Positions 1 through 64,000 of a stretch of 64,000 nt of DNA are shown here, piece after piece. Each line of letters starts with the position of its first letter. The first letter of the stretch is position 1. Location of the stretch: assembly GCA_047967505.1 (NCBI GenBank), contig CM106538.1. One strand, 5' to 3'. This DNA is from Dipteris shenzhenensis. Taxonomy: Eukaryota. Below the pieces are notes generated by a model. It saw only the letters and a list, made by a program, of their open reading frames with translations, was not told the origin of the DNA and searched no databases. The translations under genes were made by a program, and so were the position numbers.

Positions 1-487
1 GTTTCTAGTGGTTCACTTTGCACGGTGTTTGTTAACACCACCAACTGGTGTTTATTAACACCTCAAATAAAATATACATGTTGTCCGCAAACAGTGTTTA
101 TTAACACCACCAAATACATGATTTTCAAACTCTACCACAAATGCATGCTTTGTTTTGGTTATTATACCCAATGAAACTTTTCACAACCAATGAAGTTTTT
201 CATAATCATTGAAATTTCCAAATATCAGCATATTCAATATTGGAAAAAATCCCACAATCAATGATTTTCCCAAATTTAATGAAACCTTTCCCAAATTTAA
301 TGAAATCCACCCAATTTCAAAATTCCCAAAATGCAACTTTTGTCCCACTTTATCTAATACGGTGTTACAGCCATAAAAAGGCCAGTTGTGTGCATGCCAT
401 TCAATGTGGTGACATGGAGATGTGGGGGAAGTCGATGGAGATTACGAAGAAATTCCACAAGAGCAGGCATTTCAAGGTAAAAAAATG

Positions 488-1199
488 ACCAGTAGCATCA
501 CTCGACGATGAGCTAGAAACCTACCTTGGTCAAGTCTCAAGTTGGGATCCTAGGTTGCCTTTCATTGCAAGAAACGGGCTAGAAACCTACCTTGGTCAAG
601 TCTCACGTTAGGTTGCCTTTCATTGCAAGAAAAAGTTTTACTTACAACCCTCAATATTTGAATTGCCATTCCTCCCAAACCCACATAGAGAAATGGCACT
701 AATGCATTTGACGTCTTAGCCTCAAAACAAGGAAGACTGGCTGATTTGACCAACGCCCAGCTTGACACGCCAGAGAAGATCATGCAAGCGACACGGGTGA
801 TGAACACAGCTTTCTTGTGTGTTTTGGAAGATCCTGACTTACGGCCGTCCATGGGAACAGTTGTGCGGATGCTCGAAGGTCGAGTGCCTGGTTTGGATCT
901 TCACCGCTCACATGTATTTCAGAGTCTTCGGTTCGCAATCAGGTTGCCGTGTCCTTTAGCCCGGACTCTGCTTAACGAAGCATTCGGTAACTTGTTTGAT
1001 GCTTCTAGTGAACCCTGTATCTCGACCCAGACTGGTTGAAATCTCTACCGGCGAGTCTACTCAATACAAATTGTGATAACCAGTAACATCACCCGACGAT
1101 GAGCTAGAAACCTACCTTGGTCAAGTCTCAAGTTGGGATCATAGGTTGCCTTTCATTGCAAGAAAAAGTTTTACTTACAACCCTCAATATTTGAATTGC
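488..1199 (+). repeat. Three copies of the kinase stop-codon/3'-flank segment
   Basis: GCTAGAAACCTACCTTGGTCAAGTCTCA...GTTGCCTTTCATTGCAAGAAA occurs in segments 488-574, 578-667 and 1079-1199. Confidence 0.9.
704..1102 (+). pseudogene. C-terminal fragment of a receptor-like Ser/Thr kinase (subdomain XI plus tail)
   Basis: Reads AFDVLASKQGRLADL...RVMNTAFLCVLEDPDLRPSMGTVVRMLEG, the typical C..DP..RPSM..VV.MLEG motif. The tail is disrupted and ends ...SNITRR*. No upstream kinase subdomains are present in the window. Confidence 0.8.
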
Positions 1200-1380
1200 T
1201 TTTTTAAGAATTTCCTAATTTTAAAACTTAGCATTGCTTTTAGTTGGGGAAATGTATTTCCTAGAATTTCATACTCTCTCTTTCATAGATCCATTGAACA
1301 TGTGTATCTATTTAAATACCAGTTAAGTTTTGACATTGCCTTTTTAGTTGGATTTTTTTTTTGGGTGGCAATCCATCTCG

Positions 1381-1434
<54 letters not shown>
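1381..1434. repeat. Compound (CT)n(CA)n microsatellite
   Basis: Directly visible. Confidence 0.98.
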
Positions 1435-1435
<1 letters not shown>

Positions 1436-3205
1436 TGGATAACATGTAAGCCCATGGCAAGCCACATCAATGTAGAAACTTGCAACAAAATGTACATCAA
1501 AGGACATGTATCTAGTCAACTTTATGATTACTCTAATAGTGGCACTCCTAGAGAAATTCTTTCAATCATAGAATTCCAACCACAATGCCACATAAATCTT
1601 TCCACAATGGAAGGACTCAACAATTTCAACTAACTTATGATTGATCCCTGCTCTTTGATGCACCCAAAGACCGCTCTAGAAAAAAGATTGAACAGAATTC
1701 TTCCCTGTGATAACAATTTCAACTTTAAATGATTGATGATCCATGCTCTTTGTATGCCCCAACGACCGCTCTAGAAAGATCGAATTTCTTGGAGTTTGAG
1801 TTGCTCGGGATTGCCCAATAAGAAATGACGATAGCTTTCCAATCGTAAATCAAGATCATGGACCTTATCATTATGGAGAGATCCAATACTATCAAGCGAC
1901 ATATAGACGATTAAGAGTCATCCAGTCAAAGTAGCTCTCATCCTCTTTCCACAATTGCATAGGCCCTTTACTGTCTAAAGAGGCATCAATAGTGAGTACA
2001 CGTCGAGGAAGTAGAGGATCAACTTTCAAGCACTTACTACTACTTTGCATTAGAACTTTGAAGGATATTGGCTTGAAGTTGTTGTAGGATTCCATAATCA
2101 ATGACACACATTTGCAATTATCTTTGAGCATGTGGAGGAAAGAATTGAAACCCATGTTAGAAATGTCTTCGAATTGAAGAACATTGGGAAGGTAGTTGAT
2201 AGGAAATGGTGGGACCATATTTGGAGGTGAGTTGTTAACACTTTTACTTACAAATAGAGTTTTAGCAGCAAAGCCTAAGAAACCCACAATGCAAAGAATC
2301 TTTTGAGAGAGAAGCTAACACGATGGATTAAATGGGACTCACCCACTTGGAAAGCTTACAAAGCTCGTCAAACATTTTCATTCAGACATAGTGGTCAATT
2401 GTGCTGGCAGTAACATACTCATGATGTATGCAACCATCTCAAACTAAGAGTCTCAAATGCAATCCTAATGAGTTGGGCTGATTTAACTCTAATGGGAACA
2501 TGACCTTACGCATGTTAATCAAATCCACATAGTGGTGGATAAGATAGGAGAAGGTGCAAGAAGTGCAAAAAGTGACTTTGGGGATGCCAAACTTATCAAT
2601 CACACCTTGAGTCTAGGAAACAAAGGCATTAGAGATGATGAAAGTAAGGAGGCTCAAACTTATCAACCACGCCTTGCATCTAGGAAACAAAGGTATTAGA
2701 GGAGATGCAAGTAAGGGGGCTCTTGCTTCTAAAGGTCCTCTGCCATTTTGTCCAATATGCTGGTGGCAGCCATTTTCCCAATAGCCTCAAAGAGCTTCAC
2801 GACAGCAAGGGGCGTGCCTACCTGCCCTAAAGAAACTAGTAGTATGAGGGCATATCAAGTGGGGGAGACGTGCATCAGGAATTTCTAGTTTAGATCCTGA
2901 GTGGAGTTTGGGTTTTTCTAGCTATTCTAACGTGTGACCACCATGTACTTTGAACTATTTTTGCTTTGACCTCATGATTTCAAAAGAGATAAAAGAAAGA
3001 AGGCAAGGATGGACATGACAAATACTAAGGATAATATTGCTGCTAATGTACAAAAATAGAAGCCAATAGTTGGAAACAGGACGATAACATAAAGCTACAT
3101 CAACCTAGGCATGGCAAGGAGATCGACAGCTAGGGCCTAGCCCTTACCAATCGTTGGATAAAATTGTGTGTCCTATAATTCAAAAGTTCTCTCCTTTGGT
3201 ACCCC

Positions 3206-4250
3206 TCAGGTCTGCATAAACAATGCATTCTTATAGCAAGCTTCTACATCCTCTGCTTTGGGCATTGTAATCATATCTTTCATGCTGTTTCCCTTATTAA
3301 GAAGCTCGTGAACTTTGCCATGTGCTCCATCTTCCTTCTGCCTTGCCTCATTAACTCCTTCTTCAGGATCCCTGCATCCGTGAAACAAAGGAAGGAGGGG
3401 AGGATGGAGAACTTGCCTAAAAAAGAACATGAACATCATATTAGCCTTCCAAGAACATGAACATCAATCACACCTAATCAAGCACACCTACACACACAAT
3501 ATGCAAAATTTCACTGATTGAAGAAGTTGTCGGTACGGGCGACTGGAGCAATATTTTACTAATTTCTTGAACGTGGGAATTCGCCCTACTGAGAGTATTC
3601 TACAGCTCAAAGCATTCTGTAAATGGTCGCCTACAGAGGGAGAACAAGCACTTGGAAAAGTTTGCTCAAAAGAGTTAAAAATGGAGAAGAAGAGAGTGTG
3701 AGGAAGAAGATGATGATGTGGCTAGAAGTGGCTCAAGGAGGCTCATGGAGGCTGAGTGGCTCTAATACCACATGTTGGAGCAACCATGGAGACATGATGG
3801 AGATAGACAATAGGTAGAAACAATGGCACAAGTATGAAGGCAATGAGCAACTGATTCATTCATAGAATGGAGTACATTTAGGCAACTGGCCATGAGTAGG
3901 TGGAATCTAGATCCACAATCGTCTTAATCAAGAAGACCATCAATGTCTCCTAGAATCTCTCAATCACACACCACACTCCTATATTCACTCAATCACAACT
4001 GCTGACTGACACATCATTAGTCACACCTAATCAGGCACACCTACACACACATATGTTCACACACTCACTCATATGATCACTCACAACCATAGACCTTGGT
4101 ATGATCCATTACATCAATTTGTCCTTCAAACATGAACATGAACATGAAGGTGAACATGGAGCACTTTCCTTCCAAGAACACGAACTTCGGATCTAAACTC
4201 CAATTTGCCTTCCAAGAACATGACCATTGTAATAGCAAAGATCACACCAT
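3206..4250 (-). mobile_element. Degraded 5' part (LTR, PBS, leader) of an LTR element related to the 24193-26304 family
   Basis: PBS TGGTATTAGAGCCA at 3770-3757 abuts an LTR end at 3773 (TGTTGG on +). Leader motifs ATGATGATGTGGC and GCTCAAGGAGG are shared with 25958-25995. The right boundary is uncertain. Confidence 0.6.
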
Positions 4251-4603
4251 GTTAATGGAGTAGAAGAGTTGCTTCTTGTTGCCAACCAAGTTGGATCCCA
4301 AGGACTGAAAAGCGGGCAAATAACTGCCTGTACTTAGTTGTAGATGCTGCCATGGCACACTCATTCAACTTTCGTCCCTTGCATATATATCTCTCCTCTC
4401 CTACCCTGCATCCCCTTCCATAGTGCCTCTATAACATCCCCAGTTGCCTCTCCTCTTTCGTCCTGATCCCTCTCCCGAAAGATCTCATCCTTTACGTTGC
4501 ATAAAACAATCCAATCTATGAGCTTCTCGGTGCTTTGGGGTGTGTTTTTGTGTTTGTATGTGAGAGGGAGTTAGGGTGAGTGAGAGAGATATATAGAGAA
4601 GGC

Positions 4604-4908
4604 AGAGTGAATTTTCCATCCTGATCAATCCACCCACACTCCAAACGCTCATCAAATAATGTATAACATGGTGCACTGAGATGGTGTGACCTCTACAAAT
4701 TTCTAGAAGAGAGAGTGAATTTTCCATCCTGATCAACCCACCCACACCCCAAATGCTTGTCAAATATTGTATAACCATGTCGCATTGAGATGGTGTGAGC
4801 TCTGCAAATTTCTAGAAGGTAGAGCCTGATCAATCCACCCACACCCCAAACACTCGTCATATATTGTATAACATGGCGCACTAAGATGGCATGAGCTCTA
4901 CAAATTTT
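4604..4908. repeat. ~105-110-bp tandem repeat, 3 copies
   Basis: CCTGATCAA(T/C)CCACCCACAC..CAAA...GTATAAC..GG..CACT.AGATGG...CT.CAAATTT recurs at ~4620, ~4727 and ~4825. Confidence 0.9.
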
Positions 4909-6479
4909 TATGTAGTTAACGCTGCAAGCTTGTGCATGTGATTGGATGAAGTTGTCCACGGGGCAAATTTCTTAGGTGGCATGGGACTATTTGGAGGAGA
5001 AATGAGTGCATTATAGTAGCGTAAGAAGGATGAGACATGACTACATTATAGTAAATCAAGAAGGCTCCTTTCATTAAGCCACAATACCATGGATTGTCAT
5101 GGTCCATCCTCTCCGTTTCCTTGTTTCATGAATGCCTCATCCCAGTTTCCTTAAACACTGCCCTTGCAGCCCCTCCAAAATGAATTATATCGATGAATTG
5201 TAGTATGCCATTTTCTATTGAGGAACTCGAGCTGCTTAGGAAACAATCCACTTGGAATTATCCTATTGTGATGATGTTCCAGCACTAGGATGGTCTTCGA
5301 ATCTACATAGACAAAGCAAGTCCGGAGATAGCAAAACTATTAACAAAGAAAACCATGCACAAAGCTCAAAGATCCTTAGATTAATATTGGTGTGAGCCAG
5401 CTAGATAACGTAGAATCGCCGTGAAAGCAAAGTGCAAAAAGGAAGAGAAGATGGAAGAAGAAAAGGTGCAGCAGAAGGGATGGAAGAAGAGGAAGCAAGG
5501 TCGATAACCTTGAGGAGGCTTCTCAGATGAAGGAAAATAGTGCAGAGAATCTTTTTTTTTGAAAAACCTATAGGCTTGCCTCCTTTACCATTTCCCTCGC
5601 ACGGCTTGCCGTGTTGAGCAAGGCATCTCATGGAGAAGTGCCACGTATTGCCCTCCCAGTGAAATGTGGAACCTCAGAAATAAGTAAATATAGATGGAGC
5701 TTTTACCACTATAGAACTTTAGGAGCTCAAATGGCATACTTGTGGTGTTCATAATCTCTTAACAATGGAGAAGTTGCCTTGGGCATTTTGTGATTATTCG
5801 TAGTAATTTTGGGAAATTTTGAAATTCCTAACCTCTACTTTTGGATGGCTGTTTGCTTTTCAGCTTTTTTAGCTTGTATGTGCTTTTCAGGCTCCCTCCC
5901 ACATGCCTATAAATTAATCCAAGTGCTACACTCTCCCTCCATGCGAACTATCTTGGCTTCCTCCCACTACAAACAATTCAAGCCTTTCCAAAATCAAGTC
6001 TCATGTGCTTGTTTCTATGAGTAGGACGCTATCAAGCCTTTCCAAAATCCAAGTCTGGTGTGTGTTTGTTTCTGTGAGGATGCTAGCGAATTTGAGTGTT
6101 CGCTCCTGTGAAAAAGACGCTCGCAAATTAGCAATCAAGGTGAGAACCTTCCGCACTTTTATTGAATATTTGAAATTTTGTTGTTAGCTTCAATCCATTA
6201 GATAGCACACTTCGTTGAGCGGTTTATGCCACTTTTGGTTATTGATGATTATTTCCCTCATTGAATTTTGTTAGGAAACTTTGTTTTATGTGTCGAGACA
6301 TCAGACTGTAGCCTTCACATCCACTTTAATAAGTTCCCAAATTTCACCAAACTGGACTACCGTGAAGATCGAAGCAAATTGGGATCTCTTTAGATCTTGT
6401 CAACTGAGTGTCAACCGGACAAGTCAAAGTGACTTAATAGAATCATAGGGCATCATTTCAACTTTGTAACTTACCAACT

Positions 6480-8815
6480 CCTTGTTGCCATCTATAGACT
6501 TCCATCTAATCTCCTTGGCCAACAAGCTACCCACAACATCATCAAACTTCAGTACTCTACCAATTGAAGAGTTACTGACAGCTATACGGAAGGTATCCCA
6601 TGAGGATGGCAATGAACACAAGATGAATATTAGCTTGGTTTCCACATCAAAATTTAGCTTTTGAGCTTGAATTTGGCTGAAAGTAATCTTGAATTCATTC
6701 AAGTGAAGCAATGGAGACCCCTTCCTTCATCTGCAACAAACTTTATTAGAGGCAGTTTCCTTCTCATAAGTGGCACATAATTTCTTCCACAAATCTTCCA
6801 TAGCCTATTCATTTACTACTGTGAAATAAACTGACTCTGCAAGATGAAGTCTAATAGTAGACTTTGCTAATGCATCCAACTCATTCCAATCATCCTCAGA
6901 CATAGTTGTAGGCTCAGCTGCAATCCCTTCCAACGGTTTAATCTCCTTTTGAATAAGTACATCCCTTAACAATTCTTTTCACATAGAAAAGTTTGTCCCA
7001 TCAAACTTTCTAATGCTGAAAAACTCCTTTTTAGACATGGAAGAGGATGCCATGATGCAAATAAAGTAAAATCCCAAATGCTAGTTCCTGTAAGAAAGAA
7101 TCACATGAAATACCAGGTGCACACCCAAATATGTCTAACATAATGGAGAGTAATATCACAAATAAAAACTCAAAGCTCAAAGCATTAAAATGCATTTGAC
7201 TCATGTGCATATACTATGCATCCATATGAGCAAATATGACCCAAAAGAAATGCCAACCTGAAATGACAAAACAATAGCAAACCCAATGCCAATAAGAGTC
7301 AAGTGCCTCAAGCATAAACACCATCCATGGGCATAAGCATCAATAATGTCTCATCCAAGAGAGCATAGTACTATCAATGAATCAATTTCAATGTGTCAAA
7401 GCTGTCCCTCAGCATAAAATAGCATCTCTGTGCTAAACATCCATCAATAAAGCATCCCACAAGACTCTTTGCTAAATGTCCATCAATAAAGCATCCAACA
7501 AGGATCGTAATGCATCCAAACGGCCTGTGAAGCATCCACTGCAACCCAATGCAAACCACAAAAAAGCGCACATGGCTTATTTTGCAACTAGAGTGATGTG
7601 CATAAGGTATGTCCCAAAAATCATGGCCCCATGGCAATGACCGCTACTAAAAATAGGACCTGAGATGCCTCAAAACATAGATGTCACTACATAATCAGAC
7701 TCACTAGGAAAATCTACAAATATCACTCTTCTGCTAGAACTCTAGGATCCCAACCAATGAATGGGAAATGGGGAGTCAACCCTTGCAATTGACCAAAAAG
7801 TAAAACCTTAGGAAACTTAGAAACCTTAGCAAATTAAGCCACATGGCAATTGTGTGGAACTTGTGCAGAAAATCCAAATAGAGGAGAAAACATTGACACA
7901 AACTTCTGGAATTCCCTGAATACTCCACCAAGTCGCGCAAAAATTTGCAGAGGTCAGTATTAGCCCATCCCTGAATCACCAAAATAGACAGATTTGGAAC
8001 TAGTGAACTGAGCGAGCGGGTCTAGTAGACGAGCATCCGAACATAGGAAGAGATCAAAGAAGATGAAATGCTTGATTCCATAGCTTATTGTTGGTCTTGT
8101 TCCTTCTCCCAAGCTGGTTGGAAGCTGAATGGAGGCTTAGAAGTTGAACTGGAGCTCATGGGTCACGAAATAGCATCAGTTGCAACACAGATTCACAAAA
8201 ATGGGCTCCTTCCTTGCTCAAGGCTTTCACAAAGCTTGTGAAATGAGCAACAGAGTTCAGAGCCTAGGAATGCTAGCACCCACGACATGATTCCAAAAGA
8301 AATTGGCTCACTCAGGCTCGAAAATCATCACAGGCTCCAAAAAATGACTTTTGCTTCTAAGAAAACCACTTACACCTTGCAAAACAACTCAGAGACTTCC
8401 AAAACTCACTTGTAGGCTTCTACAATGTTCTAATACCACTTGGGCAGCTCAAACAAGAAACCACATGCTGCTCTATCCTACCACAGAGCTGTAGCAATAG
8501 ACAACATGCACACACACGGGCTTAGCTAGACCACACAAAAGCCTCAGCCAAACCACCCAGGCTTTGATACCAATTGAGAGTGCTCTCAGCAGAAGTGGAA
8601 CGAAAGACGGTGAGAGAGAGGGAGATCCAGACGAGAGCCATACAAGTTTTGTGGGTGCAAAATACCCCAATCTTCTATGTCATCGATATATATATGTGTG
8701 TATGTGTGTGTGTGTGTGTGTGTGTGCGAGCGTGTGTGCATGTGTGTGTGTGTGTGTGTGTGTTTGAGTATTGTACAACAGCGGGGTTAAGGAACAGTGG
8801 CATATAACCCCCACA
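6480..8815 (-). mobile_element. 5' part of a Ty1/copia element (LTR 8575-8815, PBS, leader, degenerate gag), related to 38773-42359
   Basis: PBS TGGTATCAAAGC at 8572-8561. The gag segment HLNEF...LCSLPSSWDTFR...VVGSLL aligns with 40190-40820. The LTR resembles 60597-60767 but carries an expanded (TG)n tract. Truncated near 6480. Confidence 0.9.
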
Positions 8816-9419
8816 AAATCCACCCCCCCAACAACACGAGAAAACTCTTCACAGAGGCCAGCCCAACTTGCTACCTCCAAATTGTTGGAGACGATGGAGA
8901 GGCCCCGTGCACAAATGTAGGACTCAAAATCCCCCCCCCAAACAACAAAGAAAACTCTACTCAAAACCCTTAGCCCTTCGTCAATGTCTCTAGCAAATCC
9001 ATAGAGCACAGCCATAAAGAGGCCAGCTGTGTGCATGCCATTCAAGGTGGTGACATGGAGATGTGGGGGAAGTTGATGGAGATTACGAAGAAATTCCACA
9101 AGAGCAGGCATTTCAAGTCCTGGTGAGTGCCACAGAATGACCTTGTATGAGAAAGCAATCAAGATTGGGATCATGCTATCTCGAGGGGGGTAGTAATGTT
9201 GGTTGTGTTTCCTATTGCAGTTCCTAGCATGTTAAAAAGAGTGGGTGAGTAGTGGAGCGGATGAGTATATGAGAGCTTGAGGGAGAGTGAAGCAAGGTTA
9301 TGACCAAGGGTGAGAGCTAGAGGAGGGAGCATGGAGCAAAGTAGCAGAGCAAGGGTAGATGAGAGCAAAGTAGCCAAACCATGTTCAGGGCGATGATTAC
9401 ATAGTAGAAGTGGCACTCT

Positions 9420-9715
9420 AATATCAATGAGACACCTTAAATTAATCAAAATTCAAACCACCATAGTGACTAGAGGCCCGGTGGTGCCATCCAAATAATC
9501 ATGAGCCATCTTAATAAGCCAACTTAAATTAATCAAACTTTGAGCTAGCACGGTGACTACAGGCCCAGTGGTGCCATCCAAATAATCATGAGCCATCTTA
9601 ATAAGCTGCCTTAAGTTAATCAAAATATGAGCTAGTGCGGTGACTAGAGGCCCAGTAGTGCCATCCAAATGATCATGAGCCATGTTCAATTAATCGAAAA
9701 TTGAGCTACCAATTA
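9420..9715. repeat. ~87-bp tandem repeat, 3+ copies, with more degenerate repeats to ~10630
   Basis: GTGACTA(G/C)AGGCCC.GT.GTGCCATCCAAAT.ATCATGAGCCAT occurs at 9466, 9553 and 9640. Confidence 0.9.
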
Positions 9716-10724
9716 ATCGCATGCCTAGCCGTCAGGGGAAGTGTTGTATTTTGTAGACATTCCTTCCCATGTAAAGCTTCATCAAAAGACCTTAAAACAT
9801 AGTGAAATTTGGCCATTTCATTAAAGGTTATGGCACCACGGTGACTAGGTCTAGATTGCTTGTTTTGCCCCAAAAATAATCACCAACATGCAAGCTTGTC
9901 CAATTTTAGAATCATGGGCTGTGATTTTATCTCCGATGACCACTAGATATAATTGAGAATTGTTTTCCCCCAAAAAACTCTCACATGCAAGCCCATGCAA
10001 TCACATGCTAGCACAAAAATTGGTAATTAACTGCACTAAACATAATGTCGACGTCCAAATAATCATGAAGGAGCCACCATGCCAAATGACTGGAAATTAA
10101 GTGGTAATTAAGTTGCATGCATGCTAGACTAGATTGCTTGTTTTTCCCCAAAAATAATCACCAATATGCAAGCCTATCCAATTATAGAATCAAAAGCTAC
10201 TACTTAATCTCATGACACTGCAGTGACTAGTAATTTAAAAAATAATCAAGAATTGTATTGCCCCAAAAATAATCGCATGCAAGTCCATCGGCATGCAATC
10301 ACATGCCACCACAGTGATGGGTAATTAACATCGAGAAGTCCAAATAACCATAAAGAAGCCGCAATGCGAGCGATGTATGGACATGCAAGATTACCCATGT
10401 ACAGACATGCAAGATTATCGGCTAGTGGTAACGAAATCACATGCATGTCGGTGCAACGTATGGACAAGCAAGATTTCCCATGCTCTTCCCATGTCAGGTG
10501 GTATCCAAATAATCATGAAGGAGATGCCATGACAATGACTGGTAATTAAGTGGTAATTCAATTGCATGCAAGCTTGTTCAAAATTCGAGCCACCAATTAT
10601 TCACCTACCACCCATCCAAAATCATCCAGGAGCCACTGCAGTGGCCTTCACTCTACTTAAGCCGCCACTATTTGATTTCATTCACCATTTCCAACTCCTT
10701 TCACTATTTTGTATAATTAGTCCT

Positions 10725-11202
10725 TGTTGGATTTAGTGGATAGTCATCCTCATGAGGTTGTCCTCAGAGTTTGTGTTAGTATTGTCAGATGTGTTTATCC
10801 ATGGTGCCTTCATGCATGCAGTAGACTACGTACAAGGAGGAGGCAATGAGCCGCCCTCATTCTAGTAGTCTCCAAGGTGCTGATGAGAGTCAACCTCCAT
10901 AGTTCTAGGGAGGGCATGAGTCTCTTGGCTTCTCCATATAGTCAGGGATAGATGGATTGCATGTTGCTAGCAACCACGAGGAGAAGCGGTCTCTACAGTC
11001 GGTTTACAAGATGATTTAAGTCTTGGAGCAGGTCGTCATTTGAGTGTATGTGTAGAAGGTTGTGTGAGACTTTGTGCATATCTTTTATGCTGTTGTATAA
11101 TGATCAACAAGCCTAGTCCATTGCGCTCTAGTTCTGATTATATAGTTGATTAAATTCCATGCATTATGATTTGAGGGACAAAGCCAACAGTGGTTTCAGA
11201 GC
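10725..11202 (+). mobile_element. Probable LTR (10725-11189) followed by a PBS, internal region absent
   Basis: Perfect 6-bp inverted termini TGTTGG...CCAACA are followed by TGGTTTCAGAGC (11191-11202, one mismatch to the iMet PBS). Confidence 0.6.
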
Positions 11203-11339
11203 AAGGATTGCATATTCATGTAATCACGTGAATTTTCTTGTGATTACGTGTCGTGAGGATGATGTATTTCATGCATTCATGAATACAATCATGCCTTTAC
11301 GCTATCAAGTGGCCCTGACCTAGAAACCAAATACATATC

Positions 11340-11610
11340 GATGGTAGTACCAACACTATATCGGCGGTATCCTAGTACTAGCAGTAGTTCTAATACTACC
11401 ATCGGTAGTTTAACACAATATTACTGGTGGTAGTGTTGACCATACTGCTGGTGATTTTATTGCCGCCGGTAGTAAAAGTATCATTGGCAGTAGTAGTAGC
11501 AATACCGGTGGTAGTTTGTTACTAACCATTGGTAGTACTACTACTACCGGCGGTGATACAATAATTACCGGTGGTAGTACTACTACCCTAAGATATATGC
11601 CAACCACCAG
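11340..11610. repeat. GGTAGTA/ACCGG(C/T)GGTAG low-complexity array (similar array at 32145-32290)
   Basis: Repeated TACCGG(T/C)GGTAGT-like units are visible at both sites. Confidence 0.75.
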
Positions 11611-11818
11611 TTTCATTTTCAATAAGACTGGATTGAGAAGAGGCAAAAATCCTCCTCTCTCCAAGTGGCTGAGGGGCCTAGTCCAAGAAGTGGTTCATGG
11701 TCCCATGTCCTGAAAAGGAACGGGGGCTAGTTGGAACCATGACCTGGAACTGGATTTATTTGGCCCTCCACATAAAGGGGGGGTTTTTTTTGTCAAAGTT
11801 TTTAAGAAATTACCTTGC

Positions 11819-11922
11819 ATTTGTTGCATGCATGCATTGAAAGAATCATTTGTTGCATGCGTGCATTGAAAGAATCATTTGTTACATTCGTGCATTGAAA
11901 GAATCATTTGTTGCATTGAAAG
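11819..11922. repeat. 29-bp minisatellite, ~4 copies
   Basis: ATTTGTTGCATGCGTGCATTGAAAGAATC is repeated. Confidence 0.9.
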
Positions 11923-12108
11923 TTATTAATCTACATTAATGCATGATAGCTCATTTGCATTTCATGTAATTAAAAAATCAAGAATGCAGAGGGTGGGAGT
12001 TATTGTCAAATGCCTGCCTGCTCACAATTGTATGGAAACTGTAGCTATTTGCTAGTGTCGAGCAAGAAAGCTTTCCGCACACACACATCAATATCTACTT
12101 GCACAAGC

Positions 12109-13635
12109 ATGGCCTCAACCACCGGCACTAAGCGAAAAGTAGGGGAAGAGCTACGTAACGGCGAGCACAAGAGAGTGATGACAAGCATTCAGGATGCCTT
12201 TTTTATTAGGGTGTGCACATGGAGGAGAGTGAGATGGAATGAACCTGTCTAGTTTAGAGGGAGTTAGCACTATGAAGAGGAGGATTCTTGATGATGCTAA
12301 GACCAGTTTGCAGTCTAAAGGTCATGATGACCTTGCAAGCTAGGTGCAATGGGAGACATATGCCATGCTTTGGATTGATAGCTTTATTGGGAATGCAAAG
12401 ATCCGCTTTAAAACGAAGCATGCAATGTAGACCCTACTCTTGCACAAGAGTTTGATGTCTTCAAATTAACACAATGGATGGGTGTATGGGCTAAGCACAA
12501 GACTAAGGTCGCTGCGTCAGATCGTCGTGTCATAGTGGCTAAGAGATGGGAAAACAAGGTAGCAGTAGCTTATGGGTGAGCTACGTCCCTGGCTACAGGT
12601 GAAGAGCAACCAACCTCTATACCCTCTCAACCATTGAGAGGTGATGAGGTTTAAAGGTCACAACATAGGGCTAGTAACATAGATAGAGTGTCAATCTTGG
12701 ACTATGTCACATAGAGGGAGATCCAAGTTGGCAAGAAAATCGGCTCAAGATCCTATGGCACTATATTTAAAGTGCATTTGGTAGGAGATGTAGGGTTGCC
12801 ATATCACGTGGATAGCACACGGGCAATATTGGGACGTGTACATGAGAAGCAAGGAGAGAAAAACTCATGCATATTTTACAACCAGTCCTTATACGTGTGA
12901 TCGCAACAACCCGAAAAGAGCCACTTTGGACCATCATGCCATACTTTAATGGCCGTATCTTGTTGCAATTCCTTCAAAATTTGCCAATGGAACAGGCTTG
13001 GTTCATACGCTACTTCCACCATGTTCTAAGAGGAGGAGCGAATCTGATGGCCACGATAAGTAGGGAAGTCCAAGCTACATTGGAGAAGGAAGATATTGCT
13101 CGAATCAAATTATGTCTTTTGTGAGAATCTCCTCCATATCATCCATGCACTTGTGGACGTTGCACGTAGGAAGGTGGATGCACATAGACCTACATCTGCA
13201 CAACATCTTATTGGATTTTGTTGGAAAGTCTAGATGCCGAGTAGGCATCATAGATTGGGGGATGGCCATGGACTTCTTAGAGAGTCAAAAGGCATTCAAG
13301 CATCTGAAGAAGCAGTCTTTGGAGACAGATGCCGACTTTGCTGAGAGAGTTCGTAGGATAGAGGAAGAGCAAGATGGCAAGGCAAATGAGTGGGGGAGTT
13401 CAGTGATTGAGCAAGGAAGAAGAAGATCTTGCCCATCGATGATATCATCAATTGGGTGAGATCTCATCAACATCAATCAGGAAAATATTCAGCTCCCTTC
13501 AGTCCAAAAAAACTTAAACGAACGTACGAGGAGATGGAGAGCATACCTGGCAAAGCTGGAGAGCTGAGAGGGGTAGATGGTAGAGGGAGACATGGAGAGG
13601 TTAGAGGATTAAACAAGAAGGGATTGAATTCTTAG
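12109..13635 (+). pseudogene. Divergent, apparently intronless protein-kinase-like pseudogene
   Basis: Gly loop IGSRSYGTIFKV (12739-12774), hinge WTIMPYFNG, catalytic loop HIDLHLHNILLDF (13181-13219) and GIIDWG (13244-13261). Many stops and frameshifts. The VAIK lysine and the C-lobe are not recognisable. Confidence 0.7.
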
Positions 13636-14399
13636 AGGGTAGAATATAGAGTAATTTATTTTTAGAAATGTTTCTTGCTATTTTTAGTAAATAGGATAGA
13701 GTAGTAATCAAAGCAATGTGTTTTCCAAAAAGAAAACATAAAGTAGTTCAAATCATATTCAAGCACACCACCCCCATTTTCAAAATATAGTAAATTATAT
13801 TGAAGCACACCGTAAAATTTGATTTCATGACCGAATTAAAAATTAAAAACACTTAACCATAAGAAAATTTTACATACCTGATGATTCTTTGAACTCGGGC
13901 GTATTCTAGAAATAATGAGAAACAAATGTGAGAATCTCATGTTTATAGAGAAAATTTTCTATTTTTAGAAATGTCTCTATGCTCAAAACCCTAAACCTAA
14001 CCTTGACTTTTATGGTGAAGCATATAATTTCCACCTTTCATTGTTGCATGGAACTTTTTGGGTGTCCCCTTTGAAGCTTGCCAAAGTTCTGCATGGGAGG
14101 ATCATTCGACACTACGTATATCCCAATTTCTTATTCTCATAGTTCCAATGGCTCTTCCTTTGCTACATTGGATGTATCTTGTACTAGTGGTGGAACCTCT
14201 TTTGCCACCTTGGATGTGTCTCCTACTCCTTTACCTAAGCATGATGGTGGACATAGAAGCCCAGGTACACAAATCCATGGACCTGATATTCCCATTGAAG
14301 AGAATGAAATAATAGATGTCACCACAAGCACGAGAGGCCAACAAGTGTTATCAGGTATGTGGTCCATGTCTAATTTCATTCAATGGCTCTCTTTGTTTT

Positions 14400-17075
14400 G
14401 TTTTTGAAGCTAGAAATTATTTCTTACAAGGGACATCTAACCCAAATGGTTCTCAGCGACTATCTCGGCTATCACAAAAGGGGAAGCGGAATTCAATCTC
14501 ATCTATTGAGGAGAGACTAAAGGGAAGACCAATGAATGTGGACCTCAAAAAGTCTAGCTACACAAGAGGGAGAGCTCACATAATTCTAGACACTGCACAT
14601 CTTAAAGAGACTTGCAATACTCTTTGTTGTAGCAGAATGTGCTTGGTCACTTTTGGGGTTGCCAAATTAAGAGTGTTATGTTGAAATGAATAAAGATGAT
14701 CAAAATTTTTATTTAGCATGGTCTGTAAGACCTAGGGAAAACGATATGAACAAAATTGTGTTTGAGTACTCATTCGGTTCAAGGATTGTTTGTTGCAAAG
14801 CATATCGACTTGCACACTATCTTGGCAATGAAAGGCTAGAAAGATTATAGGCCCGCCTCTATAAAGACCCCCGCATTTGTACAGCAGGACAAATGAGAGT
14901 GCCTGGACCACATGGCAATATGGTATGCTCATGGTTGCAAGACTTTATGCAAAAACATGCCGAGGCTCTTCCAAATAGTGACCAGTTGCACTTGGATAAT
15001 TTCTCCAAGCGTGAGATCCATTCCATGTACAAGGATGCCATGGTTACTGCAAGTGATTGAGTACATGACATACCAACATTTTTGTAGGATTTGGAAGAAT
15101 GAATTCAATAGCATGAAGATACCAAAGCTTTGTCGCTTTGGTGTGTGTGCCACATGCACAGACTTGAAGGCCTTGCATACTAGAAGTCAAGGACATGAGA
15201 GAGGTGTGCGTAATGATGCCATGAAATTTTCTTCTTTTTGACAAAAAACAGTTGCTTGCAACATCTAATCATTTTCTATATTTGCAGAAGAAGCAATCAC
15301 AGGGTTGCGAATGCATCGAGAAATGCAAGCTCTAGAAAGGAAGAAGTTAGCAAAGCATCATAAGAAGAGCTACCAATAGCCTGATAAGTACATAACCATC
15401 ATCATTGATGGGATGGATCAAAGAAGACCAATCTTCCACACTTCAAATGAGTGCCCAAGGATTTGAAAGAGGAGAACTTCATCACATATCACGTGGTTTG
15501 GATGTATGATCTACCATGGTGAATTAATTGCCAAGGTTTATCCGATGACACCAAATGTAAGAAATGATCCTAATCTCACAATTTCCATTCTTAATGATGC
15601 ATTGAGGAATCTTACACAACCTCTTCCAAAAATGTTGTATGTCCAACTTGATAACACATCGAGAGAGAAAAATAATCAAGTTGTGTTGGCATACCTTTGC
15701 ATGCTTGTGGAGAAAGGCATATTTCTGAAAGTGAAATTAGGATTCCTTATGGTGGGCCACACACATGACCATATTGATCAGATGTTTAACCGGTTCTCAG
15801 TAAAGATGAGAAGGAAAGAAGCATGGGATGGGGATGCAATGATCTGCATTTTATAGGATGCATATGTGCCAAAACTCATAATTGCAAACATGGAAAAACA
15901 ATAGATTTCAGATGCTTTGTGTTTGGTGACAACGAGCAAATTGATTGAAGTATTGAGAAGCTCAACAAGTTAAGCTTTTAACACCAATTTTGAATGAAGA
16001 AAGATCAAGAAGGCACGATGTTGTTGTGGGGGAAGTTCTATTCCACATCACCGACTTGGGTTCCAGTCAAAGGATTGAAGTTCTTGAAGTGTTCTCCAGA
16101 GTGTGAGTTGTATGTGTCATCCTTACAACCTTTACAATCAGTGAGGGAGGTGCAACAAGCCATGAAGGAGGGGAGAGATGTAAACCCATAAGTTCAGTCA
16201 ATGAGATTAGAGAAACAATCCAGCATGCTGCAATGTATTTTGAAGATGTGGTGTGGACATGGTGGAATCCATTCTTTACATCCCAAATACTTATCAATCA
16301 CCAACTAAATGACCCCCAAGATGTGTCAGATTTTAGTTGGCCACAATGCATTGAACAAGATTTTGTAAATGCGCATATGAATGCTTCTTCAAGTGCACAT
16401 TTACATGCACCTTCAAAGAAGAACTATCTTGGGGAAGAGAGAGAAATGTACCTTGGAGCAAGAAAGTCCAAAAAAGCCAGGGAAAGGGTTCAAGAAATGT
16501 GGAGTGGTAGCATTGAGAACTTGGCAGTGGGTATGATGGTTGATGTGTTAGCAACAGATGATCCTAGTGGATTTCCTTTTTGGATTGCTAAATTTGTGAA
16601 AGTCGAAAAGGAAGGTTCAAAGACCAAGTCAATAGAGGTGCATTGGTTTTTCACCAAGTCCATGGATGATTTCACAGGTCGATATAACCTAGAGATGGTG
16701 GTAACAAGGAAGCGTGGCCAAAAAGGAAAGAGGGCGACAAAGAATTGTCTAAGAATTGATACTCTACAATTGGATGAGGTAGATATTTTGGTATATGCAT
16801 TTCAATTAACACAAGCCGGGCATTTGCCAAAGGAGACACAATACATAATATCCCAAAAAATTCCAAAGACATTAATCGGATGCAGTGAAGAAACGGAAGC
16901 CAAGACACTCCATGCAAAAAAAAGGGTGGTAGATAAACTTGCCCAGGTTTTGACTTGGAGAATGTTCTAGTGGATAGCCTAGAGGAGGAAGGATCTTCAA
17001 CTTCTACCGCATAAAGCTTAGGCTCTAGTGCATTTGAAGGTGTAGGATCAGAGGATGAGTACTATTCTTTGTAGG
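14400..17075 (+). mobile_element. Decayed Sola1-like (DUF7869-type) DDD transposase gene, copy A
   Basis: Cys-rich region (LCCSRMC, VCCKAY, FGVCATC). An in-frame GT-AG intron lies at 15204-15287. Catalytic motifs are IIIDGMDQ (15398-15421), QLDNTSREKNN (from 15644) and VGHTHDHIDQMF (from 15751). C-terminal FWIAK...VHWF domain. Multiple stops and frameshifts; TIRs not identified. Confidence 0.8.
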
Positions 17076-17564
17076 ATTAGTGGCATGTATGTTTGTGCAA
17101 CAATGTGATTTGTATCTTTTTAGGATTTTGAAATATGTTATGCCATGGTCCTTTTATGTGCATTGGATGCATAGGCCCTTATTGTATTGGTTTTAAAAAA
17201 TTAATGTATTTTTTGCAATTTTGGTATTCCAAGTGTAGCTGTTTGTGCCCATTTTCCAAAAAAACTTTATCGGCAAAATTAAAAAAAAGGCATGGTTTTT
17301 ATGTATTTTTTCAAAAACCATCATGCAAAAAGGCCATCTTTTTCAAATAAATGTAAAATTAGCATGAAAAAGTGGGAATCTTTCAAAGATTCCCATAGAG
17401 TTCTCTTTTTGAGGTTACAATTCTCGAATTAGATCTTACACTGTTAGAGGGAGAACTAGTGATCTACAGGGATATGGACTCCACTCTGGTATGTACCAGT
17501 CGTCACTCACGACCACTCTATATTTGTGGAGTCTAACAACAGTTTGAGAGACAGCACATCTTGT

Positions 17565-18147
17565 ATGGTTGAACATATGAATATTTGACATTTATAATTT
17601 CATGAAGTTTTCATCCTACTTTGAGGATCATAGTATCAGTTGCATATGGTCTCCAAACGCACTTGCTAGCTCGGAGAAGTTAAAAAGAAGAAAGCAAGCG
17701 CTCTGATACCATGGATATAGAGTGGAAATTAGAAGGTTAGTGACTAGAAGAATGAAGGAGAAGGAACTGTGTAGGAGGTGATGGGGAGTTGTCTGGCTCA
17801 GATGGAAAGAATTGCACGTTGAAAAGCCTGAGGAGACTCCCCTATCAATCTAGATGTCGCATTGATGATGACATTCCATTATTTATGGTTGTTGAAGGTA
17901 TGAATCTTTAATGTTACAATTTCATACAGTGTCATTCTACTTTCAGGATCATGGTAAGATCATGGTATCAGTTGGATATGATCTCAAAATGGACTTGCAA
18001 TCTTGGAGAAATCCAAAAGAAGAAGAAGGTGTTGAAAAATCCAGAAGCCCAAGTGGAGATTGGAAGGGTAGTTACTAGACGAATGAAGGAGAAGAAATTG
18101 TTACAAATTTGTGGTGATGATGAGGAGTCGGCTGGCTTAAGAGGGTA
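17565..18147. repeat. Diverged ~320-bp-period direct duplication; the first copy contains a minus-strand PBS (17700-17711)
   Basis: 17565-17805 aligns with 17885-18147 (e.g. GACTAGAAGAATGAAGGAGAAG vs TACTAGACGAATGAAGGAGAAG). GCTCTGATACCA lies at 17700. Confidence 0.65.
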
Positions 18148-18225
18148 GGCAATATATATCTATGTGTGTATATAATACATAGATATCTCTCCTATTTTCA
18201 AATAAGCTTATTCTAACAGATGTGC

Positions 18226-18276
<51 letters not shown>

Positions 18277-18306
18277 TGTATGTATGTATGTATGTATGTA
18301 TGTATA
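18226..18306. repeat. (TA)n(TATG)n microsatellite
   Basis: Directly visible. Confidence 0.98.
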
Positions 18307-18523
18307 AGCACATTAATAGATAAATAAAAACATATATATGTTTGTGTGCTCCTACCCTATGTACTTGTGATAATTTGTAAAAGTTTTCATCTTACTCAAT
18401 TTAAGTCCAAAGTATCATACCCCTCCAATATCATTTGAATGGTCCCTAATAAATATCTAGTAGTTCTTACTCATCTTTCTATGTGCTTATCTTCCATCCC
18501 TATACTACTCTAGACATGTTTTC

Positions 18524-21500
18524 TATAAGAAAACAATACAACGTCTGTGCTCAACAGATAACAGGATCTCATACGCAAGAGAGAAAACAGATAGTATGGA
18601 GAATCAAAAATTTGATTACTGTAAAACTGATACAATAGATGGCGCTGCCTCCCAGCCGTGTGCTCCTGTGAAAGAAGCTTCGATGGCCAGCTAGAAATAG
18701 TAGAAGACAGATGCTGGATGCTAAGGAATCAGGGTTGCTATAGCCAGTGATGAAATGGGCTTCACGGGCTTGCTCTTATATAGCCACCAGTTATAGTCGG
18801 TAAGACCCAATTGGGTTACCGACCCAGTCCGCCCAAAATGGCTGACTGGTGGTCGGTGAAATAGGCCACCGACCACATGATAGAACCGGATCATTTGGGA
18901 CTCCAATGGGCCCCACAACCTGAGAGTGGGCTGTTGCCCCGAGAAATGCTCCGTCTACCCTCAATGTGGTCAGTCATGGGATGCCTTCCCGCACTTGCAT
19001 GTAGCCCTAGTTGGCAGTGTGCCAACTCCATCCAGCCATCAGGCCACACATGGCCCCCATCTGGTGTCCAAACCAGGACCTACCAGATAACCGAGCTACT
19101 CAAATGCCTTCTCCTCATATGGAGGGCTTACAAGTAGAGTTAGCTGGCTCCCACGTAGTTACATGAGAGTGGAGCATTGATATCTAACACCCCCCCTCAA
19201 TGTCCACCCGCAAGTGAACTTACTTTTTTGGTCCAATGCCAAGTCGATGAAGATGCCTCTCTAGCAAGTCTCTTCCAAGAGCCTTTGTGAAGATGTCCAT
19301 AGCATTCTCTGTAGTTGGACAGTACACCAAGTCGACCTCTCCATCCATGATGAGCTCGTGTACAAAGTGATATTGAATTTCAATGTGTTTTGTGCGAGCG
19401 TGGAACACAGGGTTCTTTGCAATCGCCATGCAACTCTGATTGTCACATGATAACTGGCTTGTTTAGCACTGCACCCATGTCCCCTAAAATCCTCCTCAAC
19501 CACCCTGCCTCGCAAGAAGCAAAGCATGCTGATTTGTACTCAGCCTCAGTAGAAGAAAGAGAAACTGTGGGTTGCTTCTTGCTGACCCATGACACAGCTC
19601 CAGATCCAAGTGAGAAACAGTAACCTGTCACTGATCTCCTGCTGTCCACATCTCTTGCTGCCCAATCCGAGTCATAGAATCCGGTCAGCCTGTTGCCCTT
19701 GGTATAGGTGATGCCATAATCAAGTGTGCCTTTGATGTATTTCAGCACTCGCATCCCTGCCCTCCAATGGTTCTCCCAGGGCTTATTGGAAAACCTGCTT
19801 AGTACACCAGTCGCAAAGCTGATGTCCGACCGCATGTTGCACAAGTAAATCAAACTTCCCACAAGCCTTCTGTACTTCCTTCATCCACCAGTGGTGATGA
19901 ATCCTCGTTTGAGAGCTTCACGTCAGCCTCCATAGGGGTACCAACTGTCTTCCACTCAGCCATGCCAAATGCCTTCAGTATCTCTCCAGCATACTTTAGC
20001 TGTGAAATGAAGATCTGTTGTGGCTCTTGCCAAACTTCAATCCCCAAATAGAAATGCATCAGTCCGAGGTCTGTCATTTCAAACTCTCTTCCTGGCAACA
20101 AATGCTTTGTCTGCGAGATCTTCTCTTCATGGTTTCCTGTTATGACAAGGTCATCCACATAAAGGACCACGATCATACACTTGCCTCCTTCTCTGAAGAT
20201 ATACAAATTTGCATCAGATGGGCTCCTCCTGAACCCGTTTTGCAAAAAGTAGGGATCAATCTGCTGGTGCCACGCTCGTGGGGCCCTGTTTCAGCCCCTA
20301 ATGTGCCTTCTTCAATTTACAGACTTTACCTTCTGAACCGGAGATCACAAAACCTGGTGGTTGTTCCACGTATACCTCCTCCTTGAGATCTCCATTCAGA
20401 AAGGTGGATTTTACATCCATCTAAAACACGGGCCAACTTCCCTGGGCTGCTAAAGCCAAAACACTGCGAGTTGTGGTTAGTCGAGCTGTGGGAGCAAAAG
20501 TATCCTGATAATCAAAACCATGTACCTGTGCGAATCCTTTTGCCATGAGCCGAGCCTTGTACTTATCCAACGTGCCGTCGGACTTGTACTTGGTCTTGTA
20601 CACCCACTTGGTGCCGATTACCTTGCGTTTTGGTGGACGATCCACAAGGTCCCAAGTATTGTTCTTCATTATGGAGCCATACTCCGACTGCATAACCTCC
20701 ATCCACCTATCATCACCCTGTGCCTCAAGACACTTGGGTTTATCAGCACGGATCACCTCTGTCATCAAAGCATAGTTGACCAGGTGTTCTTGTGTCCTTC
20801 TTTGCTCCTCTAATCTCTTGGACCGGCGGTGTTCAGATGGTTCGTCCTCAATGGCTAGAGGCTCTCTACTGTCCAAAAGCTGCTTTACCCACTTCGGGAA
20901 TGGCCTTTGCCATTGTGGTTCTATAGGCTCTTCTTCCTCTTCTTTATCTTGAATCCTCCCAAGCACCGTTGGGGGAGTTTGGTCTGTTGTTGGTGGTTGT
21001 ACTGGATGGATATCCTGGTCCTGGTTGTCTGGGAAGGAAGCATCCTCCTCCAATTTATGCGGCTGTTTTGAGAAGACCACATCACGACTTACTATTACCT
21101 TCTTGGTAACAGGGTTATAGAGATGGTAACCCTTCGCCTCTTCACTGTAGCCCAAGAAAATACACTTCCGGCACTTCGGTTCCCATTTGGTCCTGTTAGC
21201 ATCAGGGACATGCACAAAAAAAGTCACATCCAAAAACTTTGAAATGTGCAGCTGAAGGTTTCATACTAGAAAACGCTTGCAGTGGAGTCATCCCGTTCAC
21301 AGCCTTCGTGTAGCTATGATTCAGAATGTAAACTACCGTGTTACATGCTTCAGCCCAGAAAGTCTTTGGCAAATCTTTCCCTTTCATCATACTCTTGCCC
21401 ATTTCACAGATGATGCGCATCTTGCGTTCTGCTACTCCATTTTGCTGTGATGTATGTGGCGGGGGTTTCTGCCTTTTGACCCCATGACTTTTGCAGTAAC

Positions 21501-23699
21501 TTTTGAATTCAATTGATGTGAACTCTCCACCTCTATCTGATCTCAATTTCTTCACCTTCCTCCCCATTTGTTTCTCGACCATTACATGCCATTCCTTGAA
21601 CTTATTAAAAGCCTCATCTTTAGTCTTCAGGAAGTATATCCATATCCTTCTTGAGAGTTCGTAGATGTTGTTGCACCGTGTACCTTTACCAATGACCTTC
21701 CCTTGAAGATCCAGAATCTGTGCACCATTCTTATCGAATTGAACTTTGAGGTCCCGATCCGTGATCGTAGAAACAGACAACAAGTTCCTCTTGATATCTG
21801 GCACATAAAGAACATTGGACAACTGTTTTACAACCCCATCTGACTTGAGAGCAATCATACCTTTTCCTTTTGCTGGACATTTTGCATCATTGCCGACTGC
21901 TACCAGGATGTCATTCCCTACTGGCTATAGAGAGGTATACCAATCCTTCCGACTGGTCATGTGGCATGATGAACCACTGTCAATGATCCACGATTCATCC
22001 GCAGGTACATGAATTGCCTCCATGCAAATCTCCTCAATTGCTACGAACAACTCTACTGGTACTGCTTATGCGTTGTTGCTGGACTCTTTCTTTACTCCGT
22101 TCTTCTCATCTGCAATCTTCTTTCTGCACTCATTCTGCTTGTGCCCTTCCTTGTTGCAATAGAAGCACTTGATCTTCTTATTTCTCTTTTTATCATCAGA
22201 AGAAGATGGGTTACCAGAGTCCTTACCCTTACCTTTCTTTGATCCAGCATAGAAAGCCGTATCTTCTCTAGTCCTCGTCTTTTGACGCATCTCCTCCTCC
22301 AAAAGCACCGCACTTAAATCCTCAAAGTTGAGGGGTGGATTTTTGTTCTGCGTATTCAGCATCGTAACAAGACCGTCGTACTTTGGTGGGAGAATCCATA
22401 TGCACCTTCATGCTAGATTCTCGCTGATGATGGTGATGCCAATCGCAGTCATCTGATTGTGCAGATTCTTCACCCTGGTGATGAACTTCTCTGTCGCTTC
22501 AGACTCAGACAGTTTCTCGTTCGCGAGTTGAGTCTCCAGATTCAAAATCCGTGTCTGATTTGTGGTCTCGTACTGATTTTTCAAGATCGTCCATGCCTCC
22601 TCCGCTGTGGTGACATGTTGAATTAATGCCATGACGGAGTCACTTACACTACAGACAATAAAACATAGCGCATCTGCATTTCTTCTTGTCCACACGAGAA
22701 TCTCATCCGCAGTTGGTGCTATCTGTTGTCCTGCATTGGCTAGATGCGGTCTCGCAACCGGCTTCACGTCCACCCCAGTAGCAGTATCCCAAAGCTCGTA
22801 TGCGCTTAGGATGGTCTTCATCTTGAACTTCCAGAGTGGATAGTTAGAGCCGTCCAACTTTTCGCTTTCATCGAATGGTGGGATTCGCAGTCTTGCGGGC
22901 TGGGCCATCTCTCACAATCTGCTCGCAAACAGAAACACACTACCAAATCTTCTTGCTAGAGTCCAGGCTCTGATACCATGTAAGAAAACAATACAACGTC
23001 TGTGCTCAACAGATAACAGGATCTTGTACGCAAGAGAGAAAACAGATAGTATGGAGAATCAAAAATTTGATTACTGTAAAACTGATACAATAGATGGCGC
23101 TGCCTCCCAGCTATGCGCTCCTGTGAAAGAAGCTTCGATGGCAAGCTGGAAACAGTAGAAGATGGAGGATGGATGCTAAGGAATTAGGGTTGCTGTAGCC
23201 AATGATGAATCGGGCTTCATGGGCTTGCTCTTATATAACCACCATTCATAGTCGGTTAGACCCAATTGGGTTACCGATCCAGTTCGCCCAAAACGGCTGA
23301 CTGGGGGTCGGTCCTGAAATAGGCCACCGACCACACGATAAAATTGATGCGCAAAATAGAGCAAATAACCTACGGTTACCGTTTGGCCCACAGCCATCCG
23401 GGATCATCTGGGACTCCAAACGGGCCCCGCAACCCGAGAGTGGGCTGCCCCGGGAAATGCTCCGTCTACCCTCAATGCAGTCAGTCATGGGATGCCTTCC
23501 TGCACTTACATGTAGCCTAGTTGGCAGTGTGCCAACTCCGTCTAGCCATCAGGCCACACATGGCCCCCATCTGGTGTCCAAACTAGGACCTACCGGATAA
23601 CCGAGCTACTCAAATGCCTTCTCCTCATATGGGGGGCTTACAAGTAGAGTTAGCTGGTTCCCACGTAGTTACACGAGAGTGGAGCATTGATATCTAACA
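18524..23699 (-). mobile_element. Full-length but defective Ty1/copia LTR retrotransposon
   Basis: 5' LTR 22979-23699 and 3' LTR 18524-19189, the latter with a ~55-bp deletion. PBS TGGTATCAGAGC at 22978-22967; PPT at 19190-19199; TSD TTTTC/TCTTC (4/5). Gag (LDGSNYPLWK, CFYCNKEGHKQNEC), protease (WIIDSG), integrase (RSDRGGEF, NGVAER), RT (LYVDD) and RNase H lie in copia order with frameshifts. Confidence 0.97.
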
Positions 23700-24192
23700 T
23701 CTTCAACTTATCCAATCTAAGATACCTATAATGCTTTAGACACACCTTCATATTATCTAGTGTAAGATCTATGCAACTTGTCATAACCATCACATATCAT
23801 TTGCATATGATATTAGAGTCCTATAAAGTTTCATCTTGTTTAGACCATGAGTGCCTAACATGGCTATGAAAAATATAGTTGCCAACACACGTGTTCTAGT
23901 ATGTGATGGGTTTTCTTAATAAAAACAGCATGTGTATACCTATTTATGGGAAAATATTTGGTATGGCACTTGGGTCCAATGTGACTTAGAGGTATAGAAA
24001 GTCTTGGTCCATTATGAGATATAAAGCCATGGATTTGACCTTACCAACTCAGAAATGTTTCATCTCAATGTGCGACAAAGAAATGTTATCCATCCTAAAA
24101 CAAGATGCTATGCTACTCCAAATTCCAATACCTCCTAGCTAAAATATTTATGCCATCATTTATTATAATCCTACCAAGTTTCATCTTGTTTA

Positions 24193-26304
24193 TGTTGGAA
24201 CACTGAAAGGAAAGAGTAGAGTGGACACAAAATCAGAATACTTGGTTATGGAATGAAGAAAAGGGAGGTCCTTAAGTAGGCACCTCATACAAGGTCACTG
24301 ACATCACTGATGACCTCAGAGCTCCACAATCATCTCCTCAATCTGCTCCTAGATTCTCTCAATCATCCTATGTGGCTCTTCCACCACCTAACTGTGCTTG
24401 TGGGCACCTAACTGTGCCTCTAGCACTCACACATAGAAACATAAGGTGTGCCTGAGGCATACACCTTGAGATATCCCAACAACCCCCCCCTCAAGGGAAT
24501 GCCTCAGGCTATGTCAAGGATACATCTAGTCTCATAGTTTCTCATGCCATCTCATGGTGGTCAAGGATAAATCTATGGCTAGGTTCTCATGCTAGCAAGG
24601 GTTCCCTTGGGTGTAAGGTAAACAAAAAGGGATACAAAAAGACCTTCCAATGGTTATCTCCCCTGCATGTACATGCACACAATGTCTACAGGAGGTACCA
24701 TGGAGCAAAACATACACATGGCCTACATCATAAGGTGACCAGAGGTGTTTACAAAACACACAAAACACATAGTTTATTTTCATTCATTTTGGAGGACTAT
24801 CTAGGCTGAGTACCTTGACATAAAAAGAGAGATCTGGAGCATACATAGAGATGATTTAAAATGCATAATCTTCATGGGATGCCTCATCTTGTGGAGGCAA
24901 AATATCCATGTCAAGGCAAGGTCTTACCACCTGGGCAGTGTCTAGTGCCTTATAAGATGGTACTATGATAGAACAAGTGGATCTGAAAGTCATATCCTTC
25001 AAGAGAACAATTATCTTGTCATCTCCATAGTTGTGTAGAGAAGCATATCTTAGGTATCTGACCTTCATCTTTTTCTTGTACTTGGAGTCAAATAAAAGTG
25101 CCATGAGAGGGTAGATCTCTGTATTTGCTTCCTTTTTGGCAACCATTGTTTTGGCAATCTTCAACAAGGAAGTCAGATTGGCATTTTCATCCTTTGTAGC
25201 ATAACAAGACATTGCTTTATGTTTTGGCTTTTGACATATTTTGTATAAGCAAGCCAAAACAATGGAAGTGTCTTCTCTCTTACAGGTGAAATATGAGCAA
25301 TAAAAGGTAATCTTTTCAAAGAGTAACAATCTTGAAATGCAAGATGTCTAAGCAAGAAATGACCAAGTAGATGCTAGAAAAATGAGCATAGCAGACTGAA
25401 AATAAATCTTGGTCAAACTATCAGTCAAACTTTGACTGTCCAAGGTAAAACTTAGACTTGCATAGTCAAGCTTTCATGGCCAAAGAGGCAACTCAGAAAT
25501 CTACTTCAAATCGTTATGCAAAGGTCAGAATTCAGAGGGCTTTTATACTGGAGAGGAAGATAAATAGGTAGAGCTTCTCCCTCAGAAAGGAATCGTGCAG
25601 AAAACGGCCACGTCGCCCACCATTGTAGAGGAACTATGGACTGGTTTTTCGACGAGAACTACCCGAATGCTGCTCCAAAAGAGCTCAGACTTGATGAGCA
25701 GGGAGGTCGTGATGTCGCCCAGCTCCCTTTGAAAGGAAATAGACAATGTAGCTCTCCACAGTGAGAACCAGGAAAAAGATCGTCGCAGCTTCCTGAGACA
25801 ATGCCGCCCAGAAGATGGCAAGATAACTCGTGTGGCTTGTTCTGCAGATTCGCCCTGCCCTTGGGAAGACTCTCCTGAAGGATGAGATGTTGAGAATGTA
25901 GGTTTGAAGAGAATTTTCACTTCCAAAATTGACTTTGGAAGGGAAGGTGGACACAAAATGATGATGATGTGGCACCTAACTAGGGCTCAAGGAGGATCAA
26001 ATGGCTCTGATACCATGTTGGAACACTGAAAGGAAAGAGTAGAGTGGACACAAAATCAGAATACTTGCTTATGGAATGAAGAAAAGTGAGGTCCTTAAGT
26101 AGGCACCTCATACAAGGTCACTGACATCACTGATGACCTCAGAGCTCCACAATCATCTCCTCAATCTACTCCTAGATTCTCTCAATCATCCTATGTGTCT
26201 CTTCCACCACCTAACTGTGCTTGTGGGCACCTAACTGTGCCTCTAGCACTCACACATAGAAACATAAGGTGTGCCTGAGGCATACACCTTGAGATATCCC
26301 AACA
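24193..26304 (-). mobile_element. Intact non-autonomous LTR retroelement (2112 bp, TRIM/LARD-like)
   Basis: 289-bp LTRs at 24193-24481 and 26016-26304 (TG...CA, 4 differences by eye). Perfect TSD GTTTA (24188-24192 and 26305-26309). PBS at 26015-26002; PPT at 24483-24492. No gag/pol motifs inside. Confidence 0.95.
24856..25329 (-). CDS. Unassigned 157-codon ORF, in sense orientation inside the non-autonomous LTR element
   Basis: From the ORF track, with a non-ATG start. No motif recognised. Confidence 0.25.
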   Translation of the reverse strand: MLLFEKITFYCSYFTCKREDTSIVLACLYKICQKPKHKAMSCYATKDENANLTSLLKIAKTMVAKKEANTEIYPLMALLFDSKYKKKMKVRYLRYASLHNYGDDKIIVLLKDMTFRSTCSIIVPSYKALDTAQVVRPCLDMDILPPQDEASHEDYAF

Positions 26305-29300
26305 GTTTAGACCATAGATGCCCAACACCAACACCGTTATGAAAAATTAACGTTGATCCCCACACGTGTTCAAGTGTGTGCAACATAGTTCATTTTAAGA
26401 AAAAGACATGTATAAACCTATTTATGGGACAAGACTTGATATAGTGCTTGGGCATGATGTGACTTAGAGACATACCAAGTATCATTCCATTAGGAGGTAT
26501 AAAACCATGTATTTCACCTTACCCTAACAAAAATAATTATTGTCATCGCAGTGCAGCAAAGAAAGGGTTATCTAACCTAAAACAATATGCTACACTACTC
26601 CAAATGTAATACATCCTAGCCATCATCTTTATGCCATCATGTACTAGATTCCTACAAAGCTTTGTCTTCTTCTGACCATCGATGCCGAACATGGTTATGA
26701 AAAACCTTGAACATTGGTGACCTCATGTGTTGTAGAGTGCACGATGGGGATTTGTAAAATAAAAAGGCATGTATATACCTTTTTATGGTTCAAGATTTGG
26801 TATGGGACTTGGGTAAAATATTATTGGGAGTCATACCAATTCTCAGTCCATTACCAGATATAGAGAAATATATTTGAACTTACCCTATCAAAAATGTTTT
26901 AGTGTGTAGTATGGCAAAAAAAGCGTTGTCTACCATAAACCAATATGCTACACTACTTGAAATGAAATAAAAATTTAGCCTGTATTTATACAATCATATA
27001 TTAGAGTCATAACAAATTTCATCTTCTTTCGACCATCAATGTCCAACATGGTTATTGAAAATCAACGTTGGTGACCCACACATGTTCTAGTGTGTGCAAC
27101 AAGGTTATGTAAAACAAAAGGCCATGTATAGACCTATTTATGGGAAAATATTTGATCCGGTGCTTTGGTATAATATTAATGATAATCATACCAAGTCTCA
27201 GTCCATTATGAGATATACAGCCATGGATTTGACCTTACCTTAACCAAAATGTTTCTCACCACAGTGCAGCAAAGAAAGGGTTATCTAGCCTAAAACAATA
27301 TGCTACGCTACTCCAGATGCAATAGAGCCTATCCATAATCTTTTTGTCATCATCTAATAGATTCCTAAAAAGTTTTGTATTCTTCTGGCCATCGATGCCA
27401 CACATGGTTATGAAAAACTAACGTTGGTGACCCTCACATGTTGTAGTGTGTGTGACAAGGAATTGTAAACTAAAAAGGCATCTATAGAACTATTTATGGG
27501 ACAAGATTTGGTACAGTGCTTGGGTATAATGTTATTGAGAGTCTTGCCAATTCTCAGTCCATTAGGAGATATAGGGAAAAGGATTTGAACTTACCCTATC
27601 AAAAAAATTTCAACTTACGATGTGGCAAAAGAAGGGTTGTCTACCGTAAACCAATATGCTACACTACTCGAATTGAAATAAATCCTAGACCAAATATCTA
27701 TTACATCATGTATTAGAATCCTACCAAGTTGCATCTTGTTTCAACTATCGGTGTCTAATATGGTTATGAGAAACCAACGTTGTTGACCCACACATGTCCT
27801 ATGTGTGCGATGAGGTTCTTCAAACAAAAAATCCATGTATAGACCTATTTTTGGGACAAGATCTGGTACTGTGCTTGGGTAAATTTTATTGAGAGTCATA
27901 CCAATTCTCGTTCCAATACGAGATATAGAGAAAAGGATTTGAACTTACCCTATCAAACATGTTTCAGCTCGTAGTGTGGCAAAAGAAGGGTTGTCTACTA
28001 ATATAAACCAATATGCTACGCTACTTGAAATGAAATAAAACCTAAAAGAAATCTCTATTCCATCATGTTTTATAATCCTACCAAGTTGCATGTTGTTTTG
28101 ACTATTGGTGTCCAACATGTTATGAGAAACCAATGTTGATGACCCACACATGTTCTATGTGTGTGATGAGGTTCTTCAAACCAAAAATCCATGTATAAAC
28201 CTATTTATGGGACAAGATTTGGTATAATATGAATGACAAGCATACCAAGTCTCGATCAATTACAAGATATAGATCCATGGATTTGACCTTATCCTAGCAT
28301 ATATATTTCTCATCGCACTATGACAAAGAAAGGGTTCTCTACCCTAAAACAATATGCTACCTACTCAAAATGCAATAAAGCCTAGTATAATATTTATTAC
28401 ATCATGTATTAGATTCATAAAATGCTTTGTCTTTTTTTGACCATCGATGCCAAACATGGTTATGAAAAACCTTGAACATTAGCGACCCTCATGGGATTTG
28501 TAAAATCAAAAGACATGTACAAAACTATTTATGGGTCAATATTTTGTATGGGGCTTGTATAAAACTTTATTGAGACTGTGTCCATTACGAGATATAGAGC
28601 AATGGATTTAAACTTACCCTATCAAAAATGTTTCAGTCCCCAGTCTCGCAAAAAAAGTATTGTCTACCATAAACTAATATGCTACGCTACTTTAAATGAA
28701 ATAAAAACCTAGCCAAAATATGTATACCATCATATATTAGAGTTGTACCAAGTTTCATCTTATTTCGACCATCGATGTCCAACATGGTTATTGAAAACCA
28801 ACGTTGGTGACCCACATGTGTTCTAGTGTGTGCGACGAGATTCTTTAAAACAAAAGTCCATGTATAGACCTATTTATGGGACAAGATTTGATACGGTGTT
28901 TTGGTATAAGATTAATGAGAATCATACCATTGATTTGACCATACCCTAACAAAAATATCTCTTGTCACAGTGCGGAAAATAAAGGGTTATCTAGCCTAAA
29001 ACAATATGCTATGCTATTCCAAATGCAATAGAGCCTAACCATAGTATTTATGCCATCATCTAGTAGATTCCTATAAATTTTTGTCTTCTTCTAACCATCG
29101 ATGCCGCACATGGTTATTAAAAACCAATGTTGCTGACACTCACATGTTGTAGTGTGCTTGAGGGGGATTTGTATGTGGTCCCATGCCTACCATGGATGAA
29201 TTTTTCCTCTTAGTTTTGTTAAGAAGCAAAACTTTTATATTGGAGTCGAAAGTTTGTATGCCCTAATAAAAATAAAGGATTGAAACATTCGCCAAAATTT

Positions 29301-29483
29301 GAAACTTCTATGGGAAAAAATTTAAAATTTCGCCAAGATTTACAATTTTTTCTTCAAATTTTAAAAGAATATACATAAAGTTGTAATATGTTCTATTGAT
29401 ATTATGAAACTAAAAAAGACTAGCTTGATAAACTTTCGCCAGGATTTTATATTAATATACAGGTACAGCTTCGATAAAAACAT

Positions 29484-30352
29484 CCATGATGCCTACATGG
29501 TCATTGGGTGAGGCTGAATACTATGTGATGTTCATTGATGATGCAACTAGGAAAGTATGGTCTTATGATATAGCTTGAAAGAGAGATGTGTTCTAGGTGT
29601 TTCAGAAATGGCTGGCTTTGGTTGAAAATCACTCAGGTAGAACACTTAAATGCCTACAGACTGACAATGGTGGAGAGTATCTCTCTCATGACTTTCAACA
29701 TTTCTGTGATACATTGGGATCAAGAGGGAGCTTACGTCCCCTCGTACTCTAGAGAAAAATCAAGTTGCATAACAGATGAACCGCACCATTCAGAAAAGGT
29801 TACAATGTATGCTTTCCAATGCAAGTCTTTTTGGTGGTTTCTGGGCTGAGGCAATGAAGACTACAATGCATGTGATCAATAGATCACCTAGTAAGAGTTT
29901 GGATGGTGGTATCCCTGAAGAGGCATGGAGTGGCAAGAAGCCCTTTTACTCTCATTTGCGTATACTTGGTTGTGCGGCATACGCACATGTGCCAAAAGAG
30001 CTTCAAAAGAAGCTAGATCCTAAGACTAGGAAATGCATCTTTTTGGGTTATGGTGAAAGTGGAGAGATGGGCTATCATCTTTGGGATCCAGAAGCAAAGA
30101 AAATCAAGCAAAGCCATGATGTGGTCTTCAATGAGAAGAAGATGCATAAGACACCCATGAGGGATGTGGAAATGAGAAGAATCACTTTGCAAGATGTGAA
30201 TCCACCTGCATATGTGGATTGACAGTAAGCTGTCCATGTACCAAATGTGCAGGAAATGGTGCTCCCAGGTACTCCCATAGGTACACAATTGAGGGAAAAT
30301 GATGGATCATCTATTGGTAGCAATGATGAGCGAAATGTGGCTGATCTATAGG
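29484..30352 (+). mobile_element. Isolated integrase fragment of the copia family at 38773-42359/58515-60767
   Basis: MNRTIQKRLQCMLSNASLFGGFWAEA...SHLRILGCAAYAHVPKELQKKLDPK is near-identical to both halves of the split element. No LTRs. Confidence 0.93.
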
Positions 30353-30552
30353 CATGACTTTTGAGCTAGGATACTACCATGTGGTAGCTTCCTCATGGGG
30401 CTTATGCAACCACTCCATCATTGTGCAGTGTTTGGAGGTGAGTATCACAATATATACATTGTGTCGTTTTGCTTAATCCAATGATGATTATTGAATAAAA
30501 TCTCTCTCTCTCTCTCTCTCTCCCCACTCCCCACTCTCTTCTTCCCTCTCAC

Positions 30553-31555
30553 ACCTCGGAGTTGTTTTTGGGCATGCGTGCAATGAGGGATGCCCAATTA
30601 GATACGTGTAGGTTTGAATAACAAATCTTGAGGCATGTTTTTTTATGATTATAGAAGACAATACGTGAAAAACATGGTTTGATGCATGATCGACCATACA
30701 AACCACATTCAATGGGAATGATACTTTGCACATTCCTCATCATAGGTGAGATTGATGCATGTCAATCCCACCTATGTTGAGGCACGTGCAAAGTATCGTG
30801 CCCATCGGATGTGGTTCTCATGGTTGATCACGAGTTAACGCACCTCGAGGTGTGTTTTTTGACGATTATGCATGACACTAGGTGAAAAACATGGTTTAAT
30901 GTGTGATCAACCATACAAACCACATCTAATGGGCATGATACTTTGCACCTACCTCAAAATAGGTGGGATTTATGTGTGCACAAAGCTGGATGCCTATTGG
31001 ATACATGCGCCTTCAAATAACAGACCTTGGAGCATGTTTTTTGACGATTGTGCATGACACCCTAAGGTGAAAAACATGGTTTGATGGGTGATCGACCATG
31101 CAAACTATACCCGATGGGCACAACACTTTGCACGTGCCTCGACATAGGTGGGATTGATTCATGTGCAAAGACGGGTCCTCATGCACAATCATAAAAAAAC
31201 ATGCTCCTAGGTGTGTTATTCAAAGGTGCCCGATGGGCATCCCGCTTTGCATGCATGTCAATCCCGCCTATGTTGAGGTAGGTGCAAAGTATCGTGCTGA
31301 TCGGATATGGTTCGCATGGTCAGATCACCCATCAAACCATGTTTTTCACCTTAGATTGTCATCAAAAATCATTAAAAAACCACGCTCTGAGGTGTGTTAT
31401 TCGAAGGCACACCTATGTTGAGGCACTTGAAAAGTACCATGCCCATCAAATGTGGTGCGTATGGTCGATCACGCTTAAATCCATGTTTTTCACCTAGTGT
31501 CCTACACAATTGTCAAAAAACCCGCTTCCATGTGTGTTATTCGCACATGCATGTA
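30553..31555. repeat. Foldback array of ~185-bp units in both orientations
   Basis: GTGAAAAACATGGTTT...GATACTTTGCAC..CCTC..CATAGGTG.GATT reads forward at ~30665, 30882 and 31067. Its reverse complement starts at ~30761, 31257 and 31410. Confidence 0.85.
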
Positions 31556-33129
31556 CTCCAAGAATTGTGCTTGCAAATCGCCTCTAGAAAAGCCTAGCAC
31601 CTTTTCAATCATGATTTCACTGATGTTAATATTATGACATTGACAAACAATATATGCATCCTTCATGTTCACTTCATCTATCAACTTGGTGAAGCTGGAG
31701 AGAGAATCCAAATCAGGATTTCTAAGACTGTGTGAGGATCTCTCGTATTTCATGAGATCAAGATTAGGGAAGGAACAAATGTGTGAGTATCTCTCACATT
31801 TCACAATTTCAAGGCTGGGGTAGGAAAGGTTGTGTGAGATGCTCTCGGATTGTATAGAGATGGAGTAGAAGTACGACACATTTGGGTGGGGATCCATTGT
31901 GAGAGGGGATAGAAACTGCAAGAAGACTGCAATAGAGAAATTGCAACCCAAGACATGCATGCACCACAACAACTATTATCATGAAGGAAAACATTGACAA
32001 CTTGGCTTTGATACAAGGATTATGTTCATGTTTTCATGAATGCATTAATGGGTTATTAGCATTCATTGATTACTCTTTAAAGTAGCATGAAAACAATGTG
32101 ATCACATTGTTTACTAGAAAGAATCACCAAGAAATCGGATAAAACTACTGCCGGTAGTACTTATATAACCAGTAGTAGTAATAACATTACTAGAGGTAAT
32201 GTTCATTATCCAGGTAGTATAAATATCGGCAGTAATATACACCGCCGAGATAATAAACATTACCATCAGTAATGTTAGTGGTAGTATCTTATGTACTGAC
32301 GATGCTGTGGGTTGCAGATTCCCAGTTTCCCACGTAGCCCGATGCTACATTTTGGTGGAAATGGCGATAGAGGCTCGTCATTCGATTTGGTTGTGGTTCA
32401 TATTTTGATAAACCCTTTGGTAAGTTGGAAAAGAAAGTGAACCACAATTTGGATCTAAATAGTTATAAGGCTAAGTGGGGGAGATTGAGTCAGCATTCAT
32501 TATGCTTGTGGGTGTGGTTTGCTCCTCCAATTCCTTACGTCTTGGGGAAATTGTAGACCACAAACACGAGGGCTAGTGGATGCGATTGTTTGTTGTGTGT
32601 TCTTGAGGGTGGTCTATACTCCGCCTCCTTGCATTTTGGGAAACTTGTGGACCACGATCATGAGTGCCAATGAATGCCATTGTTAGTGAGGAGTCTTGGC
32701 TCTTAAGCTAAGGGCCTTAGGTATGGAGAAAAGGGGGAGATGAGATGGTAATGATTTGAGTAGAAATAGGGCACATGTTGTGACTATGAGTGCACAATAA
32801 AAAATTCCTGAAACTAGAAATGCTCATCCACAATCTTCAAGACGAATTGTGACTAGGCAAACTATGGATGCATCGAGTCATGCCCATGCCAATATTCATA
32901 TGCCTAAAAATGTTCCAAGGGTTGAGCAAGGAGTTGCAAAAGAGGATCTCATTGTCGAAATAGGCACTACCCCAATGCTTGACCCACCCTGTGAGGTTGT
33001 TAACCAAGATACAAGGAGAGGATTTATGCGGGTGTCACAATCCTCTCAAAGAGATATTCCATGTGCACAACATAAGTCACATGGTCCAAAATTGGACTTT
33101 GTCATTAATGTTCGTGACTATGTTGAATG

Positions 33130-34325
33130 AAAATGCAAGTATTGTGGAATACAAAAATCTGGGGGAGCTACTCGCATAAGGGACCACTTGGTTGATTTTT
33201 TGTGCTCTAGATATATTTAGGCACCACTTGCTTGGTGACTCAAGAAAGAGCATTCAGCATTGTGCAGCCCCAGGAGCTGTTGTTGCAACTTGCACCTTGA
33301 CAGAGAAGTTCCAATCTTCTGGAAAACTATGAAGATCAATTTAGGAAAGTCAAGGTGCAAATGGAGTAGAGTCTGTAAGCATATAGAGTGACAGAAGTAC
33401 AACTGTTGCAGGCTCCCATGCCAAAACTCCTTGTGTGGACAGTAGCATGCAAGATAGATCACCACCTATGGCTCATGAAGCTAGATCAGCAATCGAAGCC
33501 ATAGGTGGCGATCTATCATGAAGCAAGCTCACAATCCATTGCATAGTGTTGGGTACCTTTTAGAACTCGAGTGGTGGAATATAAAGCTCAAAGAGATCCC
33601 AATTGTTATGCATGACTTTCATAAGGTGGTGCGACAATATTATCCCCAAAACCATGAGTTTGCAAAGTGTTGGAACGAGTTAGCCAAGTATTGATGCAAG
33701 GAGGGGTTGTTTGCATCGAGCGATGTTCAAGCATTGGTAGAAACTACATCTTCTTGGAAATGGTGGATGATGAATGGTGGCACGTGTGAGATTCTACTTC
33801 CGATTGCAATGAGGGTTCTTTCTCAAACATGCTCAAAATCGGGCTCATAAAGAAACTGGAGTCATTAGAAGTGCATTCATAGTACTTTACAAAATAGACT
33901 TCTAGAGGATCGGACTGAGAAGTTAGTGGACATCTATGCCAATCATAAAATCCTGGAAACATTAGGAGGTGTGGGATATGAGAAGAAACTTACAAAATGG
34001 ACCTACGATATCCCGCTTGATGCTATCCAACTTGAAGCATTCCCATCGTTGCAGATTCCAGAACCCTAAGAAGAGGATGAAACTAGCCTAAGGACAAAAT
34101 GGACCTACGATATCCCACCTGATGCTATCCAACCTGAAGCATTCCCATCGTTGCAGATTCCAGAACCCTAAGAAGAGGATGAAACTAGGACTGATGGTGC
34201 AACATCCGAGGAAGATAGCGATGAGGAGGATGAATCTGATGAAGATGAAGGAAATAATATTCGCCTTCCACATGGGTCTAAAGATTAGGACATTGATGAC
34301 AAACATGATGAGGATAGTGACTCAT
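33130..34325 (+). mobile_element. Internally deleted hAT transposase remnant
   Basis: BED finger KCKYCGIQKSGGATRIRDHL (~33131-33190), then PLHSVGYLL (~33535), SWKWWMMNG and NWS...IHS..NRL..RTEKLVDIYAN (dimerization region). The DDE core is absent. A ~104-bp tandem duplication spans 33991-34188. Confidence 0.8.
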
Positions 34326-34757
34326 GAATTGTGGCAATGATGGCGATAGGGTTTTGAATGTCTCATTGTATTCTAAATGTGTTCTTGTTTTTTGATTGCA
34401 GGTTGCGGTTTAGGGTGGGATAAGAATTTTTCACTGTATAGTATTGTCTCGTCGCATTCTATCGATGGGTGGCAATATGATATTGTCTCATCGTTCATTG
34501 TAAATATCTTGTGTTTAGGGTTTGGGATTTAAAGACTTGATTCTTCCGTGTCACCATTGCATAGGCCTCTAGGTGGTAATGCCAATTGTCGTGCTATTGA
34601 CCAAGTTCATTTGCTCAAGAGCACACAAACTAGCATACCATTCACCATCATATGTAATAGAAGCCTATGCGATGACGCGTGGAAGAAGCATATGCAAAGT
34701 GATATTTCTTGTCTTTGGTAACATTCTTTTTTAATGACTTTAGAGATAAGTTTTAAT

Positions 34758-34758
34758 T

Positions 34759-34827
<69 letters not shown>
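34758..34827. repeat. (GA)n microsatellite
   Basis: Directly visible. Confidence 0.98.
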
Positions 34828-34831
<4 letters not shown>

Positions 34832-34906
34832 TGATGAAAGTGCATATAATTATATTTCAATGGCAAATAGAAAATGATTTTAAAGTTTACTTTATATAGT
34901 TTGTCA

Positions 34907-35510
34907 TGTTGAGAGTTCACGCTCAACATCATGTGATCATGTGTGCATAGCACCATCACGTGATCATATGTGCATAGCACTAACCTTATAGAGTGCTATA
35001 AAGGAAAGGGTTAGATCCCCTAACCCTAACCCTAAAAGGGTTTGTATATATTCTATTTTTTCAACTAAATCTAGTGTACAGTTAGTCATTTGTGGTGTGC
35101 TCTCTAGCTGTTCCCTCTCTCCTCATCTCCACTCTTCTCCTCTCCCCTCTTCATATTTTGTCATGGTATCAGAGCTTCCTTATCTTCCGCTGAGACATTG
35201 AGTTTCTTGAGAGTGTGAGAGAGATTGTGAGATTGAGAGTTCTCTTGAGTGATTGTGAGATCCTTCCCTTCACTTCCGTTGAGAGAAAATTCCATCCATT
35301 TGGTGAGATATTTCTTTTCATCTCCTTCAAGAGTTTGTGAGAGATTTGATTCTTCTTCTTAAGAGAAATAGAGAGAAAGTTTCCATCCACTATTCTTGAG
35401 GTGTGAGAAAGAGATAGATTTCTGTTTGAGAGAGAACGAGAGAGATTTATTTCCTTGAGAGTCTTTGAGAGAGAGATTTGTGAGAGTCTCTCGTCTTGCT
35501 TCTACTCTAG
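34907..35510 (+). mobile_element. 5' LTR (34907-35163), PBS and GA-rich leader of another LTR family
   Basis: A TG...CA-bounded segment is directly followed by TGGTATCAGAGC (35164-35175). The LTR start is inferred from TGTTGAG at 34907. Confidence 0.7.
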
Positions 35511-35545
35511 CGCATAGAGGGTTTATACATAGTGACCCCCTCGAG

Positions 35546-36592
35546 TGCGAGGCAGTGTGGTTGAGGAGGATTTTGGGGGACATGGGTGCAGTGCAGAACA
35601 AGCCTACACAGTTATCATGTGACAATCAGAGTTGCATGGCGATTGTAAAGAACCTTGTGTTCCACGCTTGCACAAAACACATTGAGATTCAATATCACTT
35701 TGTACGCGAGCTCATCATGGATGGAGAGATTGACTTGGTGTACTGTCTGACTATAGAGAATGCTGCGGACATCTTCACGAAGGCTCTTGGAAGAGAATTG
35801 CTGGAGAGGCATCTTCATCGACTTGGCATTGGACCGAAAAAGTAAGTTCACTTGTGGGTGAACATTGAGGGGGGGTGTTAGATATCAATGCTCCACTCTC
35901 GTGTAACTATGCGGGAACTAGCTAACTCTACTTGTAAGCCCCCCATATGAGGAGAAGGCATTTGAGTAGCTCGGTTATTCGGTGGGTCTTGGTTTGGACA
36001 CCAGATGGGGGCCATGTGTGGCCTGATGGCTAGATGGAGCTGGCACACTGCCAACTAGGCTACATGCAAGTGCGGGAAGGCATCCCATGACTAATCGCAC
36101 TGAGGGTAGATGGAGCATTTCCCGGGGCAGCCCACTCTCGAGTTGCAGGGCCCGTTTGGAGTCCCATATGATTCTGGATGGCTATGGGCCGAACGGTGAC
36201 CGTAGGTTAGTTGCTCTATTTTATGCACCGGTTCTATCGTGTGGTCGGTGGCCTATTTCGAGATTGACCCCCAGTCGGCTGTTTTGGGTGGACTGGTTCG
36301 GTCACCCATTGAACCTAACCGACTATGACTGGTGGCTATATAAGAGCAAGCCCGTGAAGCCCATTTTATCACTGGCTACAGCAACCCTGATTCCTTAGCA
36401 TCCAGCCTCCGTCCTCTACTGTTTCCAGCTTGCCATCGAAGCTTCTTTCACAGGAGTGCACAGTTGGGAGGCAGCGCCATCTATTGTATCAGTTCTACAG
36501 TAATCAAAATTTTGATTCTCCATACTATCTGTTTTTTACTCTTGCGTACGAGATCCTGTTATCTGTTGAGCACAGACGTATTGTTTTCTTAA
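35546..36592 (+). mobile_element. 3' end (RNase H, PPT, 3' LTR 35876-36592) of the same copia family as 18524-23699
   Basis: CEAVWLRRILGDMG...HLHRLGIGPKK matches 19220-19515. The LTR is a reverse-complement match to 22979-23699. Confidence 0.96.
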
Positions 36593-36779
36593 GTAGTATG
36601 ATATGACAGTAGAGCAAACTTAATATGAACTACAAAAATTACTACAATAGTACACAATCACTAAAAACTAGGGCTAATAGTATGATATGACAGCAGTACC
36701 TAAACAGTAATAATATAATAGTACATAATTAAAACTAATAGTACTATAAATTGTTAAAGTTTCTTACTATGGAGCATCC

Positions 36780-38628
36780 TTGAGAGAAACAAGATGCCTT
36801 TGTATAACAAAAAGCAGCCCGGGCAGCTAAAAATACAAAACGCACATAAAAATATGTAAGAGACATTGCAAAAATACATGCTCAACAATAGTTCTTATAG
36901 AGAAATGTTTGCATAAAAGATTCCAGACACCACTTGATTCCCAATGTTGAAGACATTACCCTAGCCATCCATCTCTTTCTCTATGAGGAATGTTTTTGAT
37001 TTTGAGCACAGCACCAATAATAATCCTCATTATCTTCATTTGTAGGGGACCCTAGTACTGCAAAATGGTCACCCATCTGAAGCATGTCAACCAGCTGGTC
37101 TCTATCCATTGCATATGTTACAGATTCCTTCTCCATGTTTGATGCAGTCTGTCCATTGATGGGCTCCAGCTTGTTCAAGGTCCATGGACTTGCATGAGAT
37201 AAATTGGTGCACTTATCCCATGTTTCATCCATGCAGAATGAACAAAAGCATGACAAATGTCTAAACAAGGCTTGCGTGGGATCTTTGTTACTAAAACCTA
37301 ATATGCAGTGTGTTGAACGACTTCCTTTGATGGTCTGGCAGTTCCATGCTTTAGACCTGTCAACATCACCAACCTTTACTTCTACGAAGAGCCTTTGTTT
37401 AGAATCATCTCCCATCTTCCATGCCAACCATTCCACAACATCGTGTGCATTTTGTAGCTTTGTGCCATTTACATCCAATTGCTCACTGGTTAGTGCACGC
37501 TTTATAATTGCACCAGCCCCATCATGTTCTCCCTTGCCACCATGACCACTTCCAAAAAGTTCCACATCATCCGAATGCTAGTCAAAGAGCAATACCTAGC
37601 ATAACAAACAACAGATATATTGCATTTTAAAATATGCAACATCTTCAGCATGATGTAGAAAATAAGGGGGCAGTGTCCAATGTCTTACCTTGCAACAAAG
37701 TAAAATGGGCGAGCAGCCTTGAACTGAGATGCTGCCCCATCTGACCAAAGCCAGTGTCTTTTAAACTTCAAGCCTTTATACACCAATCATTGATGGTGGA
37801 GCATAAAGCAATGCTGCACAAATAGTGTGTCATGTTCTTTGTCATGTGAAATGTAAAAAATGGATTGCTTTTTTATCTCGCTCGTCTCCTTCCAATAGCA
37901 AATATGAACCAAGATGGTCACTTGGTATGCCAATGCATTGATTGAACCTCATTCTGCACTTTGAATGTATAGTTCTCTGTAGAGTCAACCATTGAAAGCA
38001 CCACATCATCAGGAAAATTTGTGGTGCACTCTTTGAATTGAGAGTGTTGCCAGTAACTACGGAAGTTGTGAGTGATAAACACATTTAAGTGTTGCAAGTA
38101 TTGAGGGATGATGATGGATGGAGGAGTTTCCTTGTATAAGAATTTTATTCTTTTCTTTGCATCATCTTTTCTCGTATCTTCGGTGACATATTCATACGTA
38201 TTCCATCTTATCAATGCACCATTTGCATCATCCAACTCACATGGGCAAAACAATGGTTGTGGGCACTTGTCACATTTGCGTAATAAGCATTCAAGCTTGT
38301 GCCATTTAGCATCCTCTTCCTTTGGCCATACTGCCAAACGCCACATTTTAGACACATAAGAACAACTGCTGGTGTGGGCAACACACGTGTCCTCCCCTTG
38401 GGGCCTACAAACCTTGCATACGCAGTCACACATATGTCCATGCAAAAATGTGCTATTCTGACTCATGGAATTCACTGCTAGTCGGAACAAGTCTATTATT
38501 GTATGGTAAATACAACAAGTATTCCTTTCCTTCAGTTTTTTAATGAAATAGGGCTTCAGATTCTGAAAAGAACGGAAACCAATATCTATGGAAAGATGCT
38601 CCTCCTTGAAATTAAGGAAGAATTTGGC
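36780..38628 (-). mobile_element. Decayed, intron-containing Sola2-like DDD transposase, 5'-truncated
   Basis: Motifs LKPYF...TCCIYH, C..C clusters, VDSTENY, WLWSDGAASQFK and FGSGHG(G)KGEHDGAGAIIKR. In-frame GT-AG intron at 37688-37596 and a further acceptor at 38629. Confidence 0.8.
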
Positions 38629-38700
38629 CTGCAAAATCAATCATCAACAATCAATATTATTTAAACCTAGATAGTAAACAAAAAAAACTATAAACACACT

Positions 38701-38772
38701 ATTCAAAATTTTTGGACTTGTGTAAAGTCCAATTTGAGAAATGGACTAAAAAACAGTCCAAAAATTTTGAAT
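38701..38772. repeat. 72-bp hairpin with perfect 18-bp arms
   Basis: ATTCAAAATTTTTGGACT (38701-38718) pairs with AGTCCAAAAATTTTGAAT (38755-38772). Confidence 0.95.
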
Positions 38773-41700
38773 TACGCAAATGAGAGTAAGAGGGCTTCTT
38801 GCCACTCCATGCCTCTTCAGGAATACCACCATCCAAACTCTTACTAGGTGATCTATTGATCACATGCACTGCGGTCTTCATTGCCTCAGCCCAAAAACCA
38901 CCAGAAAGACTTGCATTGGAAAGCATGCATTGCAACCTTTCTTGAATGGTACGGTTCATCTTTTCTGCAACTGGATTTTGCTCTGGAGTACGAGGGGATG
39001 TGAGCTCCCTCTTAATCCCATGTGTATCACAGAAATGCTGAAAGTCATGAGAGAGATACTCTCCACCATTGTCAGTCCGTAGGCATTTAAGCGTTCTACC
39101 TAACTGATTCTCAACCAAGGCCAGCCATTTTTGAAATACCTGGAACACATCACTCTTCCGAGCTATAGCATAAGCCCACACTTTCCTAGTTGCATCATCA
39201 ATGAATGTCACATAGTATTCAGCCCTGCCTAATGACCGTGTAGGCATGGGACCACATACGTCTGAATGCACCAAATCAAGTATTTCAAACTCTTTCTTTC
39301 CCCTTCTTTTATGGGCTGATTTAGTTTGCTTCCCATAGAGACAATGCTCACAAAATTCAAAATCAGAGAAACTCAAATGCGGTACATAACCCAAACGGCA
39401 TAAGAGTTTCATTCCATTCTGGCTCATGTGCCCCAACCTGCAATGCCACAAAGAAGTGCTTGGCTGCTTGGTTATTGCAACAACATGATCAAATACCCCT
39501 GATACATGTAAGGGATACAAAGTCCCACACCTGGCACCCCTAGCCAAAAGCATAGAGCCCTTTTGAATTTTCCAACTTTGAAAGCCAAAAGTGGTGTGAA
39601 AACCAGCATCATCTAGCTGACCCACTGAAATAAGACTCTTGGTCAGCTTAGGCACATGTCTCACATGTTTCAAAACAAATGCAGACCCATTTGCAAAAGA
39701 AAACTTTATGTCACCTGCTCCCACTATGTCACATGCATAGTCATTTCCAAGATGCACACAACCTGTCTTTCCACTATCATAAGTGGAGAACCATTCCCTA
39801 TGGGGAGTAACATGGAATGAAGCACCAGAATCCAAAATCCAATCCTGGGAATATGCATCATCTGAAGTGGTAAGAAACTCTGCAGATAAACTAGACATGA
39901 AGAGAACGTCATTGTCACTATCATGTGTGTGACTGCATTGATCTCCTCGATCTTCACTTTTCCTTTGTCCTCCCTTGGACTCTCTTCCTTTTGATTTGCA
40001 CCCCAATTTGCATTCTTTTTCTTATCCCTTTGCTCTCTTTTTAGCTTGTAGCAATCCTTTTTCATATGGCCCTTCTTGCCACAGTGGTAACACTCAATGT
40101 TCTGTGCCCTAGATTTGCTACGTGACTTCCCTCTTTCTTGGGACTTCCCCCTGAACTGTGATCTGCCCCTTTGCACATTTAAGGATGCATCCTGCTTGTT
40201 GCCATCCATAGACTTCCGTCTAATCTCCTCGGCCAACAAGCTACCCACAACATCATCAAATTTCAGTACTCCACCAGGTGCAGAGTTACTAACAGCTGTA
40301 CGGAAGGTATCCCATGAGGGTGGCAATGAACATAAGAGAAATATTGCCTTAGTCTCCGCATCAAAATTCATCTTCTGAGCCTGAAGCTGGCTGAAAATAA
40401 TATTGAATTCATTCAAGTGAGAAGAAATGGAGACCCCTTCCTTCATCTGCAGCTCAAACAACCTCTTCATGAGGTAAATTTTATTAGAGGCAGTTTCCTT
40501 CTCATAAGTGGCACATAGTTTCTTCCACAAATCTTTTGTAGTCTACTCATTTACTACTATGAAATAAACTGACTCTACAAGATGAAGTCTAATAGTAGAC
40601 TTTGCTTATGCATCCAACTCATTCCAATCATCCTCAGACATATTTGCAGGCTTAGCTTCAATCCCTGCCAAGGGTTTAATCTGCTTCTTTTGAATAAGCA
40701 CATCCCTTATTTGTTCTTTCCACAAAGAAAAGTTTGTCCCATCAAACTTTTTAATGCTGAAAAACTCCTTTTCAGACGTGGAAGAGGATGCCATGATGCA
40801 AATAAAGCAAAATCCCAAATGCTAGTGCCTCAAGAGAGAATCACACCAAATACCAGGTGCACCCAAATGTATATGCCACAATAGAGTGAAATATCACCAA
40901 AACTCAAAGCTCAAAGCATCAAAAGATGCATCTGACTCATGTGCATATACTATGCATCCATATGAGCAAATCTAGCCCAAAAGAAAATGTCAATAAGTGC
41001 CAAATGACTCAAGCATAAACACTATCCACTGGCATATGCATCAATAATATCTCATCCAAGAGAGCATAGCACTATCAGTGCATCACCTACAATGTGTCAA
41101 AGCTGTCCCTCAACTTAAAATAGCATCCATATGCAAAGCGTCCATAAAAATAGCATCCCACAAGGCAATTTGGGCCTATCAGCGCATCCAATAAGGACCG
41201 CAATGCATCCAAATGGCCTCTAAATCATCCACTGCAACCCAATGCACACCATGAGAATGAGTGCACACTGCTCAAACTGCAACCAGAGTGATCTACATAA
41301 GGTATGCTCAAGAAATCATAGTCCCACGGTAATGAGCGCTACTGAAAATAGAATCTGAGATGCCTCAAAACATGGGTGCCATTGCATAATCGGAATCAGC
41401 AAGAAAATCTGCAAATATCTCTCTTCTGCCAGAACTCCAAAATCCCAACCGATGAGTGAGAAATGGGAGTCAACACTTATCCACTGCCATGTGGCATAAA
41501 TCTAAGGTTTCAAAACCTTAGAATGAAAAATGCATAATAGAGAGACGAAATCAAATACACAGAGATCTATAACTCTGAAAATCCTCCACCGAATCACACA
41601 AGAATTGATAGGTAGGGGTTTTTGGGCGTCCGGAATGCAATGGGACAGACGGTTTTGGAAACCGTGGTCTCAATCACTGGGTCCAACACACGGACTGAAA

Positions 41701-42359
41701 AACGTTTTTGGAAACAAAGCTATCTGTAAACTCCACCGGAGTGCGAATGATGAGCAACATAGAAGTTTTAGGACCTCTTGAGTCCACCGGAACTGACAGA
41801 TCTGCAAATGGTTGCTCCAAACTTGAGTTCCAACACCCGGGCAAAAAACGCAGAAACTGACACAGAGAGCCAGAAATCCAATGAAATGATCCCGGATTCA
41901 AGAATGAAGGTGTTTCCAAGCTCCTGAAGTAATGTGGACACCAAAAGCAAGCAATAGTTGCCTCTACAAGTCAATACGGAGTCTTTGTCATCGAATGGAA
42001 CAGGAAAAAGCTCAAAAAACGACTTTTTCTTTGAAAGCTCTTAACAGGCTCTCAAAACCACTTCACAAAGCCAAAGTGACTTTTCCAAAGGTTCCTCCAA
42101 GGTCTCTGCACACTCGGATGCAAGTAAAGTCACCCACAAAGCTTCCCACAAAGCTTCTCCTTCCTCCCACAGAGCTACTGAGCTTCAAGCATTCACGCAC
42201 GCTTAGCTAGATCACCCGGGCTCTGATACCAGTTGAGAGTGCTCTCAACGGAAGCAAGAACGGAAGAGGGAGAGAGAGAAACAGAGAGCCACACAAGTTT
42301 TGGTGGGTGCAGTATTGTACATAACTGGGGTAAAGGCACAGTGACCTTTAACCCCCATA
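38773..42359 (-). mobile_element. 5' half of a Ty1/copia element (5' LTR 42234-42359, PBS, gag, protease, integrase core)
   Basis: PBS TGGTATCAGAGC at 42231-42220. Motifs KFDGTNFSLWK, CYHCGKKGHMKKDC, WILDSGASFH, LWHCRLGH...CEHC and RTDNGGEY. Ends abruptly at ...PSYSHLR. Confidence 0.97.
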
Positions 42360-44913
42360 GGAGAGAGGGAAGGAGTCTCACTTGAGGCTTTCTCACAAGC
42401 ACAATGGGGGAATATACACAAAGGTGGAGGCTGAAAACAGTTTTCCTCTTCTTAGTTGTGAAAGCCAAAAGAACTCAAGTACAAAGAAATAGAAGAACCC
42501 TATATGTGGGTCTCAAACCAAGCTCAACTAACTAAGGTGGCATACTAACTGAGCCACGAACTAGTGTAGATAAGGATAGCTATCATCCAGCTATTATTCA
42601 TGGGCGGTGTACCAACCGCATCTCCAGCTAACAAGTCGGTGACATAAATACACAACGGTCACCCTGGCATATCGCGAGTGGAGCTCGATATCTCAACACT
42701 CCCCCTCGAGCTCAATCCCAATTCCTGCACACCAAGCACGTCTCTGAACTTGCGTAGCTTCTTTGCACCCAATGCTTTCGTGAATATGTCAGCTACCTGA
42801 TCTTCTGTGCTGACATAAACTAGATCAATAAGACCTAGTAAAACCTTCTCCCCCACATAGTGATAATGCATCTCAATGTGCTTTGTTCTAGCATGAAAGA
42901 CTGGGTTCTTTGCCAAGTGTATGCTCTTCATGTTGTCATAATAAATGACAACTGGCCCATCTGTAGACTGATGCATATCATAGAGTAGCTTATGCAACCA
43001 AGCTACCTCACATGCAGCCATTGCTGCACCCCTGTACTCAGCCTCTGTGCTCGACAAGGCAACTGTAGGCTGTTTCTTGTTGCTCCAAGTGACTGCAGCA
43101 CTCCCAAAAGAGAACACATATCCACTGGTAGATCGTCTATCAGAAATACTACCAGCCCAATTAGCATCAGTGTATCCATGCAACTGTATCTGAACCCCAG
43201 CCTCATAAAATAGTCCATACTGCAATGTGGACTTCACATACCTAAGTATGCATCTAGCCTCGGGGGGGTCACTATGTATAAACCCTCTATATCACGTGCG
43301 TTCAAGGCCTATATTTAAAGTCCCTTATCTGTAAAAAATTTCATTAATAAAATGTACCCCTTTTCTATACAAATCTGTAAATTTTTTCCAAAACTATTTT
43401 AAATAGTCCCTTATGTATATTTATTTCTGTAAATTTTAGAAATAAAAAAAATCCTTCTGTTGAACTCACGTGATAGGGTTACATATGATGAGTGACCTCC
43501 CCGAGCATCTAGCCACATCCAAATGCAGTTTCCTTGGAGCCTGCATAAACTGACTTACCAACCCAACAGCATAGCTCAAATCTGGCTTGGTAATAGTCAT
43601 GTAAATCAAACTTCCTACTATGCGTTTGTACATAGTAGGGTCTTCCAGAAGCTCACCTGCATCTGCGCTCAGCTTCACATTCTGCTCCAAAGGAACTGAA
43701 ATAGGCTTATAGCCTGTCATCCCATATTTGGACAGCATGTCCAGTCCATACTGCCTCTGCAAGAGCTGTATCCCACTTGGTGATCTAATCACCTCAATCC
43801 CCAAGAAATAACGCAGCTCTCCCAAATCCTTCATCTCAAACTTCTGCCTCAATAGCATTTTCACATGAAGGATATCTTCATCACTATCACCTGTGATGAT
43901 CAAATCATCAACATAAATGACAAGCAGCATAATCCCTTTCTCTGTTTTTCTCACATAGAGTGAGAAATCTGCCTTGGAAATCTAAAAGCCAATAGTGACA
44001 AGATACTGTCCTATCTTGTCAGACCATGCTCTAGGTGCTTGCTTCAAGCCATACAAGGCTTTCTTTAACCTGCAAACAAACTTAGGATGAATAGCATGAA
44101 CATAACCTGCTAGCTACTCCATAAAGACCTCTTCTTGCAAATCACCATGCAAGAAGGCATTCTTTACATCCATCTGATGTAAAGACCATCCCTTTCATGC
44201 GGCCATAGCAATGGCTGCTCTTATGGTTGCCATCCTTGCAACCGGGCTGAAAGTTTCTTCATAATCAATGCCATATGTCTGTGCATACCCCTTGACAACT
44301 AATCTTGCCTTGTATCTATTCACAGAACCATCTGCATTGTGCTTGATCTTATAAACCCACTTACAGCCAATTGCATTCTTGTCTTTAGGCAAAGGCACCA
44401 ATTCCCATGTAGCATTTGCATCCAAGGCATCCATTTCTTCATCCATGGCTTTCTCCCATTTTTCATTTCCCATGGCTTGCTCAAAAGAAGTGGGTTCTGG
44501 TTCCTGTATCACTTTGACCATATAGGCATAGTGAATGGCTGTAAATCCATCATATTTCAGCCTATCCACAGGATACCTAACCCTAGTAGACCTATGCAAA
44601 ATAGGCTCACTTCCAGGTGCTCTCAAAACATCCCTGGTCTTCCTTACTCCAGGTGTAACAATAGAAGGAATACCCAACTCATCATCAATGCTCTGCTCTG
44701 AGCCACTGGGTTCACCATCCACATAAGAGTGACTTGCATTCACATCAAACATGGGCTGATCTACCTTCTCTTTTCCTTTTCATGATACCTGTGTACCACT
44801 ATCTGCATTGCTTTGAGGAGATTCTCTTGATCTCAATCTGCCTGTCCATGGTGAAGTATGTGAACCACTGCTAGAGGACACTGCAGGTCCACTGATATTT
44901 TGTGATTGCTGCA
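42360..44913 (-). mobile_element. 3' half of a third copia family (RT, RNase H, PPT, 3' LTR from 42698)
   Basis: Motifs [14 protein letters not shown] and LSSTEAEY. PPT at 42699-42707. The LTR is cut at 42360 by the nested copia. The element is 5'-truncated at ~44913. Confidence 0.95.
43259..43505. mobile_element. 247-bp MITE with ~15-bp TIRs and 8-bp TSD, inserted in copia pol
   Basis: CTCGGGGGGGTCACT ... AGTGACCTCCCCGAG, with CATCTAGC at 43251-43258 and 43506-43513. Removing it restores HLDVARCILRYVK. Confidence 0.95.
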
Positions 44914-45179
44914 CGAGAGTGAGGAAGGTAACTAGAGGAGGTAAGGCAAGATGAAAGGAGTATGCTTGAGAAGAGGAGGCAAGGTTGCGGGCAAGATGGA
45001 AGGAGCAAGCTTGAGGAGAGGAAGGAGCAAGCTTGAGGAGAGGAGTAACGTAAGAAGAGCAAAGTGGAAGAAGTGTTTGCTATAGGAGAGATATAGAAGA
45101 TGAATGACTACTAGGGGATTTATAGAACTACAGACTCATAATGTGGGATGAAAGATTTAGAATAAAGAATTGGTAGAGG

Positions 45180-45720
45180 CTGAGATGACCAGATGCAAGA
45201 CCGTAATGCGAGACATGTGAGACATGTAAGATAGTGAGTACATTGAAATCTATAAAATAAAATGATGGGATGCAAGACCGTAATGGGAGACATTTGAGAC
45301 ATGTAAGATAGTGATAGTACATTGAAATCTATAAAATAAAATGATGGAACACAAGAATGATATAATTAATAGAATCTCATCATGAGATATTCTTTTAATA
45401 TAACATAAGTTAGTAATTATTAGAATCTCATCATGAGATATTCTTTTAATATAATATAAGTTAGACTTGCTGATGCAAGACCGTAATGCGAGACATGTGA
45501 GATGATAGATTTTGAGTACATTGAGATCTATAAAATAAAGTGATGGAACATAAGAATGATATAATTATTAGATTCTCATCATAAGATATTTATTGCACAT
45601 AATAAATGATAGATTTTGAGTACATTGAAATCTATAAAATAAAGTGATCGAACATAAGAATGATATAATTATTAGATTCTCATCATAAGATATTTATTGT
45701 ACATAATAAATTAGACTTTC
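45180..45720. repeat. AT-rich composite tandem repeats
   Basis: TGCAAGACCGTAATG.GAGACAT, GTACATTGA.ATCTATAAAATAAA and ATTAGA.TCTCATCAT.AGATATT each recur several times. Confidence 0.85.
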
Positions 45721-45839
45721 AAAAAAGTAAAACCTAATGTATTGTAATGAATAAATATCATAAAATATCCTAATGTATTGCAACATTTAACATAAGTTTA
45801 AAAAACACTATCATTAATCAATACAAAAAAGATAAAGTT

Positions 45840-48100
45840 CTTCAAGGACTCATGTTTCTTTCTACATGTTTTACAACTGAATAGAGTCTGATGAGTCCTC
45901 TTGAGGCTATGATTCTCTAAGAGTACATTGAATCTCTACTTGTGTGGATGGTGTACATTGAGATTCTACTTCTGGTGCAATCAGGATAGACTTAATCTCT
46001 TCCTCCTTTACAAGATGTGATGTTGTAGATGCACATTGAGTCTCCACTTCTTGTGTAGGAAGAATGCATTGAGTCTCTAATTCAAGTGTAGACTGTAATG
46101 CTTCTACTTGAGGCTGTGATACAGAAGGAGACTGAATTGTCTCTTGTTTTTCTTTGGCTCCCTCAGGTTCTTCATTGAGTCCATCATGTTGTTTCCCAAT
46201 GGTAGCAGTTAGATAGTGAACAGTCTTAGCCACAAAATCTTGTAGCTCGAGCTTGGTATATGCTTCTATTGAGACATGTTCAAAAATTTCATTGAGATAC
46301 AACATGAAGTTGTAGGCAATTCTCCACCCACTACTAAACATGTCTTTCTACTCCACTGTGAGGCGTGTCTAGAAATTTGGTTGGTCTTGATGCTCCCTGA
46401 TTTTCATAATCGCAAAAACTAACTTGTTTGCAGACCTGTCCATCATGACATATGACAAAGTGAATTTGTGTAGTAAATAGTAAGATGCATGTTCATAATG
46501 ATATGATAAAAGAACACTTACCTGAACACCCTGTGAAAGCCTGTAAATGAGTTGACAAACCAACAATGGTTGTCATCAAGATCCCATACTATCAGGCTCC
46601 AATGTGAACTACATTACCAATAAAGAGCGATAAGATTTATCACAATATTAAGTATCAATTGACACAATATTATAAATAAGAGAGTAAAAGAAAGATTGAG
46701 ACGATACTTACTTCTCATAGTATGGCATAAAGACAACTAGTATGCCATCCAAGTCTAAAGGTTGTAGAATTGAACAAACATCATCTACTGTCTTCTTGGT
46801 ATCACTAAGTACAGCTGAAAGAAGAGAATCGAGCATACAGACATGATTCTGTACTGATCTAGGAAAGTGAGATATAACCGTATTGCAGCAATAAATAAAC
46901 AAATATTAGAAGCAGATTGAATCAAATGATTGAAGTATCAAGCCAAGAGATGTTCATATCAAACCTGAGGATGGCCATCATGACTTTGTCATTAGCCTCT
47001 TTCAAAGGGTCGGAGAGGATTGTAACTTCCTCGCTACCAAAAGTCAAAACACGAGGTTGCTTGCTAATGATGACCCTAACCTCAAAAGAGCTCCCCATTT
47101 CGTCCAATACAGCGGTTACATTAGGACAACTTATGGGTGTAGCAACCAATGTTTCCTCTGGATGCTCCACCATGTTATCAATAAATGCCTTAATGATAGA
47201 TGACATAAATGCATATGGATGCAAGTCTGTATATGTCGACAATGAGGTTTCACCGCCTCTCTAATTAAAAATTTGAGCAAGGAGCAAAAAGCAGTTATAT
47301 CCGACTCTCCACCCACAACTGTGGTCATCATTCTGCTTCACTGCAGGGCATGTTACATACTCTATTTGATCTTCTAAGTCACCCTCCATTTGCATAAGTG
47401 CATCTATAGCACCTACCAACTTTCGAGCAGATCTACACATCAAAATAGAAAACATAAATGAATGTGCGCATTGCATAGGATGCATCTCATTGACATAATT
47501 ATGACACAAGTAGGTTATACTTACTCTGACACACTGCCATGGATAGATGCTATTGAATTGACAAAGAAGCATTGCTTGGCTAAGATGTCCACAATTACCA
47601 AGCTCCAATGCAAGCTGCATTATCAATTAAGAATAATTATTATTTGATATAATCCTCCACAATGTAAGGGATAAGCTAGGTAGGGATTGATACTCACTCC
47701 TCGTGATATGCAATAAAGATAACTCGCGCCGCAGTCAAATCAATAGGTTGCAACCACTTAAAAACATCATCTATGGTCTTCTGCTTATTGCTAAGTACAC
47801 TAGAAACAAGAGGATCGACCATATATGCACATCTTTGTATATATAGGGGAAGCTGTTGTAAAACCATACTGCAATAAAAAGAAAAGAATATTAGTTGATT
47901 TGATCCAATGGAAATACAAAAGATAAAGTCAGTAAAAAGTTTGTGTCAAACCTGAGGATGGCTATTATGACCTTGTCATTAACCTCTTTCTTGAAGTTTA
48001 TAAGGATTGAAATGTCCTCTTCATCGAATAGAAAAGTAAGAGGTTGTTCTCGAACTTGAAATGACTTCTCCATTTGCTGCAAGGTATGATTATTTTCTAG
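45840..48100 (-). pseudogene. Two tandem Ulp1/C48-like cysteine-protease domains (3' exons of a multi-exon gene)
   Basis: Repeat 1: EVNDKVI, LHWSLVIVD (HW 47610-47605), FVNS and KQNDDHSCGW (Cys 47317-47315). Repeat 2: EANDKVM, SHWSLIVWD (HW 46604-46599), FVNS and KDMFSSGW. GT donors lie at matching positions: 47951/46964, 47697/46711 and 47524/46521. Confidence 0.8.
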
Positions 48101-48305
48101 AGTCATCCGATGGATAGCCAGAGTAGCTTTGCTTTCTTGAGATGAGCTTTCTATATTCTCTACTCTAGCTATGTCCTCCTCCTCCTCCTCCTCTCCCTTC
48201 TCCTATAAAAGGATAAAATAATTATGAGATTCAAAATTTTAAATTAATTATAAATTTAAAAAGACCTTTGAATGAATAAAGAAAATTAAACATAAGTTTT
48301 CATAC

Positions 48306-49480
48306 CTCTACATATCTTCGTGGTCTTTTTATGTAACCTTGAGAGGCAAGGTCAGTGTCATATCCATCTTCTTCTGCTTCCTTGCTATCACTGGTGTCCT
48401 CACTATTATATCTAGAGCTTTGAACATTTTCATCATCTTTCTTGCTCTCATCATACATGATCATCTCTATGTCAGCATCCTCTTCATGTGAGATCGAACC
48501 TTTCTTATCAAACTTTATTGTGAGAGAAGCCATGGTATCAAGGTATTCCAAGCAAGCAGGGCTCTCAATAATATTTACATTTGTCCTTTTCTGATAAGAG
48601 CTTCAAACAAATGTCCCATTCGACACAATGTGACTTCCCATCTGGACGGTAGCAAAAATTCCATCATACTAATTAAAAGATCAACACTTTTTGCTGGCCT
48701 TTCATAGTGATTTGTGTTGCGATGGAGGGGACTTGGAGCTTCATGCTCTTCCAGCAGTAGTTGCAATCTCTTTGCATTCCCTCTTATATTGTTTTGTAAG
48801 GAGTGATCATTGTAAGGGCTCTTCATGCACAAGAAAAAGGTTTCTAGACTCTGTATCTTGAGACCGCATTCTCTCTTGTCCCTTTTTCTTGAGTATATAC
48901 CATTGTAAATCTTAAGCTCATTGCCATATTGTTTTTCTAGGGTAGCAGACATTTGTTCCTTGTCATCTTTATCAGCAAATATGATAATATTACATTGTCC
49001 CACTCTACCAATGGTGGTATGTAATATTCTGTCAAGGAGTTGACGAATGTCATCCGGTGATATTTCATAGACAAAGAAAAGCTGAGGTCTCTCCCAAGCA
49101 GTGTCGTCGGACAAAAAATCATTCATCAATGAAACTCCCTTGCACTCAACACTCTTTCCAGACTCTGAAATGATTTCATGTATGAAAAAAAAGCCCTTGT
49201 TCAAAGTTTTTTCTTTTCTGAGAGTGTGCTTATTTATGACTTTTTGTGCATATGCATAGACATTTTCCGGAATGTCACTTCTCATAGAGGGAGTAATTTC
49301 AGATCTATCATCTTCTACCTTCACCCATTTATGCACCCAAGCCTTCTGTTTAGCTGACGGTAAAGCTGATGCCATCTACCTCACAATGTTATGATCAATT
49401 TTACATTGGCTAATTGGAATATTTTTTTCTGCCAATAAATATTCAATTGCACTCTTTACTGCATCACGCTTGACCTGTTG
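48306..49480 (-). pseudogene. Long exon encoding a possible degenerate beta-class N6A/N4C DNA-methyltransferase-like domain plus acidic linker, upstream of the Ulp1 exons
   Basis: ORF 48575-49375 extends upstream past one TAG and downstream through a frameshift into NVNIIESPACLEYL. Donor at 48305 and acceptor near 48203 link it toward the Ulp1 exons. The domain call is a by-eye pattern only. Confidence 0.45.
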
Positions 49481-49580
49481 GATGATGCATACGGTTGTTA
49501 TTGGTTAGTGTCTAATTGAATTTTCAAACAAGTTTTAGATTTTTAAATCATTAATAAAGTAGATTATTGAGAAGAGACTA

Positions 49581-50315
49581 ATGTTCTTTATAATGGTTGT
49601 TACAGCTTGTTCGCAAAGGAAACGCACAAAGGAGATGGCTACAAAATTTATTCCGGGGATGGAGGTGATTTTATGTTGCAAAAGAGAAGTAGTTGCATTT
49701 GCTACAATCCATGAAAGTGATCCAAATTCTATTTGTCACTTTAGAAGACTTGGCGAAGATAAGGTGGCGGTTATCGTATCAAGGATTCTTAGTGCACATG
49801 TTGAGCTAAAGCATAAGTGTGGGGATATGGAAATCCTTGGAGATGTTATGCCCTATAATACTTCCAACAAAGCATTTATTGCATGGGACAGAGATGAGAC
49901 TTATCCAACACATGTCATCAGGAATACAAAGTGCATATCTTTGGATTTTAGAGTGGGAGATATTTTACAAATGTTATCATTTGCAAATAAGTATGTAGCA
50001 GAAGGTCAAGTCTTGGGATTTGAACAAGTTGAACATTGGACATTTGCGCAGATGAGAATTCAAAAAGTTACTGATGATGGTATGGATGATAACTCAATGT
50101 CATTGGATGGTCCCTACTATGAGGTAGGTAAGGATTTGAGATGGAGCATGCAATTTTTAAATATTGGAAAGACTCGGCATGTGGTTTTTAATGATAAACA
50201 TAATGTATACTACAACATCAAAGAATTGAAAGAATATGCCAATGTACCAAGCTCTATTCCTTCAAAGATGCATGATTCCAATGCACTCAACTATAGCACT
50301 GACGTCTTATCATAA
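49581..50315 (+). CDS. TNP1/En/Spm-like accessory domain ORF, N-terminal part of Sola1-like copy C
   Basis: GMEVIL...VAFATIHESDP..CHF..LG....V.V..I.....L......LGD......IAW pattern. Clear paralogue of ORF 57998-58498. Confidence 0.6.
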   Translation: MFFIMVVTACSQRKRTKEMATKFIPGMEVILCCKREVVAFATIHESDPNSICHFRRLGEDKVAVIVSRILSAHVELKHKCGDMEILGDVMPYNTSNKAFIAWDRDETYPTHVIRNTKCISLDFRVGDILQMLSFANKYVAEGQVLGFEQVEHWTFAQMRIQKVTDDGMDDNSMSLDGPYYEVGKDLRWSMQFLNIGKTRHVVFNDKHNVYYNIKELKEYANVPSSIPSKMHDSNALNYSTDVLS

Positions 50316-50336
50316 GTCGATGGGGGCACAAGGGAT

Positions 50337-50650
50337 TTGATGTGTTGCATCGAGTTGAAGCTTCAACTCGATGCAAAACATCAAGCTGGATCCTAAACTT
50401 GATGTAAAACATCAAGTTGAAGGTTCAATTTGATGTTTTGCATCAAGCTGAAGCCTCAAGTTCATGTAAAAACATCACAATTTTGAAGGTTAAACTTGAT
50501 GCAAAACATCAAATTAAAGCTCAGAATTGATGTAAAAAATCAGGTTCAAGGTTCAATTTGATGTTTTGTATAAGTGAAAGTCTAGACTTGATGTAAAACA
50601 TTGAATTTGATGTTTAAGATAAAGTTAAAGCTTAAACTTGAAGTCCAAAC
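50337..50650. repeat. ~29-bp minisatellite in mixed orientations, starting with a 48-bp near-perfect palindrome
   Basis: 50337-50384 is centred on AAGCTT with one mismatch. Units resemble AACTTGATG(C/T)AAAACATCAAGTT. Confidence 0.9.
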
Positions 50651-52562
50651 TCAATGAACATAATATTCAATTGCAAACTTTGTTTCATAGTTTGATTTCT
50701 CTATGGACTTTCCGTCGTCCACCATCAAATGACATTTCTAGTTCCAACGTATTTAACATGCCCCCTTTCTTGTTGTCAATCCAATCCCCTAGATCATGCA
50801 AAGGGAATGGTTGTTACTGTAGATCATTCCTTTTGTGCCCTTGTGGAAACCTTCCCTATCGGCATTGCTTGATAGGGTGCTAGTGGATCGAATCTATTAA
50901 GGAATTCTTGCTAGGGAGGATGGATATTTCATCTAGTGATGTGGTAGTCCCAGCATTGAATTCCATTGTAATTGGCATTGCATAGCATGAATGATTGCAA
51001 TGGCTAGACGTTGTGTGGATGGATTGGAGCTGAATACTTGTGACCTTTCAAAGTTATACAAACAAAAAGAAAAAGATAAACCTAAGGTGTAAGCTTAGTA
51101 GGAAGAAGGTGCTGGTAGCGATGGATGTAAGAGCTTAACTGTGGTGTTAGTGTTAGCGAAGTAGGTACCACTGTATTATCATGATTTTCTCTAAGTTGAA
51201 TCGGATCCATATTGGACTCTTATCAGACTATATATATCTTTAATATGCCATGTTTGGATGTTTGGAGTTGTGCTAGAAATTTTCTCTTGCTTCTCTGCAT
51301 ACTAAGTTCTTTTAAAATCCATTTTATGGATAGCAATTCATTAAGGGATTTTGTTTTATTATTATTTTTTAGCACAATAGGGTTGTGGCACCATTTATAC
51401 TTTATTAAAGTTTATTTGTCTGAATCATCAAATACATAGGAGTCTGACAATACACCATGCAAACTCCTAGAATGAGGACTATGGCTGAAGAGGTTCTTGG
51501 ATTCTAGGAAATTCCTTTAAGTTAAAATTTATATTACATTTGGAGGCTCAAATGGTTGATTGGGTACTAGCATAAAGTAGGAAATTTTTTAAAAATAATA
51601 ATAAGACAAAAAATAAAAGAGGAGGGAGATTTGGAGTTAGCTACAAAGGTTGGGGTTAGTAAATGAAAGGGACAAAAGCTTTGAGGATCACAAGAAACTC
51701 ATCTAAACCCATTTTGATGTCAGAAAACTTCACCCTACAATCAAACTCATCCCTTGGAGCTATTGGTGTACTACCACTTTGTGTTCCATATGTGTAGGAG
51801 TCACTTGGGGCACTAGGATTTAATATGTCTTTGACTTCCTAGACCCTGATGAAGTAATTAGGGTTGGATACCCTTTGTTAGTCACGATTTTCTTTCCATG
51901 GTAGCAACATTTTGTTAAGGTCTCTATGTTCTTGTGGATCTACTCCATTGTTAAGAGTGATTCTTATGGGTCTACTCCTATGGAGTTGGATGGAATTCCA
52001 CCTTGAAGGAGTGGTTTTTGTATTTCCTCATGGGAAAACCCATCAAGGCCTTGAACTATCATTGCCTTTGCCTTTGTGGACAACTATCATTGCCTTTGCC
52101 TTTGTGGACCCTGCAATAGGTTCTTGTGTCACTACTCCATTTTAAGGAGCAGGTTCTTGTGTAACTACTACCAGTGCATTCTTTGTTGTTGGTATTTTTT
52201 GTTCAAGCTTTTAGGGTCTCGACTCAGCCTATTATGTCTATAGAGTGATGAAGTTGCCTTTGAGGCAAACAAGAGAAGGTGGGCTGCTGTGTTGATGAGG
52301 CTAGGGTTCACTTTTGAGTGTTGCCATTGTAATATCCTTGAGCTTGTCACAATTCCTTTCTAATCCCAATTTCTTGTGCCTTTGACACAATTCGTTCTTG
52401 ATCCCAACTTCTTGTGCCTTTGTCAATTACATCCTCTTGCATTTTTCTAATTCATTGTATCAGCGTAATAAAGTGATATATGTTCTTTGTAGCAAATGTG
52501 ATTAGGACCTCAATGTCTTGGAGATTTTCTATTTTTGTTGAGCCCAAGTTGCTTCTAAGAAA

Positions 52563-53600
52563 TACAATGGATGACTTGATAAGAAAATGTGGGAGGCAAG
52601 TTGGTGGCCATAAGGAAGGTACAGTATGCTCCATGATTATAAGAACAATATGATTGGAAGAGCTTTATTCTACCTTTCATACAAAAAGGTGGTGATGCCC
52701 CGATTGGTCATAGCACTCCACACTACTTTTGCTTTTTCTTAAAGGATGAAAAACCAGTGATGCAGTGGCAACACTATTCTAATGATACAACATGGGAACC
52801 CAAAGAACCTTACTATCTCTTAACTTCAATTTCGAGCAAAGAAATGCATCCAGTATGGGCTTCTATAAAATCATTTAACGAGAAATCCAAAGGTCAAATA
52901 GAAGGCTTAAAATCTTTTAGTACATACAAAGAGGAAATGCTTCGTAGATTTCCTAATTGGAAGCCCTCTTGGAAGGAACATATTGCTATTGTAATTAAGA
53001 AGACCTATCAATTGATAAAGGACCTTGAGAAAATTTATAAGGCAAAACGGCCTTTATTTTGGCCAAATGTTGGTAATGACTTGCACCCATCGTTTGATGT
53101 CTTTGTTAATGAGTTTGAATCACTACTTCCACGTCCATATTGTGGACCAAAGAAGAGAGAGTTTATGCCAAAAGTAGACATAGACATCCATTGTTTTGTT
53201 GCAGTTTGACCATTCGACGATGAGCATGAGAATGTTAAGTTCTGGGTTGCAAAAGTGGTGGACGTGAGCATGGATGACCAGGGAAAAGGTGCAACATTTA
53301 CAACACTATGGTATGATCCAAGGAGTAGGAAGGAGAACCAGGATAACAATACACTTTATATTGGTTGTTTGAAAAAGGAATGGATCCCAAACCATGATGC
53401 AATTTCAGAGCTTTCCATGAAGACAGTCATAATATCCTAGAAATCAAGGACAAAGAAAACAAGGAAGCACATGGGGTATGATGTAGAAGAAAAAATAAGA
53501 ATACCGCTACCAATTATTTTGTACATTACGAAGTTTTTGAAGATGCTCGCTAAGGAGGAAGTAGAAGGAGATAGTGCAAATGAAGAATGCCCATGACAAT
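52563..53600 (+). mobile_element. C-terminal half of Sola1-like transposase copy C, catalytic core missing
   Basis: IGHSTPHYF...PVMQWQHYS and LLPRPYCG...FVAV...FWVAKV...LWYDP align with copy B (IGHTNPHYF, PVMQWKHYS, LLPRKYCG, IWVAKV, LWYEP). Confidence 0.8.
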
Positions 53601-54210
53601 ACCATTCAAGCATCAATAAAAACTCGAGATGATGGTCTTCTGACGAGATTGAATGAGGATGGCATCCAAGCAACAAGTGACGATGAATTGGACATTCAAG
53701 CAAGCAAGTGTCAGGATCTCCCATTTGTACTTAACACATCTGTAAAGGCAAAATTGAGTTATTTTAAAAAGACTACAAGTCAGACTCCTTTGTACAAAGA
53801 CTCATTGAGAGCAATATTTCTTGTAAACATATGACAATGTAAAATTGCAAGCATAGCTATTACTATTTTTGGAGCACATTTAAAGAGTCTTCCATGTCTC
53901 TTGTCTATTTAAACCTTTGAATTTTTTGGGACTTCAAGAGTGTTATTGTTTTCTACATCAAAATTTAAGTGCATTCTTTTGGGTTTAGTTATATTAATAA
54001 GTCTTTATTTTGAAAGTGATTTTTCATGGATTTAAATTAATAACTCGTGATTTTTTTTTAATGTGAATAGGATTGCCAAAAACAAGAAGTATAAAAGTAG
54101 GATTTAATTGAATTTTTTGCAATTATTAGTGCACCATTATAGAGACAGATTGTAAAATTTATTATGTGGAAATGATAGTGCCAAAACCTGAACTTTTGAT
54201 TCTTGAATGA

Positions 54211-54680
54211 TATTTTCATGAAGTAAACTTTTCATTTGGGAACAATTTTTGGGATTAGTCCAAAAGTAGACATATGAGTCCAAAATTAATAAAATAAGTG
54301 TTTGGCATCCTTGTGTTTTAGCTCTCTTGAGACTATGCTAAAAACCTAATAGATATCCTCATCTGTGTGTCCAACCAACATAAACCCAACTTCAATCTCA
54401 TTGAAGATTAATCAATGAGCAATTAGCATTGAGCAAAATGCAAAAAAGAGTACATTCTTATTCTCTCGTCCGCAATTGTCTGCCTGTATTCTTAAATTTG
54501 CTGGTAGGTTACCTTTTTTAGCATGTACACTATGAATTGCCTTCATAACGGCGGACGCTACAACTTGATTGCTATTATGTAGATGCAAACACTTATTTCA
54601 TTAATTTTGGACTCATATGTCTACATTTGGACTAATCCTAAAACTCCTTCGCAAATGGAAAGTTTACTTTATGAAAATGT
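54211..54680. repeat. ~100-bp inverted repeat pair (54211-54309 / 54582-54680)
   Basis: GATTAGTCCAAAAGTAGACATATGAGTCCAAAATTAAT pairs with ATTAATTTTGGACTCATATGTCTACATTTGGACTAATC. Confidence 0.9.
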
Positions 54681-55149
54681 TGTTCTAGGGTTTATCGTAT
54701 GGTACCACGTGAGTGTAAGGGAGGGGGGTTATATAAGGGAAGGAAGGTACATTTTATAAGGTAAGGTCCCATAAATAGGGAGTAGATAAGGGAAATTTTC
54801 ATATATTTAATGCACGCAGGTGACGTCTCCTTATTACTACTAGTGAATCTCCCATGGGTGCCCCCATCCAATAACTATAAAAATAATAATAGTAGTCTCC
54901 TAACTCTAGTTCAATTTTAACACTATGAAGTGAAAATATGACACCATATGAAAAGAGTTTATTGAATTCAACATATAAGTGGTATATAGATACACCATTT
55001 TTTTGAAAAAAAAGAGTTTGTTGAATTCAATATATAAGTGGTGTATAGATACACCCTTTTTTTGAAAAACAAAGCATACAATACATTATCTTATTGGTAA
55101 TGTATAGATACACCATTTGTATGGAAAAAAGCATACAAAACATTATCTT

Positions 55150-58100
55150 ATGCATCTAAATCTCGTTCAGAGTCATCAGATTCATGTAATGTATTTGCGC
55201 TTGATGGGTCAAGACTTGCCAAATGATGTTTAATATGGACACGACTTGGATCAGGGATTGTGATACATTTTTCAACATTGTATCCATGCTTCTTTTTAAA
55301 ACTTCGTGTCCTCAATTTAGATAGCAATGAATAATTCTACTGACTTCCACCTCTGTTAATCCCTCATTATTTGGAACTCATTCATGTTTCTTTTGCAAGC
55401 ATCCCTCATAGAGTTGTTTTATTGTATATCTTCTTAGGAGATTTTTCAATGGCTTTGGTTCATACCATAAAGCTATGAATGTTATAGGAGTTCCCTTGTC
55501 ATCCCTTTCTATCTTAGCAACCTTTGCAACCCAAATTGGGACACCTTGGTCATCCAACTCTGAACCTGGGTCAATACCTGGGTCAAATGCCCAAACTGCA
55601 ACAAATAGACCCTCTTCAATCTCATTAGATGGTATAAACTCTGGTAAGGGTTTGTCTCCCTTCCTGCCACAATATTTTCGAGGTAAAAGGCATTCCTCTG
55701 CTTCCTCCATATCTATCAACATATTTATATCCAAAGGAAAACTTGGTGACCTAGCTTGTTCTAGCCAAAAGGATTCACAGTATTCAATGCTCATTAAGTT
55801 TTCTTGTCTTTCTAAAGATTGGATAAGTGCTTCGGTTGATTTAATTGTCTCCAAATTCTTAGTTGATTACTCAGGATATTTCTACATCATACTTTGAATA
55901 TGTTTAATGAAGGCTTTCAAGCCTTTCATTTCGTCTATGTCAAGTGATTTGTTTTTTGCAAGAACAAATCTAGTTTTCTCCAATGGAATCATTTGTTGTA
56001 ATAAAGCATATGACTCACTCCATAAATGATCTCCATCTACTGAGTAGTGCTTCCATTGCATCACTGGAATATTGTTATGCATGTGAAACCGAAAGTAGTG
56101 TGGATTTGTGTGTCCTATTAGGACATCATCTCCTATTTGTAAATGTGGCTCTATGAATGCTCTTCAATCTACCGTCCTCTCTAAGATAGCCACTTCTGAT
56201 TCTTCCTTGCAAGACCCTCCAATTTTTTTCCCAATTTGAAATAGCATATCCTCCATTGTCAAAACATCCATTGACTTCAACTCACTAGAGATAACACTGA
56301 AGATTTAATCTATGTCTTCATGTGTATGGCCGACAAGAAGAAAGCCAACTTCCACTTCTTCAAATATTTTCAAACCAACCAGCATAGAGCATAAAGTAAA
56401 AATAAATTTATTCTTGTTCTCTCTCCAACAATTATCAGCTTTGTATTCGCAATGTGTTAGGTAAACATTCGTAAGCATCTTTGACCTTTCTTATTGCTTT
56501 CATGATTGATGTAACAACCTGGTTACTATCATGGTCATGGAAACTATCAATCCATACATCACAAAAGATTCGGTATCCATGTACTAATACTCCACACAAG
56601 TGTGTTTTTAGTCCATGTTTGCCCTCCAATGCTGGTGGGATACATCTATATCATGGCAAAGGTTGCATTTATAGTGCTTCCATGGCATTTAAGTTTGTAG
56701 GTATTTCCATGAATTGTATGAACCACTTTTTCTTTCACCTCTACCCAGATGGTCCAGTATGTGCCATGTGATAGTCCAGTTAACCATTGATATCCTCGAT
56801 TGCAAATGGGTCTCCCATTAACCATGGGTTTCAATCTAGGTTTACCGTGTCTTGTGCTCAAATCTTAATCACTGCCTTGATCAAGAAAGCATGAAAACTC
56901 TTGAAGAAAATAGTTATATCTATTAGGCGCTGTCTTACTCCAAATACCAAGGCGTATGGCTGCACAATCATCTTTCCCAACTTTTCTAATACAAAGTCTC
57001 TTGCAACAAACTCGCATAAGCATCCTTTCCATATTCTCCTCTCATAACATTACATGTCTCTTTGGTTCTGGAATTGATGCCATGATTCTTCGCCTCTTCA
57101 CACATACTTTCTTTTTGTGAATAGTGTCTTGCATTTTCCAGTTGTAAGACCATCAAACCTCGAATCCATTTCCCTTGAATCTTCATCTCTATAATCAAAT
57201 GCTGTGTGGGTTTGAGAATTATTTGATGCCTTATAATATCTTGGAAATGGCAATTTGGTAAACATGTTCATTGATGTCAATTTGTTGCCAATGCCTCTTG
57301 AATTTTGTGACTGAACTCTTTCTCCTTCGTAACTCAAGATTGTCCCATCTATATTCTCTGGCATGCTAGCAACAATATTACAAACAACATGACAAGTCAC
57401 AGATTCTCTGCCCACTTTGCCCTGCATTTGAGTGGTAACATCATGATCATTGTCACTAATATCATCAATTCGTGTTATTGCATCACTTATCCCATCGATC
57501 TTTGAGTGTATTTTTTTTTGTGGTCCCATATTATTATTCTCAACACAAGACAAGTCTTCTATATCAGTAAGCACGTTTGAGTCACTTGCAACACAGGACA
57601 AGTCTTCTATACTAGTGAGCCTGTTCGAGTCACTTGCAGCACAGGACAAGTCTTCTATACCAGTGAGCCTGTTTGAGTCACTTGCAACATAGGACAAGTC
57701 TTCTATACCAGTGAGCCTATTCGAGTCACTTGCAACACAAGACAAGTCTTCTATACCAGTGAGTATATTTGAGTCACTTGCAACATAAGAGACATTTTCT
57801 ACATCAACATCTGTTACTATAATGTCCTCAGTACCTGTGAGCATGCCACTATGATACTCTTGATCACTACTATAGCTTCCTATCAATTTGGATTCCATTT
57901 GTATTATAGTCCTTTTCTTCTGATAATATTCTGTTGTGTCTTCCATGACATTGAAGGAAACTATCTTGGGCAAACTTGATTTCAAGAAAGCTAACCTTCA
58001 TTTACAAGTACTATGAACTTGTAGATGAGAGTCCGTAGTATTATGGACATCTATATGTGAAGTACTATCCATTGCATTTTGAATGACACCTGCACTAGTC

Positions 58101-58514
58101 AACTTAATTATCTCCACTATACAGAGAAAACTTTGAGCATAGCCCTTAAAGTTACCAATTGCTAAAACTTCTCTGGAGCAAGATAACATCTCTACTTTTT
58201 TCCCCTCAAAATAAATTTTCTTGATATCTTGAAAGTATGTCTTTGGAACAATTTCGTCTTGGTCCCAGAGCATTCTGTGTGCTTGCATATCAAATATGTC
58301 ACATTGTAAGATATCTCCCAATGTTTCAAAGTCTCCATGTGGATATTTTAAATGTACTTTAGGATTTACAACGTTGGTGATTATCACTACACATCTTCTC
58401 TCACCACAACATTGGAAATGACACACATTCATAGGATCAAGACTATGAATTCGTCCAAAAGCCACCGCTTCATTCTTCTTATATAACACCACATCCATAC
58501 CCTAAACTCCTAAA
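55150..58514 (-). mobile_element. Decayed Sola1-like (DUF7869-type) transposase gene, copy B
   Basis: Order: TNP1-like domain (57998-58498), 16-aa repeats, Cys-rich region, ADNCWRENKN (~56439-56410), GFLLVGHTHEDID* (~56346-56305), then the C-terminal IWVAKV...LWYEP domain. The DGMDQ region appears deleted near 56670. The 5' end is cut at 58514. Confidence 0.82.
57540..57790 (-). repeat. 48-bp in-frame coding minisatellite, 5 copies (SDSNRLTGIEDLSCVA)
   Basis: GAGTCACTTGCA occurs at 57579, 57627, 57675, 57723 and 57771. Confidence 0.95.
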
Positions 58515-60767
58515 CATATGCACATGTGCCAAAAGAGCTTCGAAAGAAGCTAGATCCTAAGTCTAGGAAATGCATCTTTCTGGGTTATGGTGAAAGTGGA
58601 GAGATGGGCTATCGTCTCTGGGATCCAGAAGCAAAGAAGATCATACGCAGCCATGATGTGGTCTTCAAAGAAAAGAAGATGCATAAGGCACCCATGAGGG
58701 ATGTGGAAATGAGGAGAATCACTTTCCAGGATGTGAATCCACCTACCTATGTTGATAGACAGCAAGCTGTCCATGCACCAAATGTGCAAGAAATGGTACC
58801 ACCAAGTACTCCCACAGGTATACAATCAAGGGTAGATGATGGATCATCTATTGGTGGAAATGATGAGCCAAATGTGGCTGATATGCAAGTGGGACAGCAA
58901 GCTGAAATGCCCTTGAGAAGATCATCTAGAGTGTCTAGACCGCCTGATAGGTTTGTTCCAGGGGTAGACTATGTGATGCTTACTGATTGCGGGGAGCCTT
59001 CTTGCTATAGAGAGGCTATGATGCGTGAGGATCAACGCAAGTGGGAGTATGCTAGGCAATCAGAGATGAGTTCACTTATGAAGAATAAGACTTGGGACTT
59101 GGTTTCTTTGCCACATGGAAAGAAAGCATTGCCATGTAAATGGGTCTACAAAATGAAGGTCACAGGTGATGATGTGCCTAGGTACAAGGCCCGTTTGGTT
59201 GCTAAAGGGTTCAAGCAAGAGAAGGGTGTGGACTTTGATGAGATATTCTCTTCAGTTGTGAAGATGATCACACTTAGATGCATGCTTGGACTAGTGGCAT
59301 CAGCAAATATGGAGCTTATGCAGATGGATGTCAAGACAGCTCTCTTGCATGGGGATTTGCATGAGGAAATTTACATGGTGCAGCCGAAAGGCTTTGAAGA
59401 AAAGGGCAAAGAGCATTTAGTTTGCAAGCTAAAGAAGAGTCTCTATGGTCTTAAGCAAGCACCTAGAGAATGGTATCAGAAGTTTGATGCTTTCATTCGG
59501 TCCCAGGGTTTTAGAAGGAGTGAAATTGATCACTGCCTCTACACTAAAAGGGCTAAGGATAATAGCCTGATAATCTTGGCACTATATGTGGATGATATGC
59601 TATTGGCTAGCAAGAATACTTATGAGCTAGATGCTTTAAAGGCCAAGTTGCATGAGGCCTTTGATATGAAGGATTTGGGACTTGCAGGTCATATTCTTGG
59701 TATGCGCATCACGCGTGATCGGAGTAGGAAACTCCTTTGGCTTTCACAAAAAGAGTATGTTACAAAAGTATTACAGCGTTTCAATATGGAGGGGGGGAAG
59801 GCAGTGAGTACTCCATTGCCTCCATATGTGAAACTGAGTCATACAGATAGTCCCAAATCAGATGAGGAGAGGGCCATGATGGCCAAGGTTCCTTATGCAT
59901 CAGCAGTTGGGAGTCTTATGTATGCTATGATAGCTACTAGACCAGACATTGCATTTGCAGTGGAAGTTGTTTGCCGGTATATGGCTAATCCAAGAAAGAG
60001 GCATTGGGAGGCAGTTAAGTGCATCATGAGGTACATGAAGGGTACCAAGGAGATGTGCATTTGCTTTGGTAAAGGAGACATGCGTGTACTTGGGTACACA
60101 GATTCAGACTATGCAGGGCATGTGGATAGTAGGAGATCCACTTCCGGTTATGTGTTTACCTTTGCAGGTGGTGCAGTGTCGTGGATGTCTTGCGGACAGA
60201 AGTGCATTGCTTTGTCTACCACAGAGGCTGAGTATGTTGCAGCCACAGAGGGTTGCAAGGAGGCTATATGGCTTGATCGGCTAATGGGAGATTTGGGGAT
60301 TCATACAGGTGTACCGACATTGCATGGTGATTCCATGAGTGCTATTCAGCTAGCATGGAATCCGGTCTTTCATGCAAAGACCAAACACATTGAGGTCAGG
60401 TACCATTTCATCAAGGAGGTACTTGAGGACAAGCGCATAGAGCTTGTCAAGGTTCATACTGATGATAACCCTGCAGATATGCTGACGAAGAGTCTACCTA
60501 GTCAGCGGTTTGAGTATTGTCGTGTATTGATGGGCATTGGATAGTATGCTCACTGGTTGTTCTCCTTAAAGGCACATTGTCCTTTAAGTGGGAGGTTGTG
60601 GGGGTTAAAGATCACTGTGCCTTTACCCCGGTTATGTACAATACTCAAACACATATATAAATGAATGAAAAAGAAGATTAGGGTGGTTCTGCACCCACCA
60701 AAACTTGTGTGGCTCTTTGTTTCTCTCTCTCCCTCTTCCGTTCTTGCTTCCGTTGAGAGCACTCTCA
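58515..60767 (+). mobile_element. 3' half of a Ty1/copia element (integrase C-terminus, RT, RNase H in an open 672-codon frame; PPT; 3' LTR 60597-60767)
   Basis: Motifs KLDPKSRKCIFLGY, LPCKWVYK, QMDVKTA, LYVDD and LSTTEAEY. PPT AAGTGGGAG at 60586-60594. The LTR matches 42234-42359. Confidence 0.97.
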
Positions 60768-60785
60768 TCTCCCACTATCTTCACA

Positions 60786-61295
60786 TTGAGTACTCGTTTG
60801 GCCGTGGCATCTATGGATTACTTATTGCATACTCGTTTGAACATGGCCCAAGGTTCAACATCTTTTAGGTGACAATATTTATGAACACATTTGGCTAATT
60901 GCTTGAGTACTCATTTGGATGTGGCATATGGCTAACTACTTGAGTACTCATCTAGACGTGGTACATGAATTATTACTGACTCCTCATTTGGATGTGACAC
61001 ATATTTACTCGTTTGGACGTGGTACATGGATTATTACTAAGTCCTCATTTGGATGTGACACATATTTATCTGGCTTTCATGATGGACACATATGGATTAC
61101 TTATTGAGTACTCATTTGGACATGGTCATATTGCGTACTCATTTGCACATGGCAAGGTTCAACGTCTTTCAAATGAACACATATGGATTACTTCTTGAGT
61201 ACTCGTTGGGACATGGCACATATGGATTATTTATTAAGTACTCGTTTGGACATGGCACATATGCATTACTGTTGAGTACTTGTTTGGATGTGATC
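60786..61295. repeat. ~38-bp minisatellite
   Basis: TTGAGTACTC(A/G)TTTGGA(C/T)(A/G)TGGCACATATGGATTACTTA is repeated. Confidence 0.9.
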
Positions 61296-61299
61296 ACCA

Positions 61300-62215
61300 T
61301 TTCCGGATGCCCATTTTCTTGGTTACTTGTGGATGTTCTTTGTAATCTCGGATGCTCATCTTCCCGGTTGTTCGGTACTTTCGGATGCGAAGAGGTTGTT
61401 ATTTCATTCCTGCTATCATTATGTAAGCCATGTCTAATCCACACAAGCTTGCCTCTTGTCATACATGCGTGGCTTATTCTTGTTGTATTTTTGGTTGTTC
61501 GGTACTTCCGGCTGCCTAGTTGTTTGGTACTTCTGGAATGTCCAATTGTTCGTATTTCTAGTTGTTCGCTACTTCCAGCTGCCCAATTGTTCGGTACTTT
61601 TTTATTCTCGCTATGATTATGTCAGCTGTGTCTAATCCACACAAGCTTGTCTCTTGTCATATGTGCATGGCTTATTCTCGTTGTATTTTTGGTTGTTCGG
61701 TACTTCCGGCTGCCCAGTTGTTCGGTACTTCTGGGATGCCCAATTGTTCGTATTTCTGGTTGTTTGGTACTTTTGGCTACGTAGTTGTTCGGTACTTCTG
61801 GGATGCTCAATTGTTCGGTACTTTTGGATGTCTGGATGCTCATTGTGTTATTTTTAGTTGTTCGGTACTTTCGGCTGCCCATTAATTGTTCGGTACTTCT
61901 GGGATGCTCAATTGTTGGGTACTTTTGGATGTGCAAATGCTCATTGTGTTTCTAGATTATTGGTTCTTCATTTGCAGGATCATTATGGGCCTTTCTATTG
62001 TGTTGCTATGGCTTTCTTACACTACGCAAGCGACATTTTAGCCCTGGCTTTATGGGACATATCAAATCTGATACTTCAGGATGCCCGAATGCTCGTTGTG
62101 TTTTTGGATTATTGGTTCTTGATTTGTGGGAACTTTATGGGCCTTCCTATTGTGTTGCTACGGATTTCTTACACTACCCAAGAGACATTTCAGCCATGGC
62201 TTTGTGGACATCTCA
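61300..62215. repeat. ~27-bp minisatellite (TTGTTCGGTACTT...) within larger duplicated blocks
   Basis: More than ten GTTCGGTACTT-like units. Block duplications at ~61430/61630 and ~61945/62095. Confidence 0.88.
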
Positions 62216-62795
62216 AATCGCCCCTCCATACTCATCTTTGGAGTGACCGAAGCAATTTCCTCATACTTTCATCCTTGGTACAATAGAAACGGACACTTGA
62301 ATATTTGCTGTGTTCATATACACCACATGAAATCGGTCATTTTATGTGGATTAATTGTGCAAAATATGAAGGCATGATTATAAAGGTTTGAGGAGGTTTG
62401 ACCAGGTCGAACTTGGAGACAACAAGCTCTACTATACAGATGAAGAGCTCAAACATCAAACTTGAAGATCTCAAGCCCTGATTATGCATCATCACTATGT
62501 CAAACAAGTTGAGATTTCCAGGAAGATTTTTCTATTTTTCACACATACTTTGCACTGTATCATGCACCAAACATAGTGCCTATACTTTGCACTATACTAT
62601 GGACAAGTGCTTGTCTTATGTCCTTGTACTATCCACATGCAATTTGCACTGTATCCTCCAGCATTACACTGTATCATTCAAATTCGCATATGGCCATCCT
62701 TTGTATATATATTCTCACATAGATATATATAGTGGCTCAGGTCTTTCCCTTGTACTCCCCAAGGGTTTTTTTATCTGTAGCTAGAGGGCCTAGTT

Positions 62796-62875
62796 TGAGT
62801 GGGGGTGTTAGAGCTATATATAGCTTGCCCTAACTCAACCTAGTCCTCAAAAGTTTATATATGCCTATGATCTAT
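62796..62875 (+). mobile_element. PPT and truncated start of a 3' LTR
   Basis: TGAGTGGGGG is directly followed by TGTTAGAG at 62806. Confidence 0.5.
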
Positions 62876-62883
62876 GAATAGAA

Positions 62884-63586
62884 TCACTTTCTTGGGAGCA
62901 ACTCTTGTGTCGGTCTCTCTCCTCTTTCTCTTCTTCTCAACACAACTCTTGTGTCTGTCTCTCTCCTCTTTCTCTTCCTCTCAACATGGTGGCATGCAAC
63001 TATTTCATCCACAATCATTTCTGCACTTGCGGCTATCTGACCACCCAAAATGGCTACCACCCTTTCCACTCCCGGACCATTGCACTTCCCAATCTGTCTT
63101 TGAGGGTCGCCTAGGAAATGTTTGCGCATTCGAGTTCCTGAACCTGTGTACTCTTCATGGCAGATCTTACATCTCCACATTTGTGGTAGTTATGAGCGTA
63201 ACTTAGTCGCGGGCTTTTGCACGGTTTCGGCCTCGTTTCTCTAGAGCCATCACAACAAGACAAAGCACCTACAGACGTGCACACAGACGCGTTTATTGAA
63301 CTAAAAAAAAACTTATGGGCGCATCTATTTGCACATCTAGAGACCCGCATCTAACGATGCATCTATATAGCAGACAGACACGCATATAGACACGTAAATA
63401 GATACTCTGCTATAAATTTTAAAAAATAGACAGATGCATCGTGAAACGCGTGTATAGACGCATTTATAAACGGTCTTATAGACGTGCAAATAGACGCTCC
63501 TCGAACAAACAGACGCGTATATAGACGCATTTATAGATGGTTTGATAGACGCACTACATAATATTTTTTAAATTTACAGAATGCTG
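62884..63586 (-). mobile_element. 5' end of a hAT element (BED-finger fragment, subterminal TAGACG repeats, possible CAG terminus at 63586)
   Basis: WRCKICHEEYTGSGTRMRKHFLGDPQRQIGKC. Clustered (T)AGACG(C) motifs at 63270-63555. The terminus is tentative. Confidence 0.7.
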
Positions 63587-64000
63587 TGTATGTTGTGTAT
63601 GCTATGTAGTTACAGGAATCCCATTTCCACATTGTGTAATTCAATTCTTACAGCCAACCACATTTTAATTAGCACTCTTGCAAGCATGTCTATAGCCGAC
63701 AATTACAATTGCATATAAAACATTACAACTCCAAAACGTTTAGTTCACAAGGCATTAATTGATAGAACATTGCACAAGAAAATTGAAAGCTCAAAAAGTG
63801 CTTGTATGTACATATAGCACGAAGCTAAGCCACGTCCTATGGCTTCAAGTACCAAAAATAAGAGGAGTGTATATACAAGAGGCACGAATCCAAGCCTGTG
63901 GCTTTAAGTACAAAAAAGAGTAGCTAGCACTACTTCTACGACTAATCTAAGTTCTCCACATCCTCGCTCCCTTCTATGCTCCCTTCTGCGCTCCCTTCTC

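Follow-up and report, generated by a model that had tools for sequence, protein, structure and literature searches.

A DUF7869-type transposase variant with an extra N-terminal domain, present as two decayed copies in repeat debris of Dipteris shenzhenensis

Within the 64,000-nt stretch of contig CM106538.1 (assembly GCA_047967505.1) that was analysed here, referred to as the window, the interval 44914-58514 carries two related transposase copies and, head to head with one of them, a further gene on the opposite strand. Did these genes once move together as one large cargo-carrying transposon, and why does a domain resembling that of plant CACTA accessory proteins stand in front of a transposase of another kind? 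We consider it rather probable that no single transposon is present here: the interval would be a mosaic of defunct repeat remnants bounded by two truncated Copia elements, in which a rare cut-and-paste transposase family has left two pseudogene copies that diverged long ago, while the neighbouring two-module gene would be a repeat unit of its own. The flanks and the simple repeats of the interval are as follows.

42659-44900, minus strand: left flank, 5'-truncated Copia-type fragment (RT/RNase H part), outside the finding
45192-45711: compound tandem repeats with units of 77, 51 and 104 bp, past the 3' end of the neighbouring gene
54951-55151: tandem repeats with units of 57-59 bp, separating the second copy's core block from the 3' end of copy B
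58515-60544, plus strand: right flank, 5'-truncated Copia fragment, which removes the upstream region of copy B

The right fragment was matched in Pfam by RVT_2 (249 bits) and SH3_retrovirus (76 bits), and the ORFs of the left fragment are 34-43% identical to the RVT_2-bearing ORF 58514-60541. Copia edges lie at about 44900, up to which the left fragment is covered by many contigs of other runs, and at 58515, where the match of contigs from runs X2, X3 and X4 begins exactly and is preceded in them by different sequence. Tandem Repeats Finder reported 94-97% matches for 45192-45711 (direct-repeat families D2, D5 and D7) and 86-92% for 54951-55151 (families D6 and D14); the latter are possibly 3' subterminal repeats of copy B.

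Two copies of a DUF7869-type transposase gene

The more complete of the two copies, copy B, consists of the following parts.

55381-58501, minus strand: copy B, near full-length, 5'-truncated transposase pseudogene with all parts in order
58244-58501, minus strand: TNP1-like N-terminal domain; a second conserved stretch runs to 58070
57541-57785, minus strand: tandem repeat with 48-bp (16-aa) units inside the repeat-rich middle region, from the tandem-repeat search
56308-56650, minus strand: DUF7869 core (PF25273)
55885-56304, minus strand: post-core segment
55381-55866, minus strand: C-terminal domain

The layout proposed initially, i.e. an N-terminal domain followed by a DUF7869-type transposase and a shared C-terminal domain, is present in copy B, where N-terminal domain, middle region, core and C-terminal domain are colinear on one strand within 3.1 kb. 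PF25273 (DUF7869; curated Pfam cut-off 26 bits) matched 56308-56490 with 79.3 bits and 56438-56650 with 39.4 bits. The copy is decayed, with at least 2 frame changes and with 5 in-frame stops in 837 codons: 467 codons lie in one frame (1 stop) and 370 in another (4 stops), with mixed frames in between. The N-terminal ORF and the next 299 codons share one frame with a single stop. Only 13 nt separate the ATG at 58498 from the Copia edge at 58515, and the Copia fragment has cut off the upstream region of copy B. A profile search covering 1.84 billion representatives returned 15 with the N-terminal domain (54-267 aa); as no database protein carried both this domain and DUF7869, it is solely the gene order of copy B that argues for their fusion in one gene. 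Two database fragments, P0007 and P0015, pass from the N-terminal domain directly into the middle region.

The second copy (copy C of the initial annotation) is dispersed over three blocks.

49563-50312, plus strand: N-terminal block, a 250-codon open frame with ATGs at 49582 and 49635; TNP1-like domain at 49656-49907
50323-52563: filler at the place expected for middle region and core; opens with a 31-bp palindromic tandem array (50348-50564)
52564-53437, plus strand: C-terminal block with the end of the core region, the post-core segment and the FW-AK-V domain (tblastn; alignments A3 and A4)
54307-54597, minus strand: core block, a DUF7869 fragment with the motifs ADNC...NKN and GHT-EDI and two in-frame stops (PF25273)
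54202-54688: inverted repeat flanking the core block, with 103-nt arms (54202-54304 and 54586-54688)

The N-terminal block, whose further conserved stretch ends at 50099, gave no Pfam match; database protein P0001 shares 94.7% of its residues with it over 243 aa. Contigs of runs X1 and X2 match 49685-50322, the remainder of these contigs not being placed past 50322. The filler gave no Pfam match on either strand and no tblastn match to any copy-B ORF; in run X1, bins 50313-52115 are almost devoid of cover. In the C-terminal block, copy-B ORFs matched 52564-52650, 52658-52942 and 52991-53377 by tblastn, with a frame change near 52650 and an in-frame stop at 53207-53209. The C-terminal regions of the two copies are 38.5% identical over 96 aa (E 7e-16) and 35.5% over 155 aa (E 2e-16).

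The core had been thought to be present only in copy B, and DUF7869 is absent according to Pfam from all 25 plus-strand ORFs between 49563 and 54032. A third DUF7869 piece at 54415-54597 on the minus strand (50.4 bits, profile positions 34-86 of 192) belongs with the C-terminal block of the second copy, and the core is therefore not restricted to copy B. This core block ought to come before the C-terminal block but is inverted against it. Its flanking arms are 87% complementary (90% over 98 nt by blastn). In tblastn, the copy-B ORF 56167-56304 aligned with residues 1-13 at 54345-54307 (minus strand) and with residues 16-45 at 52564-52650 (plus strand), i.e. the core block and the sequence from 52564 onward are colinear to within about two codons. 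Moreover, the joint is seen in runs X1 (side 222) and X2 (side 115), contigs of which connect 52564 with 54308 or 54415 across opposite strands. The second copy would be explained most simply by one inversion, of 52564-54307, inside a minus-strand gene; the N-terminal block would then be a separate fragment. N- and C-terminal blocks lie on the same strand at a distance of 2.9 kb, compared to 2.2 kb in copy B, and one rearranged copy would agree equally well with this. Alternatively, the window may be misassembled at the inversion, or paralogues may have supplied the joined contigs.

Besides copy B and the core block, copy A, a third DUF7869 copy of the window (14316-16970; PF25273 with 128 bits), also exceeded the Pfam cut-off for DUF7869. 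We read the core here as an RNase H-like DDE/DDD transposase, with ADNC...NKN and GHT..ED as the first and second acidic motif of copies B and C. The core motifs and the C-terminal FW-AK-V domain are common to all three copies, whereas copy A, unlike copies B and C, carries no N-terminal domain according to the profile search. On these sequence comparisons, copies B and C are a separate, rare branch of DUF7869 proteins. Literature searches on DUF7869 and PF25273 retrieved no paper naming either.

The N-terminal domain and its relation to TNP1/En/Spm

The N-terminal pattern noted initially in copies B and C is recovered in alignment A1 with 58 invariant columns, among them V, L, VAF, IH, DP, CHF, GE, VI, LK, GD, LGD and WD. 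When the 980 ORFs of the window were compared by BLASTP, the ORFs 49563-50312 (plus strand) and 58001-58501 (minus strand) showed 33.3% identity over 150 aa (E 1e-21). Throughout the window, the family profile picked out this pair alone; the ORF ranking next had an E value of 0.26. The extra domain comprises about 85 aa, followed by about 55 more conserved residues.

Its proposed likeness to the TNP1/En/Spm domain (PF03017, Transposase_23) is weak: PF03017 did match the copy-B ORF, at 17.0 bits (E 0.005), but this is below the curated cut-off of 21 bits. Sub-threshold matches of 13.9-15.5 bits were likewise obtained for 4 of the 15 relatives (P0005, P0006, P0013 and P0014), while the plus-strand ORF, P0001 and P0016 were not matched. 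In the copy-B domain and the four relatives, PF03017 is the only or best Pfam match and covers profile positions 8-13 to 53-65, a similar pattern extending over about 58 of 66 positions. Distant kinship of the N-terminal domain with the TNP1/En/Spm domain of plant CACTA elements is probable. P0010 and P0013, also recovered by the profile search (E 5e-6 and 1e-5), and the three-domain protein P0016, recovered by the alignment search (E 2e-15), bear the domain in tandem. In contrast to TNP1 of CACTA, the domain here fronts the transposase of another superfamily and is not part of a separate accessory protein.

The precomputed label PF26133.1 of P0016 was not reproduced in a Pfam scan. The Cys-rich tail of this protein matched no ORF of the window, and its link to DUF7869 is only a lead. 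A word-based homologue search with the copy-B N-terminal ORF found nothing, and metagenome contig scans with alignments A10 and A2 yielded 283 and 94 pattern stretches, none of which was confirmed. An AlphaFold model of the domain, built from 14 sequences, was poor (pLDDT 60.9), and Foldseek gave no match to it at E ≤ 0.001; the PUA-like heads of RsmE methyltransferases, the best entry, were dismissed (E 0.2, TM 0.27).

Could the Pfam likeness then be a matter of chance, or of convergence of a small barrel-like pattern, in a lineage-specific beta domain unrelated to TNP1/En/Spm, with the remaining conclusions left as they are? We regard this as possible but doubtful. It would agree with the fact that every PF03017 score is under the cut-off, that 13 of the 18 scanned family sequences, including the plus-strand ORF and P0016, lack a PF03017 match, that the fold search was not significant, and that the language-model protein Atlas offered only generic beta-propeller fragments, which we discarded as a match. 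However, PF03017 recurs over the same profile span, and it does so not only in close relatives but also in P0013 and P0014, which are merely 29-34% identical to the window domain (alignment A6). The N-terminal ORFs might also be independent CACTA-type insertions beside DUF7869 genes. PF03017 is indeed given as a domain of the CACTA/Mirage/Chapaev superfamily in a table of PMC5751038. Yet a scan of 157 ORFs covering both strands of 44.7-58.5 kb yielded no match to Transposase_21 (the TNP2-type transposase), Transposase_24 or another CACTA family, which makes such an insertion unlikely. The shared frame of the copy-B N-terminal ORF and the codons following it, as well as the same order and strand in copies that are only 33% identical, speak against it further, and we give it hardly any weight. 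A distant relative of TNP1, forming part of the transposase gene itself, stays our preferred reading.

The neighbouring gene and the extent of a putative element

Upstream of the N-terminal block of the second copy and on the opposite strand lies a gene that had been taken for accessory cargo.

45910-49375, minus strand: neighbouring multi-exon gene or pseudogene, a first ORF followed by two tandem modules
48578-49375, minus strand: first ORF (266 aa, ATG at 49375), matching no known family
47264-48202 and 45910-47260, minus strand: two diverged tandem copies of a three-exon module (alignments A7 and A8)

The modules are 48% identical to each other over 52 aa and 41% over 64 aa, and at the nucleotide level 68% over 307 nt with a spacing of about 986 bp. 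The order of their blocks and a Gln...Cys-Gly block recall, by eye and on our assumption, the layout of C48 proteases. Module 1 shows Gln...Ser-Cys-Gly without a clear Asp; module 2 has an Asp-Arg-Ser block and Ser at the expected Cys position. Each module thereby seems to miss one catalytic residue, in contrast to ULP/Ulp1 genes. The designation "Ulp1" could not be upheld: none of the 31 minus-strand ORFs reached a Pfam family cut-off, Peptidase_C48 (PF02902) gave nothing even at E ≤ 1, and PDB searches with the exons (E ≤ 10) found neither a SENP/Ulp1 chain nor any protease. As the exons were tested individually, Ulp1/SENP identity could still emerge for a spliced product. Nor did the 266-aa ORF, described as methyltransferase-like, match a methyltransferase family or fold in Pfam, PDB, homologue and Atlas searches; the word-based homologue search with it found nothing. 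A Sec1-like reading of this ORF, based on Atlas entries of low recognition, was not used, and an AlphaFold model of the exon with the Cys-Gly block, calculated from the single sequence, was useless (pLDDT 44.3).

The two genes are arranged head to head as initially described, although at a larger distance than the ~130 bp given: from the ATG at 49375, 187 bp lead to the first codon of the N-terminal ORF (49563) and 259 bp to its ATG (49635). AG does precede all three ORF starts, but each ORF has its own ATG (49375, 49635 and 58498), so that a splice acceptor is only one possible reading.

According to the initial annotation, 44914 to ~54300 would be one large, internally deleted Sola1-like transposon, with transposase and Ulp1-type genes diverging from a shared short promoter region. 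The close head-to-head arrangement would suit this idea, and both genes seem to recur elsewhere, being covered by contigs of another small run. ULP-type domains occur repeatedly inside MULE, CACTA and Ginger1 transposons, and the ULP genes of plant MULEs (Kaonashi), of CACTA and of animal Ginger1 are likewise repeat-borne genes beside a transposase (portions of PMC13317346, PMC2528002 and PMC2836005); for Sola elements, lengths above 15 kb are stated to be possible in a section of PMC10741241. The nature of the ends tells against a single element. The proposed left end, 44914, is the edge of the Copia fragment, and the right end is the inversion breakpoint (54304-54308) within the transposase gene. 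No terminal inverted repeats (TIRs) or target-site duplications were found to bound the span, and neither the inverted-repeat search nor blastn, which at word size 9 pairs no ends, detected an inverted pair bounding it or either copy. The best end pair reaches 77% over 26 nt (45593-45618/54146-54171). Furthermore, X1 contig record 3 (3577 letters) was placed on 48125-49489 only, i.e. the upstream neighbour of the gene differs in that copy, and Peptidase_C48 and SENP/Ulp1 chains are lacking as described. We therefore judge one such element very improbable, and prefer the patchwork of separate fragments. A 23-nt inverted pair (50307-50329/54858-54880; 78%) was rejected as termini as well, given that no duplication flanks it and that contigs matching the N-terminal block run through to 50322. 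Both copies being truncated or rearranged, ends may simply be missing, and mobility as a unit is presumed, no element termini having been found.

The equation of DUF7869 with Sola1 comes from the initial annotation, and we treat it as an assumption. The Sola superfamily, including the Sola1 group, was reportedly described by Bao et al. in 2009. We are not aware of a TNP1-like domain having been reported at the N-terminus of Sola transposases, and literature searches on DUF7869, PF25273 and PF03017 retrieved no paper on Sola with such a domain. As criteria for Sola/Sola1, TIRs of 11-1124 bp and a 4-bp target-site duplication were applied; unlike Sola, the locus showed no inverted termini, in copies that are both truncated or rearranged, and with no ends to delimit an element no 4-bp duplication was read. 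In passages of PMC10741241 and PMC4455052, Sola is reported from the moss Physcomitrella and as rare in flowering plants, with elements of 2-9 kb or more. As far as these passages go, Sola resembles the present genes as a eukaryotic cut-and-paste transposase with an acidic-triad core, and the element size fits the 3-kb-plus transposase gene.

A possible module transfer and its meaning

How might such a gene have worked? In an intact ancestor, the core would cut and paste the element, the N-terminal domain may have bound the element's own (sub)terminal DNA, and the C-terminal domain may have helped to tether or target the transposase. Tentatively, a streptophyte or alga-like lineage may harbour an undescribed DUF7869 branch, possibly of Sola type, whose transposase has acquired the TNP1-type domain that is otherwise a feature of CACTA accessory proteins. 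The domain would act there in DNA recognition for the transposase itself, and P0010, P0013 and P0016 illustrate that it can be doubled or tripled in tandem. In the boldest version, the two-module protease-like gene would be a co-mobilised accessory gene.

Since both copies are dead, the locus itself has no functional importance; it is a modestly novel transposase variant sitting in ordinary repeat debris. Recognition of the rare transposase branch is useful for genome annotation, as is the outcome that an apparent "deleted element" is, on the simplest account, a gene split by an inversion, and a gene beside a transposase fragment in repeat debris illustrates that adjacency is not evidence of cargo. 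If the uptake of a TNP1-type domain is true, an end-binding module has been transferred between transposon superfamilies. Should the N-terminal domain be genuinely related to TNP1, DNA-binding or accessory modules would be exchanged among unrelated cut-and-paste superfamilies, and the little-studied DUF7869 transposases would gain a candidate end-recognition domain.

Copy B and the domains common to the copies

The DUF7869 transposase gene copy on the minus strand (copy B) extends from 58501 to 55381, with every part in order on one strand: N-terminal domain, second conserved stretch, middle region, DUF7869 core, post-core segment and C-terminal domain. Two motifs, ADNC...NKN and GHTHEDID, are present in the core. 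A single frame, with one stop, covers the first 467 codons and a different frame, with four stops, the last 370; between them the frames are mixed. Judged by its sequence, copy B represents a long single gene, largely free of introns, in a state of decay. The edge of a Copia-type fragment comes within 13 nt of its ATG (58498), and the upstream region is therefore gone. In the database fragments P0007 and P0015 the N-terminal domain runs on into the same middle region with no stop between, which supports one reading frame in live relatives.

Within the interval 44.7-58.5 kb, DUF7869 scored above the Pfam cut-off on the minus strand only, in three matches, and the Pfam scan detected it in none of the 25 plus-strand ORFs of 49563-54032.

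57541-57785, minus strand: 48-bp (16-aa) tandem repeat, 5.1 copies, 90% matches, in the frame of the copy B middle region
56438-56650, minus strand: DUF7869 match, 39.4 bits, copy B
56308-56490, minus strand: DUF7869 match, 79.3 bits, copy B
54415-54597, minus strand: DUF7869 match, 50.4 bits, core block of the second copy (copy C)
15467-15856, plus strand: DUF7869 core of copy A, the third copy (14.3-17.0 kb, within the region 13064-16970), 128 bits
16107-16970, plus strand: common C-terminal domain of copy A

The initial annotation had placed the core only in copy B; it is indeed present there, but the second copy possesses a core block as well. The N-terminal pattern ascribed to copies B and C was recovered in both, as the ORFs 49563-50312 (plus) and 58001-58501 (minus) share 33.3% identity over 150 aa (E 1e-21) with 58 invariant columns. 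Their C-terminal regions are also alike, as had been stated (38.5% over 96 aa and 35.5% over 155 aa), and the final part, a short FW-AK-V block, is common to copies B, C and A. When the 980 window ORFs of at least 35 aa were searched with a profile of the N-terminal family, only the two ORFs of copies B and C matched (E 2e-76 and 6e-59; third-best ORF, E 0.26), so that copy A is without the TNP1-like N-terminal domain. An ORF some 2 kb upstream of copy A gives weak kinase-type matches, to Pkinase (19.6 bits) and to APH (22.7 bits, cut-off 23.2), and may represent captured sequence.

Rearrangement of the second copy

The blocks of the second copy were mapped by tblastn using the copy-B ORFs against the window.

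49656-50099, plus strand: N-terminal block
52564-53377, plus strand: C-terminal block
54588-54307, minus strand: core block
54202-54304 with 54586-54688: inverted repeat of 103 nt (87-90%), flanking the core block on both sides
50348-50564: 31-bp tandem array, 6.9 copies, with palindromic, hairpin-capable units

This copy had been proposed as part of one deleted element, from 44914 to ~54300; tblastn and contig joints indicate that it is split and not simply deleted, the core block being inverted relative to the C-terminal block. A single copy-B ORF (56167-56304) is divided over both sites, with residues 1-13 at 54345-54307 (minus) and residues 16-45 at 52564-52650 (plus), which makes the core and C-terminal blocks neighbouring parts of a single gene, with colinearity to within about two codons. 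The joined form also occurs in contigs of two other public sequencing runs, which independently supports adjacency of the blocks: a contig of run X1 joins 52564 to 54308 on opposite strands (shorter side 222 letters), and contigs of X1 and X2 join 52564 to 54415, likewise on opposite strands (shorter side in X2, 115 letters). There are two stops in frame within the core block, and a single stop plus a frame change within the C-terminal block.

The simplest history would be that 52564-54307 was inverted once, within a minus-strand gene then standing in tandem with copy B, in which case the N-terminal block would be a separate fragment. Alternatively, one plus-strand copy may have undergone a more complex rearrangement, which is consistent with the N- and C-terminal blocks being on the same strand and with their spacing of 2.9 kb, near the 2.2 kb of copy B. 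The 2.2 kb between these blocks (50323-52563) yielded no family match on either strand and no similarity to copy B, and in contigs matching the N-terminal block the match ends at 50322.

The N-terminal ORF 49563-50312 is fully open over 250 codons; it shares 94.7% identity over 243 aa with P0001, a complete ORF on a separate public contig of 992 nt. The 31-bp array begins 33 bp past its stop codon, near position 50322 where the other-run contig matches end. The ORF may have been retained as a small protein of its own or as a first exon, which recalls a separate accessory protein.

Probable relationship of the N-terminal domain to TNP1/En/Spm

The proposed likeness to TNP1/En/Spm found weak support: the sole Pfam match of the copy B N-terminal ORF is PF03017 (17.0 bits, E 0.005; profile positions 8-65 of 66), but this is below the cut-off of 21 bits, and the Pfam scan gave no PF03017 match for the plus-strand N-terminal ORF. 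Searching 1.84 billion representative proteins with the profile gave only 15 relatives, of 54-267 aa each; those whose source was looked up derive from short contigs in Logan, ENA or NCBI. PF03017 is the best or only weak match in 4 of the 15 (13.9-15.5 bits), two of which, P0013 and P0014, are merely 29-34% identical to the domain in the window. The domain occurs twice in P0010 and P0013, and three times in P0016, which was detected by alignment search (E 2e-15) and has no match to PF03017. P0016, a 476-aa protein from a public 10-kb ENA contig outside the window, comprises three tandem TNP1-like domains followed by a basic segment and a tail rich in Cys; its precomputed Pfam label PF26133.1 was not reproduced on rescan. 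The predicted structure of the N-terminal domain has a pLDDT of 61, and the fold search returned no match at E <= 0.001. The domain is below Pfam's standard for PF03017 membership; we nevertheless consider true remote homology to TNP1/En/Spm more likely than not.

According to a table in PMC5751038, PF03017 is one of the domains found in the CACTA/Mirage/Chapaev superfamily. Among 157 ORFs scanned on both strands of the interval, none matched a CACTA transposase family, which makes it very unlikely that the N-terminal ORF stems from an independent CACTA insertion.

The neighbouring gene and the setting of the locus

On the minus strand at 45.9-49.4 kb, a gene lies head to head with the N-terminal block of the second copy, 187-259 bp apart. 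After its first ORF (266 aa, ATG at 49375) come two copies of a module of three exons, arranged in tandem and diverged from each other (36-48% protein identity, period ~986 bp). The 266-aa ORF is without family, homologue or solved relative, leaving the designation "MTase-like" unsupported. Nor was the Ulp1 identity confirmed when tested exon by exon: Peptidase_C48 matched none of the 31 minus-strand ORFs in the Pfam scan, and PDB searches with the exons at E <= 10 returned no protease. Since testing was exon by exon, the spliced product might still pass as Ulp1-type. By eye, we take the succession of conserved blocks, together with a Gln...Ser-Cys-Gly block, to resemble the Ulp1 layout, with each module seemingly without one catalytic residue. 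An X1 contig of 3577 letters matches only 48125-49489, with no second piece among the matches listed; the sequence upstream of the gene thus appears to be something else in that copy. As ULP domains are well known inside MULE, CACTA and Ginger1 elements, according to passages in PMC13317346, PMC2528002 and PMC2836005, a repeat-borne ULP-like gene would not be new in itself.

The window is eukaryotic and repeat-rich, and truncated Copia-type fragments flank the interval.

to ~44900, minus strand: left Copia fragment, its ORFs sharing 34-43% identity with the Copia ORF on the right
from 58515, plus strand: right Copia fragment, RVT_2 249 bits, SH3_retrovirus 76 bits

Positions 44914 and 58514, the limits initially given for the interval, are therefore both Copia edges. 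Contigs of three other runs begin to match exactly at 58515 and are preceded by different sequence. The integrase fragments 29773-30348 and 58514-58756 (both plus) are 88% identical over 81 aa, and hence one Copia family is present at least twice in the window. Two long ORFs at 36981-38640 (minus; 198 and 240 aa) match no Pfam family, directly adjoin a Copia gag-integrase ORF (38699-40542) and may be part of another unclassified mobile-element gene.

Sola elements, as described in parts of PMC10741241, have a DDD transposase, 4-bp duplications and inverted termini of 11-1124 bp, and are present in the moss Physcomitrella. In the window, neither inverted termini nor target-site duplications were definable for the copies studied here. 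Two scans turned up no genomic copies elsewhere, and the literature searched contained no mention of DUF7869 or PF25273.

Taken together, the locus is ordinary repeat debris, in which one decayed copy and one inversion-split copy lie beside an unrelated repeat gene between Copia fragments; a large cargo-carrying element is not supported. The common architecture of copies B and C is real, and it defines a rare and apparently undescribed branch within the DUF7869 transposases, whose additional N-terminal domain is probably TNP1-like.

Follow-up and report, generated by a model that had tools for sequence, protein, structure and literature searches.

A decayed copy of a repeated Ulp1-like gene with an orphan N-terminal region, probably carried by a transposon, in Dipteris shenzhenensis

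Introduction

In plants, transposon-carried Ulp1 genes are a recurrent phenomenon, and the one studied case, VANC-Ulp1, ties them to an escape from DNA methylation. Ulp1 domains are known in MULE/VANDAL (KIU) elements (PMC13317346) and in CACTA elements (PMC2528002). In the KIU/Kaonashi genes, which belong to the non-TIR VANDAL MULEs of eudicots, VANC is joined to an Ulp1 domain acquired by transduplication (PMC13317346, PMC5735166); the legend to Fig. 5 of PMC5735166 gives DUF1985 and DUF287 as the two conserved VANC domains. The CACTA-ULP elements of grapevine and rice carry Tnp2 plus ULP1 (PMC2528002).

Here we describe a multi-exon gene on the minus strand (49504-45907) of a stretch of 64,000 nucleotides of Dipteris shenzhenensis DNA (contig CM106538.1), which we call the window. 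An earlier note on this DNA had proposed that the gene fuses a degenerate methyltransferase-like fold to tandem Ulp1-like proteases. From our analysis, the locus is likely to be a decayed member of a repeated family of Ulp1 genes that is probably carried by transposons, with an N-terminal region specific to its lineage.

Gene Structure

The 5' part of the gene holds an open reading frame (ORF) of 266 codons, which starts with the ATG at 49375; when the window was shuffled 200 times, no ORF of at least 266 aa arose, the largest shuffled ORF being 218. The same frame stays open on the 5' side up to 49504, with the TAG at 49378-49376 as its sole break. At 48582/48581 the frame slips by one base into that of ORF 48300-48602, where the acidic stretch is encoded, and the shifted frame is stop-free from the end of the 266-codon ORF to the donor of intron 1. 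The long exon with one TAG and one frameshift that had been described earlier is therefore present, and every peptide quoted from it is found in the translation. The region 49376..49504 either forms a 5' leader or belongs to the coding sequence of a longer exon; if translation truly begins at the ATG at 49375, as it may, the first TAG falls within the leader.

Four GT-AG, A+T-rich introns are predicted, namely intron 1 and the introns at 47951-47869, 47697-47615, and 47524-47433, and exons A-D, when spliced, give 227 open codons. The claim that the long exon is followed by an acidic linker and by exons linked through GT-AG introns is supported: N-terminal region, linker, and tandem Ulp1-like exons lie on one strand, their phases are compatible, and the contiguity is also seen in a related contig (record 8 of run X1, see below). 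The features are as follows.

49376..49504, minus strand: open in-frame stretch of 42 codons 5' of the ATG, ended by the TAG at 49378-49376
48575..49375, minus strand: 266-codon ORF, the exon claimed to be methyltransferase-like; orphan and alpha/beta-looking (ORF length against shuffles)
48581..48582, minus strand: frameshift, the window being one base short of X1 record 8 (contig comparison and frames)
48306..48580, minus strand: remainder of exon 1 past the frameshift; the N-terminal region goes on for about 25 residues and gives way to an acidic linker rich in Asp/Glu/Ser, with a basic KRPRR patch at its end (ORF translations)
48203..48305, minus strand: intron 1, GT..AG, 103 nt, 84% A+T, phase 0 to phase 0, predicted from the DNA
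47952..48202, minus strand: exon A, poly-Glu stretch and beginning of C48-like repeat 1
47698..47868, minus strand: exon B, repeat 1
47525..47614, minus strand: exon C, repeat 1, with the His box HWSL and Asn at the position of the triad Asp (Peptidase_C48 profile and PDB alignment)
46965..47432, minus strand: exon D, with the Gln..Cys box KQNDDHSCGW of repeat 1 and the premature TAG at 47263-47261, continuing through the segment between the repeats into the opening exon of repeat 2
46712..46882, minus strand: exon B', repeat 2, its acceptor changed from AG to AA at 46884-46883 (comparison with repeat 1)
46522..46608, minus strand: exon C', repeat 2, with the His box SHWSL and Asn at the Asp position (Peptidase_C48 profile)
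45907..46435, minus strand: exon D', repeat 2, with TAGs at 46371-46369 and 46350-46348, its Cys being replaced by Ser
45185..45716, no strand assigned: tandem repeats of about 51-104 nt, directly downstream of the gene

The second C48-like repeat lies 987 nt below the first, with a nucleotide identity of 68%, and the homology between the two spans the TAG at 47263-47261 (tail ORF against 47332-47108, E 4e-6). Exon D' ends in a C-terminal tail with ETQC-type repeats and a stop at 45909-45907. It should be mentioned that the earlier note had overlooked the TAG at 47263-47261, the alternative start at ATG 49375, and, in repeat 2, the TAGs, the AG-to-AA acceptor, and the Ser for Cys.

The Ulp1-like Repeats

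When the exons were scored singly and unspliced, the His-box exon of repeat 1 matched Peptidase_C48 with an E of 0.0076 (16.5 bits, profile positions 96-120) and that of repeat 2 with an E of 0.18 (12 bits, profile positions 95-120), both being below the gathering score of 20.7 bits. Exon D, which carries the Cys box, had no Peptidase_C48 match in Pfam. All four PDB matches of the 29-aa exon C at E<=10 were CE-clan proteases with the His aligned; HWSL aligns to HWLL of the CE-clan chains, and the His box is present in both repeats. For the oxyanion Gln and the catalytic Cys, both placed by eye, repeat 1 has the sequence KQNDDHSCGW, and repeat 2 has a TAG at the Gln position and a Ser at the Cys position. 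The catalytic Asp, about 17 residues past the His, is absent: VNSI aligns to FDSL, and repeat 2 likewise reads VNS. Because the triad Asp is an Asn in both repeats, activity is uncertain even for intact copies. Two C48-like domains had been claimed for this gene; the tandem repeats with their His boxes speak for them, but every match to Peptidase_C48 is sub-threshold.

Related Contigs and Decay of the Window Copy

Copies with about 98% identity are found in contigs of other public runs, four of which were compared with the window. There are 25 matching contigs in run X1 and 49 in run X2 (80-100% identity, some of which cover the same part of the window), all of them DNA contigs that may derive from more than one genome; in the identity classes of 99 and above, 95-99, 90-95, and below 90, they number 3, 13, 3, and 6 in X1 and 5, 19, 11, and 14 in X2. 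Record 8 of X1 covers 48125-49489 and has the same contiguity from exon 1 to the Ulp1-like part. It carries one extra base behind 48581 (depth 18.2/18.2), so that the frameshift is absent there, and the TAG at 49378-49376 is a CAG both in this record and in one X2 contig. By this comparison of contigs, the frameshift and the first TAG are private to the window copy. The remaining X1 indels within predicted exons are of 3 nt and 12 nt; a 12-nt in-frame insertion lies in exon A of a related contig, and the sole other 1-nt X1 indel, at 47922, sits in predicted intron 2.

Nine of the 17 differences placed in the N-terminal ORF are synonymous, against an expected fraction of 0.29 (p 0.036), in a test that covers 17 sites among the differences listed, with 110 others outside it (26 of 31 placed for record 8). 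This hints weakly at purifying selection on the N-terminal exon. In the linker (48306..48580), just one of seven placed differences is synonymous, so no signal of constraint is seen there.

In total, the window copy has at least three in-frame stops in coding exons, one frameshift, a lost acceptor, and a Cys-to-Ser change in repeat 2. It is a pseudogene, unable to make the protein because of the frameshift, the stops, the destroyed acceptor, and the lost catalytic Cys of repeat 2.

Surroundings and Termini

Transposable elements abound in the surrounding DNA, which includes copia elements, TNP1-like ORFs, and a DUF7869 gene. The sole DUF7869 match in the window is at 15467-15856, about 30 kb from the gene, and the ORFs adjoining the gene have a weak similarity (E 3.6e-4) to the ORF after this match. 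A co-occurrence with DUF7869, which the earlier note had named as a point to check, thus holds only at the level of the window as a whole; our literature search returned no paper mentioning DUF7869. A TNP1/En/Spm-like ORF (49563-50315) lies on the opposite strand, 60-190 nt upstream of the gene, and an inverted paralogue of it matches PF03017 with an E of 0.0053. Since similarity to the best related contig ends at 49489, the linkage between the gene and the TNP1-like ORF is not established.

The CACTA-containing 18-mer at 49493-49510 has no inverted partner that we could find, no terminal inverted repeat was detected in 44800-49700, and no target site duplication (TSD) or transposase attributable to the gene was found; a MULE transposase domain was not seen among the 46 ORF and exon translations scanned. 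With no transposase, TIR, or TSD tied to the gene, its assignment to a transposon comes from copy number and precedent, which make such an origin the most likely one. The tandem repeats at 45185-45716 may have a subterminal position or a regulatory role in the element, and related contigs extend below 45801.

The N-Terminal Region

No relatives of the 266-aa ORF were found. An exhaustive phmmer search of 1,835,955,588 proteins gave 0 matches at E<=0.001, word-index protein searches gave no relative, and scans of genome, viral, and metagenome contigs gave 0 confirmed cases among 59, 2, and 53 pattern matches, respectively. In the window itself, tblastn returned only the ORF and chance matches at E>=1.6. 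Matches to DUF3110 (E 0.24) and to a 17-kDa lipoprotein chain (E 0.071) were set aside as noise.

Beta-class amino-methyltransferases have two hallmarks, the catalytic motif IV, (D/S/N)PPY, and the SAM-binding motif I, FxGxG. Neither occurs in the N-terminal translation, in agreement with the earlier note, which had called DPPY and FxGxG unrecognisable. That note nevertheless suggested that the N-terminal exon could be a catalytically dead, bacterial-type beta-class N6A/N4C methyltransferase fold, which would have taken on a role in DNA binding and become coupled to deSUMOylase domains, a reading that we regard as very improbable. No methyltransferase profile, including N6_N4_Mtase (PF01555), matched at E<=10 in Pfam, NCBIfam, or PHROGs, and phmmer against the PDB at E<=10 gave no methyltransferase for the N-terminal ORF. 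A custom N6_N4_Mtase HMM, built from 45 members, scored 1.3 bits against the ORF, a value reached or exceeded in 56 of 1000 shuffles (0.0 bits for the reversed sequence), and 0.4 bits against a 400-aa read-through (as high in 139 of 1000 shuffles). Its best alignment does recover part of the proposed pairing of segments, with LLDRIL..CNIIIFA against the motif after DPPY, IYNGIYSRK against the W-K strand, and SLETFFLCMK against the next strand, but it is non-significant, and the claimed match in motif order stands only to that extent. With hhalign the probability was 0.7-1.0% and the score 19.0, against 15.2 +/- 2.7 for shuffles (largest 24.5, n=150), over 10 columns only and on a motif other than the one in the earlier note. 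In the AlphaFold models, strands and helices are predicted to alternate at residues ~60-160, which would suit such a fold; the pLDDT values are 45.1 and 51.2, so that the structural test is a weak one. With these two models, Foldseek returned nothing from the PDB at E<=0.001, and the rows listed contain no DNA methyltransferase; one O-methyltransferase was among the 50 rows listed for the 207-aa model (rank 50, 52 columns, E 0.86), and no methyltransferase was among those listed for the other. The Atlas gave no methyltransferase for the N-terminal region either. The profile, hhalign, and Foldseek comparisons, the last with poor models, thus lend no support to the proposed fold; a remote relation to it is conceivable but unsupported, the models being too poor to decide for or against any fold. 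Our literature search found no paper combining Peptidase_C48 with N6_N4_Mtase.

It is just as hard to credit a distant kinship of the N-terminal region with alpha/beta domains of the MPN/JAMM or Sec1 type. The top three and about 12 of the 50 Foldseek rows listed for the 207-aa model are BRISC, COP9 signalosome, proteasome-lid, and RadC chains, which we take to be MPN-type subunits, but all have E >=0.017 and TM-scores <=0.30, for a model with a pLDDT of 51. The Atlas gave feature matches of 0.89-0.91 to Sec1 clusters, with a recognition value of 1574 (below 2300) and 148-167 shared features (below 170), and we rejected Sec1 as a chance-level result. No JAB, RadC, or Sec1 match was found in Pfam at E<=10, and the two leads contradict each other; the MPN-like result we retain as no more than a lead.

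Interpretation

In the reading that we prefer, of a decayed transposon-borne Ulp1 gene, the product of an intact copy would be about 940 residues long. Its N-terminal region, which is without detectable relatives and of mixed alpha/beta structure by prediction, would take up about 290 of these; a disordered, acidic linker that includes a basic patch would come next, and two C48/Ulp1-like cysteine-protease domains in tandem would complete the protein. By analogy with other transposon-carried Ulp1 genes, the intact protein might act in the nucleus as a deconjugating enzyme for SUMO or another ubiquitin-like protein, and the N-terminal region might supply the targeting. The best reading of the gene is as a likely analogue of the VANC-Ulp1 (KIU) and CACTA-ULP genes. 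An anti-silencing role would be speculation, for which VANC-Ulp1 (KIU) is a real precedent.

A closer functional equivalence to VANC-Ulp1 (KIU), in which the N-terminus would be a fast-evolving, sequence-specific DNA binder that guides the protease to the non-coding tandem repeats of the element and so counters silencing, is possible but unlikely. The repeats directly downstream of the gene and the orphan state of the N-terminal region, which is like that of fast-evolving proteins, would fit it, but neither DUF1985 nor DUF287 was detected in Pfam at E<=10, the ORFs scanned contain no MULE transposase, the region has no recognisable DNA-binding motif, and the proposal is one of analogy. We see a slimmer chance that the ~290-residue N-terminus is a new fast-evolving module for chromatin or DNA targeting, joined independently of the eudicot KIU to a tandem Ulp1 pair in another transposon lineage, which would make it a second, convergent deSUMOylase-based anti-silencing device; such a module might work as VANC does, or it might be an enzyme fold that has lost its activity, of a methyltransferase- or MPN-like kind. 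It is improbable that the locus consists of two units, with exon 1 as an unrelated captured or neighbouring fragment upstream of an Ulp1 pseudogene and the 48305-48203 splice unused. The lack of coding constraint in the linker and a splice predicted from DNA alone leave room for this, but the splice has a canonical donor and a canonical acceptor, keeps to phase 0, and lies between two open frames, the shifted frame runs stop-free to the donor, and X1 record 8 retains the arrangement over 48125-49489.

As a decayed, probably transposon-borne Ulp1 gene, the locus has a modest practical value, since the window copy is dead and the methyltransferase fold unsupported. Its different N-terminal partner and duplicated protease would add one independent recruitment of Ulp1, and intact copies would give a handle on the targeting of the protease.

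Comparison with Known Systems

Among the described systems, KIU/Kaonashi (PMC13317346, PMC5735166) shares with this gene its place in a repeated element, a fast-evolving N-terminal part, a C-terminal Ulp1/C48 region, a multi-exon structure, and tandem repeats in the adjoining non-coding DNA. The gene described here differs in being without DUF1985 and DUF287, in its two tandem C48 repeats, and in having no MULE transposase nearby among the ORFs scanned; it is known from sequence alone, and we do not attribute to it a KIU-like anti-silencing activity. With CACTA-ULP it shares an Ulp1-like region on cut-and-paste elements (PMC2528002), and here a TNP1/En/Spm-like ORF adjoins, but the gene itself contains neither Tnp2 nor another transposase domain. 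The likeness to beta-class N6A/N4C methyltransferases (PF01555, e.g., Escherichia coli YhdJ) is confined to the order of hydrophobic segments; the gene lacks motifs IV and I and any significant profile, profile-profile, or structural match. It resembles the host ULP/SENP proteases (Peptidase_C48, clan CE) in the His box, aligned by Pfam and by PDB chains, and in the Gln..Cys-Gly-Trp box of repeat 1, placed by eye, and it is set apart from them by the Asn for the triad Asp, the tandem duplication, matches below the Pfam cut-off, and its state as a pseudogene.

Structure and Decay of the Gene

The gene studied here lies on the minus strand (49504-45907) and consists of an N-terminal exon, an acidic linker, and two tandem C48/Ulp1-like repeats, designated repeat 1 (upper) and repeat 2 (lower). 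The copy in the window is a pseudogene, one member of a repeated family that carries Ulp1. Its main features are as follows.

49375-48575 (-): stop-to-stop ORF of 266 codons, ATG start directly after the TAG at 49378-49376
48582/48581 (-): 1-base frame shift into the frame of the ORF at 48300-48602
48305-48203 (-): predicted intron 1, GTATGA donor, TTATAG acceptor, 103 nt, 84% A+T, phase 0 to phase 0
47951-47869, 47697-47615, 47524-47433 (-): three further predicted GT-AG introns, 67-73% A+T
45909-45907 (-): stop at the gene end, after a tail with ETQC-like repeats
45185-45716: tandem DNA repeats beyond the gene end

The frame of the 266-codon ORF is open for 42 codons further upstream, up to 49504. 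In 200 shuffles of the window the longest ORF had a mean length of 147 aa and a maximum of 218, and this frame is therefore not a product of chance. Past the frame shift, the frame of the ORF at 48300-48602 adds roughly 25 residues of ordinary composition before an acidic stretch, rich in Asp, Glu, and Ser, with KRPRR at its end. This acidic linker contains DIEMIMYDES (48460-48500, minus strand), a short hydrophobic core between acidic residues that, judged by eye, is like a SUMO-interaction motif.

Exons A-D, which follow intron 1, give 227 open codons when spliced, after which a TAG (47263-47261) interrupts the frame. Because the homology between the repeats extends past this TAG (tail ORF versus 47332-47108, E = 4e-6), the stop is premature rather than natural. 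Repeat 2, which is located 987 nt below repeat 1 and is 68% identical to it in nucleotides, is the more decayed; its acceptor matching 47870-47869 reads AA (46884-46883), it contains two TAGs (46371-46369 and 46350-46348), and Ser occupies the position of the repeat-1 Cys in SCGW.

When contiguous single exons were scored, the repeat-1 His-box exon (29 aa) matched Peptidase_C48 at profile positions 96-120 (E = 0.0076; 16.5 bits versus a cut-off of 20.7), and the paralogous exon of repeat 2 (28 aa) matched the same positions with E = 0.18. The repeat-1 exon had only four PDB sequence matches at E <= 10, all to CE-clan proteases, in which HWSL..VNSI of the exon stands opposite HWLL..FDSL. The His-box matches in both repeats and these alignments make the C48 likeness of the repeats probable, at a formally sub-threshold level. 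In both repeats, the catalytic His is retained and the triad Asp is replaced by Asn. The exon with KQNDDHSCGW had no family match and no PDB match.

Related Copies

DNA contigs from four coded public runs were compared with the window at identities of at least 80%. Many contigs matched (25 in run X1 and 49 in run X2), and their spread over every identity class points to a repeated family. One X1 contig of 3577 nt (record 8) spans 48125-49489 with 31 differences from the window, so that in this copy, too, the N-terminal exon is directly followed by intron 1 and the beginning of the Ulp1 part. Behind 48581 it carries an extra base absent from the window, and the frameshift is gone; at 49378, the TAG of the window is changed to CAG, likewise in X2. 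Comparison with these contigs shows both lesions to be private to the window copy. The other exon indels of record 8 measure 3 nt (49123) and 12 nt (48052), and its sole remaining 1-nt indel (47922) falls inside predicted intron 2, a pattern that fits the predicted exon-intron model.

Similarity ends at 49489 both in a short contig of run X3 and in record 8, and beyond this point record 8 continues for 2.2 kb with no resemblance to the window. Either copies vary in their upstream region or the window copy was cut at this position; the gene may be complete at its 5' end if the ATG at 49375 is the start. Among the differences listed, 25 could be placed in exon 1, with 110 further differences outside that table. 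In the 266-codon part, 9 of the 17 placed differences among those listed are synonymous (versus 0.29 expected; one-sided p = 0.036), and in the linker 1 of 7 among those listed. These 17 placed sites among the differences listed give a slight indication that the N-terminal region is under constraint.

Nature of the N-Terminal Region

An exhaustive phmmer search of 1,835,955,588 representatives gave no match to this region at E <= 0.001, by our estimate about 45-50 bits, and weak relatives may be hidden below that threshold. Word-index protein searches and scans of three contig collections found no relatives.

The earlier note had proposed a degenerate N6A/N4C methyltransferase fold fused to tandem Ulp1-like proteases. 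Every peptide quoted there is found in the translation, and the architecture of N-terminal region, linker, and tandem Ulp1-like exons holds; the methyltransferase homology is unsupported. That METHYLTRANSFERASE idea drew no support from profile, profile-profile, sequence, or structure searches, the outcome that the note itself had named as refuting it. No methyltransferase family appeared in Pfam at E <= 10, in NCBIfam, or in PHROGs, and phmmer against the PDB at E <= 10 returned one unrelated lipoprotein and no methyltransferase.

Because library filters hide weak scores, we built our own N6_N4_Mtase HMM, seeded with E. coli YhdJ (N6_N4_Mtase confirmed at E = 2.3e-64). The YhdJ query collected 74 viral loci (24-98% identity), and the 45 near-full-length ones, minus one with stops and plus YhdJ, made up 45 sequences with 281 positions. 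With every filter disabled, the 266-aa ORF reached 1.3 bits, a score equalled or exceeded by 56 of 1000 shuffles (reversed sequence 0.0); for the 400-aa read-through, in which X marks the two breaks, the values were 0.4 bits and 139 of 1000. The best local alignment pairs the same segments as the earlier note, which explains the impression of a match, and is not above chance. An hhalign comparison gave a probability of 0.7-1.0% over 10 columns, to the stretch before motif IV and not to the one proposed, with a score of 19.0 versus 15.2 +/- 2.7 in shuffles (n = 150).

AlphaFold without an alignment yielded models with a pLDDT of 45.1 (whole ORF) and 51.2 (49198-48578, the stretch suggested for modelling); with such models the structural test is low in power, and neither had a Foldseek match in the PDB at E <= 0.001. 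The whole-ORF model placed glycosyltransferase and clamp-loader chains at the top, non-significantly. For the 49198-48578 (-) model (pLDDT 51), BRISC, COP9-signalosome, proteasome-lid, and RadC chains came top (E 0.017-0.9, TM <= 0.30), and one O-methyltransferase stood at rank 50 among the matches listed. We take the BRISC, COP9-signalosome, proteasome-lid, and RadC chains to be MPN-type; this MPN-fold lead is non-significant, and has thematic interest beside a Ulp1 protease. In the protein-language-model Atlas, recognition was low (1574) and Sec1 clusters scored 0.89-0.91. Three weak, mutually contradictory leads are the expected output of an orphan alpha/beta region, and methyltransferase homology is highly improbable.

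Genomic Surroundings

With 40% G+C the window is A+T-rich, and most of its long ORFs are fragments of copia-type retroelements. These features mark it as a plant-like eukaryotic region rich in repeats. Neither a terminal repeat nor a transposase could be linked to the Ulp1 gene. Truncated copia pieces lie on both sides of the block in inverted orientation.

49563-50315 (+): 250-aa ORF upstream of the gene; inverted paralogue at 57998-58501 (-), 33% identical
52643-53440 (+) / 56169-55330 (-): second inverted ORF pair, 35-38% identical
15467-15856 (+): DUF7869 domain (E 4.3e-37), in a multi-ORF gene with 13064-13459 (+) and 16107-16970 (+)

The first pair is TNP1/En/Spm-like, with a match of the ORF at 57998-58501 (-) to PF03017 (E 0.0053), and the second pair weakly matches (E 3.6e-4) the ORF following the DUF7869 domain. 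An ORF upstream of that domain has weak kinase-like matches, to APH (E 9.4e-5) and Pkinase (E 6.8e-4), both short of the cut-off. The two diverged pairs (33-38% amino acid identity) are inverted about a centre near 54400 and look like two old related elements, tail to tail. At that centre, an inverted repeat (54202-54304 / 54586-54688; 103 nt, 87% complementary, 281-nt spacer) may be a small hairpin element. Just past the TNP1-like ORF at 49563-50315, the stretch 50324-50645 holds an array of 31-nt units, mutually direct and inverted. At 57098-58501 (-), the TNP1-like ORF and the next ORF (299 aa) share one frame with a single stop between them, and the latter holds five 48-nt tandem units (57493-57806) encoding a repeated 16-residue peptide.

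The ends of two opposite-facing copia-type elements (42231-42357 and 60599-60770) are 96-98% complementary and their RT regions 66-76% alike, a contrast that hints at recombination or at an LTR family common to both. An uninterrupted copia pol ORF of 676 aa (58514-60544, plus strand; RVT_2, E 5.6e-74) is 5'-truncated where it abuts the TNP1-like ORF.

Comparison with Known Ulp1-Carrying Elements

A literature search found no paper naming 'DUF7869' and none with both 'Peptidase_C48' and 'N6_N4_Mtase'. Passages of PMC13317346 describe Arabidopsis non-TIR MULEs that carry transduplicated Ulp1 domains (Kaonashi/KIU), some VANC anti-silencing genes fused to Ulp1, and similar sequences in MULEs of grapevine, melon, and rice. 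The conserved VANC domains are DUF1985 and DUF287, and VANC is characterized by fast evolution and tandem-repeat targets, according to passages of PMC5735166. Passages of PMC2528002 describe five CACTA families of grapevine with ULP domains, as well as Tnp2+ULP1 proteins from rice. In its general kind, the present gene belongs with these transposon-carried Ulp1 genes. Compared with what these passages describe, however, it is without the DUF1985 and DUF287 of VANC-Ulp1 (KIU) and without the Tnp2 of the CACTA Tnp2+ULP1 proteins, and it differs from both KIU and CACTA-ULP genes in having an orphan N-terminal region and two tandem protease repeats.
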